Below, piece after piece: positions 1 to 64,000 of a stretch of DNA of 64,000 nt. The translations under genes and the position numbers were made by a program. The notes under the pieces were generated by a model that did not search any database, was not told where the DNA came from, and saw only the letters and a program-made list of their open reading frames with translations. Source of the DNA: an uncultured bacterium (lineage in GTDB: Bacteria > Hydrogenedentota > Hydrogenedentia > Hydrogenedentales > JAEUWI01); NCBI GenBank assembly GCA_963977445.1, contig CAXBPH010000003.1, positions 1 to 64,000 on the forward strand. Direction: 5' to 3'. Each line of letters opens with the position of its first letter. Positions within the stretch are counted from its first letter, which is position 1.

Positions 1-25
1 GGTTCTTTTTCGGTGGGATGGCGAA

Positions 26-80
26 CCCAGGGCTCGCTTCGCTTCGCGCCTGGGCCAGGGTATGCCGCTCCTTCGGAGCT
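26..80. repeat. REP-like palindromic element
   Basis: cccagg...cctggg inverted arms followed by gctcc-ttc-ggagc hairpin; same layout as the element at 60489-60571. Confidence 0.45.
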
Positions 81-223
81 GATGGCCCGTCGTCCTGGGA
101 ATACGTAGCGTAGTAGGTGGCTATCCCTAATTGCCCCAATACAAAACTTTTCTGTTCTCTGCTTTTGTCATCCACTTTTGTATTTATGTCTTAAAACAAC
201 GAATAACTACGCCCAACAACACG

Positions 224-253
224 AAAACCGTGCCCGGATTTTCCGGATACGGC
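224..253 (-). terminator. Probable intrinsic terminator of the PEP-CTERM-type gene
   Basis: Imperfect GC hairpin (ccgtgcccgga/tccggatacgg) followed by TTTT on the minus strand, about 45 nt after the stop. Confidence 0.55.
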
Positions 254-297
254 TCGTTGTGTGTGTTGTGCTGCAGTGGCTGGTGCTTAGTTAATAA

Positions 298-924
298 TTA
301 AGCGCGAAGGCCTCGTTTCCGCTGGACGAGCCCGATGAGCCCCAGACCAAGCAGGGTCAAGGTGGCAGGCTCAGAGACCGGACTACCCGGATCGGCAGGG
401 TCGGGAACGACCATGGTTCCGGTAATCGCCAATTCAGAGTAATCCAACACCCACGCATCAAAACCGTAGAAGGTACGCACTTCGAAGGAAGTGGCACCGT
501 CGAGCAGACTGGCGAAGGCGGTGAGGTCAAAAACGTCTTCCCGGGCGTAGCTGGCCAACTCGGTCGTTTGACCGTCGGTCAGGTCCGCGACGTAGAGTCC
601 GTCAATGTAGAGTTCCGTTGCCCCGGCGGATCCAATGCCTTGACCACCCGTCAGCAGGGTAAGGGAGGCGCTGGTAATATCCGTCAGGCTTGAGACGTCG
701 TAGGTTTGGCTCCAGCTCTGGTTACCGAAAACCCATATGTCAGTAAAGCCTTCGTCATCAAATTCGGTCAGGACATCCCAGGGCCAAATCATGTCCCCGT
801 CCACGGCCCCGGTTCCAAACCCGTCTTTGTCGCCATAGAGACTGGTTATGGTCCCCGCGACCGTAGGCATGGCATAGAATGCTGCAATCAGTAGCATCGT
901 TACGGTGGTGAATTTCTTAAACAT
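298..924 (-). CDS. PEP-CTERM-type exosortase substrate (SEP variant)
   Basis: N-terminal signal peptide; C-terminal VSEPATLTLLGLGLIGL hydrophobic helix followed by basic tail QRKRGLRA. Confidence 0.85.
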   Translation of the reverse strand: MFKKFTTVTMLLIAAFYAMPTVAGTITSLYGDKDGFGTGAVDGDMIWPWDVLTEFDDEGFTDIWVFGNQSWSQTYDVSSLTDITSASLTLLTGGQGIGSAGATELYIDGLYVADLTDGQTTELASYAREDVFDLTAFASLLDGATSFEVRTFYGFDAWVLDYSELAITGTMVVPDPADPGSPVSEPATLTLLGLGLIGLVQRKRGLRA

Positions 925-1037
925 GGTGGTGTTTTCCTTGCTGCGTTGCGGTAATGAAGGGTGACGACCTATTCTCTTGGCGAATTATTGTCGTCATGGC
1001 CGTTTGTGTGTGTGTGCATGCCAACCACCACTTGTAA

Positions 1038-1054
1038 TGCAATCGCCGTGCCAA
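1038..1054 (-). promoter_or_regulatory. Sigma54 (-24/-12) promoter of the PEP-CTERM-type gene
   Basis: Minus strand reads TTGGCACGGCGATTGCA, matching TGGCAC-N5-TTGC. Confidence 0.85.
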
Positions 1055-1489
1055 TCCCAAACGAGCCCCTAATCACCACCGCATTCTTCCACAACATTGA
1101 TAAAACCTACCGTAGCGACTGTTTCCTATATTTTGATATTTGGACGCAAACTTGCCAATACGGTTCAATTGAGCATCATATCTTGTCGCATTTACGTAAT
1201 TTTCCCCTTGATATTATTGAATTTTAGGTACTATATACCATTTTTACACTAAATACACTTAGAAAATATCGAATCTATCGATTGCAACCCGACGGAAATG
1301 TAGGGCCAGCAACGGGAAAAATGGATGCCGTACGCACGACGGATGAAAGGCAACAAAATACGCTCAGGTACGTTTTAGAGGGAGAGCTACCAATTTGTCG
1401 ATCTTCGGGCACGGCGAAGCAGGGGCAATTTGCCGCTCATATCCCCATCGACGCAGTTTGCTGTCGCGAGCCCCTTGGACAGAAAAAAA

Positions 1490-3007
1490 CTACTCGGACA
1501 CCAACTCATTTGCCGTGTAATAGGCATCAGAATGGTCCAAGGGTGCCCCATCGTCGCTTAGCAGACCTTCCGCGTGGATCTCATGAATATAGTAGCGACG
1601 GATGGGATCGGTCACGAGGCGTATTTCCAGTCCATCGGCGCTGAGGGTGGCCGATTGGATGGCATGAGGCTGGGTATCCACCTCGGGACTGCCATAGTTG
1701 GCGTGGTACATGAGGGTGTAGCTCGACAGGGCGTAGGAGGAAAGGTCGGCGGCCGATTCGGGATTCACCGGCCGGGTGAAGCGCAGGGTGAAGCCATCGT
1801 GCTCCAGGCGCATCTCCTGGATTTCAAAGGGCACGGTGCCATCCCAGGTGACCCGGTCCATTCCGAAGGACTTGGTGCCATAGGAATTCCAGCCCCGATT
1901 ACTTTCGCCGACGAAGAGTGAGCCATCCTTTCCCCAGGCCATACGGAGCACGGCACTCTGGAAGCCCTCGAGAAAATTGAAACAGGCTCCCTGATAGACT
2001 CCATTGACCTTTTCCATGAAAACCCGGGAAATGGCAGCGGTAGTGAAATCGCCGACGAGCAGCTGACCCTTAAAAGGTCCGATCTGTTCGTCGTTCTCGA
2101 TACAAAGCACATCGGTCGTACTCATCCCGACCTTTTTATAGGGAAACCACACGGCGGGCAGGCTCAACAAGGGAAACTGGGCCTTGGCTTCCGGAAGGGG
2201 AATACCCGAAGGAATTTTTTCCGGTTTTGCAAAGGGCGCACCGGGCAACGCGCAATGCTTGAGGGAATCCACGTGGCCGTAGAAGGCCCCCTTACGAAGC
2301 TGGTGCAGGGACCCGGCAGGAATCCAATTGCCCTGCTGGTCCGTAAAAAACACATCGCCTTCCAGGTTGGCACCCAGTCCGGCCGGTGAGCGCATCCCCG
2401 CACACTGGGGCTCTATGTGACCGTCGGGATATACTTTGAGGCCCCAACCGCGCCAGGCATCCTGTTTGGGATAGTTGGCCTTGCCCATGCCGATATTGAG
2501 GGTAATCCAGAGGGCGCCATCGTTACTGGGCACGGCTCCATAGGCGTATTCATGGTAGTTGCCGGTAATCCCCCACCCATCGGTTACCGTGCGATAGACA
2601 TCGATGATGTCGTCGCCGTTTGAGTCTTCCAGGTGGGTCAGTTCGGACCGTTGCACCACGTAGAGCCCGTCGTCTTTGTTGAGCAGGTTCAGGGGCTCGT
2701 GGAGGGCCTCGGCGATTTTCTTGAAGGTCGTGGTGGCCGGGTTGTTGTCGTAGAGTCCGTCAACAATCCACACTTCCCCCTTGCGCAAGGCCACGACGAC
2801 GCGGCCGTCGGGAAGCACCTCCACTGCGCTCACCTCAAAGGCCACCCCCTCGGGTGGGTCGATGGGAAACAGGGTATACGCCGGGTTCGTTTCGGCCACC
2901 GCTGCGGTGCAGACAAAAAGGATCGGAATGGTCAACCACCCGAGACGCCGTGTATTGAAAAGTGTGTCCCGGTGGGTGTGACGCGTTGACCTTGAATTAC
3001 TTACCAT
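1490..3007 (-). CDS. Secreted glucose/sorbosone dehydrogenase-like beta-propeller protein (PVC-type)
   Basis: Signal-like N-terminus; GNYHEYAYG, GMRSPAGLG and FTDQQGNW segments resemble PVC dehydrogenase-like propellers; start overlaps the upstream cytochrome stop. Confidence 0.65.
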   Translation of the reverse strand: MVSNSRSTRHTHRDTLFNTRRLGWLTIPILFVCTAAVAETNPAYTLFPIDPPEGVAFEVSAVEVLPDGRVVVALRKGEVWIVDGLYDNNPATTTFKKIAEALHEPLNLLNKDDGLYVVQRSELTHLEDSNGDDIIDVYRTVTDGWGITGNYHEYAYGAVPSNDGALWITLNIGMGKANYPKQDAWRGWGLKVYPDGHIEPQCAGMRSPAGLGANLEGDVFFTDQQGNWIPAGSLHQLRKGAFYGHVDSLKHCALPGAPFAKPEKIPSGIPLPEAKAQFPLLSLPAVWFPYKKVGMSTTDVLCIENDEQIGPFKGQLLVGDFTTAAISRVFMEKVNGVYQGACFNFLEGFQSAVLRMAWGKDGSLFVGESNRGWNSYGTKSFGMDRVTWDGTVPFEIQEMRLEHDGFTLRFTRPVNPESAADLSSYALSSYTLMYHANYGSPEVDTQPHAIQSATLSADGLEIRLVTDPIRRYYIHEIHAEGLLSDDGAPLDHSDAYYTANELVSE

Positions 3008-5298
3008 GATATCACCTGCTCAATGCTTGTTCCTGCTTCCGTCACTGCGACAGGCAGAACCCATCCCGTTTCACCCGGGCCCGCCACGGGGGACGGTGCC
3101 GACGTCAGCGTAAGGGTCACCGCTCCGATTTTAAAGGTCGTCTCGTTGGTCTTCTCCCCTTTTCCCAAGCGGAGAAAAATGCTCTGGTCGGGCCCGCTGA
3201 AACGTAGTCTCCGCTGGAAGGAAGTGCCGCTCTCGTCGGGCCGTAGCGATTCCTCCACCTGGACAGACCCGATGGCATATTGAAATATGGGCACACGGCC
3301 TTCGTCCAGCCGATAGCCGAGGAAGCGCATGCTGTCTCTTGTCCAGGGCCCTTCCAGCGACGTGGCCAGACCGATGCCGGATGGCAAGGTAGCGACGGCT
3401 TCGCCCAGGGGCTTCACAAAGGGGGAAAAACGATCGGCCTGGGCCGACTCGGCATCGATGAATCGGCCGCGCCAGACTTCGGCGGGTCCCATGCGGAGGG
3501 CATCGAAAACATAGTGGATGCCGGCCGGAAAGCCGACGGCAATGGCATGGGTCCCTACGTCCTGCACAAAGGTGCGGTGCATCAGGGGGTAGTCCCGGGG
3601 TTTCAGCTCGAAGCTTGCGGTGTTCTCCATACCGAAGGGCAAGCGCGTTTCATTCACTTCCCGAAGATAAATCCAGAGGGCCTCGATCTGCTGATTGGCG
3701 TTTCCGTTGAAGAGCTTGCTGCCCTGACTCTTTCCCTCGAGGAAGAAGGCGGGCATACGGGTACCCGGGCGCAACGAGGCGGGGTCGAGCATATACTGCT
3801 TGAACCAGGCGGGCTGCAGGCGCGCCGGCACGAAGGCCAGATCCACCGCAGGAATACCGAGCGAGCGATGGCCGTTGAGGTTATGGCAGGTGACACAGCC
3901 GAGCCCTTCGGTGCCCATAAGTTCGCGGCCGTAATGATTGCGGTGGTTGTGCTCCAGGCCGGTCACGTTGATGGGCAGGGGTGTCGGGTTCTTATCCACC
4001 GCCAGAAAGGCTTCCGCCAGGGGTACCACATTGGCCTCACCAAAGTGTGGCATGCGGGTCGCCATGTAGGGACGCACGCGGCCTTCATCGGTGAGAATGT
4101 CGGTGAGCCATTCCGGGGTCAGTTTGCTGCCCACGGCCGTGAGGGTCGGCGGCATACGGCCTTCATCGCCCAAATCCTGGTCATCGGTCTCGCCGAAAAA
4201 GACTGCACGACCGGCTTCCGGGGCTCCAAGTCCATTGCGCTCGTGGCAGGCATAACAATTCAGCGCGAGGAGGCTGTGATTAATCGTGTCCGCCTGGGAA
4301 ACCTCCGCCGAGGTCACCGGTTGGAGAGCCAGCAGGGCGGCACGCTGTTCTTCCCCCAGGGAAAACCAGGGCACGCCCGCTGTCGGCGTCTCTGCCAGAC
4401 ACCCACGGGGTGACGGGGCTTCCGTCGCAAAGGACGGCGCAACCAGGGGGGATGCGGTGTCGCCCAGGGCATGACACGAGGCACAGTTCAATTGTTGAAA
4501 GAGCGCCTGGCCCCGTGCGGCTTTCGTCGCATCGATCGCGGGGGCCGCTGGAGGCGTCAGCCCATCATCGCCATCGCCATAGATGAGCCAATGGGCAATA
4601 TCCGTCGCCTCATCGTCGCTGAGGGTCATGTTCGGCATGCGCCCACCGGAACGAATCGCGGCCGGATCACGCAGGAAGGCGACGAGTGCTTCAGGGGACG
4701 TTTTGTCGGACAAGTTCGGCAGGGGAACGGAGGGCACCGCGATTGCAGCGGTCTCCACGTTGTCATCCCAGAATTCGTCCCCGGCCTTGGCCGCACCGGC
4801 CGCGCGGGTCGGAGCATGACAGGCCACACAGCCGACGGAATGAAACAGTTCTTCGCCATGCTGACGCCGTTCTGCCGAGATAGGAGCGACCGACGATGCG
4901 AGGGTGCCCCCCTGGCTGGCGAGAAAATGGGCGAGGGCCTCACTTGCAGCAGCCCGCGCTTCATCGCTCATACCCGCCATCATGTCGGGCATGAGGGTAC
5001 CGGGCTTGGTCGCCTCGGGGCGGGCAATGAATTCCTGAAGGTACTCCAGCCGAATCCGGCTGCCCACGCCATCGAGAATGGGTGCCTGGTGGGCCGGAAA
5101 AGCAGCGCTACGGGAGCCATGACATTGGGTGCACTTGAGCTCATTGTAGAGTAGTTCACCAGACGCAACGCCCGTCGCCCCATCGTTTCCGAAGCGCTCG
5201 AAGCCAACCACCATGGGTGCGGCGGAAGCGGGCGAGGCCGACATCAGACTTGCGCCCATCAGGACAGATGCAATGAGCGTAGATTGTTTGGGTACCAC
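3001..5298 (-). CDS. Multiheme c-type cytochrome (5 CxxCH)
   Basis: CTQCH, CVACH, CASCH, CYACH, CVTCH, several followed by Met-Pro motifs; GTG at 5298 has a GGGAG RBS and a signal peptide (ORF track extends to 5397). Confidence 0.85.
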   Translation of the reverse strand: MVPKQSTLIASVLMGASLMSASPASAAPMVVGFERFGNDGATGVASGELLYNELKCTQCHGSRSAAFPAHQAPILDGVGSRIRLEYLQEFIARPEATKPGTLMPDMMAGMSDEARAAASEALAHFLASQGGTLASSVAPISAERRQHGEELFHSVGCVACHAPTRAAGAAKAGDEFWDDNVETAAIAVPSVPLPNLSDKTSPEALVAFLRDPAAIRSGGRMPNMTLSDDEATDIAHWLIYGDGDDGLTPPAAPAIDATKAARGQALFQQLNCASCHALGDTASPLVAPSFATEAPSPRGCLAETPTAGVPWFSLGEEQRAALLALQPVTSAEVSQADTINHSLLALNCYACHERNGLGAPEAGRAVFFGETDDQDLGDEGRMPPTLTAVGSKLTPEWLTDILTDEGRVRPYMATRMPHFGEANVVPLAEAFLAVDKNPTPLPINVTGLEHNHRNHYGRELMGTEGLGCVTCHNLNGHRSLGIPAVDLAFVPARLQPAWFKQYMLDPASLRPGTRMPAFFLEGKSQGSKLFNGNANQQIEALWIYLREVNETRLPFGMENTASFELKPRDYPLMHRTFVQDVGTHAIAVGFPAGIHYVFDALRMGPAEVWRGRFIDAESAQADRFSPFVKPLGEAVATLPSGIGLATSLEGPWTRDSMRFLGYRLDEGRVPIFQYAIGSVQVEESLRPDESGTSFQRRLRFSGPDQSIFLRLGKGEKTNETTFKIGAVTLTLTSAPSPVAGPGETGWVLPVAVTEAGTSIEQVISW

Positions 5299-5516
5299 GG
5301 ATTGTCTCCCGTTGATTGCTCTAATGAATGCGCTTACTTGCGGCAGGGCCCTCGGGGGGACGGCCCCGACCTTCATCTTCGCCATGTATACCGTCAAAAT
5401 AGCGGCACCAAGACGAAGTCTCGCTGCCTCACCGTCATCGGGGTCGGTGCAGTCCCCGCGACCACCATCACCCTGCCAAACCGAACCCCGGATCGGTGCA
5501 GTCGCTGCGAGTCAAC

Positions 5517-6083
5517 TTACTTGCCGTCTCGTGCTGCAATGAGGGCATCAATCCAGGGGCGCAGATACTTGCCGTTGTCGTGAAAGGTCCGGCCGCTGAA
5601 GAGATTGCCGTCGATCACGGAAGCTTCATTCACAAAAATACCACCACAGACTTCCAGATCGAACTTACACTTCGGCACGGTCGCCATCTTACGGCCTCGG
5701 ACACAATCGGCGTAGGCGGGAATTTCCACGCCATGACACACGCTGGCCACGGGCTTGTTTTCGGCGAAGAAGTGCTTGGTCACCCGCACGAGATCTTCGT
5801 CGTAGCGGATGTATTCCGGTGCGCGACCACCGGAGAAAAAGATGCCCGCGTATTCCTCAGGCTTAATATCCTTAAAGGCGATATCGGACTGCAGGGTGTA
5901 CCCCTCCCACTCTTTCGTGATCGTCCAGCCGGGCTTCACCTCGTGCATGACCATCTGGTACCGGTGCACTTCCGGGCCGGCCACGACGGGCTCAAAGCCG
6001 TCTTCCTGCAGGCGGTAATAGGGATAGAGCGTATCGAGGGTTTCGGACGCATCACCAATAACAATCAGAACTTTGTTAGACAT
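5517..6083 (-). CDS. DJ-1/PfpI family protein
   Basis: KVLIVIGD, GGRAPEYIR, nucleophile-elbow SVCHG. Confidence 0.9.
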   Translation of the reverse strand: MSNKVLIVIGDASETLDTLYPYYRLQEDGFEPVVAGPEVHRYQMVMHEVKPGWTITKEWEGYTLQSDIAFKDIKPEEYAGIFFSGGRAPEYIRYDEDLVRVTKHFFAENKPVASVCHGVEIPAYADCVRGRKMATVPKCKFDLEVCGGIFVNEASVIDGNLFSGRTFHDNGKYLRPWIDALIAARDGK

Positions 6084-6147
6084 TAATTTATCTCCCATTG
6101 CCTCACCGTGGAATGCAGGTAAGGACATACATGATTATCAGATCCAG

Positions 6148-6483
6148 TTATTCTTTCGATTCGGGAAGCTTCTCATGGAGCCCTTCGGTCGGCGAATCTT
6201 CCGTTTGCCGATTCTGTTGCTCTTTCCGTAACCTGCGCAGGCGAAGCAAGGATTGGGCGCTGTCGGTTCCAAGAAGTTTCACGAAGCACAGGGCAAGAAT
6301 CATGACCACCCCAACGACGGTAACGGGCATGCCAATACCGAGGTCGGTGAAACGGTCCACGAGGAATCCAGCAAGAATCTGGCTCATGATAACCAGTATC
6401 ATGAGCCAGAAGGGCGTATCGATTTGTTTATGTAAGGACACGAAATACCTGTCGCGTGCTACGAAAATATAGGGTCGCAGCAA
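6148..6483 (-). CDS. Small hypothetical membrane protein
   Basis: Two hydrophobic segments and a charged tail; fills the gap between co-oriented genes; start uncertain. Confidence 0.5.
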   Translation of the reverse strand: MLRPYIFVARDRYFVSLHKQIDTPFWLMILVIMSQILAGFLVDRFTDLGIGMPVTVVGVVMILALCFVKLLGTDSAQSLLRLRRLRKEQQNRQTEDSPTEGLHEKLPESKE

Positions 6484-6489
6484 TTGTTA

Positions 6490-7410
6490 TCACGTCAAAT
6501 TCTTCAGACAGTCCTCAAGATATTCCTTCGAACGATTCAGTGCTGAAGTCGATTCCGGAATCGTGGGCATGATCGGAATCCCCCGGGGGGTAGGATGCAT
6601 AAACACCGAGGTCCATCCGGCGTATCCAATATCCTTGAGCCCTTGAAGAATGGGTACGAAGTCGAGGGGACCAAAGCCGGGTAACTGCTGCATTTCCCGC
6701 GCACGGGGCATGGGCTTGTGGCTACCAAAGCCGTGTTCCCAGGCATAAAAGTGACACAGCTTGGGGCCGATGTCACGAATCAGCTGGGCCTGTAACGGAG
6801 CGTCCTGGGGCAGATGGTAGGGCGCATAGGCGATACCCAAAGCCGGGCTCGTCGCTAATTCCGCAAAGTAGCGGAGGGAATCGGGACTATTGATCAGGGC
6901 ATTGCCATGATTTTCAATCCCGAGGACAACCCCCGCAGCTTCCGCCGCATCGGCCATAGGTTTAAGCTGCTCTACAAATTGCTGAACCGCCGCCTTCAGG
7001 CCGGACGCGTCCCCGTTGAATCCCGTACTGCCCGCAATAACAATCCGCGCACCGAGGCGTCCTGCAATCTTGAGCTCGTCCTGGAGCTTGAAGGGCCCGA
7101 GGTCATAGCGGGTCGTCATGCCCAATTGGACATTATTTTCCGCAAGTAACTTCTGGAAAGCTTCCTCGCCCATAGCGTCAAGCTCTTCGCGCTGACTACC
7201 GTGACTCTTCGGCCAGATATCGATGTGCGTCGCGCCGACCTTCGCCACCTCCGGGAGGATATCCTTCAGCGGGAGCTGACCATAGAGGCTTGAAGCCAGA
7301 ATATAGTCCAGCTTGAAGCCCCCTTCAGCCTGTGCGGCCCCAAGGGGCAGGGCGGCCGAAGCGGCGGCTACGGTCGTATACTTCAAAAATTCACGGCGTG
7401 TGGAAGCCAT
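6490..7410 (-). CDS. Tat-exported sugar phosphate isomerase/epimerase (xylose isomerase-like TIM barrel)
   Basis: TRREFLK Tat motif; GIENH metal-binding motif. Confidence 0.8.
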   Translation of the reverse strand: MASTRREFLKYTTVAAASAALPLGAAQAEGGFKLDYILASSLYGQLPLKDILPEVAKVGATHIDIWPKSHGSQREELDAMGEEAFQKLLAENNVQLGMTTRYDLGPFKLQDELKIAGRLGARIVIAGSTGFNGDASGLKAAVQQFVEQLKPMADAAEAAGVVLGIENHGNALINSPDSLRYFAELATSPALGIAYAPYHLPQDAPLQAQLIRDIGPKLCHFYAWEHGFGSHKPMPRAREMQQLPGFGPLDFVPILQGLKDIGYAGWTSVFMHPTPRGIPIMPTIPESTSALNRSKEYLEDCLKNLT

Positions 7411-7425
7411 GGTATGCCTCCTGTC

Positions 7426-8328
7426 TTACGCTTTGATTTTCATCTGTCCATTTTTCACCATCTGGGTGAAAAGTTCACGTTGCTCGATCAAGGCTTTCAC
7501 GCCATCTTCGACTTTCGTGCGGCACTCGAGCAAAATCCAGCCGTCATAATCCATGGCAACAAACATGTCCATGAGTTTCTGATAGGGATAATCACCCACA
7601 TTCAATTCACGGATGTGGGTCGTGGGACCGAAACGATCCTTCACGAGGTTGAAGTTGTGTTCAAGACCGTCACCAATCAAATCCTGGTCATTGGAATTCC
7701 AGCATATAAACACATTGGGATCATCGGCGATATCAAAGATAGCTTTCATGGTGGGCAGTTCGCAGCAGGAGCCGTGGACTTCCACCCGAATCTGCTGACC
7801 ATGCTCGCCGGCAAACTTACCCACTTCGTTGAGGGACTTGCCAATCTGCTCGATGGTCTTTTCACGGTCGACGCCCTCGTGGAAACTGTTGGGCTTCACT
7901 TTTACACCCGTCGCGCCAATATCGTGGCTCAACAGAATAAAATCTTTCGTACCCTGAATATTTTCTTTGAGCTTTGCAGGGTCCGGTTCGTCGTAATGTT
8001 GGTTGGTGCCCGGTCCCAGGCACGTCACCGGGCTATCCGCGAATTTCTTCTTAACTTCTTCGCGCTCGGCCTTGGAAATCGTCGGCTGTACACCATGGGC
8101 ATGTTCGGTGCGCAGCTCCACGGCCAATACGTCACTCGCCGTACAATTCTTGATGATGGTATCGAGATCCCAGTGTTCGCCCCAAAGATAGGTCACCAGG
8201 CCCAGGTGCATCTTGCTGCCGGGCATAGCCTTGGCAAAGGCCGGTGAAGGAAGTAGCGAAGCACCAAGAAATGCCGCCGCTGCCGCACCGGAGGATTGGA
8301 CGAAATTACGTCGTGACATTGATTTCAT
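7426..8328 (-). CDS. Tat-exported sugar phosphate isomerase/epimerase (TIM barrel)
   Basis: SRRNFVQ Tat motif; VEVHG and YDGWILLE motifs. Confidence 0.8.
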   Translation of the reverse strand: MKSMSRRNFVQSSGAAAAAFLGASLLPSPAFAKAMPGSKMHLGLVTYLWGEHWDLDTIIKNCTASDVLAVELRTEHAHGVQPTISKAEREEVKKKFADSPVTCLGPGTNQHYDEPDPAKLKENIQGTKDFILLSHDIGATGVKVKPNSFHEGVDREKTIEQIGKSLNEVGKFAGEHGQQIRVEVHGSCCELPTMKAIFDIADDPNVFICWNSNDQDLIGDGLEHNFNLVKDRFGPTTHIRELNVGDYPYQKLMDMFVAMDYDGWILLECRTKVEDGVKALIEQRELFTQMVKNGQMKIKA

Positions 8329-8483
8329 GTGTGAAGCACTCCCAACCTGTTCATATTTCAGTAGATTGCCGTCGCGGCGACCACTATGGTGCGGACAAGC
8401 GTATATCGGCTGAGGATAGGCAATTCCTCGTGAAATTTCCAATTTTTTCTGGGATCGGCCATCACTACCTGGCGCGAGAAGCG

Positions 8484-9545
8484 CTATGGCTGACCAAAAA
8501 GCCGCCGGGACTGGGTCATTTCCACGTTTGGCATGGTTTCGAAGAGCGCGGGCGGATAGACGATATTTATGGGCCCCTCCCGCTCACCCCGATGCCAAGC
8601 GGCCAGCAATTCCAAGCCCTCCGCCGCCGCTTCGCGAACAGGTAGCCACAGGTGAGCACAGGCCTCCGTCAACACCGCCGCATCGTTTCCATAGGTCCAG
8701 ACGACGGCCTCAAAGTCTTTTCCACACACCCGACCGGCACGTCGGGAACCTTCGCGAATACTCGCCGCATCTTCGGTGGCACTGCAATCCACCATGGCCG
8801 TGACGTTGCCATCCACCAGAAGGCGATGCACAATATTGGCGTTATCATTCGTTTTGAAGTTGACCGACTGCATGAGTCGCTCATCGGGCGCGATGCCCGC
8901 TTCTGCCAACGCACGCAGGTAGCCCCGTTGCCGATCAAGACCCGGTTGAAAATTGGCGAAGGCACGGAGCAAGGCTATGGAGCGGTGGCCCCTGTCAATG
9001 AGGTACTTGGTGCTCATGTAGGCCCCCAACTCATAATCGGCCGTGGCGCTGCTGCACTCGGGGAAGGAGTCGAGTCGACCGAGACTCAGGTAGGGAACGC
9101 CATAGCGGTGAATTCGCTCGATGACCGTATCGCCGATCTCCAAGGGGTTGAGCAGAAGACAGGCGGAAAAGAGATTTTCCCAGATACTTCGACCATAGTC
9201 GCCCTGGGGATCATCGGCGCAGGGGCACATGTCGAAACAGATGCGTCCCCCCTGGGCACCGAAGACACGATGCATTTCACTGAAGAGCCACTGTATGAAG
9301 GGGTGGCTCAGGGGCAACTCTTCGGACGTCGACGAACGCACAACCCCGATACAGCTCGGACGACCACCACGAAGCGCACGGGCCCCCACATTGGGAAAAT
9401 AGCCCAGCTCATCGATGATCTGTCGTACGGCCTCACGGGTGGCCTGGCCAACCCCGCTTTTCTCATTGATCACCCGGCTGACGGTATTGGCCGAAACCCC
9501 GGCACGGGTCGCCACATCATAAATGGTCGGTCTCTTAGTACCCAC
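8484..9545 (-). CDS. LacI family transcriptional regulator
   Basis: TIYDVATRAGVSANTVSRVIN HTH, hinge YFPNVGARAL, periplasmic-binding-type domain; GTG at 9545 has an AGGAG RBS. Confidence 0.92.
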   Translation of the reverse strand: MGTKRPTIYDVATRAGVSANTVSRVINEKSGVGQATREAVRQIIDELGYFPNVGARALRGGRPSCIGVVRSSTSEELPLSHPFIQWLFSEMHRVFGAQGGRICFDMCPCADDPQGDYGRSIWENLFSACLLLNPLEIGDTVIERIHRYGVPYLSLGRLDSFPECSSATADYELGAYMSTKYLIDRGHRSIALLRAFANFQPGLDRQRGYLRALAEAGIAPDERLMQSVNFKTNDNANIVHRLLVDGNVTAMVDCSATEDAASIREGSRRAGRVCGKDFEAVVWTYGNDAAVLTEACAHLWLPVREAAAEGLELLAAWHRGEREGPINIVYPPALFETMPNVEMTQSRRLFGQP

Positions 9546-9596
9546 GAAAATCAACTCCTGCTTCGGTCCGCCCCCGCCTATCGTCACCGCCTATCG

Positions 9597-9614
9597 TAAC
9601 ATTATCGATAACTC
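9597..9614. promoter_or_regulatory. Candidate LacI operator 1
   Basis: TAACATTATCGATAACTC contains the CG-centred palindrome TTATCGATAA; near-copy at 9787-9804. Confidence 0.55.
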
Positions 9615-9756
9615 TTAGTCTACTCCCTACTTTCCTCCCATAGAAGTTCGGCGCATTTCCAAAACACCAATTTTAATTAACTTGTTTATTTACAATATAT
9701 TACAGCAACCAACAACAGAACAACCACCCAACATTAATCTATTCGTATATAATCAA

Positions 9757-9804
9757 TTGACGTAACACCCCTTTCCTGCTACCATTTAACATTATCAGTT
9801 ACTC
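9757..9804 (+). promoter_or_regulatory. Sigma70 promoter of the DUF1559 gene with adjacent candidate operator 2
   Basis: TTGACG-N17-TACCAT with extended -10 TG; TAACATTATCAGTTACTC begins 2 nt downstream. Confidence 0.65.
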
Positions 9805-9929
9805 ACGAATTGATTCATTATTATTTGGTTGGCGGGGCCTGGAGACCCCCGCGCACGCACAGGGCAGTACCGGCAGTATCCCTTTTCTTTCGAACCGTAC
9901 ACCTATTCTGCTAAACCGTGGAGAGACCT

Positions 9930-10952
9930 ATGAAAAAAAGAGGCTTTACCTTAATCGAATTGCTCGTTGTTATCGCGATTATCGGGATACTGGCGGCCAT
10001 ATTACTACCAGCCCTGGCCCGCGCTCGGGAAGCGGCCCGTCGGGCGAGTTGCCAGAACAATCTGAAACAACTGGGGCTCGTGGCAAAAATGTATGCCGAC
10101 GAGAGCAAAGGCAACCTCTATCCCAACCCACAGGGCAATGAATTCGGGGGACTGGATTGCGAAACGGGCGGCACAAACGCCAGCTTCACCTACAACAGCC
10201 CCTATTCAGCTGCGGCCTTCTTCATGCGGATGAAAGAGATCTACCCCGAATATCTGACGGACCAGAATGTTATCTATTGTCCGTCTGATCAGGAGCCCAA
10301 TGTCTTAAAGAACCCCAATACCGGTGAGGCCTGGGCCCACCTCCCCTGTTCCGACAATGACTTTGGCATTGGCAAAGCCGACATCAGCTACGCCTACACC
10401 GCCTGGGTCTATGACGATATCGAAGAAGAAACCATGTCGGTCACGTTCATGAACCCGGACATTCCGGCCGATTGGCTCGCGGCGCCTCAGGTTGTCGGCT
10501 ACCTTGCGGTCTTACTGGTAGCTGCACCGACACGCAATGTCATCGAAGGCGGTGGCGACCCGGAAACGGCCGTCGGCATCCAGTTTAAGCATACCCAAGA
10601 GGACATCAAGTTTTCGGACTATATTCCCTACGACAGTTCCGGCGGCATCAACATGGCCATCACGGCCAATGGCGGGCCCATAGGTAATGGCGGCAGTGAT
10701 ACCATGTTGCGTTTGCGGGATGGTATTGAACGCTTCCTCATTACCGACATAAACAATGCCGCCGGCTCAGCCCAGGCCCAGAGCAATATCCCGATCATCT
10801 ATGATCAGGTAAGCGGCACCACCATCGCCTACTACAACCACATCCCCGGCGGCAGCAACGTGCTGTTTATGGATGGTCACGTGGAGTTCCAGAAGTATGG
10901 CTCGGGCGGTGTCACTTCGAAAGGCTTCGCGGCGGCCTCTTCAATTCCGTAA
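9930..10952 (+). CDS. DUF1559 / prepilin-type N-terminal cleavage-methylation protein with H-X9-DG motif
   Basis: [14 protein letters not shown]...[17 protein letters not shown]-terminal [16 protein letters not shown]. Confidence 0.92.
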
Positions 10953-10981
10953 GCGCAAATCAGGCCCATTAAGGTCGTTTC

Positions 10982-11015
10982 GACGCCCCGGAGCAAATTT
11001 CGGCTCCGGGGCGTC
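10982..11015 (+). terminator. Hairpin (probable terminator) after the DUF1559 gene
   Basis: Perfect 13-bp stem gacgccccggagc/gctccggggcgtc; no clear U-tract. Confidence 0.55.
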
Positions 11016-11156
11016 CTCCGTTTACAGGGCCCACGGCGCACACGTGGAACGCTGAAAAAGAATGTCCGCGCCCCCAGTGCGCAATTGAAAAAAAACCGTG
11101 GGAGGGGTATCCTTAAGGTTGGACTGTACTTAGCACCCGTCAGGTAATTTAAATCG

Positions 11157-14063
11157 ATGAAACTTGCCATACATAAGATAGCCGGCCTTTCCTTGGGGAT
11201 TTTTTCGTCCCTGGCCGTTGGTCAACCCGCACCCGATCCCGATTTTTTCACAACGGCCGTCAAACCTGTCCTGGAAGCCAACTGCTTCAAGTGCCATGGC
11301 GGACGGCCCGCGATTAAAGGAGAATTTCGCATCACAAGCCAGGAAGGCCTTGCCCGGGGCACGACCCGGGGCCCTGCGATTGACGTGGAGAACCCGGCAG
11401 AGAGCGCCCTGCTCCAGATGATCAGCTACAGCGATGAGCAACATCAGATGCCGCCATCGGGCAAGCTGTCGCAGGAAGACATTGACACCCTCACAAAATG
11501 GGTGACGATGGGTGCCCCATGGGCCCCTGAAGGCGAAGACTTCGGGGTACCGCCTGAGGAACATCATGGACCGACAGACAAGGGCAAGGACCACTGGGCG
11601 TATCAGCCCGTGACCCGTCCCGACGTGCCCCAGGTAGCCGACCCGAACTGGCAGGCCAATCCTATTGATGCCTTCGTCCGGGCCCGACTCGATGGGGCGG
11701 GCTTTACCCCGGCCGAACCGGCCTCCCGACAGGTCATGATTCGCCGCCTCTACTATGATCTTACCGGCCTCCCCCCCGCCCCCGAAGCGGTGGAAGCCTT
11801 TATTCACGACGAACGGCCAGACGCCTATGAACAGCTGGTGGATGCCCTGCTTGCCAGCCCCCACTATGGCGAGCGATGGGCCCGGCACTGGCTCGATGTG
11901 GTGGGCTATGCGGAAACCCATGGCTTTGAGCGAGATTCCGACAAGCCCTTCATGTGGCGCTACCGTGACTATGTCATCGATGCCCTCAATAAAGACAAGC
12001 CCTACGACCAATTTGTCCGTGAACAGATTGCGGGCGATGAGATGCCCGAAGCCGGCCCCGAACAGTATATCGCGACGGGACTTTATCGCCTTGGCATCTG
12101 GGACGATGAGCCCGCCGACAAGGCCCTCGGTCGCTACGATGAGTTGGATGGCATGGTACAAACGGTAACCGCTACCTTTCTGGGCTCGACCCTCGGTTGC
12201 GCCCGGTGCCACGATCATAAAATCGACCCCTTCCCCACGGTCGACTACTACAGCATGATCGCCTTCTTCCAGGGCATCAAGTCAACCCAGCGTCAGTCAG
12301 AATTAACGCCCGTCATGACGAAAGAAGAACAGGCCGCCTACGACGCCGGGGTGGCCCAGAAGAATGCCGATGTCGCCCATATCAATGACCAGATCTATCA
12401 GGAGGAGCAGCAATTTCTCACCGCCCTGAATGCCAAGGCGGGCACCGATGCCCCCCCCATTCGGCGGAGCGATCTCGTCGACCTGAACTTCCGCTTTTAC
12501 CGTGATACGTGGGAAACACTCCCCGCCTTTGACACCCTCCGGGCCGAAACCGAGGGCAAGCTGGCCCACAATTTTGTAACCCTGTCGGCCGCGAGTCGTA
12601 AGGATGCCATGGGGCTGGTCTTCCAGGGCAAGTTGCGGGTCACAGAAGAAGGCGAACACCAATTCAAGATAAAGGCCAAGGATGGCATCCGCCTCACTAT
12701 CGGCGAGAAGGTCGTCTATGAAGCCGTGGGTACCGGCACCCATGAAGAGACGGTTTCACTCCCCCTCTGGCCGGGCCAACACGCGTTCCGCGTTGACTAT
12801 TTCAACACCTATGACGGGCCACTCCTCGACCTCCAGTGGTCCGGGCCCTCCTTCGAGCTTCGCCCCCTGTCGCTGGACGCACCAACGGCGGAAACGCCCG
12901 ATGTGCCCAAGCTCATCGCGGCACGTGGTGCTGAAGTCCTCAGTGAAGAAGCCCGCACCCACTATGACCAACTCAAAAAAGACCTCAAGGCGACCCAGGA
13001 CCGACACGTACCGGGTCAGTGGGGCACGACCGTAATTTCCACGGGCCCCCAGGTTGCCGATACCCATGTCCTCCTTCGCGGCAACCCCCATGTGGAAGGT
13101 GAGCTGGTCCAACCGAATTTCCCGGGCATCTTGAGCCAGGGTGCCGCAGTCGTTCCTCCGGCAAATTCAGACGCAAAATCGCCGGGCCGTCGTCTCGTCC
13201 TCGCCAACTGGCTGGCCAGCACAGAAAATCCCATGACCGCACGGGTGATGATGAATCGAATCTGGCAATACCATTTTGGACGTGGCATCGTGCGGACCTC
13301 CAATGATTTTGGCACCATGGGCGAGCCGCCGACCCACCCCGAATTGCTCGACTGGCTCGCCAGTGAGTTCGTCGCCCGGGATTGGTCCATAAAATCCATG
13401 CACCGCCTGATCTTACTGTCGAACACCTATCGCATGTCGTCCAAGGGCGACGAAACCGCCCTGGCAAAAGATCCCCGAAACAATCTGCTGTGGCGCTTCG
13501 ACGTGCGACGTCTGGAAGCCGAAGAAATTCGGGACTCCATGCTCGCTGTAAATGGCAGCCTCAATTCCAAAATGGGGGGCCCACAGGTCTTCCCGCCCAT
13601 GCCGGCCGCCGTGCTGGCCACGTCGTCTACGCCGGATCACGTCTGGGGCAATTCCCCCGTAGAGGAGCACACCCGTCGCAGCATCTACACCCATGTGAAG
13701 CGTTCACTGAAGGACCCTCTGCTGGCCGATTTTGATATGGCCGACACGGAATCGAATTGTGCCGTGCGCTTTACGACGACCCAGCCTACCCAGGCACTCA
13801 ACATGCTGAACAGCGACTTCGTAAACACCCAGGCCGAACGACTGGCCACGGAGATCACCGAAGAAAATGCCGCCAACCTGCAAACGAAGGTGTGGCTGGT
13901 CCTGAATAAAGTCACCCAGCGCACGCCGGACAACAGCGAAGTGGATATGGGCCTCGCCTTTATCGCCGAGGTCCAGGAGCGCTATGGCTATGATGAGGCC
14001 CAGGCCTTTGAGCGATTCTGCCTCCTGGCATTGAATCTGAATGAATTCTTATACGTTGACTAA
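11157..14063 (+). CDS. PSD1/planctomycete cytochrome c protein (PSCyt1 + DUF1549 + PA14-like insert + DUF1553)
   Basis: CFKCH; YGERWARHWLD, CARCHDHK; ARVMMNRIWQYHFGRGIV, HPELLDWLA, TQALNMLN. Confidence 0.9.
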   Translation: MKLAIHKIAGLSLGIFSSLAVGQPAPDPDFFTTAVKPVLEANCFKCHGGRPAIKGEFRITSQEGLARGTTRGPAIDVENPAESALLQMISYSDEQHQMPPSGKLSQEDIDTLTKWVTMGAPWAPEGEDFGVPPEEHHGPTDKGKDHWAYQPVTRPDVPQVADPNWQANPIDAFVRARLDGAGFTPAEPASRQVMIRRLYYDLTGLPPAPEAVEAFIHDERPDAYEQLVDALLASPHYGERWARHWLDVVGYAETHGFERDSDKPFMWRYRDYVIDALNKDKPYDQFVREQIAGDEMPEAGPEQYIATGLYRLGIWDDEPADKALGRYDELDGMVQTVTATFLGSTLGCARCHDHKIDPFPTVDYYSMIAFFQGIKSTQRQSELTPVMTKEEQAAYDAGVAQKNADVAHINDQIYQEEQQFLTALNAKAGTDAPPIRRSDLVDLNFRFYRDTWETLPAFDTLRAETEGKLAHNFVTLSAASRKDAMGLVFQGKLRVTEEGEHQFKIKAKDGIRLTIGEKVVYEAVGTGTHEETVSLPLWPGQHAFRVDYFNTYDGPLLDLQWSGPSFELRPLSLDAPTAETPDVPKLIAARGAEVLSEEARTHYDQLKKDLKATQDRHVPGQWGTTVISTGPQVADTHVLLRGNPHVEGELVQPNFPGILSQGAAVVPPANSDAKSPGRRLVLANWLASTENPMTARVMMNRIWQYHFGRGIVRTSNDFGTMGEPPTHPELLDWLASEFVARDWSIKSMHRLILLSNTYRMSSKGDETALAKDPRNNLLWRFDVRRLEAEEIRDSMLAVNGSLNSKMGGPQVFPPMPAAVLATSSTPDHVWGNSPVEEHTRRSIYTHVKRSLKDPLLADFDMADTESNCAVRFTTTQPTQALNMLNSDFVNTQAERLATEITEENAANLQTKVWLVLNKVTQRTPDNSEVDMGLAFIAEVQERYGYDEAQAFERFCLLALNLNEFLYVD

Positions 14064-14128
14064 ACGCCCCACGGCCCCCCGTATCGGTGGCTGGCCAACG
14101 AGGGCGCGTAAGACAGGAGTAAAAAGCG

Positions 14129-15601
14129 ATGGCTGACAATAAACCACGCGGTTCATTTTGCGGGCGTACCCGCCGGGAATTTCTCACCACCATGGGCGGC
14201 GGATTTACCTCCCTGGCCCTGACCGGACTGCTCGCGAAGGATGGCTTCCTGAACAATCAGGCTTTCGCGGCCGATGGGGTATCTTCCTTTGAAAGTCCCC
14301 TCGCCTCAAAGATTGCCATGGCCGCCCCCAAAGCCAAGAGTGTCATCTTCCTCTTCATGTATGGTGGCCCCAGCCATGTGGATACCTTCGACTACAAGCC
14401 CGAGCTGTTCAAGCTGGACGGAAAGACCATTCAGGTTAAAACAGCCGGACGAGGCGGCAAGAAAAACGAAGGTCGCGTCGTCGGCCCCAAATGGCGATTC
14501 AAGCAATATGGCCAATCGGGTGCCTGGGTGTCGGAACTCTTCCCCCATGTCTCCACCTGCGTGGATGACATCACCTTCCTGAAATCCATGACGGCCGACT
14601 CCCCCATTCACGGCTCGGCCATGCTCATGATGAATTCGGGACGCATCCTCAGTGGCAACCCGTCCATGGGTTCGTGGGTCAACTATGGCCTGGGCTCCAT
14701 GAACGAAAACCTCCCCGGCTATGTGGTCATGCTCGACAAGACCGGCGGCCCTATCAGCGGTGCCCAGAACTGGAGCAGCGGCTTCATGCCCGCCAACTAC
14801 GAGGCCACCGTATTCCGTCCCCAGGGCGACCCCATCCTCAACCTCTCCAATGATCGTGGCATGTCGCGGGAAGAGCAACGAACGCTCCTGAACCACCTCA
14901 ACCACTTCAATGACCAGCATCTGGCCGACCGGGTCGACAACAGCGATCTCGCCGCCCGCATCGCAAGCTATGAGCTGGCCTATAACATGCAAGTCACCGC
15001 CCCGGAAGCCGTTGACCTGGCCCAGGAACCGGAGCACGTTAAACGGCTCTACGGCATGGATCACGACCGGACGGAAGACTTTGGACGAAAGTGCCTCATG
15101 GCCCGGCGCATGGTCGAGCGGGGTGTGCGCTTTGTTCAGCTCTACTCCGGTGGCGCCCACAACGACGCCAACTGGGATGCCCACGCCGATCTGCAGGACA
15201 ACCACAATTACCACGCAGGCAATACGGACAAACCCATTGCCGGCCTCTTGAAAGATCTTAAACAGCGGGGACTGCTGGACGAGACCCTGGTCATCTGGGG
15301 CGGCGAATTTGGCCGTCAGCCCACGGCGGAATATGAAAAGGGCACGGGCCGCGACCACAATTCCATGGGCTTCACCATGTGGATGGCCGGTGGCGGCATC
15401 AAAGGCGGCATGTCTTACGGCGAGACCGACGAGCTCGGCAGCACCGCCGTAACCAACCGCCTCCACGTGAAACGTCTCCACGCCACCGTACTCCATCAGA
15501 TGGGCCTGGACCCCAACCACCTGAGCTATTTCTACAACGGCCTCGATCAGAAGCTCGTCGGTGTAGAAGGTGCCGAGCCGATCTGGGATATTATCGCGTA
15601 G
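14129..15601 (+). CDS. DUF1501 domain protein (Tat)
   Basis: TRREFL; IFLFMYGGPSHVDTFD; ERGVRFVQ; WDAH; GEFGR; GRDH. Confidence 0.9.
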   Translation: MADNKPRGSFCGRTRREFLTTMGGGFTSLALTGLLAKDGFLNNQAFAADGVSSFESPLASKIAMAAPKAKSVIFLFMYGGPSHVDTFDYKPELFKLDGKTIQVKTAGRGGKKNEGRVVGPKWRFKQYGQSGAWVSELFPHVSTCVDDITFLKSMTADSPIHGSAMLMMNSGRILSGNPSMGSWVNYGLGSMNENLPGYVVMLDKTGGPISGAQNWSSGFMPANYEATVFRPQGDPILNLSNDRGMSREEQRTLLNHLNHFNDQHLADRVDNSDLAARIASYELAYNMQVTAPEAVDLAQEPEHVKRLYGMDHDRTEDFGRKCLMARRMVERGVRFVQLYSGGAHNDANWDAHADLQDNHNYHAGNTDKPIAGLLKDLKQRGLLDETLVIWGGEFGRQPTAEYEKGTGRDHNSMGFTMWMAGGGIKGGMSYGETDELGSTAVTNRLHVKRLHATVLHQMGLDPNHLSYFYNGLDQKLVGVEGAEPIWDIIA

Positions 15602-15950
15602 GATCGACCTCGTATAGCCCGGCCCCTTCTCGATACGTTGTTTTTTTAACCACAAAGAACGCAAAGAACACAGAGAAGAGGTAGCCGCAGGGGCGCACAA
15701 AACGTCCCTGTGTCTGTTAATTCTTTTAAGTCGTTCCGCGCGATCGGGTTTTGGACGCGACGCAGGCGCTCCAAAACGCGTTCGTGCGTGGGGACTCGAA
15801 ATCTGCCGACACCCTGTCACTACTTTCCCCCACCGACGACACCTTCCCTGCAACAACGACAAACGCCGCTCCCAGCGGCACGAAAAACCGGGAGCGACGT
15901 TTGTTTTGCTTTCCCAGTGATTCACCTTCTCTGGGAATATGGGTTCGAAG

Positions 15951-18884
15951 TCAGCAGGCGGCGGCGCAGTCCTTTTTCACCTGTCCGATGGCACCGGCCA
16001 ATTCTTCGGCAGGGGGCAGGTGCAGATAGACAAAGCCGTCGTTAACTTTTACGTCAAAGGTCGCCACCCGAAGGTTGTCGCCTGAGACGCAAGAGCCGTC
16101 TTCGAGAGAGAACTGTTTCTTATGCATGGGGCAGGCCACCTTCGGCACGCCCTCGTCGTCACCGAGTAATCCACGGGCAAGAACCATGTCTTGCTTGTGG
16201 GGACACATATTCTGGGTGGCATACCATTTATCTTCTTCGCCATAACGAAATACGGCTAACTGCACCCCGCCGTAGCTGACCGCCATGCCCCCCTCTTCCG
16301 GGAAGGTACCCACACGTCCGGCTTTCCACCAGGACTGGGTCGACCATTCAAAGCCATCGGACGATTTCGCCACAACAGGCCAGTCCACGGGACGTTTCTG
16401 GTCGCGCTCTTCCACGTAGCCGATGGTGGGGTCAGCCTCATCAACGTTGGCAAAGTGCCGGAACAAGGCCCGTTTTTCTGGGTTATTCACCACTTCAGCC
16501 CATTCGCACTGGTAGGTATCCACCAGTCGGGCCATGTCGGCCTCCAGCACTTCGCACAATCCGAGCACATCGCCAATAACGACGTCTTTCAGATGGGCGA
16601 CGCCACCTTCCAACTTTTCCAACCAGACAGAAGTTCGCTGAAGGGGGTCGGCCGTCTGAATGTAATACATGAGAAAGCGGTCGATGTATTTAATGGCCGT
16701 TTCCGTGTCGATTTCCGAGGCAAACAAGTCGGCATGACGGGGTTTGGTACCGCCATTACCGCAGAGGTAAAGATTCCAGCCTTTGTCGGTGGCAATCAGG
16801 CCCACATCCTTGCACTGGGCCTCGGCACACTCTCGGACGCAGCCGGACACGGCAAACTTGAGCTTGTGGGGCGAGCGAATGCCGCGATAGCGCTCTTCGA
16901 TCTCGACAGCGAAGGCGGTGGAGTCCTGGACGCCATACCGGCACCAGGTCTGGCCTACGCAACTCTTTACGGTACGCACCGACTTACCATAGGCATGACC
17001 ACTTTCGAAGCCCGCCTCGATGAGCTCTTCCCAAATGTCAGGAAGCTGCTCCACCCGGGCTCCGAGGAGGTCTACACGCTGGCCGCCGGTAATCTTACAG
17101 TAGAGATCATATTTCTTTGCCACCTTACCGATGACGATGAGTTTATCGGGGGTTATTTCCCCACCGGGAACGCGGGGTACGACCGAGTAGGTACCCCCTC
17201 GTTGGATATTGGCAAGATAACGATCATTGGTATCCTGAATGGTGGCGTGCTTCACAATGTGGTCATTCCAAAGACTCGCCAGGATGGAGGCCACCACGGG
17301 CTTGCAGACTTCGCAGCCCTCGCCGCCGGTGCCACACCCGGCGAGAATCATCCGAAAGTTTGTGAGCTTCTTCACCTTGACGCTATGGAACAATTCCTGA
17401 CGACTCATGGGAAAATGGGAGCAGACTACCTTCTTCACCACCACACCGGCCCGCTTGAACTCCTCGGCCATAATATCTTTCACCAGGGGAATGCAGCCAC
17501 CGCAGCCCGTACCAGCGCAGGTAGCACTCTGCACATCGCCCAAATCACTGAGTTTGTGTTTCCGGATGGCGGTGCAAATTGCCCCTTTACTCACATTATT
17601 ACAGGAGCAAACCTGGGCGTCATCGGGCAGAGATGCGGCGCCAGCAGCGCCGTCTCCCCCACTCCCCAGGAGCAGGGTCTTGGGTTCTCCCACAATGCCG
17701 TCGAGGCTTCGATAGGTGTGCAGCAATTTGGCGTAGTCGGAAGTATCCCCCACCAGAATGCCCCCAAGAATCTGGCGGCGGTCCTCGGAGAGAATTATTT
17801 TCTTATACACGCCACTGACCGTATCCTTCACCACCACCGTGTCACTCTTCGGGCCCTCCGTATCAATCGATCCCAGGCTCGCCACTTCCACACCCATCAA
17901 CTTCAACTTGGTGGACATGTCCGCGCCGGTAAAGTGGGCCTCATGTCCCATGAGGTTTTCCGCCAGGGTGTCGGCCATCTGGTAACCCGGGCCCACCAAG
18001 CCGTAGATCATGCCACCGTGCAGGGCCAACTCGCCGATAGCAAAAACGTTGGGATCATTGGTCTGCATCGTATCGTCCACGATGACACCACCCCGTTCGC
18101 CTACGGCCAATCCAGACTCCCGGGCCAGTTCATCCCGTGGTCGGATACCAGCAGAAATGATGAGCATGTCCGTGTCGAGTAAGACATCGTCCATAAAGGT
18201 GAGGCCCGTAATCGCGCCGTTCCCTTCGATTCGTTTCGTTTGATGCTGAAGCAACACCTTCACGCCGAGGGCTTCAATTTCCCGAACCAACAACTTGGAA
18301 CCTTCGTCGTCGAGCTGACGGGGCATGAGTCGCGGGGCGAACTCCACCACGTGTACATCCAACCCCAGGTCGACTACCGCCTTGGCCGCTTCCAGTCCCA
18401 AAAGTCCGCCACCAATTACGGTGGCCGTCTTCGAGTTTTTCGCATAGGCTCTTATGGCATCAAGGTCTTCAATGGTTCGATAGACGAATACGCCTTTTTT
18501 ATCGACCCCGGCAATGGGCGGCACAAAAGGTGCCGAGCCCGTAGCAAGTACAAGATAGTCGTAGTGCTCGATGTCACCATCATCGGTAACGATGGTATGG
18601 GATTCCCGATCAATCGAAGCCACCCGCTGACTCGTGTGGAGGGTAACGTCGTTGGCTTCATACCACCCGAGACCATCCAACGTAAGATCTTCGATGGTGT
18701 TCGTTCCGAAGTAACTGGTGAGCTGGACACGGTCATAGGCCGGCCGAGGCTCTTCGCCATAAACGACAATATCGTAGTGACTCTTGCCATCGAGTTCTCG
18801 GAGTTTTTTGCAGAAACGATGCCCAACCATTCCGTTCCCCACCACCACAACTTTCTTTCGAATTATTTCTACGGTTGCTGACAT
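15951..18884 (-). CDS. nirB: NADH-dependent nitrite reductase, large subunit fused to C-terminal NirD-like Rieske domain
   Basis: VVGNGMVG FAD motif, GGGLLGLE, BFD-type Cys clusters, SCVGQTWC/SGCVRECAE siroheme motifs, Rieske CPH...CPMH. Confidence 0.95.
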   Translation of the reverse strand: MSATVEIIRKKVVVVGNGMVGHRFCKKLRELDGKSHYDIVVYGEEPRPAYDRVQLTSYFGTNTIEDLTLDGLGWYEANDVTLHTSQRVASIDRESHTIVTDDGDIEHYDYLVLATGSAPFVPPIAGVDKKGVFVYRTIEDLDAIRAYAKNSKTATVIGGGLLGLEAAKAVVDLGLDVHVVEFAPRLMPRQLDDEGSKLLVREIEALGVKVLLQHQTKRIEGNGAITGLTFMDDVLLDTDMLIISAGIRPRDELARESGLAVGERGGVIVDDTMQTNDPNVFAIGELALHGGMIYGLVGPGYQMADTLAENLMGHEAHFTGADMSTKLKLMGVEVASLGSIDTEGPKSDTVVVKDTVSGVYKKIILSEDRRQILGGILVGDTSDYAKLLHTYRSLDGIVGEPKTLLLGSGGDGAAGAASLPDDAQVCSCNNVSKGAICTAIRKHKLSDLGDVQSATCAGTGCGGCIPLVKDIMAEEFKRAGVVVKKVVCSHFPMSRQELFHSVKVKKLTNFRMILAGCGTGGEGCEVCKPVVASILASLWNDHIVKHATIQDTNDRYLANIQRGGTYSVVPRVPGGEITPDKLIVIGKVAKKYDLYCKITGGQRVDLLGARVEQLPDIWEELIEAGFESGHAYGKSVRTVKSCVGQTWCRYGVQDSTAFAVEIEERYRGIRSPHKLKFAVSGCVRECAEAQCKDVGLIATDKGWNLYLCGNGGTKPRHADLFASEIDTETAIKYIDRFLMYYIQTADPLQRTSVWLEKLEGGVAHLKDVVIGDVLGLCEVLEADMARLVDTYQCEWAEVVNNPEKRALFRHFANVDEADPTIGYVEERDQKRPVDWPVVAKSSDGFEWSTQSWWKAGRVGTFPEEGGMAVSYGGVQLAVFRYGEEDKWYATQNMCPHKQDMVLARGLLGDDEGVPKVACPMHKKQFSLEDGSCVSGDNLRVATFDVKVNDGFVYLHLPPAEELAGAIGQVKKDCAAAC

Positions 18885-19010
18885 GGTTTGAAGTTTTCCC
18901 GCCCAAGCGACTATGGAAAACACCGCATTTCGCCTAAGAAAGCGTTTCGGTGATTTACCCATTCAGGAGATCTTCCGACATTTCCGTCATATCGGGATTT
19001 GATCGAGAAA

Positions 19011-19027
19011 TGCAATTCTCGTGCCAA
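19011..19027 (-). promoter_or_regulatory. Sigma54 promoter of nirBD
   Basis: Minus strand TTGGCACGAGAATTGCA. Confidence 0.85.
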
Positions 19028-19527
19028 TGAGGCCACACGATTCCGGTTTGAGCTGTTTTCCTGGCTCTCGGAATGGGGCAGTTTGAAAACAATCCACATA
19101 AACTAAGGCGTTTACGCACAAAATATGCCAGTTCGCGCCCACCGGGCTTCCTGTCGAAGTCACTTCCTCTTGTATTTTGCAATGCTGCGGCCACCGCTAG
19201 CCGCCCAGTATCGTCGACAAAAAAACTACATTTCCGTAGGCATAACTCAAAACCATAACCAATAGGTACTTTTAAAATCCCCCCACCTCAACGACAAGCA
19301 GCATGTGCCAGGAATACAAACTACGTGGTCCATTGTACGCAATCAAGTAACTTTTTACGTATCTAGATACGTGCTTCTACCCATATCAATAAAGAATATC
19401 ACCCAATAAAACAAGCAATTTTCATGCAGATTATGCGCCCACCTTTCCGGTAGAAACCGTCGACCGATGACGACAATCGCTATCCGTTACCGGGGCGTCA
19501 AGGGGCATCCGGGGACCTATTACGCCT

Positions 19528-19543
19528 TTGGCACAGATTTCGC
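19528..19543 (+). promoter_or_regulatory. Probable sigma54 promoter of the nitrate transporter-nitrate reductase operon
   Basis: TTGGCACAGATTTCGC keeps GG-N10-GC; one mismatch in the -12 box; about 48 nt before the transporter start. Confidence 0.6.
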
Positions 19544-19590
19544 GTTCATAGAGAAAATTTCCTGGCCTCCCTTACTGAAAGGAATCCTCT

Positions 19591-20937
19591 GTGGATATCA
19601 AGCACAAAGCTACCCGGATCGAACTATTTAACTTTAGAACGGTCCAGATGCGAGCCTTCCATATGTCGTGGTTTGCTTTCTTTCTTTGCTTTTTTGCCTG
19701 GTTCGGCATTGCTCCCATGATGGTTATCGTGCGAGACGAATTGTCCCTCACGAAGGCACAGATCGGAAACACGATCATCGCGTCGGTCGCCATCACCATC
19801 ATTGCGCGCCTGTTTATCGGGTGGCTCTGTGATCGCATCGGCCCCCGTTTAACCTACACGTGGTTACTCGTTTTCGCGTCGATTCCAGTTATGGGTATCG
19901 GGCTGGCCCAGAGTTACGAAACCTTTCTTCTCTTTCGTCTGGGAATTGGTGCCATCGGTGCCTCATTCGTTATTACCCAATACCACACATCCGTCATGTT
20001 TGCACCCAACTGTGTGGGAACGGCCAATGCCACCACGGCCGGCTGGGGCAATCTTGGCGGTGGTGTTACGCAGATGGTCATGCCCCTGCTTTTCAGCACC
20101 CTGCTGGTCATCGGCCTGAGTGAATTCTGGGCGTGGCGAACGGCCATGGTTATCGCTGGCGTAGTTTGCATGCTTACGGGTGTCGCCTATTATTTTGTTA
20201 CGCAGGATACGCCGGACGGCAACTTCAAGGACCTCCGTGAACGGGGCCTGATGAGCTCGGCGAAGGACAACAAAGGTGCCTTTCTGGAGGCGGCGAAAGA
20301 CTATCGCGTCTGGGCTTTGTTTTTTGTCTATGGCGCGTGTTTCGGCGTAGAACTCACCATCAACAACGTCATCGCCCTCTACTACACGGATTACTTCGGC
20401 ATGGGTATGAAGGCCGCCGGTGCGTTGGCTGCCTGCTTCGGTCTCATGAACTTATTTGCCCGCACCCTGGGTGGCTTCTTTGGCGACAAACTTGGCATCA
20501 AGTATGGCCTGAAAGGACGGGTCCACTGGCTCACCGTCGCCCTCTTCATCGAAGGTCTTGCCCTCATGCTCTTCTCGCAGATGACCTTCCTCCCCCTGGC
20601 CCTGGGCACCATGATCATTTTCAGCCTCTTCGTGCAGATGTCGGAAGGCGCAACCTTCTCAGTCGTTCCCTTCATCAACAAACGGGCCCTTGGCGCGGTA
20701 GCCGGCATTGTCGGTGCCGGTGGAAACTTTGGTGCCGTATGCGCGGGCTTCCTCTTCAAGTCCGGTGCCATCACCTGGCCCCAGGCGCTACTTATTCTGG
20801 GCGTCATGGTAACCCTCTGTTCTGGGCTTACCGTGTTCGTCCGTTTCAGCGAAGCCGACGAACGGGCTGCCGAAGCCGCAAATGAACTCGCTCGGGACAT
20901 GGAAGACGGGGCTGTTGCGGAACCCGCATCCGCCTAG
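19591..20937 (+). CDS. narK: NarK/NRT2-family nitrate/nitrite MFS transporter
   Basis: FHMSWFAFFLCFFAWF; nitrate signatures AGWGNLGGG and GAGGNFG; 12-TM pattern. Confidence 0.92.
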   Translation: MDIKHKATRIELFNFRTVQMRAFHMSWFAFFLCFFAWFGIAPMMVIVRDELSLTKAQIGNTIIASVAITIIARLFIGWLCDRIGPRLTYTWLLVFASIPVMGIGLAQSYETFLLFRLGIGAIGASFVITQYHTSVMFAPNCVGTANATTAGWGNLGGGVTQMVMPLLFSTLLVIGLSEFWAWRTAMVIAGVVCMLTGVAYYFVTQDTPDGNFKDLRERGLMSSAKDNKGAFLEAAKDYRVWALFFVYGACFGVELTINNVIALYYTDYFGMGMKAAGALAACFGLMNLFARTLGGFFGDKLGIKYGLKGRVHWLTVALFIEGLALMLFSQMTFLPLALGTMIIFSLFVQMSEGATFSVVPFINKRALGAVAGIVGAGGNFGAVCAGFLFKSGAITWPQALLILGVMVTLCSGLTVFVRFSEADERAAEAANELARDMEDGAVAEPASA

Positions 20938-21068
20938 ACATTGTGTTTTCCTGAAATGGGTTAACACCAGTAAAAGACCTCTTAATGTCGGGACGGATGG
21001 CAGCCAACGTGGCTACCATCCGTTGCGACGTTAAACTCAAGCGCGACGAATGCGAAAAGAGTTACATT

Positions 21069-24000
21069 ATGGCACCCTCTGCAAAAGAAGCTATTAAGAC
21101 CACATGTTCCTACTGTGGTGTGGGTTGCGGCATGGAGGTTACGCAGGATCACCTCGGACGGCTGAATCTCGAAGGCGATCCGTCCCACCCCGTCAGTCGC
21201 GGCATGCTCTGCACCAAAGGGCGCACCCTGCACCATGTTGTGCAGAATCAGCAGGACCGGTTGCTCCATCCCATGATGCGGCGTAGTCGCGCCCATCCGC
21301 TGGAACAGGTCAGCTGGGATGCTGCCCTGGAACGGGCCGCTGGTGTCTTTCGCTCTATCCTCAATCGTTTCGGGCCGGAATCGGTAGGGTTTTATGTGTC
21401 CGGACAGTGCCTTACGGAAGAATATTATATCGCCAACAAGCTGATGAAAGGGTTTATCGGCAGCAACAACATCGACACCAATTCACGACTCTGTATGAGT
21501 TCTGCCGTGGTCGGCTACAAGCTCTCACTGGGCGACGATGCCTGTCCCATCAGTTATGAAGACATCGAGCTGGGCTCCTGCTTCCTCATCGCCGGTGCCA
21601 ATCCGGCCTGGTGCCATCCCATTCTTTTTCGGCGCCTTGAACAACACAAGGAAGCCAATCCCGACACCAAAATCATTGTGGTGGACCCCCGGCGTACCCA
21701 GACCTGCGCCCAGGCGGATTTACATCTTCAAATTAAGCCCGGCACCGACGTGGTCGTATTCAATGCCATCGCCCGAGAACTCCACGAGCACGGCCATTGG
21801 GATGACGCCTTCATTCGGGATCACTGCAATGGTGTCGAATCGCTGATCGATGCCGCCTACGCCATGACCGTTGCCGAGGCCGCCGAAGTCTGTGCCGTCC
21901 CAGCCGACGACATCCGGGCGGCAGCGCGACTCATTGGGGAGAGCAACGCCTTTCAATCCTGGTGGGCCATGGGACTCAACCAATGCAGCAACGGCGTGGA
22001 CAAAAATATCGCCCTCCTCAACCTGTCTCTGGTAACGGGCCAAATCGGAAAACCCGGTGCAGGTCCCTTCTCCCTCACGGGACAACCCAATGCCATGGGC
22101 GGCCGGGAAGTGGGTGGGCTATCCAACCTACTGGCAGCCCACCGGGATCTGGCCGATCCGAAAGAGCGCGCCTTTGTGCAAAACCATTGGGATTCGGGCC
22201 CCATCGCCGCAAAGCCGGGCCTGACGGCGACGGAAATGTTTGCCGCGCTCGAGTCGGGCACCATGAAGGCCATTTGGGTCATCTGCACCAATCCGGCCGT
22301 TTCCATGCCCAACTTGAGTCAAATCGAGCGGGCCCTGAAGAAGGCGCGCTTCGTCGTGGTCCAGGATATTTCCTCCCTGTCGGACACCGTTGAATACGCG
22401 GATCTGGTGTTGCCTGCTGCGGGCTGGCTCGAAAAACAGGGGACCATGACCAATTCGGAGCGTCGGGTGACCCACCTGCCCAAGTTACTGACACCGCCGG
22501 GTGAGGCCTTGCCGGATGTCGATATCTTGTGTCGATTCGCAAAGAAAATGGGCTGGTCGAAGCAGTTCACCTATGGCAGCGAAAGCGACATCTTTGATGA
22601 GCACTGCGCCCTGACCCGGGGCACCAATATCGACATGAGCGGTATGTCCTATGACCGCCTTAAAGCCGCTGGCAGCCTGCAATGGCCTTGTCCGACTGCA
22701 GACCACCCTGGCACCCCACGCCTCTTCAGCGACAAACGTTTTTTCACACCGGACCAACGGGCCGCGCTCCACGGTATTCTCCACGAGCCACGGTCGGAGG
22801 CCTTGAGTGAGGCCTACCCGATTGTGCTGACTACCGGTCGTATTCGTGATCAGTGGCATACCATGACGCGCACGGGCAAGGTGGCCAAGCTGCGGCAGCA
22901 CCTGGACACGCCTTTCGTAGAAATTCATCCCGACGATGCGCAGGCCCAATCCATCGCGGAAGGGGACACGGTCACGATTTATAATGACCGCGGTGCCGTG
23001 CGTGCACGCGCCCATATTTCCGACGCCATCAAACAGGGCGTTGTCTTCCTGCCCATGCATTGGGGCAAGTCTCTCCAACGGGGCGCGGCCCGCGCCAATC
23101 TCGTGACGAGCACCCACGTGGATCCCAAATCGAAAGAGCCCGACTTCAAGTTTGCTGCGGTGGCTCTGAGCAAGGCACCGGCGACCCGACTGCAAATCCT
23201 GATTGTGGGTGGTGGCACGGCGGCCCTGGCCTTTGTGCAGGAATACCGAAAACTGAACAACGACGATGAGCTCATTGTCTTTGGGAAAGAGGGCCACGGA
23301 TTTTATAATCGCATACTTCTGCCCGACCTTATTGGCGGCGAGTGTACGTGGGATTCCATGCAGACCGCATCGGCGGAACGCCTCGCCCTGGATCGTATTC
23401 ATTTTCACCCCGGCGTGCGAATCGATTCCATCAACCGGGACAAGCGGCTTATTATCGACAACACCGGTGCGTCTCATCCCTACGACCGTCTGGTCCTGGC
23501 AACGGGCAGCAGCCCCAGTCTACCCCCAGAAGCCCCCCGCAAATTGGATGGGGTCTTCACGCTACGCACGAAGAGTGATGCCGATAAGGTAATGGACCAC
23601 GTCAAACCGGAACACCGGTGTATCGTTGTAGGGGGTGGGCTGCTCGGCCTCGAGCTGGTTGCAGCCCTTCGTCAGCGAGGTGCCTCCTGCCACCTCATCC
23701 ACCGTTCCTCCCAGTTGATGGGCCGCCAATTGGATGGCATGGCCGCGCAACTCCTCGCCGAAGAGCTCGCGGAACGTGGTATTACGTTGCACCTGAACGA
23801 ATCGATTGCCTCCGTACACGGTCAACGTCACGTAGAGGGATTGCGCACGCGCAACGGCCACTATCTGCCCTGCGACGCCTTATTTTTCGCCACGGGCACG
23901 ACACCCAATATAACCCTCGCCCGGCAGGCCAGTCTCCCCTGCGGCCACGGGGTGCATGTAGACGACACGATGGGCACGGTAGACCCCCATATATTTGCCA

Positions 24001-24590
24001 TCGGAGAAATCGCGGAACACCGGCATCGCTGTTACGGCACCACCCCTGCCGCACAAGAACAGGCCCGGGTCGCGGCTGCCCAGATTTCCGGCGATCCGTG
24101 GACGCATTACGAAGGCAATATCCCTTTCAATGTATTGAAATTGAGCGGCCTGGCCCTGTGCAGTATGGGCCAGATCGAAGTAAAACGCGAGGATGGAAAC
24201 TTTGAGGAGATTACCCTCCTCGACCGGGCAGAGCGGTATTACCAGAAGTGTATTGTCTATAAGAACCGTTTGGTGGGTGCCCTGCTATTTGGTGATATGA
24301 GTCAGATGGCCACCCTGAAAGATCTCATTGCAACGGGCATCGAGCTAGATGACCGACGGCGGGAATTGCTCCGCGCGGGAAGCGCGACGACCCAGGTGCC
24401 TTTACAGGGGGCCTTGGTGTGCAGTTGCAACCAGGTGGGCAGGGGCAATTTGGAAGGTGCCCTCGCATCGGGATGCAGCAGCGTCGAGGAACTCTGTAAT
24501 GCCACCGGAGCCGGACTTGGGTGTGGCAGCTGCAAACCGGAGGTGAGTGCCCTGTTTGAAGAACACAGCGCCGTAGTCACGGCAGGATAG
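21069..24590 (+). CDS. nasA: Assimilatory nitrate reductase (Mo-bisPGD) fused to FAD/NADH oxidoreductase and BFD [2Fe-2S] domains
   Basis: CSYCGVGC...C Fe4S4, NIDTNSRLCMSS, GQPNAMGGRE, TTGRIRDQWHTMTRTG; then GGGTAA/GGGLLGLE diaphorase and CSCN...CGSC. Confidence 0.92.
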   Translation: MAPSAKEAIKTTCSYCGVGCGMEVTQDHLGRLNLEGDPSHPVSRGMLCTKGRTLHHVVQNQQDRLLHPMMRRSRAHPLEQVSWDAALERAAGVFRSILNRFGPESVGFYVSGQCLTEEYYIANKLMKGFIGSNNIDTNSRLCMSSAVVGYKLSLGDDACPISYEDIELGSCFLIAGANPAWCHPILFRRLEQHKEANPDTKIIVVDPRRTQTCAQADLHLQIKPGTDVVVFNAIARELHEHGHWDDAFIRDHCNGVESLIDAAYAMTVAEAAEVCAVPADDIRAAARLIGESNAFQSWWAMGLNQCSNGVDKNIALLNLSLVTGQIGKPGAGPFSLTGQPNAMGGREVGGLSNLLAAHRDLADPKERAFVQNHWDSGPIAAKPGLTATEMFAALESGTMKAIWVICTNPAVSMPNLSQIERALKKARFVVVQDISSLSDTVEYADLVLPAAGWLEKQGTMTNSERRVTHLPKLLTPPGEALPDVDILCRFAKKMGWSKQFTYGSESDIFDEHCALTRGTNIDMSGMSYDRLKAAGSLQWPCPTADHPGTPRLFSDKRFFTPDQRAALHGILHEPRSEALSEAYPIVLTTGRIRDQWHTMTRTGKVAKLRQHLDTPFVEIHPDDAQAQSIAEGDTVTIYNDRGAVRARAHISDAIKQGVVFLPMHWGKSLQRGAARANLVTSTHVDPKSKEPDFKFAAVALSKAPATRLQILIVGGGTAALAFVQEYRKLNNDDELIVFGKEGHGFYNRILLPDLIGGECTWDSMQTASAERLALDRIHFHPGVRIDSINRDKRLIIDNTGASHPYDRLVLATGSSPSLPPEAPRKLDGVFTLRTKSDADKVMDHVKPEHRCIVVGGGLLGLELVAALRQRGASCHLIHRSSQLMGRQLDGMAAQLLAEELAERGITLHLNESIASVHGQRHVEGLRTRNGHYLPCDALFFATGTTPNITLARQASLPCGHGVHVDDTMGTVDPHIFAIGEIAEHRHRCYGTTPAAQEQARVAAAQISGDPWTHYEGNIPFNVLKLSGLALCSMGQIEVKREDGNFEEITLLDRAERYYQKCIVYKNRLVGALLFGDMSQMATLKDLIATGIELDDRRRELLRAGSATTQVPLQGALVCSCNQVGRGNLEGALASGCSSVEELCNATGAGLGCGSCKPEVSALFEEHSAVVTAG

Positions 24591-26041
24591 TGAAAATGGC
24601 CAAGCGAAATGCAAGCATGATTTATCAATCCCAAGGCGGTCGGATAAGTTTTGGGCTCCTTCGGGAACTGGCCGAGTGCGCCTTGGTTCATGGTGCAGGA
24701 ACCGTAGCGCTCGGAGGGCGACAGGAGATCATATTAAATGGGATAGTTCCCGATGCCCATCGACATGTGCGCCACATTATTGGTTCCCGTCTCGCCGAAC
24801 ACCAACCCCGACGGCCCAATATTGTTACCACCCGCGCCGTCTGCGCCCGCGCCCACCGCACGGGTTGGTTGAGTGAAGGAAGCTACGACACCGTTCTCGA
24901 AAAATTTCGTAGTGCCCCATTACTGGCCATTGATATTGTAGACCCCCAGCAAGACTATGTCCCGTTGTTTTGTGGTGATGTACATTTTCTGGCCACCCCG
25001 GAGCCCGACTTCTGGATGGTCTACCTGAACGAGGGTAACCAGCCCAATCGGGTTTCCATTTCCCGCCCCATTCACAGTGCGGATATTGCTGATGTTGTAT
25101 CGCTCATTCAGGAAATACACGTCGAACACAATGATTTTAACTTGCCCCTCTTGCAAACCCGACTCGAGGAGCGTTTTGGCGACCGGCTCAAAGCCCATGA
25201 CGTGGCCACGCCCCCCTTTCCCACGCAGACGCGACCGCTGGTTGGATTTGTGCTTGACCCGAAGAACGATACCTACTCGCTCGGTATCTCCGTGCAACTG
25301 CGTTCCCTCTCGAGCGCCTTCCTCGTCGACCTAAGCCTGCTCGCCGATCGATTTGGACTTGCGACTGCCCACATCAGCACCTGGAAAAGCCTCTTGCTCC
25401 ACGGCATTCCGCGGACGGAGCGTATCGCCTTTGAAAAGTTGCTCCTTCGCCATCGAATCGATCTCTTCCCCGGTGCGTGGAGCCAGGTGTGTGTCAACCA
25501 ATGGGCCCATAGCGCCCTGGCACCCTATGCCCGCAAGCTCATCGGTACGTTGAATGAAACAATACCCCACGTCGGCTCCCTGGGCATCTCTCTGGTAACG
25601 GCGGATAAACGTGCCTTTCCCGACACCCCCATAATCGTCCACGCCGAGCCCGCCCGAGGTGCCTTGTCATTTTTACGGCCACGCTATCGCTTTTCCCTCT
25701 TTGGGCGGGAGGACTTCGGACGGCACAGCCCGACACTCCTGTCCTATGGTCGCAACATCACGGCATCAGCCCTTGCCGAACAGGTCATCGCGTTGATCGA
25801 CCGGTACAGCGAGTCAGAAGGTGCCTACAGGAGTACAGCGGGTAACAGGAAGCGTCCAACGCGCACCCTCCATGCCCACCGTTGCGTATCCTGTGGCACC
25901 GAGTACAGCGAGCTTTATGGTGACCCCATAAGCAACGTGAGCGCGGGTACGCCCTTTATCGAATTACCCGACGCCTGGTGTTGCCCCACCTGTGAAGCCC
26001 CCCGGAGCGCCTTCGCCGCAAGCGTCCGGGAGGTCGCCTGA
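24590..26041 (+). CDS. Rubredoxin-domain protein with degenerate nitrite/sulfite-reductase ferredoxin-like half domains
   Basis: GGRIS...GGRQEI half-domain; C-terminal CVSCGTEY...LPDAWCCPTC; start overlaps the nitrate reductase stop. Confidence 0.75.
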   Translation: MKMAKRNASMIYQSQGGRISFGLLRELAECALVHGAGTVALGGRQEIILNGIVPDAHRHVRHIIGSRLAEHQPRRPNIVTTRAVCARAHRTGWLSEGSYDTVLEKFRSAPLLAIDIVDPQQDYVPLFCGDVHFLATPEPDFWMVYLNEGNQPNRVSISRPIHSADIADVVSLIQEIHVEHNDFNLPLLQTRLEERFGDRLKAHDVATPPFPTQTRPLVGFVLDPKNDTYSLGISVQLRSLSSAFLVDLSLLADRFGLATAHISTWKSLLLHGIPRTERIAFEKLLLRHRIDLFPGAWSQVCVNQWAHSALAPYARKLIGTLNETIPHVGSLGISLVTADKRAFPDTPIIVHAEPARGALSFLRPRYRFSLFGREDFGRHSPTLLSYGRNITASALAEQVIALIDRYSESEGAYRSTAGNRKRPTRTLHAHRCVSCGTEYSELYGDPISNVSAGTPFIELPDAWCCPTCEAPRSAFAASVREVA

Positions 26042-26150
26042 AAGGCCACGGAAACGGCACTCACGTTCACCAACAGAGGCCCATTGGGCTCGCAGGATAC
26101 ACGTGACATATCCTTGTGCCTTTATCTTATTCCTGGATTCTGATCGCCCC

Positions 26151-26588
26151 TCAGCGCATTCCCGGCTCAATGCTTGCTGCCGAGAAATCCTCCCCCGCAA
26201 TAGGGAATCCACTTAATCGACTCAGCATGGCGAGTTGTCCAACATGGGCAAGCATATCCGCTATTGGCCCCTGCAGGATGCGCCGGGCCCCATTTTCCGC
26301 AATATTCCGGTGGACCAATACATCGTCCAGCGCGGTTAACGTTTCCAAAAACCGTTCCACTTCCTGTGAAAATTCACACACCGTAGCGGTGTAGCCCTCG
26401 AAACGCTCTTCTTCGATATAGACTTGAGTGGCATGGGAGACTTCATACATATGGCGAACAATCTCACGGGGCGTTCTCGTACCCGAACCCGCAGAGAAAT
26501 CTCCAAAATCTACGCCGGAGTTCTGCAGCACATTCTGAAATCGATACACTATTGTGGCAACACTATGCCGCAGAAATTCATTGTTCAC
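26151..26588 (-). CDS. DinB-like four-helix bundle protein
   Basis: RTPREIVRHM and AHVGQL His motifs. Confidence 0.65.
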   Translation of the reverse strand: MNNEFLRHSVATIVYRFQNVLQNSGVDFGDFSAGSGTRTPREIVRHMYEVSHATQVYIEEERFEGYTATVCEFSQEVERFLETLTALDDVLVHRNIAENGARRILQGPIADMLAHVGQLAMLSRLSGFPIAGEDFSAASIEPGMR

Positions 26589-26633
26589 TACTTCTCCTTA
26601 CAACCTACACGCTGCCTATGCGAAAAGCCCGCC

Positions 26634-28088
26634 CTACTTCTTACTCGCCTCGAGCAAGGCACCCAGGGCATCGACTTTTTCTGGCATAGCAGACCAGAGA
26701 TTTGTCGTCTCGCCAATATCGTCAGTCAGATTATAGAGTTGAACGCGGGGCGCGTCGGGACCCGGCGCGCTTTTTCCATTACTACTCCAACCACCACTGC
26801 CGGCGCTATCAATAAATTTCCAGGGCCCTTGACGCACCGCAAAAACACCGTCAATCGAGTGGTGAATCGTGTAGTCCCGCAACGCATCCGCCCCAGCCTT
26901 ACCCTCCAACGCGGAGAGCATACTCACACTGTCCGGGCCCGCTCCGTCAGGCAGGGGCGCACCCACGATGTCGGCTACGGTGGCGAGTAAATCGGTGAGG
27001 GTGGTCACTTCCGTTGATGCGCTGCCCGCCTTAACATGATCGGGCCACCGCACGAAGAAGGGCACGTGGTGTCCCCCTTCCCACACATCGGATTTTCGCC
27101 CACGAAAGATATAGTTGGGCCGATGATTAAATTGTTTGACCATAGCACCCGTCGGCATGGTAGAGCCGTTGTCGCTCGTAACAATCACGAGGGTGTTTTC
27201 GGCCAGCCCGGCTTCGTCGAGGGCATCCAGCACCGCGCCTACCGTATAGTCCACTTGCGCCGTAAAGTCACCGTACTCGCCCGCCTCACTCCAACCCTTG
27301 ACGAAGGGAGCGGGTACTACCGGTGTGTGGGGCGCCGTCAGGGGAAAATAGAGGAAGAAGGGCTCTCCCGGGCTCATTTCTTTTCGTCCCGCAATGTAGG
27401 AGACCGCCTTTTCGGTGAGGGTAGGCAACACATCGACTGTTTCGAAGCCCTCGGCCGTGAGGCCCGACCGGAAGGTGGTGTCCTTCACCTCCGTAGGCAC
27501 CGCCGTGGCGCGATCATTCTCGATATAGACGTAGGGCGGCATGTCTAAGGATGCGGAGATTCCGTAGAAATAATCGAAGCCCAGATTACGGGGTCCATGG
27601 GTCAGGGGCTGATCGAAGGCCACCTTTTCTCCCGTAAGTTTCATCTCATCGCTCAGGGACGAGCCATCTTTGGTCTGCCACCCCAATCCCAGGTGCCATT
27701 TACCAATACAGGCCGTGGCATAGCCCTGCCCCTTCAAAAAACCGGCCACTGTAAGCTCACCCTGGTCGATAAGGGGCGGCGAATAGCCCCAGAGCACCCC
27801 CGACTTCAGCCGGGTCCGCCAGGCGTAACGCCCCGTCAACACACCATAGCGGGTAGGCGTGCAAACCGCCGACGGTGAATGGGCATCGGTGAAGGTCATC
27901 CCCGCTGCGGCCAGGCGATCCATATGGGGCGTGGGGATCTTGGACTCCGGATTCAGGCAACGGACATCGCCATAGCCGAGGTCATCCGCCAGGATATAAA
28001 CGATGTTGGGCCGTTCTGCCGCACCTGCGATGCATGTCAGGGCCAACGTGAGACTGAGTACTGTTGTTCGTATCGTGTTCATCATCAA
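26634..28088 (-). CDS. Arylsulfatase
   Basis: ILADDLGYGD, CTPTR formylglycine motif, GKWHLG, SDNG. Confidence 0.92.
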   Translation of the reverse strand: MMMNTIRTTVLSLTLALTCIAGAAERPNIVYILADDLGYGDVRCLNPESKIPTPHMDRLAAAGMTFTDAHSPSAVCTPTRYGVLTGRYAWRTRLKSGVLWGYSPPLIDQGELTVAGFLKGQGYATACIGKWHLGLGWQTKDGSSLSDEMKLTGEKVAFDQPLTHGPRNLGFDYFYGISASLDMPPYVYIENDRATAVPTEVKDTTFRSGLTAEGFETVDVLPTLTEKAVSYIAGRKEMSPGEPFFLYFPLTAPHTPVVPAPFVKGWSEAGEYGDFTAQVDYTVGAVLDALDEAGLAENTLVIVTSDNGSTMPTGAMVKQFNHRPNYIFRGRKSDVWEGGHHVPFFVRWPDHVKAGSASTEVTTLTDLLATVADIVGAPLPDGAGPDSVSMLSALEGKAGADALRDYTIHHSIDGVFAVRQGPWKFIDSAGSGGWSSNGKSAPGPDAPRVQLYNLTDDIGETTNLWSAMPEKVDALGALLEASKK

Positions 28089-28169
28089 ACTTTCCCAGGG
28101 TACAATGTTCCGCCATTAATCTGCGGTTCTTACCGACGACGGTGACCACGAGGCTCACGCATCGGCAGG

Positions 28170-29633
28170 TCACGCACCATCCTTTCCGAGCAGTCGCTTT
28201 TCCCAATAGGCCACATGTTCGGCGGGCGTCGACTCCAGGGTCAACCCTCGGGATTCCAAGGCTTTTTTGTGACGCCCCCGGGCCTCCTCCATCCAATAGT
28301 CGGTTATTTCCTTCGATTCGGGGATGGCCCCCATGTCGCCCGTGCTTTCGCTCCAACCCTGGAGGGTTTCGCGGAGGTTTTTCAGTATTTCGCTGTGCGC
28401 GGCATCCCCTGCGATATTGTTCACCTCCCAGGGGTCGGCGCTCAGGTCATAGAGCTCTTCTTCGGGACGTGTCGTCGCCATGAAGGGCTTTTGGGCTTCC
28501 GTGAGCTTGCCTTCGGCCTGCCATTGCTCCAGGACCGATACGGCGGGGTACTGCTTCTTCTTGTAGGCATTAAATTGAAGGTAGGGACGGTCGGGAAAAT
28601 AGTTTTTGATGTATTTGTACCGGTGGGTCCGCACACAGCGAATACGGTCCACGGTTTCATCACAGCGGTCCCGGGCACACACCACATACTCCCTGGGTGT
28701 GCCAGAGTCAATGGGCTGCCCCTGCAGATGCGATGGTGGCGAGATGCCCGCCCACGTCATCATGGTGGGTGCCAAATCGATGAGCGAAACCAGCGACTCC
28801 GAAACCGTACCCCCATCTTCCCCCTGGGGTTTCCGAACAATCAGTGGTACGCGGATGCCCCCTTCATAAAGCCACTGTTTGCCGCGAACCTGGGGACGGC
28901 CATGGTCGCCGTGATAGACCACGATGGTATTTTCCGCCAGCCCATCCTCTTCCAATCGCTTGAGAAGCACACCAATTTGTCCATCCAGCACTTGCAGCGA
29001 TTCGAGATAATCAGCCCAATCCCGGCGCAACAATGGCGTGTCTGGATAATAGGGCGGCAGGGTTACCGCATCGGAATCAATGGGTTGAGCAGGGTCCCGT
29101 TTGAAATCCCGGTGGGTCAGGGAAAAATTAAATTGGGCAAAGAAGGGCTGGCCCTCCTTGCGTTGCCGCCAGTCCGTTCCGTCGAAAGGTTGCTCTCTGG
29201 GTGAAAAGTTCCAGTCCGTTTTTCCTGGCTTTTCCGGATTTGTCCCATTGCCATTGCTCACAAAATAGCCCGCATCGCGAAAGTAGGACGTAATGACCGC
29301 TACGGGCTCGGGCAGGTGGTAATTGTCATCCCGGTGGCTGCGATGGTTCTGAACGCCAATGCTCGTCTGATACATGCCCGTCATCATGGCCGATCGGGCC
29401 GGTGAGCAAACGGGACAGGTGGCAAAGGCGTTGTCATAGCGAACGCCCTCCGCCGCAAGTGCATCAAGATGGGGCGTTTTTACGAGGGGATCGCCATAAC
29501 ATGCGATATCGGGCGAGGTATCTTCAGAGATTATCCAAAGAATATTGGGACGTGTCGCCGAGGCCGCGTGATGGCAATAGGCGTAGCCCAGTGCGGCCGT
29601 TCCTGCGGCGGCGAGGAAGGTTCTTCGTTTCAT
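28170..29633 (-). CDS. Tat-exported sulfatase
   Basis: KRRTFL; CSPARSAMMTG; GDHG. Confidence 0.9.
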   Translation of the reverse strand: MKRRTFLAAAGTAALGYAYCHHAASATRPNILWIISEDTSPDIACYGDPLVKTPHLDALAAEGVRYDNAFATCPVCSPARSAMMTGMYQTSIGVQNHRSHRDDNYHLPEPVAVITSYFRDAGYFVSNGNGTNPEKPGKTDWNFSPREQPFDGTDWRQRKEGQPFFAQFNFSLTHRDFKRDPAQPIDSDAVTLPPYYPDTPLLRRDWADYLESLQVLDGQIGVLLKRLEEDGLAENTIVVYHGDHGRPQVRGKQWLYEGGIRVPLIVRKPQGEDGGTVSESLVSLIDLAPTMMTWAGISPPSHLQGQPIDSGTPREYVVCARDRCDETVDRIRCVRTHRYKYIKNYFPDRPYLQFNAYKKKQYPAVSVLEQWQAEGKLTEAQKPFMATTRPEEELYDLSADPWEVNNIAGDAAHSEILKNLRETLQGWSESTGDMGAIPESKEITDYWMEEARGRHKKALESRGLTLESTPAEHVAYWEKRLLGKDGA

Positions 29634-29832
29634 GGATCGCTCCAAAATAAGCGTTGGTGGAAGGCTGTACTATAGCGATATACGGAAAGATCTACAAGAT
29701 CTCGGGGTATGTCCAGCGGTCCCCTCGGCAACCGTCTGCGTCGACGGCGGGTCGACCTGGACCTTGAAGACCACCGCCGTCCTCGTCAATACTCTATCCA
29801 GTTTCAATCACCACCAACACAAAGGACGCCAC

Positions 29833-31263
29833 ATGAACTGTCCAGCATTCCTTCGGGGCGCACTGGTCCTCTGCACGCTATTCGCCATGGCTGCCAATGC
29901 CGCAGACCAGCCCAATATCCTATTCCTCTTCGCTGATGACCAGACCTACGCGTCGATTCACGCGATGGGCAATGAGGAAATCCAGACGCCCAACCTGGAT
30001 CGCCTGGTGAAGGAAGGCACGACCTTTACCCATGCCTACAATCAGGGGGGATGGCACGGTGCCGTATGTGTGGCCAGCCGGACTATGTTGAATACGGGCC
30101 GATTTCTCTGGCACGCACGGGACCGGGAGGACCATCTCGCAGAAGAACAGGCCCAGCGCAATTTCTGGCCCCAACTCCTCCACGACGGGGGCTACGACAC
30201 CTATATGTCGGGGAAGTGGCATGTAAAGGGCATCGATCCCGTCAACGTCTTCGACCATGTCCGCCATGTCCGCGCGGGGATGCCTCGTGACAACTATGGC
30301 ACGACGAAACTCGGTTACAATCGTCCTCTGGAGCAGGAGGAAGACCTGTGGAAACCCTGGGACACCTCCCAGGGCGGTTATTGGGCCGGTGGCAAACATT
30401 GGAGTGAAGTTCTCGGCGACGATGGCGTAGACTTTCTCAATCAGGCGTCAAAAGAGGAAAAGCCCTTCTTCATGTATCTGGCCTTTAACGCCCCCCACGA
30501 TCCGAGGCAGTCGCCAAAGGAATATGTGGACCGGTATCCGCTGGAGGGTATCGCCGTTCCTGAGAATTTTATTCCCCGCCATCCCAACGATGTGGCCATG
30601 GGCTGTGGTCCCGGCTTGCGCGACGAAGACCTGGCACCCTTTCCACGCACCCCGCAGGCGGTCAAAGTCCATCGTCAGGAATACTACGCCATTATCACCC
30701 ACATGGACGCCCAGATTGGCCGCATTCTTGACGCGTTGACGCAGAGTGGAAAGGCGGACAACACCTACATCGTTTTTACCGCCGATCACGGACTGGCGGC
30801 CGGGAACCACGGCCTGCTGGGCAAGCAGAACATGTATGACCACAGTGTACGCGTACCCCTCACCCTGGTGGGTCCAGGCATCGCCGCCGACCAACGCATC
30901 AACACGCCCATCTACCTGCAGGACGTCATGCCCACAAGTCTCCAGTGGGCGGGTCTGAATATTCCCGAACAAGTGGAATTCAAGCCCCTCACTCCGCTCC
31001 TCAACGAGGGCCAGCAAAGCCATTATGACGCCATCTACGGGGCTTATATGGAACGTCAACGAATGGTGACGCAAGATGGATTCAAATTGATTTACTACCC
31101 GAAGAGCGACACAACCCTGCTCTTCGACCTCGTAAAGGACCCCCAGGAGATGAATAATCTGTCGGAAAACAGCGCCTATCAAGGGAAAAAGGAAACACTC
31201 TGGGCAGCCCTTGCAAAGGAACAGACACGGGTAGGTGATTCATTGAAGCTCGCGGCGAAGTAA
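29833..31263 (+). CDS. Sulfatase (choline-sulfatase-like)
   Basis: LFADDQ, CVASR, GKWH, PHDP, ADHG; ATG at 29833 has an AAGGA RBS and a signal peptide. Confidence 0.9.
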   Translation: MNCPAFLRGALVLCTLFAMAANAADQPNILFLFADDQTYASIHAMGNEEIQTPNLDRLVKEGTTFTHAYNQGGWHGAVCVASRTMLNTGRFLWHARDREDHLAEEQAQRNFWPQLLHDGGYDTYMSGKWHVKGIDPVNVFDHVRHVRAGMPRDNYGTTKLGYNRPLEQEEDLWKPWDTSQGGYWAGGKHWSEVLGDDGVDFLNQASKEEKPFFMYLAFNAPHDPRQSPKEYVDRYPLEGIAVPENFIPRHPNDVAMGCGPGLRDEDLAPFPRTPQAVKVHRQEYYAIITHMDAQIGRILDALTQSGKADNTYIVFTADHGLAAGNHGLLGKQNMYDHSVRVPLTLVGPGIAADQRINTPIYLQDVMPTSLQWAGLNIPEQVEFKPLTPLLNEGQQSHYDAIYGAYMERQRMVTQDGFKLIYYPKSDTTLLFDLVKDPQEMNNLSENSAYQGKKETLWAALAKEQTRVGDSLKLAAK

Positions 31264-31342
31264 GGTTTCAGCCCCGATCAATAGTCTGCACAGAGTTAAA
31301 AGCCAGAAATGCATCGGCGAAGTAATCGATGAGTTCAAAGGC

Positions 31343-31471
31343 CAACGTCTGGGTGGCACGGACAAGTCCGCAAGACTTGCCCGTGGGATAGCACCCACAT
31401 CGGTGTCTCCCTCGGACAACGTCGGGGTGGCACGGACAAGTCTGCAAGACTTGCCCGTGGGGTAGCACCCA
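31343..31471. repeat. Two tandem REP-like palindromic units (55 bp, 74-bp period)
   Basis: Near-identical copies at 31343-31397 and 31417-31471, each GTGG + cacggacaagtc-loop-gacttgcccgtg. Confidence 0.8.
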
Positions 31472-31550
31472 TGTCGAGGCCTCCATCTAGAAACAAAAAA
31501 TCGAGAGCGAACCAAGTCCGCTCCCGAATTTATTTCGCAGGCTTTAGTAC

Positions 31551-32219
31551 CTACTTAAGCTCTTTAATCTTGATGTTCTTCCACATGACCGAATAGGGGC
31601 CCGTGCCACCTTTGATCCCATGGACCTGAAGGCCGATAAAACCGGTAGGATGGCTCTTGGCCTTCTCTTCGTCGACCAGGTCTTCTATGGCTTCGCCGTT
31701 GATCCAGGTCTGGATGCGTGCACCCTTGGCCACAATCTTGTAGTGATTCCACTCGCCATCTTTGAAGGCTTTGCTGCGCTTGGCTTCCGCATCGGGGGAC
31801 ATCCATCCACCACAGGCCTCGCCGTAGATATAGCCGGACTGGGCACCTTCGGCACCGGCCGCTTCGATCTCAACCTGCGGACCGTTAACGCGACCATACT
31901 TCGCGTCGCCTTCGGGAGCCGCGGTGGTCGAGCGAATCTGGATGCCGGAGTTGAGCTCATTGTCCATCAACATCACGTCGACTTCCAGCTCAAAATCGCC
32001 GTAGTCTTTGTCGCTGCACAAGAAGGAGTTCGGGCTACCTTCTGCCGTCGTGCCCACAATGGCACCGTCTTTTACTTCATAGGAAGCGGTGCCATTTTTC
32101 TGGGTCCACCCGCTGAGGGTCTTTCCGTCAAAAATGGATACCGCGTCATCGGCCGCCATGACAGACAGGGGCAGAGCGAGCAGGCCAAGTGCGGCCACGG
32201 CGATAGTTTTCTTCATCAT
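31551..32219 (-). CDS. DUF1080 / 3-keto-disaccharide hydrolase family protein
   Basis: IFDGKTLSGW, NSGIQIRS, EWNHYKI, GFIGLQVH. Confidence 0.9.
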   Translation of the reverse strand: MMKKTIAVAALGLLALPLSVMAADDAVSIFDGKTLSGWTQKNGTASYEVKDGAIVGTTAEGSPNSFLCSDKDYGDFELEVDVMLMDNELNSGIQIRSTTAAPEGDAKYGRVNGPQVEIEAAGAEGAQSGYIYGEACGGWMSPDAEAKRSKAFKDGEWNHYKIVAKGARIQTWINGEAIEDLVDEEKAKSHPTGFIGLQVHGIKGGTGPYSVMWKNIKIKELK

Positions 32220-32348
32220 ACTTTTCTCCTGAGTTCGAGGGGGAGTTGCCGCACACCCGCGAAAGAAAACCCAGGGCGGGGAAGGCAGCAACGGTGAATC
32301 CGTGCAATTTAATCAGATAAATGCTTTTCGATCAAGAACGAAGTCAAT

Positions 32349-34763
32349 TTAGTCAACGGACCAATCGGCCGCCTGGACCAGTTTCCAGTCCGTACCGCCC
32401 GATGAACTCGTCATCAGGGCACGACGGGTCTCCCGTCGATCCGTCCGATAGAACCAATAAGTAGGCCAATAATCGTAGGAGAGAAAGAGACTACCCTTAC
32501 GATCAATAGTTAGACGATGGTAGAAGACACTATATTCAGAAAAAGCAGAAACCACGAGGGGGCGGGGCGCAGACCAGGGCTCTCCGGGCTTCTTTTCCAT
32601 ATAGGAAAGGCTCGCATACAGGCTCGCAGGAAAGTACGTCGTGTCTGAATTCCAGAGCCGAAACACCACGTGGAGGGTGTCGTCGGGACCACAAACGAAC
32701 CCCACGTAGGTCTGGCGCAAGTCGGCCCCGAGGGGCTCGGGCTCCGTCCAGCCGCTGCCGGCATCGTTGGGCGCAAGGGAGCGGGCATAGAGAAAAGTGC
32801 TGCCGTGGGTGCCCACCAGAACGTGGAGGTAGCCCTGGCTGTCCATCGTGATGCTGGGCGTATTGTGGACGTCGTTGGCGGGCGGCCCATAGCCGACCAG
32901 GGCGGGCTCGGACAAGATACCGCTATCCCGGTCATAGGTCGCCACGTAGGTCGGCACCCCCGGCACCGTAACCGCCGGCTCGGTGGCCTCCCCCCAGGTT
33001 ACGTGCACCTTGGAACCCCGCGACGCAATCGTGGAGGGAATGCCCGAGTGGCTGGAGATCCCGATACACGATTCGGAGAGGCGTATGGGCTCACCAAGAC
33101 TAAGCGTACCATCGGCATTTTTCGTGGGCACAAACAGGTCGAGATCATGGACACGACGCCATTTCAATTTGGGATCCACTTGGGTCCGCGTATACCGGAC
33201 AATCGGCGGTGGACCATCCGGACGGTTATGTCCCGAAAATTGCTCCAACTCAATGGCACCCTTACCGGGAACGGCGGTGGACGAAAAAGTCTTCCCGCCA
33301 TCTTGGGAATGCTCTAAGGCGACGTTGCCGTCCGATGTGGCCAGCATGTAGATGTCGTTCTCACCGTCAAAGGCAATCTTGCTGTTCACGACCTTCCCGA
33401 CAGACGTCTCGTTCCACTCACCATCACGTTGGGTAAATATGCCGTTTTCAGACAAAATGAACGGACGATTATCGTTGTCAAAGTAGACTTCTTCGGTGAC
33501 GGGATAGTCGGGCGCATAACCGAACTGTGCGTTCTCATGGCGATAGGGCTGGAGCACCAGGGGCAAATCCAAGGGGGCGTTCACCGCATCCAGCCCCGGT
33601 ATCACGCGCAACGTCGACCACGTGGTAAAACCCGACGGCGTGGTGGCGCGAAGATGTACCTGGCCTTCAACGTCCGCCCCGACAAAGCGCACCCTCACCG
33701 AAGCGGACCTACCCGGCCCCATCGTCACCGTATCCGCCGACAGGGAACAGTCCAACGATTGTCCGTCCGGGAATACCAGATCCAACGCGACTTCCTTGGA
33801 TGCCGGCCCGTTGTTGTGTAACTCGAATTGGACTTCACCGGATTCGCCCGCCGCCACATTTCTTCGCTGGGTGTAGGGCGTGAGGAGCCAGCGATTCTCA
33901 TAGAAAGGAAACCAGGTCGACGCCCGTGGGGACCAGAGAGAAAGATCACGAAATTCTCCATCCCATCGGGTCACCCCGTCGATGTTTATTGTACCCTGCG
34001 CCTTGGAGAAGCTAAGTTGCCAGGGCACATTCTCCCGTTGCTCCGATGGGGCGACGGTGTACTGTCCTTTTCCATCCGTCCCCACCGGTATCACCGCAAT
34101 AACACCCCCGACAGCGTCGAGCAGTTGGAGTTCCGCCCCCGTAAAACCCGCCACATCCAGGGTCAACGCTTCGTTGCGTGGCACAAAACATACCGCCCCA
34201 GGCTGGTCTCCCCCGTGCAACACCAGCGGCTCCTGGTGGCGCTCATCTTTGTGTCCCCGCGACGTCTCCACGAGATAGCGGGGGCTATTGGTGCGGATGC
34301 CCCAGACCATATCCTGACCATAGCGATCTTCTGACGCCGTGATATTAACGCCATAGACGCCCTTGAGGGGGACGTCGACTGAAAAGCGATGGCGCTGAAC
34401 GGATGCCGCGCCACTTCCCTTTTCCTGTCCCTGAAAGGGGAGATAGGTTTCGGCAAGAACAGCACGATCGGGCCCGAAAAATATCGCGCGCACGTGGGTC
34501 TTACGGCCAATACGGTTCAGGTCCTGCTTCTCTACCTCAATCCAGAGTTCCCCCGGCTCCGCAAGCACATAAACACCGCCGCAACCTTCGATACGGAAAT
34601 CGCTGCTCCAATCAAGGTCCTCGCCATGGGCCGCTGGGGATAACAATCCGCCTATCACGGTCAACAGGAGCACCAGACTCGGAAAAAAACCCGCGCCAAT
34701 CCCCTTGCAAAAAAAGGCCTCGTGCAAACAACGATTTCTCTGGGTACTTCTGGACATCTTCAT
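32349..34763 (-). CDS. BNR-repeat (sialidase-like propeller) secreted protein
   Basis: Asp-boxes SQDGGKTF and SSSGGTDW; DVHNTPSITMDSQGYLHV typical of BNR-4 proteins; start uncertain. Confidence 0.7.
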   Translation of the reverse strand: MKMSRSTQRNRCLHEAFFCKGIGAGFFPSLVLLLTVIGGLLSPAAHGEDLDWSSDFRIEGCGGVYVLAEPGELWIEVEKQDLNRIGRKTHVRAIFFGPDRAVLAETYLPFQGQEKGSGAASVQRHRFSVDVPLKGVYGVNITASEDRYGQDMVWGIRTNSPRYLVETSRGHKDERHQEPLVLHGGDQPGAVCFVPRNEALTLDVAGFTGAELQLLDAVGGVIAVIPVGTDGKGQYTVAPSEQRENVPWQLSFSKAQGTINIDGVTRWDGEFRDLSLWSPRASTWFPFYENRWLLTPYTQRRNVAAGESGEVQFELHNNGPASKEVALDLVFPDGQSLDCSLSADTVTMGPGRSASVRVRFVGADVEGQVHLRATTPSGFTTWSTLRVIPGLDAVNAPLDLPLVLQPYRHENAQFGYAPDYPVTEEVYFDNDNRPFILSENGIFTQRDGEWNETSVGKVVNSKIAFDGENDIYMLATSDGNVALEHSQDGGKTFSSTAVPGKGAIELEQFSGHNRPDGPPPIVRYTRTQVDPKLKWRRVHDLDLFVPTKNADGTLSLGEPIRLSESCIGISSHSGIPSTIASRGSKVHVTWGEATEPAVTVPGVPTYVATYDRDSGILSEPALVGYGPPANDVHNTPSITMDSQGYLHVLVGTHGSTFLYARSLAPNDAGSGWTEPEPLGADLRQTYVGFVCGPDDTLHVVFRLWNSDTTYFPASLYASLSYMEKKPGEPWSAPRPLVVSAFSEYSVFYHRLTIDRKGSLFLSYDYWPTYWFYRTDRRETRRALMTSSSGGTDWKLVQAADWSVD

Positions 34764-34808
34764 TCGCTTCCATTCGTTTTCAGGTGAGTCAGTTGATGTA
34801 ATGTTATT

Positions 34809-35582
34809 TCATCGCGTATATCGCCCATTGAAGGCGTGATGAATCGATTTGTCGTGATAGGGATCCGAAGGGTCAGCCAGGTCATCAGGCGTATAACCGG
34901 ATAAGATACACCCTATCGTAACGTGACGCTCATCGGGGGCCGTGGTGAACGTGGCACGCCAGGTGCGATACGCGATTTCCCACGTCCCTTCCCCAAGGTC
35001 GCGCAAGCGCTTGCGCTTTCCATTGAGCGGCTCATCGCCCAGTTGCTGGTGCAAGAAACCAGCCACGCCTTCGACACCGTGTGCGCCGAGCCATTCCAGT
35101 TGCTCCGTAGCGAACGTCGACAGGGTAACCTTCCATGCTTCACCCTGCAGCGCATCGGTCCAACCACCATTCGCCTCGGGAAAACAATCCGCATAGGGGA
35201 TATAGGGTTTGATATCGAGAATCGGTGTGCCATCGAGGAGATCGTGTCCCGCGACTTCGATACGTCGGCCCGACACACGGACAAGTTGGACACAGGACAT
35301 GCCGATGGCGTTGGGGCGATAGGGTGCCCGCGAGGCAAATACCCCCACTTTCTTGTCACCCCGGGGCGGCTGAACGCGGGGCTTCCAGTGGCTATTCTTG
35401 TGAAATTGGAAGATCAGCCAGATGTGAGAAAAACCGTCCAGGTCTTGTAGCGCCTGCTCGAAATTGTGTCCCCCATCGAGCTCAACGACCCCGGTGCTTT
35501 CTTCCGCGAGCACCCCTTGACGGGGCGCGTCGTAGGTATATTTTTCATTGCAGCGAAACAGGCCGATGGGAATAATTTCCAC
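34809..35582 (-). CDS. tsaA: tRNA (N6-threonylcarbamoyladenosine37-N6)-methyltransferase TrmO
   Basis: FSHIWLIFQFH, GVFASRAPYRPNAIGMS, DLLDGTPILDIKPY. Confidence 0.92.
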   Translation of the reverse strand: MEIIPIGLFRCNEKYTYDAPRQGVLAEESTGVVELDGGHNFEQALQDLDGFSHIWLIFQFHKNSHWKPRVQPPRGDKKVGVFASRAPYRPNAIGMSCVQLVRVSGRRIEVAGHDLLDGTPILDIKPYIPYADCFPEANGGWTDALQGEAWKVTLSTFATEQLEWLGAHGVEGVAGFLHQQLGDEPLNGKRKRLRDLGEGTWEIAYRTWRATFTTAPDERHVTIGCILSGYTPDDLADPSDPYHDKSIHHAFNGRYTR

Positions 35583-35945
35583 GAGAATTCTCTATCGTGT
35601 GTCTGGTGTAGCGGGGTTCAATACGGGTATCCACCCGACCAACCCGTTACGGATTCGAAAGGACAGGGTAAGCGAGAATCCGTACTATACCATACGCCCC
35701 CGTGCGGTCCCATCAGTGTCCCGCGAACGGAATGGTTCGGACTTTCAGCCCCAATCGTATCTTGAAAACCTTGTTCCTGGTGCACCACGGGTGCCACCCT
35801 CAAACGGAGGAGTGAAGCGGAGGAAGTTTGAGGGTGAGGAGGTGTCAGCCAAGGAGAGTCCTACCAACGCCAAAACAAACTGAACCTATCAACCGTTCCG
35901 CACGTCCATGGCTTGTCGTTGCCCGTGATGGGGAGAATGACGCAT

Positions 35946-37364
35946 TTACGGCATGGCACACCCGGTTACAACCGTTCCACTGCCGCCACCACCACCTGTT
36001 CCGCCTCCGCCCCCACCACCTTCACCCTCTCCTTCGCCTTCTCCCTCCCCTTCACCTTCACCACCGGTGGCCGAGCCGGGATTCAGGTTAACAAAGGGGG
36101 CCAGGGCCATACCCGCCGGAATTTTGAAGATAGGATCATTGAAATCTGCGCCGAAGACCGCCGAGGCGTCTTCGCCAAACCAGTCCGCAATTACATTGGA
36201 ATAAATGGCCCGAAAGTCGACTTTGTGGTTCAGGTTTCCCCGAATCAAATTATCCGGGTTGAGATTGGGCTGTCCACCGTAGACACCTCCATTGACCCCG
36301 CCACCGAAAGCCATGAGACAGTTGGCACCACCATGGTCGGTACCGGCACTGCCATTTTCCTCGACGCGACGTCCAAACTCGCTGAAGGTAAGTACGAGCA
36401 CCTTGTCCAGGTTGCCCGTGGCATCCATATCACCGAGAAATGCGTTCATGGAACCGTTGAATTCGCTCATCAGGTTACCATGGTCCCGACTCTGCCCGGC
36501 GTGGGTGTCATAGCCACCCTGACTGCAATAATAAACTTTCGTTTCCCGACCGGAGCGAATTAACTTGGAAATATTGCGCAATCCCTGCCCGAAACGACCG
36601 TTGGGGTACGAGCGCAAATCCTGGGTGTTGCTGGCTTCGTCAAACTCGGCCACCGTCGCCTCCGCCACATTCTCCACCCGCTGGATGTAGTCCAGGTCAT
36701 TGTTGGGCACATTGAGGCGGTTCAGGGCCGTCAGATACTTTGCCCGCAAGTCCGTTCCCGCACGCAGGCTGAAATCATCCAGGTTGCTCACGCGGGCCGG
36801 GAGGTAGTTTTCACTTCCACTCAGTGCATCGGGCAGCTGACTGGTGTTAAGGGCCAATATAGAGAGGGCGGGAATATCTTCCGGGGCAACACCCGCGCAA
36901 GCGTTGTCGAAGAATCGCATAATCCAGCCCTTATCACCAGGCTGAACGGCGCTGCCCGGTGACGCACCGAATTCAAAGTAGTCGGTAGAAAGGAAGTGAG
37001 ACAGGTTGGGGTTGGGGTAACCCACATTCTGCAGCAGGGCCATATAGCCTTCGTCATACCAGCGCTTCAAATCGCCCAACTGGGGGTGGAGGGCGTTGAG
37101 GTTATCCCCAAGTTCGTGGTAACCGGAGCGCTGGGCCAGCACCGGGCGGGCATTATAATACCGGTCATCCGCATAGGGAATGACTGTATTCAGGCCGTCA
37201 TTCCCGCCGCCCATTTGAACAATGACCAGAATGCGATCATCGAATTGCGTTGCCGAAAGGCCATGGGCCGATTTGGCGACCCAGGCAGGAACCGCCGCCG
37301 AAGCACTCAAATAGGCAAAACCACCCAAACCCGCTTTTATAAAATCACGTCGCGTAAGTTTCAT
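35946..37364 (-). CDS. DUF1501 domain protein (Tat) with C-terminal poly-GE/Gly tail
   Basis: TRRDFIK; GGNDGLNTVIP; GGYDTH; FSEFGRRV; GTDHG. Confidence 0.9.
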   Translation of the reverse strand: MKLTRRDFIKAGLGGFAYLSASAAVPAWVAKSAHGLSATQFDDRILVIVQMGGGNDGLNTVIPYADDRYYNARPVLAQRSGYHELGDNLNALHPQLGDLKRWYDEGYMALLQNVGYPNPNLSHFLSTDYFEFGASPGSAVQPGDKGWIMRFFDNACAGVAPEDIPALSILALNTSQLPDALSGSENYLPARVSNLDDFSLRAGTDLRAKYLTALNRLNVPNNDLDYIQRVENVAEATVAEFDEASNTQDLRSYPNGRFGQGLRNISKLIRSGRETKVYYCSQGGYDTHAGQSRDHGNLMSEFNGSMNAFLGDMDATGNLDKVLVLTFSEFGRRVEENGSAGTDHGGANCLMAFGGGVNGGVYGGQPNLNPDNLIRGNLNHKVDFRAIYSNVIADWFGEDASAVFGADFNDPIFKIPAGMALAPFVNLNPGSATGGEGEGEGEGEGEGEGGGGGGGTGGGGGSGTVVTGCAMP

Positions 37365-37419
37365 AGTTCGTTCCTCCGTCCAATCCCATCGGCAGTCGTC
37401 CAGGCCATCATTGCCATCT

Positions 37420-39093
37420 TCACTTCATTTGCCACATGGGCAAGGACATCAGCAGGAAGATGAGGCCGCGCACCTGACGTCTGAATCGCCGATCTTTATT
37501 GTTTTCATCCGCAGCCACTTCATTCATATATTTGTCCAATTGACTGAGAGAACCGGGGGCCCAGACTTCGATGTCATCTTGAATAATGACCGTCACGAAA
37601 TAATCAACAATGCCACGGTGAACGCTCGGATCGATAAACCCACCATTCAGGATCTTGAGATCGTCGATGTCCTGATCGCTCAGACCCCAGCCATCCTGGT
37701 TGCGCACAATCCGTTCCAGGAAGTAATAGCGGGTCAGCAGGTATTCGGCATTGATCCACGGCCGTCCCTGGCGCCAGCCCGAGACATCCGGCGGATTGAA
37801 CAACTGCATGCCCATGCCACGCATAAGGTTTATGGGCGCGTCGCCATAGATTCCGCGATTGTAATCAAAATCTTCCGGCGCGATGCCGATGGCCGCCTGG
37901 CTGAGCCGCAGGGCAGATACGCAAAAGTCGGCAGGACTTTTCGTGATGGAGAAATAATTGTCCACATCATAAAAACACTGGGACGTAAAAACCTTACGCA
38001 GGCAGGCCCGAAGGTCGTAAGGATAGCGACGTAGGGGGTATTCGGCGTCATCGCTGCCACGCATGTAGTCGGCCAGTTCCAGGACCGCTTGGTCGGGTGG
38101 GTCAAGGCTGATGTTCTGATTCAGAAACCACCGCAACAGTTTCCACGACATGTAAACCGCTGCTGCAGGCAAGTCATTGTAGGGTGCCGCGAGACCACTC
38201 ACATCGGGCTGTACGCTTCGCTTGCTAAGTATGAGATCGATTATTTGAATCAGCTCGCCACCGTCGTCAGCTTCCGTAACAACCTGACCAAACACGGTCT
38301 TATTTCCCGTTACGTGATTGCCACTGCGGAAACGGTGGTCGAAGGCATCGTTTGAGCCGTCATCGCGAAAACCATCGAGGGTCTCTCCCGTAATGCTCTT
38401 GGCAATTTCCCGAACGTCCTCTTCGCTGTAGTTATTGACGCCCATGGAAAACAGTTCCATGACTTCCCGCGCATAGTTTTCCTGGGCACGCCCATCCCCG
38501 GCACCATTAATCCAGTTGTCGAGATAGAGCAACATGGCCGCATTGCGAGAGACTTCCCGAAGTGTGTCGCTGAAGCGTTCCAGGCCTATTTCCCGAAACA
38601 GACGATTTTGCACCAGCAATTGTTCGCAGGTCGCCGCGCGACGATCAATGCTCCGTTGGTAATCACCGATAATCTGCTCTACCTTGGGAAACTCCGAGAC
38701 AAAGTGGTCCTGAAAGAATAGACCGATTTGCTCTTGGAAAGGCTGGCTGGAATAGAAGAGCCGATAGAAGAGGTGCGCCTCCAGGCGGCGATCAGAGCGG
38801 GGACGTTTGGTCTGGCCCTCATTCGTGTCGTTGTCGTTAATTTCATCGATGAGGTCGTCGGGAAGACCGGCAATGGGTCCACCCCACGGACCGGGGCCCG
38901 ACGGCCCATCCAGGTTGGGGTCTTCTGGCAACACATCAACCAGCCCATCGACGGCATCGAGCATCGCCTGGACGCTTCCATCGCCCACGGCGGTTTCGAG
39001 TTCTGCGGGCGTACCGCCAAAGGCAGCGCGGCGCCAGAGGTGGGCCGCCTCCATCGTTGACCACGTTCCGTTATATTCATCGAGTAACGCCAT
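37420..39093 (-). CDS. DUF1800 domain protein
   Basis: HLWRRAAFG; MLLYLDN; ENYAREVMELFSMG; PPDVSGW; typical pairing with DUF1501. Confidence 0.88.
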   Translation of the reverse strand: MALLDEYNGTWSTMEAAHLWRRAAFGGTPAELETAVGDGSVQAMLDAVDGLVDVLPEDPNLDGPSGPGPWGGPIAGLPDDLIDEINDNDTNEGQTKRPRSDRRLEAHLFYRLFYSSQPFQEQIGLFFQDHFVSEFPKVEQIIGDYQRSIDRRAATCEQLLVQNRLFREIGLERFSDTLREVSRNAAMLLYLDNWINGAGDGRAQENYAREVMELFSMGVNNYSEEDVREIAKSITGETLDGFRDDGSNDAFDHRFRSGNHVTGNKTVFGQVVTEADDGGELIQIIDLILSKRSVQPDVSGLAAPYNDLPAAAVYMSWKLLRWFLNQNISLDPPDQAVLELADYMRGSDDAEYPLRRYPYDLRACLRKVFTSQCFYDVDNYFSITKSPADFCVSALRLSQAAIGIAPEDFDYNRGIYGDAPINLMRGMGMQLFNPPDVSGWRQGRPWINAEYLLTRYYFLERIVRNQDGWGLSDQDIDDLKILNGGFIDPSVHRGIVDYFVTVIIQDDIEVWAPGSLSQLDKYMNEVAADENNKDRRFRRQVRGLIFLLMSLPMWQMK

Positions 39094-39398
39094 GGCAAAA
39101 CTCCCCTCCTGGTCCATCTTGAATAAAAAGTACTTCCGGAACCCTGCGTTCAGTCCAGGGAACCTTCACGGAAATGCGGGATAATCAGTTGACATCCATA
39201 AGTAATCATAAGGGTAAACGGGAAAAAGTCAATCCATGAATACTGCGCTATTCGATTTAAACGGTGCGGCACGTGACCCGCGCGGGTGACGGAATACTGT
39301 CGATGGAAGTATAAGTCGTTGAACGGGTTGCGGTTGTCCCGCTGTCAAATTTCTGCCAGCTTGCACCATGGCGTCGTAAAAAACAGGGGGAAATTCGA

Positions 39399-41036
39399 CT
39401 ATAACCGGGAAATTCGCACGTCGTGAAAATAGTGCTGTAAAATGGCGTCGTAACCTTGGTTGGCCTGGGCCATCCCACAGGCACCCTGTTGGCAAAGTCC
39501 CACCCCATGCCCCCGACCGGCACCGCGCACCCGAATCACACTATTTTTACGATCGACGTCAATGGTGCACAGGGCACTGGGGAGATTGTCGAAGGCGCGG
39601 CGAATATTCAGTTCTTTCCGCACGACCTCGCTTTTCCGCGAGCCGACCAGTCGAATTTCTTTCAATCGCCCACTCACGCCGCGCTCCATCATCTCGACCC
39701 GTTGAAGCGTTCCAATGCCATACTGGTTGTTCAGTTGCTTGGATACGGAGGCAAGTGACAGGGACCGGTTCCACCGAAAGTATTCCTTGTCGTGGGAACA
39801 GTAGGACGCGGGATTGTCTCGAATCCAGGACTCGACCGATCCGTTGCCCTGAAGTCGCTCGCCCCCAACCTGGTCGCTGTGACCCCGCAACGCGGCCGCC
39901 GGCGCACCATCCCAGACATTCTCATTGTGCTCGGTCCAGCCGCCGCAGTTGGCAGAGAACACGGTCGGTACAATGGCATTCTCGCGGTCCACAAGCACTT
40001 GATCGGTGGTCTCATGGACAGCCTCATCGGTGCGCGCATGATGCCCTTCTTCTCCCGAAAAAGCCCGACAGTGTTGTTCGATACAAAAATCAAAACCCTC
40101 AAAAAAATGCTTTCCACCAGCGTGGGCAATGATTTCGCTTCGCGCGGCCACCGCCTGGGCCTTGAGGGCTTCGAGGGGCCAGTCCGGATACATTTCTGCA
40201 GGTAGAATTCCCTGGAGATAGCTTTCCAGCGGGAGCGACCCACAGACCGACAGATTGCCCTTGGTATTCAGTTCAAACTCAATTGGAGCCGTTGTGCGCA
40301 AGGGCGGCTTACCGGATCGGGCCCCTTCCAGGGAAACAGGACCTGCCGACCGAATCCGCGCCGGCGAGGGCGAGACCAACTGGGTCGTGCCACTGGCATC
40401 GATGAAGGACAGTTTTCCTTCGGCAGGCGAGCGGACTTCGGGACGGATCCAGGCCCAAATTTTTTCGTTTTGTAGCGTACCCTTTAAGGCAAGGGCATCC
40501 CGCTCTGTAGGACAGCGGTCTATACCGAGCCAGTACTTCCGGCCATCGTAGACGGTGCCATCGGATGCGGTAATCGCCCGCCCCATGGTCGTCACAAAAG
40601 TCGCATAGCCTTCCCCACGCCACTGTTCCCGCTCCTCGGCAAGGAGTTTGGTTTCATGGTGTTCGAAGGCCTTTACATATACGGAATAGGCAATCGTTGC
40701 CGGGCGGCTTTGCTGGAAGCTGACCTTCCAGTCTCCCTCGGGCAATCGTTTCAGCCCCGCATCGGGCGTGGTCACGACCAAACTCTCCGAAGCGTGGAAG
40801 CGTTGTGGCGTAATGGTTTCCAGGTATTGCAATCGCACCAGAAAGGGCTCGTTCGGAGACGTGCGTTCAATGCGTGTAGCCTCTATCGGCTGCGATTCAT
40901 CCACGGGCATCGGCGCAGACGTGGGTGTACCCACGGGTGCCACTCCTGTCGATGTTGTGTGGGTACATCCGGGTACCAGCAACAGCAGTAGCCCAACAAA
41001 GACCGGGCACCAGACCCGCGTAGATAGACCAATCAT
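39399..41036 (-). CDS. SpoIID/LytB domain lytic transglycosylase, probable lipoprotein
   Basis: LESYLQGILPAEM, EALKAQAVAARS, GRGHGVGLCQQGA, ILQHYF; lipobox-like VPGC. Confidence 0.88.
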   Translation of the reverse strand: MIGLSTRVWCPVFVGLLLLLVPGCTHTTSTGVAPVGTPTSAPMPVDESQPIEATRIERTSPNEPFLVRLQYLETITPQRFHASESLVVTTPDAGLKRLPEGDWKVSFQQSRPATIAYSVYVKAFEHHETKLLAEEREQWRGEGYATFVTTMGRAITASDGTVYDGRKYWLGIDRCPTERDALALKGTLQNEKIWAWIRPEVRSPAEGKLSFIDASGTTQLVSPSPARIRSAGPVSLEGARSGKPPLRTTAPIEFELNTKGNLSVCGSLPLESYLQGILPAEMYPDWPLEALKAQAVAARSEIIAHAGGKHFFEGFDFCIEQHCRAFSGEEGHHARTDEAVHETTDQVLVDRENAIVPTVFSANCGGWTEHNENVWDGAPAAALRGHSDQVGGERLQGNGSVESWIRDNPASYCSHDKEYFRWNRSLSLASVSKQLNNQYGIGTLQRVEMMERGVSGRLKEIRLVGSRKSEVVRKELNIRRAFDNLPSALCTIDVDRKNSVIRVRGAGRGHGVGLCQQGACGMAQANQGYDAILQHYFHDVRISRL

Positions 41037-42853
41037 GGTGTAGCGCTTTCCTTAATCATTTCGTCTAACCGACCTTCGGATTTTTGATAGCGTTGACGAG
41101 CCACAGAGGCGTCCACGGCATGCCAGGCCATGATCAACGCAATGGGTATGTCATACTTCGCATCTTCCAGAAGCTTCGCACTGCGGGCTTCAGACACGTC
41201 GGCGAGGGCCGCGACCATGCGGACCGCCCGGGCACGAAGTTTTATATTGGAGGCCCTCATCTTGACCATGCAACCGGCATACACGTACCCCGATTGGGCC
41301 ATCGCGCCCGTCGTGATAATATTCAGGGCGACCTTGGTGGCCGTACCCGCATTCAGCCGCGTCGAACCCGGTAGCACCTCCGGGCCGGTGGCCAAGGCAA
41401 TTACATGGTCGACTGGGTGCCCGGCCATCTGTGGGTTGCAACACAGCAATACCGTCGTGCAGCCAAGTTTCCGACCATGATCCAGCGCTGCGAGGACATA
41501 GGGTGTCGTCCCCGATGCGGCAATCCCGATAAGGATATCCTGTGTTTCGGGGGACTGGGCCTGAAGGTCAGCCACGCCCTGAACCTCGTCGTCTTCGGCA
41601 CCTTCTACGGCGTCCCGCAGGGCCCGCTCGCCGCCCGCAATAATGCCCACCACCTGGCTGGGGTCCGTGCCGAAGGTTGGCGGACACTCGGAGGCATCCA
41701 ACACCCCCAAACGCCCACTGGTGCCTGCGCCCATATAAAGAATACGTCCACCCGCACGGAGAGCCGCACCGGCCTTGTCCACGACCTTCGTGAGCGCACC
41801 GTGTTGCTGCTGCAACGACCGCACGACGTGGCGCTGGTGGTCTACCATGGACGTCACAAAGGTGGCCGTATCGACCTGGTCTATGGGCGCCACATTTTCG
41901 CTTTGCCCTTCCGTAGAAGAAAGGGTGGGACTATCCACACCAATCTCATGGCACCAGGGGGCTGCCCCGTTCACGCCACGAAGGGATAGCACGGCCTCGT
42001 GGCCCCGCACGCGTAGTGCTTCATGGGTCAGGCGCGGTGTGCCGCTGAGATAATCGAAATAATAACGTCGAAACAATTCACTGTGTTCAATTACCCCCCC
42101 CTGGACAAACAGGGGAATGGTGCCGTCCCCGGCGATGGTGCCTGCCGCTGCTGCCGTCAATCGGGCATGGAGGCGCGCCTGGGTCTGAACGCATTCAAGG
42201 GCAACTCGGTCGCCCCCCTCGGCTGCCTCCGACACGACGGAGGCGAGGGCCGCCACAGACTGCTTGGTGGCCGCCAGGGACCACGGCACGAGGGCTGCCG
42301 CATCGGCCAATCCAAGCGCTTCGGGCACGCCATGCTGCAGGGACGTGGGCGGTGCAATGCCATCTTCCCCATGGGCAATGGCCTGCAAGGCGGCGCAGCC
42401 CAGTTTGTAACCACTGCCGTCATCACCCATAACCTGACCACGCCCACCAAAGCGACGAAAGCCGCCCTGTCCGTCATGAACCAGTATGGAGCTGCCCGTG
42501 CCCGCAATGGCGAGGATGCCGGGGCGGTCGGGAACATGGGCGTAGAGTAGTGGGTGCAAGTCGGTCGTGATCGATGCATGACGTAATCCCGGCAGGGTCG
42601 TGAGTTGCCCAACCATATCCCGCGCAAGTTCCTCCGACATCATGCCGGCAATACCGGCGAGGAGCGTGTAGGCTTCCACCCCGGGCGTGACCAGGCGAGT
42701 GGCCAATTCACTGATGACGCCGGCCGCAGCCGCGGTTCCATAGGCCAACGGATTGGAAGGTCCCGCCGTCGCTTCGGCAAGAAGCGTCGTGTCGTCATAG
42801 AAGCCACCCACGGTGCGGGTTCCGCCACCTTCTATCGCAAGGTAAAAGGCCAT
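41033..42853 (-). CDS. murQ: Fusion of BadF/GlcNAc-MurNAc kinase-like ATPase and MurNAc-6-phosphate etherase
   Basis: N-term IEGGGT, IAGTGS, GDDGSG; C-term GAGTSGRLGVLDASECPPTFG, GSTRLNAGTATK. Confidence 0.9.
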   Translation of the reverse strand: MAFYLAIEGGGTRTVGGFYDDTTLLAEATAGPSNPLAYGTAAAAGVISELATRLVTPGVEAYTLLAGIAGMMSEELARDMVGQLTTLPGLRHASITTDLHPLLYAHVPDRPGILAIAGTGSSILVHDGQGGFRRFGGRGQVMGDDGSGYKLGCAALQAIAHGEDGIAPPTSLQHGVPEALGLADAAALVPWSLAATKQSVAALASVVSEAAEGGDRVALECVQTQARLHARLTAAAAGTIAGDGTIPLFVQGGVIEHSELFRRYYFDYLSGTPRLTHEALRVRGHEAVLSLRGVNGAAPWCHEIGVDSPTLSSTEGQSENVAPIDQVDTATFVTSMVDHQRHVVRSLQQQHGALTKVVDKAGAALRAGGRILYMGAGTSGRLGVLDASECPPTFGTDPSQVVGIIAGGERALRDAVEGAEDDEVQGVADLQAQSPETQDILIGIAASGTTPYVLAALDHGRKLGCTTVLLCCNPQMAGHPVDHVIALATGPEVLPGSTRLNAGTATKVALNIITTGAMAQSGYVYAGCMVKMRASNIKLRARAVRMVAALADVSEARSAKLLEDAKYDIPIALIMAWHAVDASVARQRYQKSEGRLDEMIKESATP

Positions 42854-44130
42854 CAGATAACTTCCCGAGCGGTAGTTTGCCAACCCGCCGCAAAACGGGA
42901 CACGGCGCCTGGATGTATCACACCCGTCCGAATAATATCCTGATAGAGAAAAGCACTCGGATTGGGTGTGCGCGTGAGGCTCTTCCAATCCACGTGGACC
43001 AGGCCATAGCGTTGCTGGTAACCCTGTTCCCAGGCAAAGCCATCCAGAAGGGCGTTGTAGCAAAATCCAAGCACCTTCACCCCCGTATCACGGAGATGGA
43101 GGGTTCGTTCGACATGGTCGAGCAAATGGTGACATCGCAGCCCGTCGTCTTCTGTGGCCACACCGATGCCGGTCATCAACAATGGTACCTTCCACGGGGC
43201 CAGGTGCGATGCCATTTCCTCCAGCGTATCGCTATCGGGTTCCGCCTGATCGGGAGCACAGGCCACACCCTGAGCGTTCGCATATTGGACAAACCCGTTG
43301 CGCGGCCGCAGAAGCGCCCCATGGACCTGAAGTTGGCCGGGGCTGGAAAGAGCGATAAAGGAAAATGGGGGTGCATCCCGGTCCGTACCACACAAGGTGT
43401 CGGGGTACGTTTCAAGAAACCACTTGGATTGCTTTTGCTCAAGGCGCTTGTCCCAGGGACTGTGAATATCCCGCGAGACAATGCGGGGTGCATAAATTGA
43501 GGCACCAATCTGGTTACGCTGATCTACTTCCCGCAAAAACGTCGCGACCTCACGATGGGCAGCGGCCATGCCTTTGATGGCCCGTGAGGCACGTCGGGCT
43601 TGCTCGGGTTTGGGCCAGCATCCTTCGCCGTAGGCCATGGCAATCCAGCGCATGGGCTCCAAATGGGGAATCCACCACTGGCACGTGGATCCCAGGGCGT
43701 CATAGAGTCGTTTCACATAGGCCAGGAAGTGGTCGGGACCATCGGGATGCTCCCAGCCGCCCCGTTTGCTGAACCAGGCAGGCAGCGTGCATTCCTGCAA
43801 TACGCAGACAGGCGTCATGCCCTGCCGGGTCATCGCACGAAACACAGAAGCGTAGTGGGCCAAGGCGGCCGTATCAAACTCGCCGGGCTCGGGCTCAACA
43901 CGGGCCCAGGAAACGCCGTATTGAAGGGCATTGAGCCCGATCTTCTTGGCAAGTTCCAAATCGGTCTTGTAGCGCTTCAGGTGGTCGGCGGCCACTTCCG
44001 ACGTTCCACCGCCCCGGATATGGGCAGGTCGTTGCTCCCACCGCCACCAGTCGGCGTGAAAATCGGTGCCTTCCACCGCGTGGGCGCTCACCGTGGCACC
44101 CCACAGAAAGGTATTTTCGACGTCAACCAC
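42853..44130 (-). CDS. Glycoside hydrolase family 1-like protein (catalytic nucleophile apparently absent)
   Basis: FLWG...HAVEG, SWARVEPEPG, HLEP (NEP site), MTGIG (TENG site), RYGLVHVD; stop overlaps the murQ-fusion start. Confidence 0.8.
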   Translation of the reverse strand: MVDVENTFLWGATVSAHAVEGTDFHADWWRWEQRPAHIRGGGTSEVAADHLKRYKTDLELAKKIGLNALQYGVSWARVEPEPGEFDTAALAHYASVFRAMTRQGMTPVCVLQECTLPAWFSKRGGWEHPDGPDHFLAYVKRLYDALGSTCQWWIPHLEPMRWIAMAYGEGCWPKPEQARRASRAIKGMAAAHREVATFLREVDQRNQIGASIYAPRIVSRDIHSPWDKRLEQKQSKWFLETYPDTLCGTDRDAPPFSFIALSSPGQLQVHGALLRPRNGFVQYANAQGVACAPDQAEPDSDTLEEMASHLAPWKVPLLMTGIGVATEDDGLRCHHLLDHVERTLHLRDTGVKVLGFCYNALLDGFAWEQGYQQRYGLVHVDWKSLTRTPNPSAFLYQDIIRTGVIHPGAVSRFAAGWQTTAREVI

Positions 44131-44226
44131 AGTATCTCCGACCAGACATAGGAACACTACACACCATATTGTATAGGCTCATTGTAACGTACAGAGATAC
44201 GCCCCGTGCAAAAAACTGAATAACCC

Positions 44227-44268
44227 AAAAAAAATAAACGGAGAAGTGCGCATTGACGCACTTCTCCG
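44227..44268 (-). terminator. Intrinsic terminator after ferredoxin
   Basis: 12-bp stem cggagaagtgcg/cgcacttctccg followed by a T-rich tract on the minus strand. Confidence 0.85.
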
Positions 44269-44291
44269 CAGGAGACGATGTCTAAAAGCTA

Positions 44292-44633
44292 TCAGGCGCT
44301 TTCGCCGGGCTCCGGGCTGAATTCGCCCTTCTTATCTTCAACGTCTTTAAAATCGTCGGCGGAATCAAGGGGCTCTTTGCCCTCTTCGATTACGGGCCAT
44401 TCCGCCGCATACTTGGCGTTGAGCTCGATGTAGCCCTGCCACTTCTCCGGCACTTCGTCCTGGGAGAAGATGGCCGTCACGGGGCATTCATCAACACACA
44501 CGCCACAATCGATGCACTCTTCCGGATCGATGGTAAGCATGTTTTCGCCTTCGTGAAAACAGGCAACGGGACATACATCCACACAATCGGTGTATTTGCA
44601 TTTGATGCAGGGTTCGGTGACTACGAATGCCAT
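44292..44633 (-). CDS. fdxA: FdxA-type dicluster ferredoxin
   Basis: [14 protein letters not shown] and [12 protein letters not shown]. Confidence 0.88.
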
Positions 44634-44838
44634 GGGTCTAGCTCCTTTTTACGGTACCTTCGCACCGATACTATGTAGTACATCACTGTCGCACACCCGG
44701 TCGGTGTTTGACTCGTTGGGGATTCTAGCAATGGAGCAGGCGATCCGTCAACGGACGACGTATACACTTGTATACGCCCTATAACAATATCATGCGCACC
44801 CCACGAAGTGTCCAGACCGCTAAGGGTAGGCAATTCCG

Positions 44839-45963
44839 CTAGTTATGACCTTTTTCCGCGTCGGCATGAAATTTTTCTTGATTGGGATAGGTCTTGCCCT
44901 CGGCAAGATCGTCAAACTCTTTCAGCAAATCTTTCTGCTTTCGGCTGAGTTTTACCGGTGTCTCCACAATCACGCGAACGATTTGATCCCCCTGGCGATA
45001 GCCGCGCAGGTCGGGCATACCCATGCCACGCAGGCGAAGCTGCGTGCCCGTCTGGGACCCGGCAGGGATTTTCAATTCCGCTTCCCCTTCCAGGGTGGGC
45101 ACGCGAATGGACGCGCCCAGCGTGGCCTGGCTCAAGGTAATCGGAACTTCACAGACAATCGTGGTGCCATCCCGCTCAAAGAGGGCATGCTCTGCAATAT
45201 CGATGAAGATATACAGGTCGCCACGACGTCCGCCGCGGTGTCCTGCTTCGCCTTCACCCGTAACCCGAAGGCGGGATCCGGAATCGACACCCGCAGGCAC
45301 ATCGACCGAAAGCTCCCGGGCATTCTTGGTCTGGCCTTTACCGGCGCAGGTCGTGCACGGCTTGGAAATGGTCTTGCCCGCACCCTGACACTGGGGACAG
45401 GTGCGTGTGACGCTGAAAAAGCCGTGGGCAACCCGAACCTGACCCTGGCCCTGGCATTGGGAGCAGACTTCCGCTTTTGAACCGGGGGACGCGCCGGAAC
45501 CGCTGCAGTCGCCACAATTTTCGCGTCGGTTATAGCGGATTTTCTTCTTGGTACCAAAAGCGGCATCTTCAAGGGTGATGCTGAGGCGCAATTCGAGGTC
45601 ATTCCCCGCTTTGGCACCGCCGCTGCCACCCCGTTTGCCGCCCTGCCCAAAAAGCATGTCGAAAAAGTCTTCGAAGGGCGCTTCAAAGCCCTGGCCGCCA
45701 GCACCAAAACCACCACCGCCGCCAAAACCGCCACCCTGGGCGTCGGTACTGCCAAAACGATCATACTGGGCACGCTTTTCGGCATTCTTGAGAATATCGT
45801 AAGCCCCATTGATCTGCTTCAGCTTATCTTCCGCTTCTTTATCCCCACCCGTCTTATCGGGGTGATACTTGTGTGCCAGTTTCAGATAGGCTTTGCGAAT
45901 TTGGTCTTGCGGGGCATCCCGGGGGACGCCTAACAATTCATACAGATCGATCGACTGTGCCAT
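44839..45963 (-). CDS. dnaJ: Chaperone DnaJ
   Basis: HPD J-domain, G/F region, four CxxCxGxG repeats. Confidence 0.97.
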   Translation of the reverse strand: MAQSIDLYELLGVPRDAPQDQIRKAYLKLAHKYHPDKTGGDKEAEDKLKQINGAYDILKNAEKRAQYDRFGSTDAQGGGFGGGGGFGAGGQGFEAPFEDFFDMLFGQGGKRGGSGGAKAGNDLELRLSITLEDAAFGTKKKIRYNRRENCGDCSGSGASPGSKAEVCSQCQGQGQVRVAHGFFSVTRTCPQCQGAGKTISKPCTTCAGKGQTKNARELSVDVPAGVDSGSRLRVTGEGEAGHRGGRRGDLYIFIDIAEHALFERDGTTIVCEVPITLSQATLGASIRVPTLEGEAELKIPAGSQTGTQLRLRGMGMPDLRGYRQGDQIVRVIVETPVKLSRKQKDLLKEFDDLAEGKTYPNQEKFHADAEKGHN

Positions 45964-46066
45964 TTGGTTCCGGCTCCATAGGGCGGTATGAGATAGTATC
46001 CCCATGCCCCGGTAAAACCGGGGTCATGGGGAGTGAAACTTTATTGTACTATAGGGATAGAGACGC

Positions 46067-47989
46067 TTACTTGTCTTCTTCTTCGTCGTCGTCCACCACG
46101 GTGAAATCAGCATCAACGGCGTCGCCATTGGATTCGTCGTCATCGGCAGGTGCTTCACCACCGGCGGCCGCTGCGGCTGCGGGATCGGCACCGGCATCCT
46201 TGTACATGGCTTCGGCAAGCTTATGGGAGGCCTTGGTCAGGTTTTCTACCGACTGTTCGATGGCGGCGATGTCGTCCCCTTCCAGGGCTTTTTTCAAATC
46301 AGCGATGGCCGCTTCGATGCTTTTCTTTTCGCCTTCGTCGATCTTTTCCGCGTTTTCAGTCAGCAGTTTCTCGGTCTGGTAGATCATGCTGTCTGCATTG
46401 TTGCGTACTTCGATTTTCTTCCGGCGAGACTTATCTTCATCAGCATGGGTCTCGGCTTCGTTGACCATCTTCTCGATTTCGTCTTCGGAGAGGCCACTGG
46501 ACGTTTCGACTTTGAGCTTCTGCTCTTTTCCGGTCGCCAGGTCTTTTGCCGATGCGTGGAAGATACCGTTGGCATCCAGATCAAAGGAAACCTGAATCTG
46601 AGGGACCCCACGGGGCGCTGGGGGAATACCCATCAGGTCGAAATGCGCGAGAGTCCGGTTGTCGCCGGCCATTTCCCGCTCACCCTGCAGCACGTGAATC
46701 GTAACGGCAGTCTGATTATCGGCTGCCGTGGAGAAAATCTGCTGCTTCGTAACGGGGATCGTCGTATTGCGTTCAATCAGTTTCGTGCAGACGCCGCCTA
46801 AGGTCTCAATACCCAGAGAGAGGGGCGTGACGTCGAGAAGGAGTACATCCTTCACGTCGCCGGACAGCACACCGGCCTGAACCGCGGCACCAATGGCAAC
46901 CACTTCGTCGGGATTCACGCCACGGTGGGGCGTCTTTCCGAAGATTTCTTCGACAACCGCGCCAACGGCGGGCATGCGGGTCATACCACCCACAAGAATG
47001 ACTTCGTTGATTTCGGAAGCCGCAAGACCGGCATCTTCCAGAGCGCGGTGGCAAGGATTCTTGCTGCGCTGAAGAAGGTGGTCTGCCAACTGCTCAAACT
47101 TGGAGCGGGTCAACGTGTAGTTCAGGTGCTTGGGACCGGAAGCATCGGCCGTGATGAATGGCAGATTGACGTCGGTCGACATGGCACTGGAAAGCTCGCA
47201 CTTCGCCTTTTCACCGCCCTCTTTCAAGCGCTGAAGGGCCATGGGATCTTTACGCAGGTCGATGCCCTGTTCTTTTTGAAATTCTTCGGCCAGCCAATCG
47301 ATGATTACCTGGTCAAAATCGTCACCACCAAGGTGCGTGTCGCCACTGGTGCTGAGCACTTCAAAGCTGTCATCACCGATGGCCAGGATGGATACGTCGA
47401 AGGTACCGCCGCCGAGATCGTAGACCGCTACTTTTTCGTCCCGCTTCTTATCAAGACCATAGGCCAACGCGGCTGCGGTGGGCTCGTTGATAATGCGCAG
47501 CACTTCCAGACCAGCGATTTTACCGGCGTCTTTGGTCGCCTGGCGCTGAGAATCGTTGAAATACGCCGGCACCGTCACCACGGCCTGGGTCACTTCCGTG
47601 CCCAGATAGGACTCGGCCGTTTCCTTCATCTTCTGCAGAATCATGGCAGAGATTTCAGGGGGACGGTAAGAGTTGCCCATGATTTCGACCTGGCAGTCTC
47701 CCGTGGAGGTCTCGCCGATCTTATAGGGGACGATTTTTTCTTCAGTGGAGACTTCGTCGTGACGACGTCCCATGAAGCGCTTGATTGAAAAGATGGTGTT
47801 GGTCGGGTTGGTCACGGCCTGACGCTTGGCGACAGCGCCGATAAGGCGTTCCCCGTCCTTGTTGAAGGCCACCACGGATGGAGTCGTGCGGTTACCTTCG
47901 GCATTGGCTATGACCACAGGTTCGCCGCCCTCCATGACAGCAACGCAGGAGTTGGTGGTGCCCAGGTCAATTCCAATTACTTTGCCCAT
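46067..47989 (-). CDS. dnaK: Chaperone DnaK
   Basis: [25 protein letters not shown]. Confidence 0.99.
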
Positions 47990-48100
47990 TGTATTTATTC
48001 CTCCTGATAGTACAACCCGACGGGGGCTGCCTGGCTCGTGGTATGAACGACGCTCCGCTCGGGAAGCGATGTGTAACGGTATAACTTCAGTTCGTCAGTT

Positions 48101-48796
48101 TTATTCGGCAGTATCGGAAGCCGGGGCCTCCGTTGATGTTGTTTCTTCGGCAACGTTGCCATCTTTCGTGGCGGCAGGTCCGCTGCTCACGACCACCTGG
48201 GCCGGTCGCAGGACGAAGTCACCCAGGCGATAGCCCCGCTGAAATTCTTCCATGACCGTGTCGGCTGGAAATTCATCCGACGGCTGGTGGGTCAGGGCTT
48301 CGTGTATGTTGGGGTCGAAGGGTTCACCCTTGGCGGGTATGGGCTCCAGCCCCTTGCCGCTCAATATGTCGGAAAATTGGCGTACCACCATCTCCACACC
48401 CAGCGCCAAACCGTCACTCTTGTCTTCCACGTGGCTCAGGGCACGTTCCAGATTGTCGACAATGGGGAGCAGGTCACGCAACAGACCTTCGGCGGCCGTC
48501 TTGCGAATTCGCTCGCTCTCCCGCGCCATACGTTTCCGATAGTTATCGAATTCCGCACGGGCACGAAGGGCCTGATCCTTGAGCTCATCGCGCTCGGCCC
48601 GCAGGGCAGCATTTTCGGCCTCCAACGGATCGACATCAGCGTCGTCGTCGCTCAATTCCATATCGGGAAGGGCGTCACCATCTTCGGGCATTACGCCTTC
48701 CGCTGTGGACACATTATCTTCGTCCACCGCACTTCCTTCGATTATTTCGACCTCTTCGTTCACCTGAACCTCTTCTTTATGATTGTTTTTTTTCAT
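48101..48796 (-). CDS. grpE: Nucleotide exchange factor GrpE
   Basis: AEFDNYRKR, FDPNIHEA, GYRLGDFVLRPAQVVV. Confidence 0.97.
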   Translation of the reverse strand: MKKNNHKEEVQVNEEVEIIEGSAVDEDNVSTAEGVMPEDGDALPDMELSDDDADVDPLEAENAALRAERDELKDQALRARAEFDNYRKRMARESERIRKTAAEGLLRDLLPIVDNLERALSHVEDKSDGLALGVEMVVRQFSDILSGKGLEPIPAKGEPFDPNIHEALTHQPSDEFPADTVMEEFQRGYRLGDFVLRPAQVVVSSGPAATKDGNVAEETTSTEAPASDTAE

Positions 48797-48880
48797 AGTT
48801 AGTCGTACTTCTATAAGTCAGATTGAATTGGCACTGCAAACGCCGTTTGGGGGCATAGGCTATGCGGCCCCGGTTGGGGT

Positions 48881-49933
48881 CTAGCGTGCCAGACGCGTCA
48901 GCATCCGGCTAACCATGCCTGCCGTATAGTCCACGATTGAGGTCAATCGCGAATAGGGCATACGCCGGGGACCGAGTATCCCAATCATGCCAATGGGCTC
49001 ATCTTTGCAATAGTAAGGCGAGGCCACTACGCTGATATCTTCCAGTCCTTTGGACCCATCGATTCGTCCGATGTGAATTGAACAGCTGATTCGTTTCTCA
49101 TCGAGGAGTGCGTTCCTCAACATATCTGTCAGGACCGTTCGCTCTTCAAACAGGTCGAAGACCTCACGGGCACGATCCACACCCTGAAACTCAGGCTGGG
49201 CAAACAAGTGTCCTGCACCTTCCAGAAACAATTGCGTCCGGCCGTGCTGTGGTGCCAGACCCAAGAGGCGTAAGGCCAGTTCAGCCGTCTTCCGACGCTC
49301 ATCCAGGAAAGTCTTCAGCCGTTCTTCAATGGCCTGGCTCAGACCGTCCAGTCGAACGCGATATAGATGGTCATTTAAGAACTGGCTGAGCGACTGCAAC
49401 TGCTCCGGCCCGACCGTTTCATTCAGATTCACGGTCTGCGTCCGCACCCGACCGTAGTTATCTACGATCAGCATAACCACCCGATGGGGCCCGACCGCCA
49501 TTACCTCGATACGATTTACATAGGCATGTGAATCGCCCGGCGCTTCGGCCAAACCCGCCTGATTGGATATGAGCGCCAGCAATTGGCTGGTGTGCTGCAG
49601 CACCTCATCGGCATCATTCAATTTTTCGGTGAACTCATGCTCGATACGATTGCGCTCACGCAAGGTAAGCTCCTGCACGTGCATGAGGTAGTTCACATAA
49701 TAGCGGTAGCCGGCATCCGTTGGAATACGGCCAGAGCTGGTATGAATCTGCTGGAGAAAGCCCATCTCTTCGAGGTCGGCCATTACATTGCGCACGGTCG
49801 CGGGGCTTAACCCCAACTCGAAACGTTTAACGACAGAACGAGAACCCACCGGATCCGCCGTGGTAATGTAACTATTTACTACCGCTTGGAGGATTCGTTG
49901 TTCACGTTCGTTAAGATCACGGGCATCCGTCAT
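48881..49933 (-). CDS. hrcA: Heat-inducible transcription repressor HrcA
   Basis: PVGSR, SPATVRNVMADLE, HTSSGRIPT, GPRRMPY. Confidence 0.97.
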   Translation of the reverse strand: MTDARDLNEREQRILQAVVNSYITTADPVGSRSVVKRFELGLSPATVRNVMADLEEMGFLQQIHTSSGRIPTDAGYRYYVNYLMHVQELTLRERNRIEHEFTEKLNDADEVLQHTSQLLALISNQAGLAEAPGDSHAYVNRIEVMAVGPHRVVMLIVDNYGRVRTQTVNLNETVGPEQLQSLSQFLNDHLYRVRLDGLSQAIEERLKTFLDERRKTAELALRLLGLAPQHGRTQLFLEGAGHLFAQPEFQGVDRAREVFDLFEERTVLTDMLRNALLDEKRISCSIHIGRIDGSKGLEDISVVASPYYCKDEPIGMIGILGPRRMPYSRLTSIVDYTAGMVSRMLTRLAR

Positions 49934-49951
49934 GGGCTTGCATCCACACAC

Positions 49952-49978
49952 TTAGCACTCAGCCAGCGGGAGTGCTAA
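49952..49978. promoter_or_regulatory. CIRCE operator
   Basis: Exact TTAGCACTC-N9-GAGTGCTAA, 18 nt upstream of the hrcA ATG. Confidence 0.97.
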
Positions 49979-49989
49979 CAGGTGCCCAA

Positions 49990-50018
49990 AGTCTAACACA
50001 CCCATGGGGTCGTGTCAA
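49990..50018 (-). promoter_or_regulatory. Sigma70 promoter of the hrcA operon
   Basis: Minus strand TTGACA-N17-TAGACT just upstream of CIRCE. Confidence 0.85.
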
Positions 50019-50130
50019 GTTGGCGACCGTTGCAAGTACCATGCCCCGAAGTATATAACGGGGCCGTACCCGTGGTGTCCTTGTTGTATCGCGCCGCTGG
50101 GTAAATTCGAATTTCAGGAAGGGTTGCGGA

Positions 50131-51282
50131 GTGAATGACGTAGGAGCCATGCAGAAATCAATGGGGGTCACCGGTTCCCCCCGCGACACGATATTGACCC
50201 TTCTCGAGATCATCGATGTGCAGGAAAATGGCGACCGACCCTGGGACATACAAATCAAGCAACCCACGGCATACCAACGTTTTATGAGCGAAGGACGCCT
50301 CGGTCTCGGCGAAGCCTATATGGATGGCGACTGGGATTGTGACGATCTCGCCGAATTCTTCCATCGCATCCTTTCTGCCAATTTCACCGACCGGGTGGAC
50401 TGGTGGCGCATGATTATCCCGTATCTCCGGGCCCGACTCCTCAATCTCCAGAGTGTACACCGCTCGCGGGAAGTTGCGGAGCGCCATTATGATCTCGGCA
50501 ATGGCTTGTATGAAAAAATGCTCGACAAGCGCATGGTATATTCCTGTGGTTACTGGAAAGATGCGACCGACCTGGAAACGGCCCAGGAACACAAGCTCGA
50601 CCTGGTTTGTCGTAAACTTGGGCTAAAACCCGGCATGAAAGTCCTCGATGTGGGCTGTGGCTGGGGCTCCTTTGCCCGGTTCGCCGCCGAGCGCTATGGC
50701 GTTGAGGTCGAGGGCATCACTATCTCGAAGGAGCAGTTGAGCCTGGCCAGGGAACATTGTGCCGGCCTCCCGGTCAACCTCCATCTCAAAGATTACCGCG
50801 ATCTGACGGGCCAGTGGGACCGGGTGGTCTCCATCGGCATGCTGGAGCACGTCGGCCGAAAGAACTACGATGGATTCATGACCCAACTGCGCGATTGGCT
50901 CACCCCGGATGGCCTGGCCCTCGTCCACACCATCGTGGGGCGCTATCCCGTGCGGCGGAGCGACCCATGGATTACGAAATACATCTTCCCCGGTGGCATG
51001 TTGCCCACGCCCGGTCAATTGGGCGCATCCTTCGAGGGCAAACTGGTCCTGGAAGACCTTCACAATATCGGCGCGGATTATGACAAGACGATCATGGCGT
51101 GGTGGGCCAATTTTGAGAAGGCCTGGCCCGAATTGGAGGCGGAATATGGGGAGCGTTTCTATCGGATGTGGCGCTACTACCACCACTACTGTGCCGGCTC
51201 CTTTCGCGCACGGTACAATCACGTGTTTCAAATGGTTTTGTCGCGACACGGCGTGCCCGGTGGTTATGAAGCCGTTCGATAG
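50131..51282 (+). CDS. cfa: Cyclopropane-fatty-acyl-phospholipid synthase
   Basis: GLGEAYMDG, HYDLGN, YSCGYW, VLDVGCGWG, SIGMLEHVG, YIFPGG. Confidence 0.92.
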   Translation: MNDVGAMQKSMGVTGSPRDTILTLLEIIDVQENGDRPWDIQIKQPTAYQRFMSEGRLGLGEAYMDGDWDCDDLAEFFHRILSANFTDRVDWWRMIIPYLRARLLNLQSVHRSREVAERHYDLGNGLYEKMLDKRMVYSCGYWKDATDLETAQEHKLDLVCRKLGLKPGMKVLDVGCGWGSFARFAAERYGVEVEGITISKEQLSLAREHCAGLPVNLHLKDYRDLTGQWDRVVSIGMLEHVGRKNYDGFMTQLRDWLTPDGLALVHTIVGRYPVRRSDPWITKYIFPGGMLPTPGQLGASFEGKLVLEDLHNIGADYDKTIMAWWANFEKAWPELEAEYGERFYRMWRYYHHYCAGSFRARYNHVFQMVLSRHGVPGGYEAVR

Positions 51283-51352
51283 CAGCCCGTGGCCCCCACG
51301 GATTGCCCACCACCAATCCAATTCCATCTAACCGAAGCAGGAGACGACCGGA

Positions 51353-52453
51353 GTGCGAGTCCTCTTCAATGCCATGCAGGCAGGCAACCAGAGCGGCACC
51401 GGGCGCTATGTGGAGGAACTCCTCCCTGCCCTCGCGGCCCTGGAGGATGCGCCCGAGTTCACGGTCGTCTGGCCGGAAGACGTGCCCCTGCCCGCAGGAA
51501 GCGACCGGCTGGAAATACGCCTCCAGCCCCGGGGACTGCGCCACCGTTTGGCCCTGGAGCGACGTCTTTACACGATGGCGGGGCAATTTGATGTCGTCCA
51601 CTACCCCGCGACCATCGGCCCCCTGTGGCGCAAACCCAACCTGGTCATCACGGTACACGATTGTATTTTTCTCCACCACCCCGAGTGGTTCCGCAGAGAA
51701 CGGGCTCTCTATTATCGATGGGCCGGAGCCTGGAGCATAGGGCGGGCCGCCCACCTTATTGCAGATTCAACGCATACCGCCCGGGATCTGGAGGCTTGGC
51801 TGTCCCCTCCCCCACCGAATATCACCACCATTCCCCTGGGCGTAAGCGAGTCCTTTCGGCCGCAGGGCGCGGATGCTGTGGAGCGCGTCCGGAAACGCTA
51901 TCAACTTCCTGAACGCTTCTTCCTCTACGTCGGCACCCTCGAACCCCGCAAAAATCTTGCCCGTATCGTCCGCGCCTGGGATCAGGTTGCCGCCACCCTG
52001 CCCGAAGACCTGGTTATCGCGGGGCGGATCGGTTGGAAAACCGGCGAACTGGAGGGAGCCATAGCCGCTGCGACGCACCAGGACCGCATCCACTGCCCCG
52101 GCTTCATTGAGTCCTCCGACCTGCCCGCGCTACTCTCCGCCGCCCACGCCTTCGTCTGGCCCAGCCTCTACGAAGGCTTCGGCCTGCCCGTGCTGGAGGC
52201 CATGGCCTGCGGCACCCCGGTCATCACCGCCAACACCACGAGCCTCCTGGAAATTGCAGACGGCGCGGCTCTCACTGTAGATCCTCGGGATGAAGGAGCC
52301 CTCGCCCGGGCGTTAACCCAAATCTCGACGGATGGGGACCTTCACCGCACACTCGGAACGGCGGGACGTAAACGGGCTGATGAATTCACCTGGCAGCGTT
52401 GTGCCCAGGAAACCCGGGCGGTCTATGCCACGGTGGCCAACGCCCGCATCTGA
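51353..52453 (+). CDS. GT4 family glycosyltransferase
   Basis: YVGTLEPRKN, PSLYEGFGLPVLEAMACGTPV. Confidence 0.92.
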   Translation: MRVLFNAMQAGNQSGTGRYVEELLPALAALEDAPEFTVVWPEDVPLPAGSDRLEIRLQPRGLRHRLALERRLYTMAGQFDVVHYPATIGPLWRKPNLVITVHDCIFLHHPEWFRRERALYYRWAGAWSIGRAAHLIADSTHTARDLEAWLSPPPPNITTIPLGVSESFRPQGADAVERVRKRYQLPERFFLYVGTLEPRKNLARIVRAWDQVAATLPEDLVIAGRIGWKTGELEGAIAAATHQDRIHCPGFIESSDLPALLSAAHAFVWPSLYEGFGLPVLEAMACGTPVITANTTSLLEIADGAALTVDPRDEGALARALTQISTDGDLHRTLGTAGRKRADEFTWQRCAQETRAVYATVANARI

Positions 52454-52560
52454 GCCCCACACGGGCCATCCGGAGCCCTTGGGCGGACCCCAAGTCGTCC
52501 TGCATGCCGCCAACGTGGGATATCTACAGAAGAAACGAATCCCGGCCTATCACAGATTTT

Positions 52561-52621
52561 TTGCCGCAAGAGAACGCAAAGAGCGCAAAGGATTCACTTC
52601 TTTGCGATCGCTTGCGGCCAA
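52561..52621. repeat. Inverted-repeat element of the ...gaacgcaaaga... type
   Basis: gccgcaagagaacgcaaaga pairs imperfectly with tctttgcgatcgcttgcggc; related motif near 15649-15676. Confidence 0.5.
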
Positions 52622-52687
52622 TACCATTGTCCCTGCGTTTATAATCGCCAAGGGTGTCGGCTTCAACGGTATTAGTCCATGAACCCC

Positions 52688-52738
52688 AAAAAAAAACGAC
52701 GCGCTTCGGAGGGCCAAGGCTCTCACAAAGCGCGTCGT
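52688..52738 (-). terminator. Intrinsic terminator after the repeat protein
   Basis: Stem acgacgcgctt/aagcgcgtcgt followed by a T9 tract on the minus strand. Confidence 0.8.
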
Positions 52739-52761
52739 AGAATTACGAACCGATATTGAAA

Positions 52762-53586
52762 TTAGACGGCGTCGGAAACGATTTTCTTTCCGGTAACCGG
52801 GCAAACTTTGGCTTCACCTTCGGAAGAAGCGGCTTTGGCCTTGTCACACTCAGACTTGGCTTTGTCGCAGGTCTTGGCTTCGCCTTCGGAAGAAGCAGCC
52901 TTGGCCTTGTCACACTCAGCTTTCGCTTTGTCACAAGTCTTGGCTTCACCTTCGGAAGAAGCAGCCTTGGCCTTGTCACAAGCGGACTTGGGGCATTCGC
53001 CTTCAGAGGAAGCAGCCTTCGCTTTGTCACAGGTCTTGGCTTCACCTTCAGAAGAAGCGGCTTTGGCCTTGTCACACTCAGACGTGGCTTTGTCACAGGT
53101 CTTGGCTTCGCCTTCGGAAGAAGCAGCCTTGGCCTTGTCACAGGTCTTGGCTTCACCTTCGGAAGAAGCGGCCTTCGCTTTATCGCACTGCTTCGCTTCA
53201 CCTTCGGAGGAAGCAGCCTTGGCTACCTTCGTCTTGCAGCAGCTGGACGCTTCACCTTCAGAGGAAGCCGCCAACGCCTTATCGAAGGTCGCCTGCCGGT
53301 CGGCGATCAGCTTGGCTTTCTTTTCGCATGGCTGAAAGGCATCTTCATTCGCTGCGGAAACCGTCTGCATGCCGAAGAAGGAGGCAACACTGTTCTTAGC
53401 ACTCGTGATGGCGCAGGAACCTGATGCTCCGTTGTTCGCAACAACGCCAGCAGTCGCCACGCCGGATACGACGACCATAGCAGCAACGAAGGATGCCCAT
53501 TTGCCTTTGTTACGTTTCGGTGCTTGAGCCGTTTCTTCGGTCACAAGCTCTTCCTGATGTTCTTCGTTCATTGAATATTGCTCCAC
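52762..53586 (-). CDS. Membrane-anchored Cys-rich tandem-repeat protein
   Basis: One hydrophobic helix; nine AASSEGE units, mostly CDKAKAASSEGEAKT; own terminator; DNA repeats vary mainly at synonymous positions of this frame. Confidence 0.75.
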   Translation of the reverse strand: MEQYSMNEEHQEELVTEETAQAPKRNKGKWASFVAAMVVVSGVATAGVVANNGASGSCAITSAKNSVASFFGMQTVSAANEDAFQPCEKKAKLIADRQATFDKALAASSEGEASSCCKTKVAKAASSEGEAKQCDKAKAASSEGEAKTCDKAKAASSEGEAKTCDKATSECDKAKAASSEGEAKTCDKAKAASSEGECPKSACDKAKAASSEGEAKTCDKAKAECDKAKAASSEGEAKTCDKAKSECDKAKAASSEGEAKVCPVTGKKIVSDAV

Positions 53587-54090
53587 AAGTGTTTAAATAA
53601 GTTACCCATGCAATCTACACGATAAACATAGATTCAAAATTGACCCGATTTCATGTCAAAACCTGGAATTATTCGTAGGGTTCAGCATAACAAAAACTCC
53701 GCCACTTCGCAATCCTGTCGAAGCGCGCATTTCCACGAACCCGAAAGAAATGAAAACAACCTAACCATCTCAATTTAAAGGCGTTACATAAAGTGTGTCT
53801 TTAACCCACAATCGCTGGAACGGCTACGTCGTCAGCTCACCAAGTTTCAATGCAGTGCAATTTGTCCGAAAAATCGCTGAAAACAGGTTGGTTGGCCGAG
53901 AACATTCATGAAATAACTGCCCCATAGGCCATGCCCCCACGAAGCCCCGACTCAACCGGTATTTTGCCGACTTCCGACGATGTTGCCGATGTTTTTGAGG
54001 AAGTGGTGGCGGAGTCTTGTGCGGGTGTCTTGGTGGCTTGGGTCGTTGTCGGTCATCGTCGGCTGCCTTTTAAGATTGCCGAAAAGGGGC

Positions 54091-54294
54091 CTACTCTGCG
54101 GGATGCGCAGCCGTGATCGCGACGGGCTCCGAGGCCTCGCGGCTCTTGCGCATGAGTTCCTGGTCGATCATGCCAAGTTCGGCGGCCAAACCGGCTGCGG
54201 CTACGGACAGGCAGGTTTCTTCCACTTCCGCCGCGTGGCGCATCCATTCGGGAAAAGGAAACGCATCACTTGTGCTATTCATATCCATGGTCAT
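54091..54294 (-). CDS. Small hypothetical protein
   Basis: ATGA overlap with the upstream GNAT-like gene and AAAGG RBS. Confidence 0.5.
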   Translation of the reverse strand: MTMDMNSTSDAFPFPEWMRHAAEVEETCLSVAAAGLAAELGMIDQELMRKSREASEPVAITAAHPAE

Positions 54295-54857
54295 AGGTGC
54301 CTTTCCAGAATTCTCTCTGCATTGTCGCGCGAAAGTTCAAAGTACGTCAAGTTTTCGAAATCCACGTCAGGGCCCAACGGTGTCATCCAACACGCCCCTC
54401 CGTAGAAGGGTACGGACTGCGGCAAGGCATGTAGGCCCACTCGACCTCCAAAGCCTTCGTCCCAGCTTTGCCGGACGGCGCGCTCGAACAGGTGGGGACC
54501 AATCAGGCCGTATTTTCGCGTTTGCCCGATACCTGGAATGGTCCAGTTCCAAGGGGCGACTTCCAGGAAGTCTATATATACCAGCGGCTTGCCATGATCT
54601 TCGCCGAGTTGGGAGAAATGTGTCCCAGACTTGGTCAGCATGGCACCCTGCCATTCGTCGTCACAGACCACGGCGAATCCAGATGCAGGAACCAGGCGCA
54701 GGTGCTGCGCCTTGGCCCGCCAGTTCCAGTTGAGGCTCTGGGGTCGCTCGGAATAGGGAAGACCCGCGCGGGCTATTTCGAGAAGGATGCGGGAGCGTTC
54801 TGGAGTCCACACCGATTCCAGTGTCAGCAGGTCTTCAGGCGCGACGAGGAGGGCCAA
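54291..54857 (-). CDS. GNAT-like acetyltransferase, possibly N-terminally clipped
   Basis: VYIDFLEVAPWN, GFGGRVGLHALPQSVPFY; TTG start without a clear RBS. Confidence 0.7.
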   Translation of the reverse strand: MALLVAPEDLLTLESVWTPERSRILLEIARAGLPYSERPQSLNWNWRAKAQHLRLVPASGFAVVCDDEWQGAMLTKSGTHFSQLGEDHGKPLVYIDFLEVAPWNWTIPGIGQTRKYGLIGPHLFERAVRQSWDEGFGGRVGLHALPQSVPFYGGACWMTPLGPDVDFENLTYFELSRDNAERILERHL

Positions 54858-54876
54858 GCTGTTCTGCCTTCACGGC

Positions 54877-55260
54877 CTACTCACCCGTTGCGATGGCACT
54901 GGCGAAAGCGATTCCGCTCGAATAGCTAATACTCACATGCCAATCTAAGATACCGAGCTCATCAGAAAACTTTGCCACGTCATGATTTAGCCTTACATAT
55001 GGAGCCCCGTTCTTCCCCCGAAGAATTTCTATTCCATGCCACGTTATTTTTCCAGAAAACCCAGTACCAAGAGCCTTTGCGATGGCCTCCTTTGCGGCGT
55101 ATCTACCTGCATAGTAACGATAGTGGGCTGGGGGAGGGTCGGCGGCTTCTCGCTCGTCTATTGAGCAAAAGCAATTGACCCAGCTATTCGTACCTGAGTC
55201 AATTTCATTTCTTATACGTTGAATTCTTTCAATATCGATTCCGTGACCAATGATTCGCAT
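54877..55260 (-). CDS. acpS: AcpS-type 4'-phosphopantetheinyl transferase
   Basis: GHGIDI, AGRYAAKEAIAKALGTG, GAP, HVSISY. Confidence 0.88.
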   Translation of the reverse strand: MRIIGHGIDIERIQRIRNEIDSGTNSWVNCFCSIDEREAADPPPAHYRYYAGRYAAKEAIAKALGTGFSGKITWHGIEILRGKNGAPYVRLNHDVAKFSDELGILDWHVSISYSSGIAFASAIATGE

Positions 55261-55268
55261 GCATCCCC

Positions 55269-57152
55269 CTATTTTATTTCTCGAACTACGATATCTCTCT
55301 TGTCAAGATCCAGGTCAACAGTTCCGCCTCCACGAGATTTCAACTCTCTCCAAACTTTGAAGCCCTGCAGGATAGCGCGTTCCCATTCTCCCGTTGTGCA
55401 TGCTGACACCTCAAGATGAAGGACGGTATTCTTTATCATTCGTAACAATTCACTACTGACCGACAATTTACCCTCTAGGAAGTTGTAGTCACGAGCGTAG
55501 GCAAAAATCATTGCCGATAGTGCCTCTTCCGTGACAATCGCCCTTGCACCATCTTCCACTTCGTCAACTTTCGGATCACTCTTTCGCTTCGCTGTGAACA
55601 TTTTCCTGACGAGTGGAGACCAACCTAGAACCGCAGCGAAAGACAAATGGATTACATCGTGGAGTCCGTAACCATCGTTCTCGTAAGCGTTGTCAGTCAA
55701 GTCATCACCAAACTGCTGACCCTTGTACATCACCCGTATTTTTGGGTTGTTGAATTCGTCATGGTATGTGCTGAAATCGAGTGAAAAACTACGTGGAAAT
55801 TGTTCATTTTCGGGATATCCTGCATCGAACGGAGTTCGCGAAGGTAACGTGCCCCACCGTTCATCACATTTCGCCAAGTTAAGCTCGGCGATCTCCTTCA
55901 GATCGAGATTAAACTTCGTGGCGACGTTTGCCACATACCACAGCAAGTCTCCGAGTTCCTCGCTTAAGCGGTCCTTAAACAATTTATGCGTGTCACCGTC
56001 CCGAAGATATTTCTTGTATTCACTCAACAATTCACCGGATTCGCTTGCGAGGCCCAACAGAGGAATCGTTAGCGAAGACTCGTCCACACCGGGATTTTGA
56101 TCTGTCCCGGCAACTTTCTCTTGGTATTTGCCCATATCCATGGCTCTTGTCTCCAGGTTCACCCCCGTACTCGATCGATTTTCTTCGTTTGAGCTGGTAC
56201 GGCTGATTAATTCGTTTATGCCCCACTTGGGTGGGTACCAATAGTCGATTGGTTCTAAAATAGGCTTCAGCTTCTGCTTTATGCGACTTCGCCCTGATTT
56301 TCCGACGAATTCTGGATGTACAACTCGCGCGTACTTGTCTACTTCACAAAACAGGTTTTGGCAATCAATCAATTGAAGCGGCCTTCCCCATAAGTCGGAA
56401 AAATCTATGCCCAGTCGATTAAATTCCTCATCCTGCCTCTCGGTCACCCACCGGATTATTTGTGCAGTATCCTTCTTTCCCGGGTTTAGAAAGCACTTCT
56501 GGATTCCATCGAGTGCTCCGGGGCCTGCGACCACAAAGTCCATTTCAGAGAAGTTAATGATGGTGCTGTAGTTCAAATCGGTAACATACTGATAGGCTAG
56601 AAAGTTGCCTATCCCAGGTGATGACCGCATTGATTCGAACGCCTCTTCCATGGACTCCGAATCAGCAATTCGTTTCGGTAGCTCCGAAGACATCATGTAT
56701 TCAAGTAACTTAAGATGGTTCTGGTGTTTGAATGTTAGCGAAAATTTTCGGACGGAGGGCATTATATAGGCTGCGGAATAGATCCGCTGGCCTCGCGTCA
56801 TCGCCTGACTTAAGACACGGTCATATGCCTTGTATGAGTAATCGGCGTATGTGAGATGGCCAAGCTCATTCTCAAGTAGTTTCCATGTATCGATGCGATT
56901 GAAAAGTTTGAATAGAATTATGCGAAAAAACACTTCAGCTGGATGAGTCGGGAGGTCTTCGTTGTATATTACGTTCCTAATGAGATATTGGCTCACTCTG
57001 TCAGAGGCTCTGTAGGCGTTCGTGAATTTGTGGTTTTGAAGCACAGCGTCATCCGTCCACGGAAGAGGGCGCTTACTTATTCGTCGAAAGAAGATTCTCT
57101 GTCGCTCGGCGGCGAATTTCCAATACGTATCGTATACAGGAGTAGTTTTCAT
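55269..57152 (-). CDS. Fusion of aGPT-Pplase1/5-hmdU-kinase-helical-like domain, MazG pyrophosphatase and MazG C-terminal domain
   Basis: FAAERQRIF, FTNAYRASDRVSQYLI, HhH-like PGIGNFLAYQY, DCQNLFCEVDKYARV; MazG ESGE...EELGDLLWY; C-term GDDLTDN, HDVIH, EVEDGARA. Confidence 0.75.
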   Translation of the reverse strand: MKTTPVYDTYWKFAAERQRIFFRRISKRPLPWTDDAVLQNHKFTNAYRASDRVSQYLIRNVIYNEDLPTHPAEVFFRIILFKLFNRIDTWKLLENELGHLTYADYSYKAYDRVLSQAMTRGQRIYSAAYIMPSVRKFSLTFKHQNHLKLLEYMMSSELPKRIADSESMEEAFESMRSSPGIGNFLAYQYVTDLNYSTIINFSEMDFVVAGPGALDGIQKCFLNPGKKDTAQIIRWVTERQDEEFNRLGIDFSDLWGRPLQLIDCQNLFCEVDKYARVVHPEFVGKSGRSRIKQKLKPILEPIDYWYPPKWGINELISRTSSNEENRSSTGVNLETRAMDMGKYQEKVAGTDQNPGVDESSLTIPLLGLASESGELLSEYKKYLRDGDTHKLFKDRLSEELGDLLWYVANVATKFNLDLKEIAELNLAKCDERWGTLPSRTPFDAGYPENEQFPRSFSLDFSTYHDEFNNPKIRVMYKGQQFGDDLTDNAYENDGYGLHDVIHLSFAAVLGWSPLVRKMFTAKRKSDPKVDEVEDGARAIVTEEALSAMIFAYARDYNFLEGKLSVSSELLRMIKNTVLHLEVSACTTGEWERAILQGFKVWRELKSRGGGTVDLDLDKRDIVVREIK

Positions 57153-57200
57153 ATTAACCGGCCGAAAGTATACGAGTACAGTGGAGTCATTTTTGTCTTT

Positions 57201-58025
57201 CTAAAAATCGTCATGAATAGGCTCGGAAACTGTGCTCGTCACAGATTTGCAAAGTATTTTGTTAGAGCGCGTGATCAAGTCACGTGCATTGCGTACCCCC
57301 CAAGGAAATTGTTTTGAATCCTTAATTCTGGCTGGGCCTTTATCAATTTCGGCATGTGTGGAGACACAGGTGAGCGAACCGACGGTTAGGCCAGCTCGCT
57401 CTGCCACAAACGCCTGAAGTTGCCCCAAACCGATTAGATTGCCAAGGCACCGAGATATGTACGTGTGGTTACGGTACATTGCTGTAAGCATCAAGCCCTT
57501 GTTTGGATGACATTTAAAGCTCAAAAAACTGAGGCATTGTCCCCCCCATCGACTACGCCCATCCTCCAAGGGATCGTAAACCGCTAGCTCATATGCCGAC
57601 TTGAACTTCTGACCACCATTCTCGCGTTCTTGTAGCTTACCGATCAGCTGTTCTAGTGGATTGTATGTCTTGCCGAGCCTAGTCTGATGCCTGGTCATTC
57701 GCTCAAAGTACCTACCCCAGCGCCGGGTCTTCGTCAGTCTATCGAACGCTTCATGGTATTTCTCGTAGAACACCGGAGCCCCGTGCTGATTGTAGAGTGA
57801 TTGGGGAAAAATCGTGTTACAGACCGTGGATATGGGGTAGCAATCGTACTTTCGTAGAAAATCGTCTACCTCTGAAATGATTTCATTGTCAGTTGAATCG
57901 AACGATACGGGATTTTCTACATCAACAATAACGTTGTATCCCTCATCATTGTGCTTCATGATCTCCATTGCAGCCGCTACCCACGCTCGCGCACAACTCT
58001 TCTGTGTCGGGATGGCGATGTACAT
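57201..58025 (-). CDS. Divergent thymidylate synthase-fold protein
   Basis: GQCLSFLSF (catalytic Cys position); LTAMYRNH...LGNLIGL aligns with TS YQRS.D...PFN; VGSLTCVSTHA. Confidence 0.7.
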   Translation of the reverse strand: MYIAIPTQKSCARAWVAAAMEIMKHNDEGYNVIVDVENPVSFDSTDNEIISEVDDFLRKYDCYPISTVCNTIFPQSLYNQHGAPVFYEKYHEAFDRLTKTRRWGRYFERMTRHQTRLGKTYNPLEQLIGKLQERENGGQKFKSAYELAVYDPLEDGRSRWGGQCLSFLSFKCHPNKGLMLTAMYRNHTYISRCLGNLIGLGQLQAFVAERAGLTVGSLTCVSTHAEIDKGPARIKDSKQFPWGVRNARDLITRSNKILCKSVTSTVSEPIHDDF

Positions 58026-58037
58026 AGAAAGGTCTCC

Positions 58038-58685
58038 CTAATGCGTAATAAATGCGGAAAAGATTCGCGACCCGAGATAACGTTTGCTCAACCAGGCGTA
58101 GCCATGAAGGCCCCAGGATTCACCCCAACTGTTTCTGATAGCGATATACTTTTCGCTGTTTTTCGTAGCTGTTGCGACGGCAACAACAGCGTGTCGTCGA
58201 ACCGGGTCGATAGGCTCAGTTGAATCAACGATTCCAACGTTGTCCGGGGTATAGAACGCATCTGAGAACGACATCGCGAGGACGACGGGCTTGTCGGTTT
58301 GGATGCAGTCCCAAACGGCGTCAAATGTGGCGGTTAAGGCGCTAGTATGGCATTGGAAAAGTTGCCCTACGTTGTTGGGAGGCTTCCAGTGCGAAATTGG
58401 GCTTGGCAATGCCTTGAGGTAGGGCCAGGCGAGTTCGTTCGGTTGCCCGTCCCCAGTTAATGCAGAGCATACCCCCGGAATGGAAACACCCAAATCTGGA
58501 GAGCTTCTCTCCCACTTTATCGCGTAGTAGTATAGGTACTCACACGACAAGGGTTGCCAATTCCTCTCCAGTGCGGCGGAATGTGCGTCGCTCGTGGCGA
58601 ACGCCAGGCATGTCGGGCGCGCTCCTTGATCGCGAGCGCTGCCAAAATATGGTCGTAGGTCGTGACGGATAATCATCGAACTCAT
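58038..58685 (-). CDS. Papain-like (C1) cysteine peptidase, cytoplasmic
   Basis: RDQGARPTCLAFA (Gln, Cys), HAVVAV (His), IRNSWGESWGLHGY (Asn); no signal or prodomain. Confidence 0.88.
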   Translation of the reverse strand: MSSMIIRHDLRPYFGSARDQGARPTCLAFATSDAHSAALERNWQPLSCEYLYYYAIKWERSSPDLGVSIPGVCSALTGDGQPNELAWPYLKALPSPISHWKPPNNVGQLFQCHTSALTATFDAVWDCIQTDKPVVLAMSFSDAFYTPDNVGIVDSTEPIDPVRRHAVVAVATATKNSEKYIAIRNSWGESWGLHGYAWLSKRYLGSRIFSAFITH

Positions 58686-59695
58686 GGGCGACTCAACATT
58701 GCTTGGCGTTGAGCTGGCAGGAGGCCGGTTTGTAGTGGTCCTGTCAAGTTTACATCAAATTCGAGCGACTGTAGAGATTCATCATCTGAGAGCCATGGTC
58801 GCTGTTCACGAAGATTCACGTGACCGAGTGCCGACTGCTCCGGTTCAGCCACGATCTTACGTTCGACAATACTACCGATTGCATTTTCAGTCGAGCGGGC
58901 CTCTCGGATGTCCTCAACTATTTTGAGGCCGACTTTGGAGAGACTGTCAAACGACCACATGTACCCTGATGAAGCGTGTTCGATCAGCTCGAGAATCACG
59001 ATGTCGTGCGCGCTTCCTTCAATTAGGAGCCTTTGATCGCCCATGCCAAGCACCCATATATCCGCATACCATGATTCTGGGGTGTGCTGTTTGGTGAGCT
59101 GCTGCTTGATAGATTTTGGTTGGGTTTTGAGCAGGGAGTCTCGTACTGATTTCGAAATCGCATTGTGCTTGAGGAGCGCATGACAAGTCGCCGCATAGCT
59201 TGACCCCATCCGTAAGGCCAATTGGTAGACTATTTTCGGAGACGTTAGGTCTGAGCTCGCCCACCCTTGTTGACCCATGTGGTGCGTGATTAGCCATTTC
59301 GGTGTAAGCAGTTCGGAGGCAAACGCATTTGCCTGCAGTTCTATGAGATCAAGAGCTGCCCCGCTCTCAAACGGAGTTCGGTTTAGCCTGGATTCGTCAT
59401 CTAGACTAGACGAGTGCCCCATGACCGCGTGACCCAATTCGTGTGCTGCCGTGAAGCGCTGTACGGAAAGGGGGCGTTGTGTGGTCAACAGAACTCCAGA
59501 TCCATTTTCTTCCAAATAGCATCCGAGCAGCCCCTTCATCGGTTGGAACATGACAGGTATGTCGAGAGCTGCGAGAAGTCCAAACACATCGATGCGTCCC
59601 ACCCCACTCTTTACCTTTTTTTTGACACCATGGCTAGCATGTAATCGGTTAGCAGCAAGAGCCGCCTCGAGTATAGCCTTACGAACGTCTGGCAT
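58682..59695 (-). CDS. ImmA/IrrE family zinc metallopeptidase with C-terminal chagasin (I42)-like domain
   Basis: RFTAAHELGH, ELQANAFASELLTP; C-term LELIEHASSGYMW...IGS...QRPW. Confidence 0.8.
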   Translation of the reverse strand: MPDVRKAILEAALAANRLHASHGVKKKVKSGVGRIDVFGLLAALDIPVMFQPMKGLLGCYLEENGSGVLLTTQRPLSVQRFTAAHELGHAVMGHSSSLDDESRLNRTPFESGAALDLIELQANAFASELLTPKWLITHHMGQQGWASSDLTSPKIVYQLALRMGSSYAATCHALLKHNAISKSVRDSLLKTQPKSIKQQLTKQHTPESWYADIWVLGMGDQRLLIEGSAHDIVILELIEHASSGYMWSFDSLSKVGLKIVEDIREARSTENAIGSIVERKIVAEPEQSALGHVNLREQRPWLSDDESLQSLEFDVNLTGPLQTGLLPAQRQAMLSRP

Positions 59696-59698
59696 AGG

Positions 59699-60079
59699 TC
59701 AGCCCCCTTTTTGCGCTTTCCTCGATTTCAAGAATTCTGCGAATCTGGCGAGTTCGCTGCGATCTTCCGGGGCCAATTCAGATACCTGCCGTGCCAGATG
59801 AGCGACTTCCTTGTCAACTGGATGCGTGTCAGCGGTTTCACCGGTAAAAAAGTTCAGAGACCTCCCGTAGAGTTCGGCTAATTTCTTGAGTTCAAACACT
59901 TCAACTTTCCTCAGCCCTGCTTCCATCAAAGATAGCGCGGAACGAGAAGTACCTACTTTCGTGGCTATTTCGTTCTGGGAGAATCCAACATACTCTCGGG
60001 CTTCACGTAGCCGGTCACCAAGTACCTTTCTATCGCTATCACCTTCAACTTTTTTATTGTTGGGAGCTCTACTACTCAT
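59699..60079 (-). CDS. XRE-family HTH transcriptional regulator
   Basis: LGDRLREAREYVGFSQNEIA...RSALSLMEAGLRK; ATG at 60079 overlaps the upstream stop (ATGA). Confidence 0.9.
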   Translation of the reverse strand: MSSRAPNNKKVEGDSDRKVLGDRLREAREYVGFSQNEIATKVGTSRSALSLMEAGLRKVEVFELKKLAELYGRSLNFFTGETADTHPVDKEVAHLARQVSELAPEDRSELARFAEFLKSRKAQKGG

Positions 60080-60396
60080 TTGCTTCCCTTTCTTTTTTCC
60101 TCTTCTTGGCACAATTTATCTATACGCAGCATCATATCGTCAATTGCTTCATCAACACTTTGATAGCCGCCTTTTCGTATAGTCTTGTCTGGAGGTAGTC
60201 GAAAACCAACGATTGGCTCGATGGCTAACAAAGTGCTTACGACGGCAAAGGAGTCCAAAAGTGGCTCCCAAACCTTGCGCAACAGAGCCCCCTCATCCAC
60301 AATCTCGTCAAGCTTGTCAGTCAAAACTGCCCGAATTTCGCAAGAAGTCAAATGAACATCTTCGTCGATTTGAAACGCTGTGGATGTGTTTGCCAT
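60076..60396 (-). CDS. Hypothetical protein, first gene of the island operon
   Basis: AGGAG RBS 7 nt before ATG; stop coupled to the HTH start; follows a promoter. Confidence 0.65.
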   Translation of the reverse strand: MANTSTAFQIDEDVHLTSCEIRAVLTDKLDEIVDEGALLRKVWEPLLDSFAVVSTLLAIEPIVGFRLPPDKTIRKGGYQSVDEAIDDMMLRIDKLCQEEEKRKGSK

Positions 60397-60421
60397 ACCG
60401 AATCTCCTGTGCTACTTGGTT

Positions 60422-60450
60422 AGGATACCAAAATTCAGTTGGAAAATCAA
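60422..60450 (-). promoter_or_regulatory. Sigma70 promoter of the island operon
   Basis: Minus strand TTGATT-N17-TATCCT with extended -10 TG. Confidence 0.6.
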
Positions 60451-60463
60451 ACACAAAATATCA

Positions 60464-60486
60464 ATATGTTAGATTTTCTAACATAT
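60464..60486. promoter_or_regulatory. Candidate XRE operator
   Basis: Perfect inverted repeat ATATGTTAGA-TTT-TCTAACATAT. Confidence 0.6.
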
Positions 60487-60488
60487 GG

Positions 60489-60571
60489 TATAGCCCAGGG
60501 TTTTGCTTGTTCGCGCTTGGGGCGTGAACTTGCTGCGCCCTGGGCTATAGTGTGTCACCCCGTTGGGGCTA
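60489..60571. repeat. REP-like palindromic element at the island boundary
   Basis: 12-bp inverted repeat tatagcccaggg/ccctgggctata plus cccc-gtt-gggg hairpin. Confidence 0.65.
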
Positions 60572-60574
60572 TTC

Positions 60575-60822
60575 AGATCGCCCTGTACGGATTCGCCGAA
60601 GAATGACACTTCGCCCGAAGTGGGCGCCAGCAACCCCATGAGCACCTTGATGGTCGTGCTCTTACCCGCGCCATTGGGCCCGAGAAGGCCGAAGGCGGCC
60701 CCACGCTTTATTTGGAGATTGAGGCCGTGGACACCATCTCCGTGTTCGTAGGTTTTTACGAGTTCTGAGATTTCGACCACCGACTCGGTCTTCACCGGGG
60801 CCTGTTTATCCATAACCTGCAC
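60575..60822 (-). pseudogene. Truncated ABC transporter ATP-binding protein (5' fragment)
   Basis: Walker A GPNGAGKST present; no Q-loop, signature or Walker B; the frame runs into the REP-like element and stops at 60478. Confidence 0.8.
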
Positions 60823-60964
60823 GAAAACAACTCCCCTTGTTCTTCGCTGCAGAACCTGCGTGCAGCGGGAAAACTGCCAACGAAATAGCCCGATACGCTA
60901 TAGTACAAGACATTAATCTATCTGACAATCCCCAAAGATTAACCGGAAAGCCCAATCAAAATTC

Positions 60965-62293
60965 ATGGCCGAAGATCTATTTGAAAATGCCGCCGCTGAG
61001 CGGATGCGGAAGGAAGCCCCGCTGGCCCGCCGTATCGCCCCCCGCACCCTCGATGACTTTGTGGGGCAGGAGCATATCCTCGGGCATGGCAAACTCTTGC
61101 GTCGCGCCATCGAAGCCGATCGCATCACCTCCCTCCTCCTTTATGGTCCCCCGGGCACGGGCAAGACCGCGCTGGCGCGTATTATCGCCATGCGGACCAA
61201 ATCGGCCTTTGAACCCTTAAATGCGGTGACGTCGGGCGTGAAAGAGCTGCGGGAACTCCTGGCCCAGGCCAAGCAACGGCGCATCCACCAACAGAAGCGC
61301 ACCATCGTTTTCGTGGACGAAATTCACCGATTCAATAAGGCCCAGCAGGACGCCCTCCTCCCCGATGTGGAGAATGGCAACATCACCATGATCGGTGCCA
61401 CCACGGAGAACCCCTTCTTCTCCGTCGTCGCGCCTCTCCTCTCCCGTTCCCAGATTTTTGAATTCAAACGTCACACGGAAGAAGCCCTCGTCGGCTTACT
61501 GCGCCGCGCCCTCACACATCCCGAGCTGGGGATGGACCCCGAGACCATCACGGTAGACGACGACGCCTTCGCTCATATCGCGCGCTATGCCGAAGGGGAT
61601 GTGCGCCGTTCCCTCAATGCCTTGGAAGTGGCCCTGCTTACCACGCCGGTGGTCGATGAGAAGATTCACATCACCGTGGAAGAAGCCCGGGAATCCATCC
61701 AGCGCAAACTCCTCCACTACGATGGCACGGGCGATGGCCACTATGACGCGGCCTCGGCTTTTATCAAATCCATGCGGGGGAGCAATCCCGATTCGGCCCT
61801 CTATTGGATGGCCCGCATGCTGGAAGCCGGTGAAACGCCGCGCTTTGTGGCGCGACGCATCTGCATCGCCGCGTCGGAAGATGTGGGCAATGCCGACCCC
61901 ATGGCGCTGGTGCTGGCGAACGCCGCCTTCCAGACCTGTGAGTTCATCGGCATGCCCGAAGCGCGCATCATGCTCGCCCAGGCCGTGACCTACATCGCCG
62001 CCGCCCCCAAGAGCAATGCGTCCTACGCGGCCATCGACGCCGCCATCGCGGCCGTGCGGGAAGAAAAAACCACCGAAATTCCCAAACACCTCCAGGATGC
62101 CCACTACAAGGGGGCCAAACGACTGGGTCACGGGGCCAACTATCAGTATGCCCACGATTTTGAAGACAACTACGTCACCCAGGACTACGGCATCCCCCGG
62201 GGCACCTTCTATCAGCCCACGAAAAATGGCAAGGAAGCCGAAATAAAGGCCTGGATGGATGAACTCGACGCCCGGGACCGGGGAGAGAACTAG
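60965..62293 (+). CDS. rarA: Replication-associated recombination protein A
   Basis: [48 protein letters not shown]. Confidence 0.96.
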
Positions 62294-62393
62294 TCCACAC
62301 CGATACGCACTGGACAGCACGACGTCTTCGGGGGTATCGTAGTCGTAGCATCCTACTGCACTGACCCCATTGACCGATTGGAGGGCCTTTACC

Positions 62394-62831
62394 ATGCTGA
62401 CCTATTTTATATTGACGGGCATCATTGTCTTTGGATTTGCCTTTGCCATGTGGCTGGGCACCTTTCTGCTTAACCGCAGCATAAACACGACCCTGGAAAC
62501 CGAAGATGAGGCGCGGCACAATGTCGCCGGTCAACTCGGCTATGGCACCCTGCTGCTGGGCGCTACCATCATTCTCACGGTCGTATTCTTCCAAATGGAT
62601 CGGGCACCCATCATCCCCCCCATGCCCCCGGGGCTGCAGCCCGAGGGGATACGCCGGGAGGCTGAAGCGGAAAAAAAGGACACCAAGGCCATCGTCCCGG
62701 AGTCCAAGAAAGAAGCAGCGCCCCCTGCACCGGTCAATGGAGCACCCGAGGTCACCCCGCCGACCGATATTAAACCGGCGGAGCCGAAAGAAGCCATACA
62801 GCCGGAGGCATCATCCGCGCTATCGGTGTAG
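62394..62831 (+). CDS. Hypothetical membrane protein with Pro/Glu-rich tail
   Basis: GGAGG RBS; two hydrophobic helices. Confidence 0.6.
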   Translation: MLTYFILTGIIVFGFAFAMWLGTFLLNRSINTTLETEDEARHNVAGQLGYGTLLLGATIILTVVFFQMDRAPIIPPMPPGLQPEGIRREAEAEKKDTKAIVPESKKEAAPPAPVNGAPEVTPPTDIKPAEPKEAIQPEASSALSV

Positions 62832-62864
62832 ACGCTGAAGCGCTCAACGACCTTGGAACCTTCC

Positions 62865-64000
62865 ATGCACAAGTCTACGCGTTTCGCCTTGCTACTCTGC
62901 ACCCTGCTGTCCTTCGCGGCAGTCGGGAGCCCTACCTTCACGATGGTGCCCATGGACGACGGCACCAAACTCGCAACCGATGTCCATCTGCCCGGTGGTG
63001 AAGCACCCTGGCCCGCCATTGTCCTCCGCAGTACCTACGGGCGCATGGGTTCCGTGGCCCGCGAGTGGCTCGAACTGAATTATGCCGTCGTCATTCAGGA
63101 TGTCCGCGGCATGGGCGACAGCGAAGGTGAAGCCCATGTCTTCTATGCCGATGGATGGCGCGAGGACCAGCACGATGGGGCCGACACGGTCGCGTGGGTC
63201 AAGGCCCAGCCCTGGTGTGACGGCAAGATCGGCACCTGGGGCGGCTCCGCACTGGCCATCACCGAAATGCTCATGGCACCCACCACGCCGGATATAGCCG
63301 TGCAGCACATGGTCGCCACGCCCGCTAACCTCTATTTCGACACGGCCTACCATGGCGGCGTGTTGCGCAAAATGCTTATCGAAGGCTGGCTGACTTCGAT
63401 TAGACAACCCCATATGATCGACGTCTACAAAAGTCACCCCCGTTACGACGACTATTGGGCCCACTTTGACACCGTGGCAAAGGCGGCTGACATCAACGCA
63501 CCGGCCCTCTTTGAAAACGGGTGGTATGACATCTTTCAGCAGGGCACCATCGACGGATTTCTCGCCCGGGAAGGACAGGGCGCAGCCCCGGCAAAAGGCA
63601 ACAACTTTCTCATCATGAAATGGTCGAGTCATGGCCCCGACGTGGAAGACGATTACAAACTCAACGAAAACCGTTTCGACCTCAAAATCAGCAAACTACG
63701 CGACCAGATATTTCGACACTACCTCCGGGGCAACGACGACATCAGCGAGATCCCCAAGGTCCATTATTACGTCATGGGGGCGGACACCCCCAACGCGCCC
63801 GGCAACGAATGGCGCACAGCCAATCAGTGGCCGCCCTACGAAACAACGGCGACGACCTACTACTTACATCAGGACAGCACGCTCAGCACGAACACACCGA
63901 ATGCAGATGGCGTGCGCAGCTATGTCTTCGATCCCGCCAATCCCGTCCCCACCCATGGCGGCAACAACCTCCTCATGCCGTCCGGCGCCTTCAACCAGAA
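62865..64000 (+). CDS. CocE/NonD family hydrolase (runs off the window end)
   Basis: Hand translation: signal peptide MHKSTRFALLLC, MDDGTKLATDVHLP, QDVRGMGDSEG, WCDGKIGTWGGSA; absent from the ORF track because there is no stop in the window. Confidence 0.85.
   Translation, partial: MHKSTRFALLLCTLLSFAAVGSPTFTMVPMDDGTKLATDVHLPGGEAPWPAIVLRSTYGRMGSVAREWLELNYAVVIQDVRGMGDSEGEAHVFYADGWREDQHDGADTVAWVKAQPWCDGKIGTWGGSALAITEMLMAPTTPDIAVQHMVATPANLYFDTAYHGGVLRKMLIEGWLTSIRQPHMIDVYKSHPRYDDYWAHFDTVAKAADINAPALFENGWYDIFQQGTIDGFLAREGQGAAPAKGNNFLIMKWSSHGPDVEDDYKLNENRFDLKISKLRDQIFRHYLRGNDDISEIPKVHYYVMGADTPNAPGNEWRTANQWPPYETTATTYYLHQDSTLSTNTPNADGVRSYVFDPANPVPTHGGNNLLMPSGAFNQ

Follow-up and report, generated by a model that had tools for sequence, protein, structure and literature searches.

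Layout and recurrence of the operon

The window, i.e., the 64-kb stretch of DNA analysed here, carries in its ORF list seven tightly packed genes (g1 to g7), all on the minus strand between positions 54877 and 60484. g1 (60076-60396; 106 aa) overlaps g2 (59699-60079 from its ATG, 126 aa; a GTG at 60112 would allow a longer ORF) through an ATGA; 3 nt separate g2 from g3 (58682-59695; 337 aa), which shares a further ATGA with g4 (58038-58685; 215 aa), and g5 (57201-58025; 274 aa), g6 (55269-57152; 627 aa) and g7 (54877-55260; 127 aa) follow after gaps of 12, 48 and 8 nt, respectively. The first-pass annotation had described seven co-oriented genes at these positions, joined by ATGA overlaps or gaps of 3-48 nt and more AT-rich than their flanks. 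All seven ORFs are present, all six junctions agree, and per-gene GC content is 0.449-0.535 vs 57-64% in the flanks (ABC-transporter fragment, 0.571; a 188-aa ORF, 0.584; rarA, 0.609), with the whole window at 0.562. Profile and Foldseek matches also agree with its calls of HTH, IrrE/ImmA-chagasin, papain-like, thymidylate-synthase (TS)-fold, helical-MazG and AcpS proteins; the 106-aa ORF that it listed does exist, but its acyl-carrier-like identity and invariant Asp-Ser had been missed.

At the island boundary lies the N-terminal fragment of an ABC-transporter ATPase (60478-60822, minus strand; 114 aa), the similarity of which stops near residue 80 (Pfam ABC_tran 8.3e-14, residues 32-95 only); no ABC signature motif occurs elsewhere in the window. 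The junction also carries a 28-nt imperfect inverted repeat (60489-60549). The neighbours are housekeeping genes (hrcA-grpE-dnaK-dnaJ, CFA synthase and rarA), with no recognised defence gene within 5 kb. Upstream of g1, a palindrome search returned as its best hit the operator-like site ATGTTAGAAAATCTAACAT (60466-60484, minus strand), and a second half-site, TTGATTTTCCAAC (60438-60450, minus strand), overlaps a -35-like TTGATT. As to the single promoter proposed by the first-pass annotation, a sigma-70 consensus scan of the minus strand found no site 5' of g1. Copies of the half-site motif G[AT]A[AT][AT]TCN[GA]A[CA] lie at 60468 and 60442, and just two more exist in the 64 kb. Of 56 related loci, 47 have this motif, defined post hoc from the data, within their promoter window, where it reaches 2.86 per kb vs 0.034 per kb elsewhere (~84-fold), and 'TTGATTTTC(G/C/A)GAC' stands at the matching relative position in most of the related loci listed. 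This conserved palindrome is a candidate operator.

With a g5 profile, 65 related loci were found in other genomes, and the block of ACP-like, HTH, ImmA/IrrE-chagasin, C1 peptidase and TS-fold genes keeps the same order in 56 of these; the other nine comprise seven cut by contig ends and two remnants. Their record titles place the loci in Planctomycetota, Gemmatimonadota, Acidobacteriota, Armatimonadota, Nitrospirota and Bacteroidota, as well as in Alpha-, Beta- and Gammaproteobacteria. Such recurrent gene order is far beyond chance. The earlier proposal that the genes form one unit is thereby upheld, and the outcome that would have spoken against it, i.e., an order not conserved elsewhere, falls away given conservation across phyla. 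Homologues of g5 also lie on plasmids (23 records, of which 13 are typed as conjugative), including an archaeal (Haloarcula) plasmid on which the operon has the same gene order as in bacteria; among 50,697 phage records there was no g5 homologue. Judging by its low GC content, plasmid occurrence and wide spread, the operon is a horizontally acquired island.

In the surroundings of 15 sampled loci, 23 of 143 flank ORFs have PADLOC matches (E<=1e-10) vs 1 of 37 ordinary ORFs of the window (Fisher one-sided p = 0.022, from a small control set and crude ORF calling), with some matches being generic in nature (kinase, cyclase, group II intron RT). Six of the 15 have very strong matches, to BREX, type I R-M, Wadjet, Gabija, AbiE and PDC-M21. 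Proximity to defence islands, a check named in the first-pass annotation, is thus frequent among related loci, with a PADLOC match within 5 kb in 10 of the 15 sampled, but does not hold for the window copy.

Proposed switch and latch proteins

g2 is predicted to be an XRE-type HTH repressor of the CapH type, with the repressor role assigned by homology. It matches HTH_31 (6.7e-12) and HTH_3 (3.2e-11) in Pfam and PADLOC capH at 3.5e-15, over model positions 4-101 of 103; g2 is found in 59 of the 65 loci.

Its partner g3 is, from its profile matches, an ImmA/IrrE (M78) zinc peptidase, to the C-terminus of which a chagasin-family (I42) inhibitor domain is fused. Residues 45-174 match Peptidase_M78 (9.2e-11) and residues 230-306 Inhibitor_I42 (5.8e-5; 23.7 bits, under the Pfam cut-off of 27.2), while PADLOC capP is matched at 4.7e-16 by the peptidase part only. 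Against the PDB, the g3 family profile finds amoebiasin-2 (3.9e-11, residues 213-314), the Deinococcus IrrE structures 8slm (8.6e-7) and 3dte (1.1e-5), and CapP (7t5t, 7.1e-5). H85, E86, H89 and D99, HExxH included, are invariant, and conservation is at least 90% for R299-P300-W301, E119 and H94.

The adjoining g4 is predicted to be a cytoplasmic papain-family (C1) cysteine peptidase lacking a propeptide (Peptidase_C1 1.7e-11, 45.1 bits vs a cut-off of 20.7), with Q20, C26, H165, N185 and W187 invariant in 38 sequences. It is found in 61 of 65 loci and, in one locus (L063), is fused in frame to g3. In the two C1-less variants examined, both ImmA proteins are without an I42 match; in the Haloarcula copy, which does bear C1, I42 is matched at 4.1e-11. 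The protease-inhibitor pair of g4 and the g3 chagasin domain appears to be undescribed so far.

This pairing could be the whole point of the locus, i.e., a protease-based abortive-infection or toxin-antitoxin module with g4 as killer and the g3 chagasin domain as antitoxin, the nucleotide enzymes being accessory or a second, linked system. An intact, propeptide-free C1 peptidase beside a fused I42 inhibitor, the translational coupling of g3 and g4, and the joint presence or absence of the I42 domain and g4 in the variants examined would all suit such a module. However, on plasmids all 16 g4 accessions fall within the 23 listed g5 accessions, and g4-less variants retain ACP-HTH-ImmA-TS-HMUDK_hel-MazG; the nucleotide module, and not the protease, would thus be the constant core, and we regard a protease-centred system as unlikely.

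Predicted nucleotide-acting and carrier proteins

On its predicted structure, g5 is a divergent TS-fold enzyme. It has no match in Pfam, PF00303 included, and none in the PDB by sequence; it does match TIGR03283 (1.7e-10). Its AlphaFold2 model (pLDDT 91.8) retrieves thymidylate synthases and MilA from the PDB by Foldseek (probability 1.0, E about 2e-9, TM about 0.5), with the CMP hydroxymethylase MilA among the best structural matches (TM 0.55-0.56), and the outcome against viral structure models was similar. An hhalign comparison with E. coli ThyA (probability 48.7%) places C164, R185 and N196 of g5, all invariant in 48 sequences, on C146, R166 and N177; the counterpart of N196 is thus the Asn by which ThyA reads uracil, and not a cytosine-reading Asp, whereas the folate-contacting D169 of ThyA is a threonine in g5.

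Three Pfam domains make up g6, namely HMUDK_hel (aa 4-282, 2.5e-114), MazG NTP pyrophosphatase (aa 366-432, 5.4e-6) and MazG_C (aa 440-625, 8.3e-70). By Foldseek with its model (pLDDT 89.3), the N-terminal part is similar to phage PaMx11 5-PmdU glycinyltransferase (8z2n; E 0.08, probability 0.99) as well as to endonuclease III-3 (probability 0.90). For the MazG part, the likeness is to DCTPP1/RS21-C6 dCTPases (probability 1.0); no look-alike of MazG_C was found beyond its own family. MazG-MazG_C is present in nearly all related loci. HMUDK_hel occurs in 29 loci and a UDG-family gene in 30, one or other in 59 of 65 and both together in none; along the g5 tree, this label switches at least six times, at least three of these forced by well-supported branches, which suggests interchangeable parts. 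Genes for dCTP-deaminase-like proteins (17 loci) and metallophosphatase-TS fusions (9 loci) also recur.

These domains would suit an operon that places 5-hydroxymethyl-dUMP or a derivative into host or plasmid DNA for self-marking or restriction evasion, the HMUDK_hel/PUGT-like domain installing or processing the base as in phage thymidine hypermodification. The strong HMUDK_hel match and the glycinyltransferase likeness point in this direction, as do the pairing of a TS-fold enzyme with MazG, typical of hypermodification clusters in passages of PMC5889632 and PMC11472151, and the NCBI label 'putative DNA base hypermodification protein' given to relatives. However, the P-loop 5-hmdU DNA kinase domain is absent from the window by Pfam, g5 is without a match among the phage records, the operon would be under protease-controlled repression instead of being constitutive, and in half of the loci HMUDK_hel gives way to a UDG-family protein, a base remover and not a decorator. 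Self-modification is accordingly given little credence here.

It is likewise quite unlikely that the operon serves repair and not immunity, as a cassette on mobile elements that DNA damage induces for nucleotide-pool sanitation and repair. In such a cassette, an IrrE/DdrO-like switch would turn on a TS-like enzyme together with a house-cleaning MazG pyrophosphatase and either a uracil-DNA glycosylase or an EndoIII-like domain so as to restore dTMP supply and clear dUTP or oxidised pyrimidines; the g3 matches to Deinococcus IrrE, the house-keeping relatives of MazG, UDG and TS alike, and the place of the window copy next to rarA, downstream of the heat-shock operon, speak for this. Against it stand the enrichment of defence genes among flank ORFs, the patchy, horizontally spread, low-GC and plasmid-borne nature of the system, the distance of g5 from canonical ThyA, and the phage defence conferred by related domains in DS-4 (see below). 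Nor would it have a use for a papain-like protease kept latent, for a chagasin domain or for a carrier protein.

That carrier would be g1, which resembles acyl carrier proteins and has Ser49 as its candidate phosphopantetheine site. All 40 sequences compared keep D48-S49 and G76-G77, and the family profile finds only ACPs in the PDB (top match 7b0n_T, 2.9e-5, with the DSL serine aligned). Atlas neighbours are 'Carrier domain' and 'Acyl carrier protein family' clusters (0.93-0.94; TM 0.72 to an ACP cluster). The window's g1 has no Pfam match and an NCBIfam ACP match at just E 0.013; a Streptomyces protein at the equivalent operon position, to which it aligns by hhalign with 88% probability, matches Pfam PP-binding at 32.3 bits vs a cut-off of 20.8. 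This carrier protein appears to be undescribed so far. Its presence would account for that of g7, by sequence an AcpS-type 4'-phosphopantetheinyl transferase (Pfam ACPS 2.9e-16; TIGR00516 64.3 bits vs a cut-off of 59.8) and a member of the island, with a GC content of 0.471 vs 0.584 in the next gene. Only 22 of the 65 loci have an AcpS homologue adjoining the system, either following g6 or diverging from g1, and one also adjoins it on a Bradyrhizobium plasmid; on the Haloarcula plasmid, an Sfp-type enzyme takes its place. No loading enzyme for the carrier is encoded in the operon.

Carrier and PPTase are hallmarks of secondary metabolism and MilA ranks high among g5 structural matches, as would be expected were the operon a small nucleoside natural-product pathway with a MilA-like pyrimidine C5-hydroxymethylase and HTH/ImmA as pathway regulator. 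Yet the island lacks genes for adenylation, ketosynthase, condensation, acyltransferase or export functions, the g5 asparagine is of the uracil-reading type, and the compact block recurs in at least nine bacterial lineages and an archaeon, near R-M, BREX, Wadjet and Gabija, making this pathway highly improbable.

Proposed mechanism and relation to known systems

Most likely, the operon is an anti-phage system, so far uncharacterised. In our best overall reading, to which we give a probability of about one half, it would be a widely conserved, CapH/CapP-like, protease-gated operon of four layers directed against phages (or mobile elements). g2 would repress the operon by binding the conserved promoter palindromes until the g3 peptidase cuts it, leading to derepression as for CapP with CapH. 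The g3 chagasin domain would bind the translationally coupled g4 and hold it inactive until firing, a latch suggested by family specificity and co-occurrence, and g7 would phosphopantetheinylate g1, as the invariant Asp-Ser and linked transferase imply. The effector module would combine g5, with its cysteine nucleophile and uracil-nucleotide-reading Arg/Asn retained, a MazG pyrophosphatase of the DCTPP1 type with MazG_C, and a part that handles DNA bases, i.e., HMUDK_hel in the window and, in other lineages, a UDG-family protein, supplemented in some loci by the dCTP-deaminase-like protein or metallophosphatase-TS fusion. Together, these effectors may draw off dUMP, exhaust a pyrimidine dNTP, and remove or alter bases derived from uracil while DNA is replicating; such perturbation of dUMP/dTTP pools or uracil-derived DNA bases would halt phage DNA synthesis and lead to a thymineless or abortive state.

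The first-pass annotation is thus confirmed in what it observed and partly supported in what it made of this. Its comparison of the HTH and IrrE-type pair to CapH/CapP agrees with the PADLOC matches. CapP carries an ssDNA-binding GAF domain, however, in place of which g3 has its chagasin domain, so that ssDNA sensing is not simply to be assumed; as g3 also lacks the cysteine-switch cysteine of CapP, its trigger may differ from ssDNA. The kinship it saw between the pyrimidine-nucleotide enzymes and thymidine-hypermodification domains is likewise borne out by HMUDK_hel, the TS fold and the 8z2n likeness.

That the combination is not a named system is correct insofar as g1 and g4-g7 are without a model in PADLOC 2.0, but there is partial precedent. 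Passages of the DefensePredictor main text give MazG, MazG-C and aGPT-Pplase domains as predicted, unvalidated defence. DefensePredictor also lists UDG systems as predicted defence, and a UDG-family protein flagged by it is, judged by eye, of the same family as the UDG gene of our related loci. Its supplementary tables mark as defensive the validated E. coli system DS-4, which consists of a TS, a dNMP (adenylate-kinase-like) kinase, HMUDK_hel, TIR and a hypothetical protein, and thus shares both TS and HMUDK_hel with the operon described here.

Island layout, borders and spread

Our analysis leads us to read the island as a CapH/CapP-type regulated, nucleotide-targeting defence operon, with a probability of roughly 0.7 that defence is its function. 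Its seven genes run in tandem on the minus strand between 54877 and 60396, as the first-pass annotation had described, in the order g1 (carrier-like protein; 60076-60396, 106 aa), g2 (XRE-HTH; 59699-60079, 126 aa counted from its ATG), g3 (ImmA/IrrE-chagasin; 58682-59695, 337 aa), g4 (C1 peptidase; 58038-58685, 215 aa), g5 (TS-fold protein; 57201-58025, 274 aa), g6 (HMUDK_hel-MazG-MazG_C; 55269-57152, 627 aa) and g7 (AcpS, a phosphopantetheinyl transferase or PPTase; 54877-55260, 127 aa). What that annotation said of tight packing and AT-richness also holds: ATGA overlaps join g1 to g2 and g3 to g4, the other gaps measure 3, 12, 48 and 8 nt, and GC content is 45-53.5% per island gene versus 57-64% in the flanking genes and 56.2% in the window.

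At the downstream border, g7 is island-like in composition (47.1% GC), and the minus-strand ORF that begins 19 nt past it (54291-54857, 188 aa) has a host-like GC content (58.4%), and none of the 65 related loci recovered from other genomes encodes a homologue; we therefore place the end of the island at 54877. On the same grounds, this ORF was rejected as a member of the system. It matches nothing in Pfam (E<=10), NCBIfam, PHROG or PADLOC, and may be co-transcribed with the island; no minus-strand terminator was found downstream of g7. Upstream, the island adjoins a 114-aa N-terminal fragment of an ABC ATPase (60478-60822), of which only the first ~80 residues are ABC-like and unrelated sequence follows, the remainder of that gene being absent from the 64-kb window. 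Exactly at this junction sits a 28-nt imperfect inverted repeat (60489-60549; 75% complementary, 5-nt loop) that may be a terminator or an insertion scar.

The other genes of the window are planctomycete-type and housekeeping genes, namely PSCyt/PSD1, DUF1501/DUF1800, sulfatases, hrcA-grpE-dnaK-dnaJ and rarA. No integrase or transposase family was matched by the window ORFs scanned with Pfam, no tRNA lies in 45000-64000 and no Rfam family within the 64-kb window; flanking direct repeats were likewise not convincing, the two-copy families of 14-22 nt looking like chance. A 274-aa protein (52762-53586, minus strand) combines a hydrophobic N-terminal stretch with many tandem CDKAKAASSEGEAKT-like units and belongs to no Pfam family, and the strand opposite carries repetitive ORFs of equal length. 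A glycosyltransferase (51353-52453) encoded 3.6 kb away from the island gives a secondary match to PF20706, "GT4 in conflict systems" (3.5e-10), below its general GT1/GT4 matches, and a nearby CFA-synthase-like methyltransferase (50131-51282) matches PADLOC mad2 (1.5e-23); both matches probably reflect generic family similarity.

The feature is real, conserved and mobile. One genome per species was scanned with the g5 profile, and six-frame ORFs were searched with the window proteins, giving 65 loci with g5, of which 61 contain g4, 59 contain g3, 59 contain g2, 61 contain parts of g6 and 22 contain g7; g1 was found in 44 by direct search and in 56 after clustering. Conservation of the gene neighbourhood had been put forward as a check by the first-pass annotation, and 56 of the 65 loci indeed have all of g1-g5 in unchanged order. 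Seven of the other nine loci are cut by contig ends and two are remnants. These two, L021 (9932-11662) and L065 (5220-6114), retain only a partial g5 together with a partial g6 or g4 despite ample flanks; the system can decay in place. The g5 family comprises 1,738 clusters at 90% identity, and the g6 family at least 8,000 clusters. By record title, the hosts span Planctomycetota, Gemmatimonadota, Acidobacteriota, Armatimonadota, Nitrospirota, Alpha-, Beta- and Gammaproteobacteria, and Bacteroidota. Matches to g5 also occur in 23 plasmid records (13 typed conjugative), and in none of 50,697 phage records (tblastn, E<=1e-3). The archaeal example, on Haloarcula marina plasmid NZ_CP100410.1 (1585-7774), encodes an Sfp-type PPTase, a 191-aa gene product, and ACP-like, HTH, ImmA-I42, C1 and TS-fold proteins, with a divergent HMUDK_hel gene and a dTMP kinase alongside and a restriction endonuclease next door.

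Proposed regulatory switch and protease latch

The XRE-HTH protein g2 matches PADLOC capH at 3.5e-15 over model positions 4-101 of 103. The N-terminal half of g3 is an ImmA/IrrE M78 peptidase (Pfam Peptidase_M78, 9.2e-11; PADLOC capP, 4.7e-16) that also matches the PDB entries of IrrE and CapP; all 39 sequences compared keep the HExxH residues H85, E86 and H89, and conservation of E119 is at least 90%. The capP model covers g3 only at model positions 20-152 of 242. For the biology of CapP, we draw on PMC13228613 and bioRxiv 10.1101/2022.04.27.489752, the former of which describes a C-terminal GAF domain that forms an ssDNA groove. No GAF domain was found in g3, in which residues 213-314 match I42 inhibitors instead. 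Nor does g3 have a cysteine switch: in the 39 sequences there is no Cys between H89 and E119, where H94 and D98-D99-E100 are conserved. Not all CapP homologues have the cysteine-switch loop.

Upstream of g1 lie an operator-like palindrome, ATGTTAGAAAATCTAACAT (60466-60484), and a related half-site, TTGATTTTCCAAC (60438-60450), and a motif of the form TGTCNGAAAATCNGACA recurs upstream of g1 in loci of different phyla. Of 56 evaluable loci, 47 have the half-site pattern, which was written after viewing the sequences, within their 400-nt promoter window; its density there is 2.86 per kb, versus 0.034 per kb in the remainder of the loci, and the 64-kb window holds four occurrences, two of them upstream of g1. 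This motif provides good indirect evidence that g2 would autoregulate the operon. A sigma-70 scan, the consensus of which may not suit planctomycete promoters, yielded no minus-strand site upstream of g1 and fewer sites overall (3) than the shuffle mean of 6.5.

Residues ~213-314 of g3 probably belong to the chagasin I42 family. Though the window's own copy scores 23.7 bits against a Pfam cut-off of 27.2, the profile of the g3 family (39 members) matches amoebiasin-2 at 3.9e-11, along with amoebiasin-1, Pseudomonas ICP and chagasin, and the Haloarcula homologue reaches 43.5 bits (4.1e-11) for I42, with a C1 peptidase in the same locus. By our reading, about a third of 120 listed g3 homologues carry PF09394. 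Chagasins bind proteases through loops named NPTTG, GxGG and RPW/F; in g3, the RPW loop (R299-P300-W301) is at least 90% conserved, and the two other loops are variants, G-S-G-Y-x-W (G244, Y245, W247) and I-G-G (G274). The I42 proteins known to us are all stand-alone.

The adjoining g4 is a papain-family C1 peptidase (PF00112, 45.1 bits vs a cut-off of 20.7) in which Q20, C26, H165 and N185 are invariant across 38 sequences; its catalytic Cys lies at residue 26, and there is therefore no propeptide. All 16 plasmid records with a g4 homologue fall among the 23 listed with a g5 homologue. Two of the seven g4-less g5 plasmid records were examined, one from Streptomyces and one from Allocoleopsis (L069 and L070). 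Both run in the order ACP, HTH, ImmA, TS-fold, HMUDK_hel and MazG-MazG_C with the C1 peptidase absent, and their ImmA proteins lack an I42 match and are shorter, at 298 and 293 aa. In the variants examined, the I42 domain and the C1 peptidase are present or absent jointly, and the existence of variants without either suggests that an ACP-HTH-ImmA-TS core came first and acquired the protease latch later. An abortive or TA module centred on the protease is an unlikely reading of a locus that has an intact C1 peptidase here but keeps the ACP, HTH, ImmA, TS-fold, HMUDK_hel and MazG genes on these two plasmids, where that peptidase is missing; we retain the nucleotide-targeting defence operon as the preferred reading. 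In a gammaproteobacterial metagenome-assembled genome (L063, 8338-10023), g3 and g4 form one in-frame 562-aa ORF, which could be a true fusion or the product of a single-base assembly error in the ATGA overlap; no such fusion is found among the 120 listed g3 homologues, all of which are 325-362 aa long.

Carrier-like protein, PPTase and nucleotide enzymes

The first gene had been recorded by the first-pass annotation as a 106-aa ORF; the ORF stands, and to it we add an identity, that of a probable carrier protein, to which several lines of evidence point in the same way. Within 40 family members, Asp48-Ser49 and Gly76-Gly77 are the sole invariant residues, and Ser49 aligns with the DSL phosphopantetheine serine of PDB ACPs and of a Streptomyces PP-binding protein. 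Searched against the PDB, the g1 profile gave 117 matches at E<=10 (best 2.9e-5), and 57 of the best 60 are named carrier proteins. Its ESM Atlas neighbours are "carrier domain" and "acyl carrier protein family" clusters (0.93-0.94 by features), and the Atlas model, with a pLDDT of 0.63, has a TM of 0.72 to an ACP cluster. In the Streptomyces and cyanobacterial plasmid variants, the gene at the g1 position is annotated "acyl carrier protein", and the Streptomyces protein passes Pfam PP-binding PF00550 and aligns with the g1 family by hhalign at a probability of 88%. Curated models do not recognize g1 itself, with no Pfam match even at E<=10 and only E 0.013 to NCBIfam NF005480 (15.4 bits vs a cut-off of 72). 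The g1 family is a divergent branch of carrier-like proteins.

This identity would explain the presence of a PPTase in the operon. The AcpS protein g7 exceeds the cut-offs of TIGR00516 (64.3 bits vs 59.8), TIGR00556 (72 vs 45.35) and PF01648 (59.9 vs 25), and an AcpS homologue directly adjoins the system in 22 of the 65 loci, either after g6 or divergent from g1. Linkage of a PPTase to the system extends to two plasmids, the PPTase of the Haloarcula plasmid being Sfp-type. That g7 might be a host housekeeping AcpS that merely lies beside the island was rejected from its GC content (0.471 vs 0.584 in the next gene) and from the linkage in 22 loci. A nucleoside natural-product pathway, with g1 and g7 as its carrier and PPTase, is a very improbable reading; defence remains our preferred one.

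For g5, there is no Pfam match (E<=10), no PDB match by sequence-profile search and no curated membership, as TIGR03283 gives 40.8 bits against a cut-off of 174.55 and PF00303 is not matched. Its AlphaFold2 model (pLDDT 91.8) is matched by Foldseek to thymidylate synthases (ThyA) and the CMP hydroxymethylase MilA (probability 1.0, E ~2e-9, TM 0.45-0.56), and phage TS and dCMP hydroxymethylases match it equally well. C164, R185 and N196 are invariant; an hhalign alignment to E. coli ThyA, with a probability of only 48.7%, pairs them with the nucleophile C146, the phosphate-binding R166 and the uracil-reading N177, respectively, and places a Thr at ThyA D169.

The single chain of g6 contains HMUDK_hel (2.5e-114), MazG and MazG_C (8.3e-70), and PHROGs phrog_2396 and phrog_229 match its two halves. 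The g6 model (pLDDT 89.3) shows an N-terminal domain similar to the 5-phosphomethyl-dU glycinyltransferase of phage PaMx11 (probability 0.99, but E 0.08) and also to endonuclease III-3, and a MazG part similar to DCTPP1-type dCTPases. MazG is a dNTP pyrophosphatase. A search of the Atlas for MazG_C look-alikes outside PF18722 gave no usable match. As for a P-loop 5-hmdU DNA kinase, the Pfam matches of the island proteins include no kinase family.

This part of the system varies between loci. MazG_C is found in 55 of the 65 and MazG in 54, and HMUDK_hel occurs in 29, either fused to MazG as in the window or as a separate gene; in 30 others, HMUDK_hel is replaced by a convergent pair consisting of MazG-MazG_C and a ~230-aa UDG-superfamily protein. 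HMUDK_hel and the UDG-family gene never occur in the same locus, and 59 loci have one or the other. On a g5 tree of 55 rows, the HMUDK_hel/UDG label changes at least six times, with at least three changes forced by well-supported branches. With this tree as the sole correction for relatedness, the two resemble exchangeable modules more than markers of particular clades. Their repeated, mutually exclusive exchange points to a target base in DNA, identifiable by mass spectrometry. Extra genes include a dCTP-deaminase-like gene in 17 loci (PF22769, ~1e-12 to 1e-13) and a metallophosphatase-TS-like fusion in nine; the window itself has no deaminase gene. In two Devosia-type loci (L053, 15045-16399; L050, 15037-16394), genes matching PADLOC PDC-M21A (5.7e-85) and PDC-M21B (3.1e-110) directly follow the metallophosphatase-TS fusion gene, and PDC-M21C lies near the system in L018; these may belong to an adjoining system or be further accessory genes.

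Defence context and relation to known systems

To sample the surroundings of the system, every third of the 43 loci with at least 5 kb on both sides was taken, and the 143 flank ORFs of these 15 loci, called crudely, were scanned against PADLOC at E<=1e-10. Matches, some of them generic, were returned for 23 ORFs in 10 of the 15 loci. Six loci have unmistakable defence neighbours, namely (i) BrxL and PglX, (ii) a type I restriction enzyme, (iii) JetABC, (iv) GajA/GajB, (v) AbiEii with a methyl-directed restriction enzyme, and (vi) PDC-M21A/B. Of 37 ordinary window ORFs, which form a small control, one matches PADLOC, through methyltransferase similarity (Fisher one-sided p = 0.022, flank ORFs vs window control). 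The window's own copy has no defence-system neighbour, which counts against the defence reading for this instance, and PADLOC has no match for g1 or g4-g7. The MazG and UDG-family proteins under an IrrE-like peptidase could be read as a damage-inducible pool-sanitation and repair cassette, which is improbable beside the defence neighbours of the related loci; modification of self DNA, through the HMUDK_hel domain, is also quite unlikely. Defence by an operon that targets nucleotides is the reading that we carry forward.

In our layered model of switch, latch, carrier and effectors, g2 would repress the operon until g3 cleaves it upon a signal. The I42 domain of g3 would keep g4 inactive, a binding that their co-occurrence supports, and g7 would arm g1 with phosphopantetheine. 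The TS-fold enzyme g5, MazG-MazG_C and the base-handling domain would then divert dUMP and deplete a pyrimidine dNTP, and the effectors would excise or modify uracil-derived bases such that phage DNA replication fails. We give the model as a whole about even odds; the effector chemistry is its weakest part.

A more tentative proposal, which we rate well short of even odds, is that this would be the first immune pathway with a phosphopantetheinylated carrier as a chemical participant, the g1 thiol acting as nucleophile or as latch. As a nucleophile, the thiol could attack the C5-methylene intermediate of the TS-fold enzyme or, alternatively, a 5-(phospho)methyl-uracil on which the PUGT-like HMUDK_hel domain acts, and phage replication would be blocked by the resulting carrier-tethered nucleotide or covalent DNA-protein adduct. 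As a latch, it could act in trans to plug the zinc site of the ImmA-like peptidase, or else the papain-like peptidase, akin to a cysteine switch, until an infection-derived metabolite consumes the thiol. In both versions, the chagasin-gated papain-like protease would serve as a second, post-translational trigger; we know of no defence system with a trigger of this type.

There is partial precedent for such gene content. The DefensePredictor study (PMC13092281) reports a 5-hmU kinase domain and thymidylate synthase as newly validated in defence, and systems with aGPT-Pplase, MazG, MazG-C and dUTPase as predicted but not validated, crediting earlier predictions to Burroughs et al. 2015; the legend of its Fig. 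6F also defines HTH and UDG. Its tables mark as defensive the E. coli system DS-4, comprising a thymidylate synthase, an adenylate kinase, an HMUDK_hel "DNA base hypermodification protein", a TIR protein and a hypothetical protein (PMC13092281). Among the predicted defence genes in Table S4 of the same study is a 220-aa "uracil-DNA glycosylase" (PMC13092281), and this protein, compared by eye, has the motifs of the UDG-family set of our loci. The operon or its UDG variant may have been drawn already as a prediction in that study or in Burroughs et al. 2015. Our literature search, which covered chagasin with ImmA/IrrE in an anti-phage setting, chagasin operons with a metallopeptidase and HTH, conflict systems with MazG, TS, papain-like and ACP components, and PPTase with ACP in defence, found no description of this system; the carrier with its PPTase and the chagasin-gated papain-like protease both appear undescribed in immunity.

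If confirmed as defence, the operon would bring to prokaryotic immunity three new elements, none of which our literature search found described: (i) an acyl-carrier-type protein with its own phosphopantetheinyl transferase, (ii) a papain-family protease that acts inside the cell and is restrained by a chagasin domain, and (iii) a CapP-like sensor peptidase with its ligand-binding domain swapped for a protease inhibitor. It would also offer a biochemical handle on a large TS-fold and HMUDK_hel/MazG family that links phage thymidine-hypermodification enzymes to host immunity. With its compact size of 5.6 kb and with the positions of its putative operator and catalytic residues in hand, the system is directly testable.

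Among known systems, the closest relatives of the g2/g3 pair are CapH/CapP, which regulates CBASS and other immune operons, DdrO/IrrE and ImmR/ImmA. With CapH/CapP it shares a capH match along the whole length of g2, an M78 domain matching both capP and IrrE, and a palindromic operator-like site in the promoter of the operon under control. It differs in having a probable chagasin I42 domain where CapP has GAF, a conserved His94...Asp-Asp-Glu without cysteine at the position of the switch loop, and a location inside the operon, co-directional and behind the carrier-protein gene. The adjoining candidate I42 domain, with its RPW loop, and C1 peptidase recall the chagasin, amoebiasin, EhICP and bacterial ICP-papain pairs; unlike known I42 inhibitors, that of g3 is fused to a regulatory metallopeptidase and has, apart from RPW, variant loop motifs. 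Here one operon encodes the two partners, both of them cytoplasmic.

Nucleotide-depleting defences such as dCTP deaminase and dGTPase are single-gene systems. The operon resembles them in its MazG and in the dCTP-deaminase-like gene of 17 of the 65 loci, but has a TS-fold protein, a base-handling domain, two proteases and a carrier protein as obligatory partners. From phage thymidine hypermodification (dUMP hydroxymethylase, 5-HMUDK, aGPT-Pplase/PUGT and MazG), it has counterparts in its TS fold, HMUDK_hel, PUGT-like fold and MazG; in contrast, it is found in a cellular or plasmid context, would be repressible, and is without a P-loop kinase or amino-acid or PLP tailoring enzymes. With DS-4, by comparison of domain lists, it shares a TS-family enzyme and an HMUDK_hel protein in one operon. 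The TS of DS-4 is a canonical PF00303 member, which g5 is not, and DS-4, the gene set of which also counts NMAD, has a TIR and a P-loop dNMP kinase, both of which the island lacks; conversely, DS-4 is without the HTH/ImmA, C1 peptidase, chagasin, ACP, PPTase, MazG and MazG_C components. On the Haloarcula plasmid, the TS, kinase and HMUDK_hel genes together make up the same triad as in E. coli DS-4.

Follow-up and report, generated by a model that had tools for sequence, protein, structure and literature searches.

A gene on the reverse strand of the window (the whole 64,000-nucleotide stretch analyzed here, from an uncultured Hydrogenedentota bacterium), located at 57201..58025, codes for a 274-residue protein, hereafter TSL (for TS-like enzyme), which is genuinely, though very distantly, related to thymidylate synthase (TS) and has a short form of the TS fold. 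It belongs to a widespread, accessory cassette that is mobile and moves horizontally. On balance, we favor the view that TSL is a uracil-nucleotide C5-modifying enzyme, which would supply the pyrimidine-modifying step of an inducible, defense-like cassette switched by an HTH/ImmA pair.

The AlphaFold (AF2) model of TSL (pLDDT 94.0, pTM 0.91) recovers 396 PDB chains at E<=0.001 in a Foldseek search, and all among the approximately 45 matches listed belong to the TS superfamily. Superpositions with VIA-align span ~196-201 residues of TS-superfamily structures with Z-scores of 15-18, viz., 17.9 to 9iqu (196 aligned residues, rmsd 3.0), 17.8 to 9iqc, 16.6 to MilA, and ~15 to ThyA (~198 aligned residues, rmsd ~3.1). 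The resemblance exceeds chance, and the model supports the TS fold suggested by the initial annotation. At the sequence level, the identity of TSL to solved TS chains is 9-17% (9-15% for canonical ThyA), and a phmmer search of the PDB sequences with the query alone returned no TS match; a profile of the TSL family reached 18 TS sequences there weakly (E 0.12-0.25), along with 2 unrelated ones. The query does not match the TS family PF00303 even at E<=10, and 19 of 110 relatives match it at E<=0.01 (best 8.4e-07). The sole curated sequence family matched by every aligned TSL member (110/110 at E<=0.001, best 3.3e-19) is TIGR03283 (thy_syn_methano, the methanogen-type TS), which is likewise a short form with a 201-position profile. 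However, the match of TSL itself (E 1.7e-10) is confined to residues 85-226 and at 40.8 bits falls far under the equivalog cut-off of 174.55, and TSL belongs to a mobile cassette of bacteria and archaea rather than to core metabolism. The family comprises at least 1012 clusters at 50% identity.

TSL is also predicted to form a homodimer, sheet to sheet, as does ThyA. The modeled pair scores an ipSAE of 0.74 against 0.16 for the best control, with at least 82% of the contacts agreeing between runs and a partner pLDDT of at least 83, a mark that 20 of 30 proteins with a solved pair structure attained, as did one of 23 solved as single chains; because TS dimers have already been solved, this pass may reflect likeness to those dimers. 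The predicted interface comprises the central sheet (strands 28-37, 166-186, and 216-224) and residues 142-150, the latter lying where TS has R126'/R127'. Position 142, which adjoins the R126/R127 columns, is basic in most members (K in 90 and R in 77 of 253).

Equivalences between TSL and TS were drawn from two alignments, namely that of the family profile with PDB sequences and an hhalign alignment with four canonical 264-aa ThyA proteins, on which the E. coli-type TS numbering was verified; residue conservation was counted over 253 family members. The catalytic cysteine lies in the motif GGQCLSF (57525..57545, reverse strand), where C164 corresponds to TS Cys146 (252/253) and G161 to TS Leu143 (G in 206 and N in 27 members). 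Upstream, the motif WGRYFERM (57696..57719, reverse strand, coordinates computed from the residue numbers) contains Y106, the counterpart of the general base Tyr94, which is kept in all 253 members, together with G104 (252/253) and the nearly invariant, family-specific R109 (251/253). The third motif, the 13-mer YRNHTYISRCLGN (57438..57476, reverse strand), falls without gaps on the TS segment QRSxDxFLGxPFN in both alignments, and this register equates R185 with Arg166 (251/253) and N196 with Asn177 (252/253); H187 of the same segment is kept in 229/253.

The initial annotation had aligned this 13-mer with TS and had read its cysteine as the catalytic one. The 13-mer is indeed encoded and in register, and the retention of the Arg and of the uracil-type Asn, the latter being essentially invariant, is upheld, as is the alteration of the Asp. 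The cysteine was misplaced: C193 is not conserved (C114/A85/L29 of 253), the corresponding TS position 168 is a non-catalytic residue that is Ala in the four ThyA proteins, and the true catalytic Cys is C164, 20 residues upstream. The altered His-x-Tyr motif holds in part, in that the TSL segment STHAEID at TS His207-x-Tyr209 contains no Tyr, with a register that differs by one residue between the two alignments. Overall, the catalytic constellation (251-253 of 253) is, by these counts, under strong purifying selection.

Several residues required for canonical TS chemistry appear from the alignments to be absent from TSL or have no placement on it. The position of the folate-binding Asp169 is T188 in TSL and varies across the family (T109/Y74/H18/F16/D14 of 253), never being predominantly Asn. 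No conserved aromatic residue matches the Trp80/Trp83 region, where the alignment is of low confidence, TS Glu58 aligns with the family-invariant Pro74 (also at low confidence), and TS Arg21 finds no placement, the N-terminal half of the hhalign alignment being of low confidence. Structurally, residues 12-261 of the TSL model align to residues 1-226 of E. coli TS in VIA-align, and the ~38 C-terminal TS residues that close over the folate have no counterpart in the model.

The TS fold is among the best-studied enzyme scaffolds, and to our knowledge its repertoire was limited to methylation and hydroxymethylation with folate until a flavin-dependent hydroxylating branch was reported in 2025-2026. 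TSL, in which the uracil-attacking machinery is retained but the folate-binding Asp and the C-terminal lid have been lost, may therefore represent another switch of cofactor or reaction. An affinity to the flavin-dependent branch, i.e., TSL as a C5 hydroxylase like AfhB or RB69 gp48 switched from cytosine to uracil, gains some plausibility from its best structural matches, the short-form TS folds of the phage HY126 5-hydroxy-dCMP synthase (dCMP hydroxylase) AfhB (9iqu/9iqc; Z 17.9, 17.8), and from the missing folate Asp, which PMC13326640 presents as characteristic of that branch. However, these Z-scores exceed those to MilA and ThyA by just 1-3 units, the diagnostic D169N is absent, with T/Y/H/F/D at that position, and the Pfam-checked loci of the cassette showed no flavin-related gene. 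AfhB and RB69 gp48 combine D169N with N177D according to the same source, whereas TSL has a variable residue at 169 and Asn at 177. We accordingly regard a flavin-dependent hydroxylase as unlikely.

The Asn at position 177 bears on the substrate, Asn there being described as uracil-specific and Asp as cytosine-specific (PMC13326640). The same account states that the bulky hydrophobic Leu143 of TS excludes water, and that the known hydroxymethylases carry Asp or Glu at this position with D169 retained, and Asn (dUMP) or Asp (dCMP) at 177. TSL fits these dUMP/dCMP hydroxymethylases at Asn177 only, having Gly at 143 and a variable 169. We infer that TSL acts on a dUMP-like nucleotide with a one-carbon or other cofactor.

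TSL is not the housekeeping source of dTMP in its genome, as the initial annotation had also held. The source genome, which is 94% complete, has ThyX (E 7.6e-39) and yields no match to ThyA/PF00303, and canonical ThyA is encoded elsewhere in four of five other TSL carrier genomes. The gene was found in one of 30 relatives (at 30% identity) and in none of eight congeners, and the GC content across 55200-57999 is 0.44-0.49 against 0.56-0.62 in the flanks. TSL occurs in 23 plasmid records, of which 13 are conjugative, and the family is spread over many bacterial phyla and a haloarchaeon, and plasmids of Nostoc, Streptomyces, and the archaeon Haloarcula (one plasmid) also carry the core of the cassette. 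An ordinary TS making dTMP, whether as a housekeeping or a spare copy, would agree with the label "thymidylate synthase" that some sources give to family members and with the retained catalytic Cys, Arg, Asn, and Tyr. Yet the presence of ThyX in this genome and of ThyA elsewhere in four of five other carriers, the lack of a PF00303 match in the query, the low identity to solved TS chains, the loss of Asp169 and of the C-terminal lid, and the island and plasmid distribution make it very improbable. TSL shares with ThyA the predicted α/β fold and the equivalents of Cys, Tyr94, Arg166, and Asn177, and differs from it in the variable Asp169 position, the Gly at L143, the apparently altered His207-x-Tyr209, the missing C-terminal residues, and its setting as an accessory gene of islands or plasmids, in addition to which the genome has its own ThyX or ThyA.

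Among viruses, tblastn of TSL against 50,697 phage records gave nothing at E<=0.01, a single-protein pattern scan of viral contigs gave nothing, and there was no match to PHROGs; as pattern and tblastn searches miss distant relatives, these results speak to close phage homologs of TSL and do not imply absence. TSL itself has no match in PADLOC.

In the window, TSL is embedded in a reverse-strand gene cluster (Pfam, PADLOC, and related profile E-values in parentheses). Directly upstream of it lies a 215-aa papain-family C1 peptidase (58038..58685; PF00112 1.7e-11), preceded by an ImmA/IrrE metallopeptidase (58682..59695; PF06114 9.2e-11, PADLOC capP 4.7e-16) with a C-terminal chagasin-like I42 domain, whose match (PF09394 5.8e-05, 23.7 bits) is under the cut-off of 27.2. 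Further upstream are an XRE-type HTH regulator (59699..60112; PF13560/PF01381, PADLOC capH 3.5e-15) and a small, 106-aa carrier-protein-like gene (60076..60396; a weak acyl carrier protein match to NF005480, E 0.013), whose positional counterparts match PP-binding domains in two other loci (L045, E 0.0014; L067, 1.2e-07 and annotated as 'acyl carrier protein'). Downstream of TSL, a 627-aa protein (55269..57152) combines HMUDK_hel (PF18723 2.5e-114), MazG (PF03819 5.4e-06), and MazG_C (PF18722 8.3e-70), followed by a 4'-phosphopantetheinyl transferase (PPTase; 54877..55260; PF01648 2.9e-16). MazG_C is treated as a predicted nucleotide kinase in PMC13092281. The adjoining orf188 (54291-54857) has no family match and no counterpart in 60 loci and was excluded as a cassette gene.

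Across 60 TSL loci, the linked genes code for the C1 peptidase (57, in each case directly upstream of TSL), the CapP-like (55) and CapH-like (55) proteins, MazG_C (51), HMUDK_hel (32), a uracil-DNA glycosylase (UDG)-family protein (29, often without HMUDK_hel), and a dCTP-deaminase-like protein (15). The adjacent XRE HTH repressor and ImmA/IrrE metallopeptidase stand at the operon head in 55 of the 60. In this arrangement, and in the PADLOC capH/capP matches of the two regulators in the window, the cassette resembles CapH/CapP-regulated defense operons. The Pfam-checked loci showed no genes for a P-loop 5-HMUDK, PLP, or radical-SAM protein, nor a TIR domain in the neighbors of TSL. The catalytic constellation is identical in HMUDK_hel-linked and UDG-linked TSLs, and no clear specificity switch separates them; position 188 alone tends to Tyr in the UDG-linked ones.

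The connection to the downstream helical domain, which the initial annotation had proposed, is reinforced by natural single-polypeptide fusions of TSL with HMUDK_hel (proteins P0271-P0275). A further candidate, P0256 (674 aa; M78, TSL, MazG, and MazG_C), was set aside as a likely run-together gene call.

These fusions bear on the specific activity that the initial annotation had raised, that of a classical folate-dependent dUMP hydroxymethylase: dUMP and methylene-tetrahydrofolate would yield 5-hydroxymethyl-dUMP, as in the Bacillus hmU phages, and the product might feed the kinase and the HMUDK_hel domain, a sequel we hold equally tentatively. 5-hydroxymethyl-dUMP is our leading single guess for the product, though one that we rate as possible rather than probable. 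It is favored by the invariant uracil-type Asn196, by the small Gly161 at the water-excluding L143 position under the rule stated in PMC13326640, and by the fusions themselves, phage relatives of HMUDK_hel being reported to act on 5-hmdU DNA. The MazG, kinase-like, and dCTP-deaminase-like partners likewise mirror the phage pre-replicative pathway as outlined in PMC8989533. In the same outline, that pathway includes a TS homolog with dUMP as its substrate, dNTP-pool enzymes, a kinase, and a DNA-base protein of the HMUDK_hel/aGPT-Pplase type; TSL differs in being cellular or plasmid-borne, in having a repressor/protease switch, and in its association with a carrier protein and a peptidase. Against this activity are the variability of the folate-binding position, the absent C-terminal folate lid, the Gly in place of the Asp/Glu that known hydroxymethylases carry at L143 (in the PMC13326640 account), and the UDG-family gene that often accompanies TSL without HMUDK_hel. 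The operon at locus L010, which also carries dCTP-deaminase-like, Tmk, and HMUDK_hel genes, further encodes a second TS (TS2) beside TSL with D143, D169, and N177, i.e., the full dUMP-hydroxymethylase-type signature, and TSL may therefore do something else there.

The same locus lends some appeal to a folate-independent group transfer, in which Cys164 would turn a substituted uracil nucleotide into an exocyclic methylene that a nucleophile captures. The substrate could be, e.g., 5-hm-dUMP from another TS or from a phage, and the nucleophile, e.g., the phosphopantetheine thiol of the carrier, although we consider both the reaction and these reactants doubtful. In its favor, TSL has lost the folate site but not the nucleophile, the base, or the residues that read uracil, a separate hydroxymethylase is available at L010, the carrier protein and PPTase are conserved parts of the cassette, archaea included (the PPTase being also present at the archaeal plasmid locus L068), and PMC8989533 documents for aGPT-Pplase2 that a methylene of this kind is captured by a thiol. 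However, the scheme is purely inferential and has no precedent among TS-fold enzymes, and the carrier-like gene and PPTase were detected in just 37 and 18 of the 60 loci, respectively, counts that are lowered by small genes and cut contigs. A bolder extension, which we offer as speculation with little expectation, is that the phosphopantetheine thiol of the carrier encoded in the cassette traps the electrophilic C5-methylene uracil nucleotide made by Cys164 of a folate-independent TSL, giving a protein-tethered nucleotide or, via the HMUDK_hel/UDG partner, a DNA-protein adduct by which phage replication is blocked. If true, the TS fold would gain a chemistry new to it, and carrier proteins a novel function in immunity.

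The position of TSL immediately after the C1 peptidase and the loss of cofactor-site residues could also be accommodated by a nucleotide sensor, non-catalytic or of a single turnover, that binds or covalently traps a uracil-type or phage-made nucleotide and thereby controls the adjacent papain-like peptidase. Such a role seems to us a slim prospect in the face of the strong purifying selection on the full catalytic constellation, of the fusions, which join TSL to HMUDK_hel and not to the peptidase, and of two peptidase-free cassettes (L066, L067) that keep TSL beside HMUDK_hel and MazG.

Under the favored C5-modifying activity, Cys164 would attack C6 of a uracil nucleotide, whose C5 would then be modified, with Asn196 reading the uracil, Arg185 holding the phosphate, and Tyr106 acting as the base. 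The other parts of the cassette are a MazG pyrophosphatase with MazG_C, HMUDK_hel and/or a UDG-family protein that would recognize DNA bases, and the carrier protein together with the phosphopantetheinyl transferase that serves it; most versions also have a papain-like peptidase, which the chagasin-like inhibitor domain would keep locked. Upon cleavage of the repressor, the cassette might rewire the dU/dT nucleotide pool such that replicating (viral) DNA receives C5-altered or excess uracil, and the HMUDK_hel or UDG partner would act on the altered DNA, aborting replication. By analogy with known systems and from its regulators, the cassette probably acts against viruses by changing the building blocks of DNA. 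HTH/ImmA pairs also control the induction of mobile elements, and the cassette may therefore instead have a self-protective role in DNA modification.

We know of no experimentally validated defense system combining a TS with HMUDK_hel other than DS-4, which is also the nearest analog of the TSL cassette among tested systems. As described in PMC13092281, DS-4 ('NTTI'), an anti-phage system of DefensePredictor, consists of a thymidylate synthase, an adenylate kinase, HMUDK_hel, TIR, and a hypothetical protein, and scored as defensive in E. coli. Going by that description, it resembles the TSL cassette with its HMUDK_hel-MazG-MazG_C protein in uniting TS-family, nucleotide-kinase-type, and HMUDK_hel genes in one operon, and the dCTP-deaminase-like, Tmk, HMUDK_hel, and TS module of L010 is near-identical to it. 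The DS-4 TS, in contrast, is a 361-aa protein with an HHpred probability of 100 to PF00303, and the short TSL would represent a subfamily distinct from it, and the genes listed for DS-4 include TIR and do not include the HTH/ImmA switch, peptidase, carrier protein, PPTase, or MazG of the TSL cassette. TSL would be the conserved central enzyme of a cassette that is inducible and resembles DS-4, with a richer architecture; its product would show how cells turn modified pyrimidine nucleotides against mobile invaders, and the enzyme could yield new base-modification tools.

Our literature search found no paper in which a TS-like gene accompanies CapH/CapP, chagasin, or MazG_C. A bioinformatic study by Burroughs et al. 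from 2015, which is cited by DefensePredictor for MazG/MazG-C/aGPT-Pplase systems, may already describe the cassette. A related predicted system may also appear in Figure 6F of PMC13092281, the supplements of which give the neighbors by name only.

The thymidylate synthase (TS)-like protein, hereafter TSL, is encoded by a confirmed open reading frame of 274 codons at 57201-58025 (-). The sequence alone retrieves no Pfam match even at E≤10 and no PDB match by phmmer; the NCBIfam model for methanogen-type TS, TIGR03283, matches it at E=1.7e-10 with 40.8 bits, against an equivalog cut-off of 174.55 bits. The same model is matched at E≤0.001 by 110/110 members of a family alignment (the query and 109 of the 269 other listed proteins, chosen as full-length and single-stretch, with fragments omitted), and PF00303 by 19/110 at E≤0.01. 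The AlphaFold2 model built from this alignment (mean pLDDT 94.0, pTM 0.91) recovers 396 PDB chains in Foldseek at E≤0.001, with the approximately 45 best matches listed all being TS-superfamily entries; among the BFVD viral models the top matches are thymidylate synthases and dCMP hydroxymethylases. VIA-align superimposes the model on the dCMP hydroxylase AfhB of phage HY126 (9iqu; Z 17.9, 196 residues, rmsd 3.0), the CMP hydroxymethylase MilA (Z 16.6), and many ThyA structures (Z about 15). These alignments and the predicted model bear out the TS fold proposed in the initial annotation, and by them TSL is a TS-fold protein. As the aligned ranges (TSL 12-261) cover E. coli TS residues 1-226 of 264, TSL appears to be a short form, in which the C-terminal segment that closes over folate in ThyA is probably absent. 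Two copies are predicted to pair (ipSAE 0.74, best control 0.16; at least 82% of contacts in agreement between runs; partner pLDDT at least 83), passing a mark reached by 20/30 proteins solved as pairs and 1/23 solved as single chains, though this pass may mirror likeness, because TS dimers have already been solved. The predicted interface involves the central strands and residues 142-150, the site of R126'/R127' in ThyA, and position 142, beside the R126/R127 columns, is basic in 167/253 family members (K90, R77).

The segment to which the initial annotation drew attention, YRNHTYISRCLGN (57438-57476, -; TSL residues 184-196 by translation), had been matched by eye to the TS motif QRSxDxFLGxPFN. 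That register is correct: the family profile against PDB sequences and hhalign of the family against four ThyA proteins both place R185 at Arg166 and N196 at Asn177 with no gaps. The four references are canonical 264-aa ThyA from genomes that also carry a TSL gene, with R21, E58, Y94, R126/R127, L143, C146, R166, D169, N177, H207, and Y209 at their exact E. coli positions; hhalign is of low confidence over its N-terminal half (the region of Arg21, Glu58, and Trp80/83). The residue numbers of these four are those of E. coli TS, in part as given in PMC13326640.

Conservation was assessed on the query and 252 others of 200-320 aa (275 fetched, 22 dropped for length). The Arg and Asn of the segment are indeed retained (R185 in 251/253, N196 in 252/253), and the Asp is altered as claimed, with T188 at the Asp169 position varying across the 253 members (T109/Y74/H18/F16/D14). 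The catalytic Cys, however, had been misplaced within this segment: C193 varies (C114/A85/L29 of 253), and the real counterpart of Cys146 is C164 (252/253) in the motif GGQCLSF at 57525-57545 (-). The counterpart of the general base Tyr94, Y106, is invariant (253/253). R109 (251/253) is a family-specific residue with no TS equivalent, and E146 and D155 (234/253 each), H187 (229/253), and K171 (226/253) are also widely kept. A purely sensory role for TSL appears decidedly improbable, given that the entire catalytic set is strictly conserved.

As described in PMC13326640, Asn at residue 177 selects dUMP and Asp dCMP; the bulk of Leu143 keeps water out, this position being Asp/Glu in hydroxymethylases; and D169N marks the flavin-dependent 5-hydroxy-dCMP synthases. 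The Asn of TSL at the 177 position thus fits the proposed uracil-type specificity. Position 143 is Gly in 206 and Asn in 27 of the 253 members. Therefore, the residues at 143, 169, and 177 read as those of a uracil-type enzyme with a clean fit to none of the three characterized chemistries. A dUMP hydroxymethylase is a tentative alternative, weakened in that TSL has lost Asp169 and the C-terminal lid and that its residue 143 counterpart is Gly in place of the Asp/Glu expected of such an enzyme. Similarly, although its top structural score goes to AfhB, a flavin hydroxylase of that type is unlikely, since the D169N marker is missing.

TSL was also correctly held not to be a housekeeping ThyA. 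The genome of the window (94% complete) codes for ThyX (E 7.6e-39) and yields no PF00303 match; 4/5 other TSL-carrying genomes possess a canonical ThyA elsewhere (E about 1e-125); and the gene is patchily distributed and lies in a low-GC island (0.44-0.49 around it, 0.56-0.62 in the flanks). A search with this query finds the gene in 1/30 relatives (30% identity) and 0/8 same-genus genomes, with its closest homologs (59-64% identity) being in MAGs from other phyla. Plasmids also carry it (23 records, including 13 conjugative ones), mostly annotated as 'hypothetical protein' beside 'C1 family peptidase'; searches of phage records, viral contigs, and PHROGs turned up no close relatives. The family is large: of 2016 word-sharing candidates, 1738 match at E≤0.001, and a separate search of representatives clustered at 50% identity gives at least 1012 clusters (604 with E≤1e-10). 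Some sources already label members 'thymidylate synthase'; we found no characterization of the family in the literature, though Burroughs et al. 2015 or the figures of PMC13092281 may already sketch related systems.

The TSL gene is the fifth in a cassette that begins with a carrier-protein-like ORF (60076-60396, -), followed by an XRE HTH gene (59699-60112, -; capH, PADLOC 3.5e-15), an ImmA/IrrE peptidase fused to a chagasin-like I42 domain (58682-59695, -; capP, PADLOC 4.7e-16), and a papain-family C1 peptidase (58038-58685, -). Downstream lie HMUDK_hel-MazG-MazG_C (55269-57152, -), whose first domain is helical, and a phosphopantetheinyl transferase (PPTase; 54877-55260, -). When 60 related genome loci were surveyed by tblastn (E≤1e-4), several being truncated at contig ends and small genes being under-detected, C1 peptidase was recovered in 57, CapP-like and CapH-like in 55 each, MazG_C in 51, carrier-like in 37, HMUDK_hel in 32, UDG-family in 29, PPTase in 18, dCTP-deaminase-like in 15, metallophosphatase in 9, thymidylate kinase in 3, HEPN in 2, and a second TS in 1. 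Pfam bore out these labels in representative variants. A Haloarcula plasmid carries the complete cassette, PPTase included; on Nostoc and Streptomyces plasmids the core is reduced to carrier, HTH, ImmA, TSL, HMUDK_hel, and MazG-MazG_C, with no peptidase. In the 29 loci with a UDG-superfamily gene (e.g., L016:6775-7440, -; L045:6828-7511, -), it has TSL on one side and a MazG-MazG_C gene in divergent orientation on the other, and frequently stands where HMUDK_hel would.

The I42 domain co-occurs with the adjoining C1 peptidase, as compared across the window and loci L012, L016, L017, L045, L066, L067, and L068: it was found in 6/6 Pfam-checked peptidase-bearing cassettes, with some scores, including that of the window, under the Pfam cut-off, and in 0/2 without the peptidase (Nostoc, Streptomyces). 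This pairing suggests a built-in protease/inhibitor lock. The carrier-like gene leads the operon and the PPTase closes or flanks it in the window, L067:5404-5664, and L068:3938-4585, and the Streptomyces carrier counterpart (L067) exceeds the Pfam PP-binding cut-off (32.3 bits). In the boldest reading, a long shot, TSL would carry out a folate-independent transfer to the carrier-protein thiol.

The proposed link of TSL to the downstream helical domain is substantiated by natural fusions of TSL and HMUDK_hel in single polypeptides (P0271, P0272-P0275), the strongest evidence that the two probably work on one pathway. In P0272-P0275 (642-668 aa) the N-terminal TSL domain is 25-28% identical to that of the window, and HMUDK_hel spans roughly residues 332-624. 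P0272 retains the Cys and Asn, with Ala in place of the Arg166 equivalent. One related locus, L010, has an operon of TSL, dCTP-deaminase-like, Tmk (thymidylate kinase), HMUDK_hel, and a second TS, TS2 (L010:62-4166, +; Pfam). TS2 (339 aa) retains E58, W80, Y94, C146, R166, D169, N177, H207, and Y209, and combines L143D, D169, and N177 in a complete dUMP-hydroxymethylase-type signature; hence TSL may do another job there, which further argues against its being a dUMP hydroxymethylase itself. L010 resembles the anti-phage system DS-4, with a DS-4-like module joined directly to TSL.

Every partner in the cassette is either an enzyme acting in dU/dT nucleotide metabolism or a protein recognizing uracil-type DNA bases. 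Together they mirror the phage pre-replicative 5-hmdU pathway as outlined in PMC8989533, where a dUMP-modifying TS homolog, dNTP-pool enzymes, and a kinase precede DNA-level enzymes. Our best reading is that TSL would be a Cys164-dependent C5 modifier of a uracil nucleotide in a switched cassette: the ImmA-type protease would remove the HTH repressor, turning the cassette on; TSL would then alter C5 of the nucleotide; modified or excess uracil would enter replicating DNA; and HMUDK_hel or the UDG-family protein would act on this DNA. We infer a defense role from the control by a CapH/CapP-like switch, from the patchy and mobile distribution, and from the analog DS-4 of DefensePredictor (PMC13092281), in which genes for a thymidylate synthase, an adenylate kinase, an HMUDK_hel protein, a TIR protein, and a hypothetical protein form an E. 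coli operon that was scored as defensive; this likeness is one of gene composition. HTH/ImmA pairs also govern mobile-element induction, so the cassette may instead provide self-protective DNA modification for its host element.

Past the PPTase gene lies a 188-aa ORF (54291-54857, -) of flank-like rather than island-like GC (0.58-0.60), with no Pfam/NCBIfam match and no counterpart among the 60 related loci. A cassette copy in a Chryseolinea MAG (L057, 1-5000) is split into many short ORFs, its TSL alignment missing the catalytic Cys region; either the copy has decayed or the long reads contain sequencing errors. A 114-aa ORF (60478-60822, -) that borders the low-GC island on its upstream side has a Walker-A-like GPNGAGKST (by eye) and resembles the N-terminal portion of an ABC ATPase, so that the insertion may have severed this gene.
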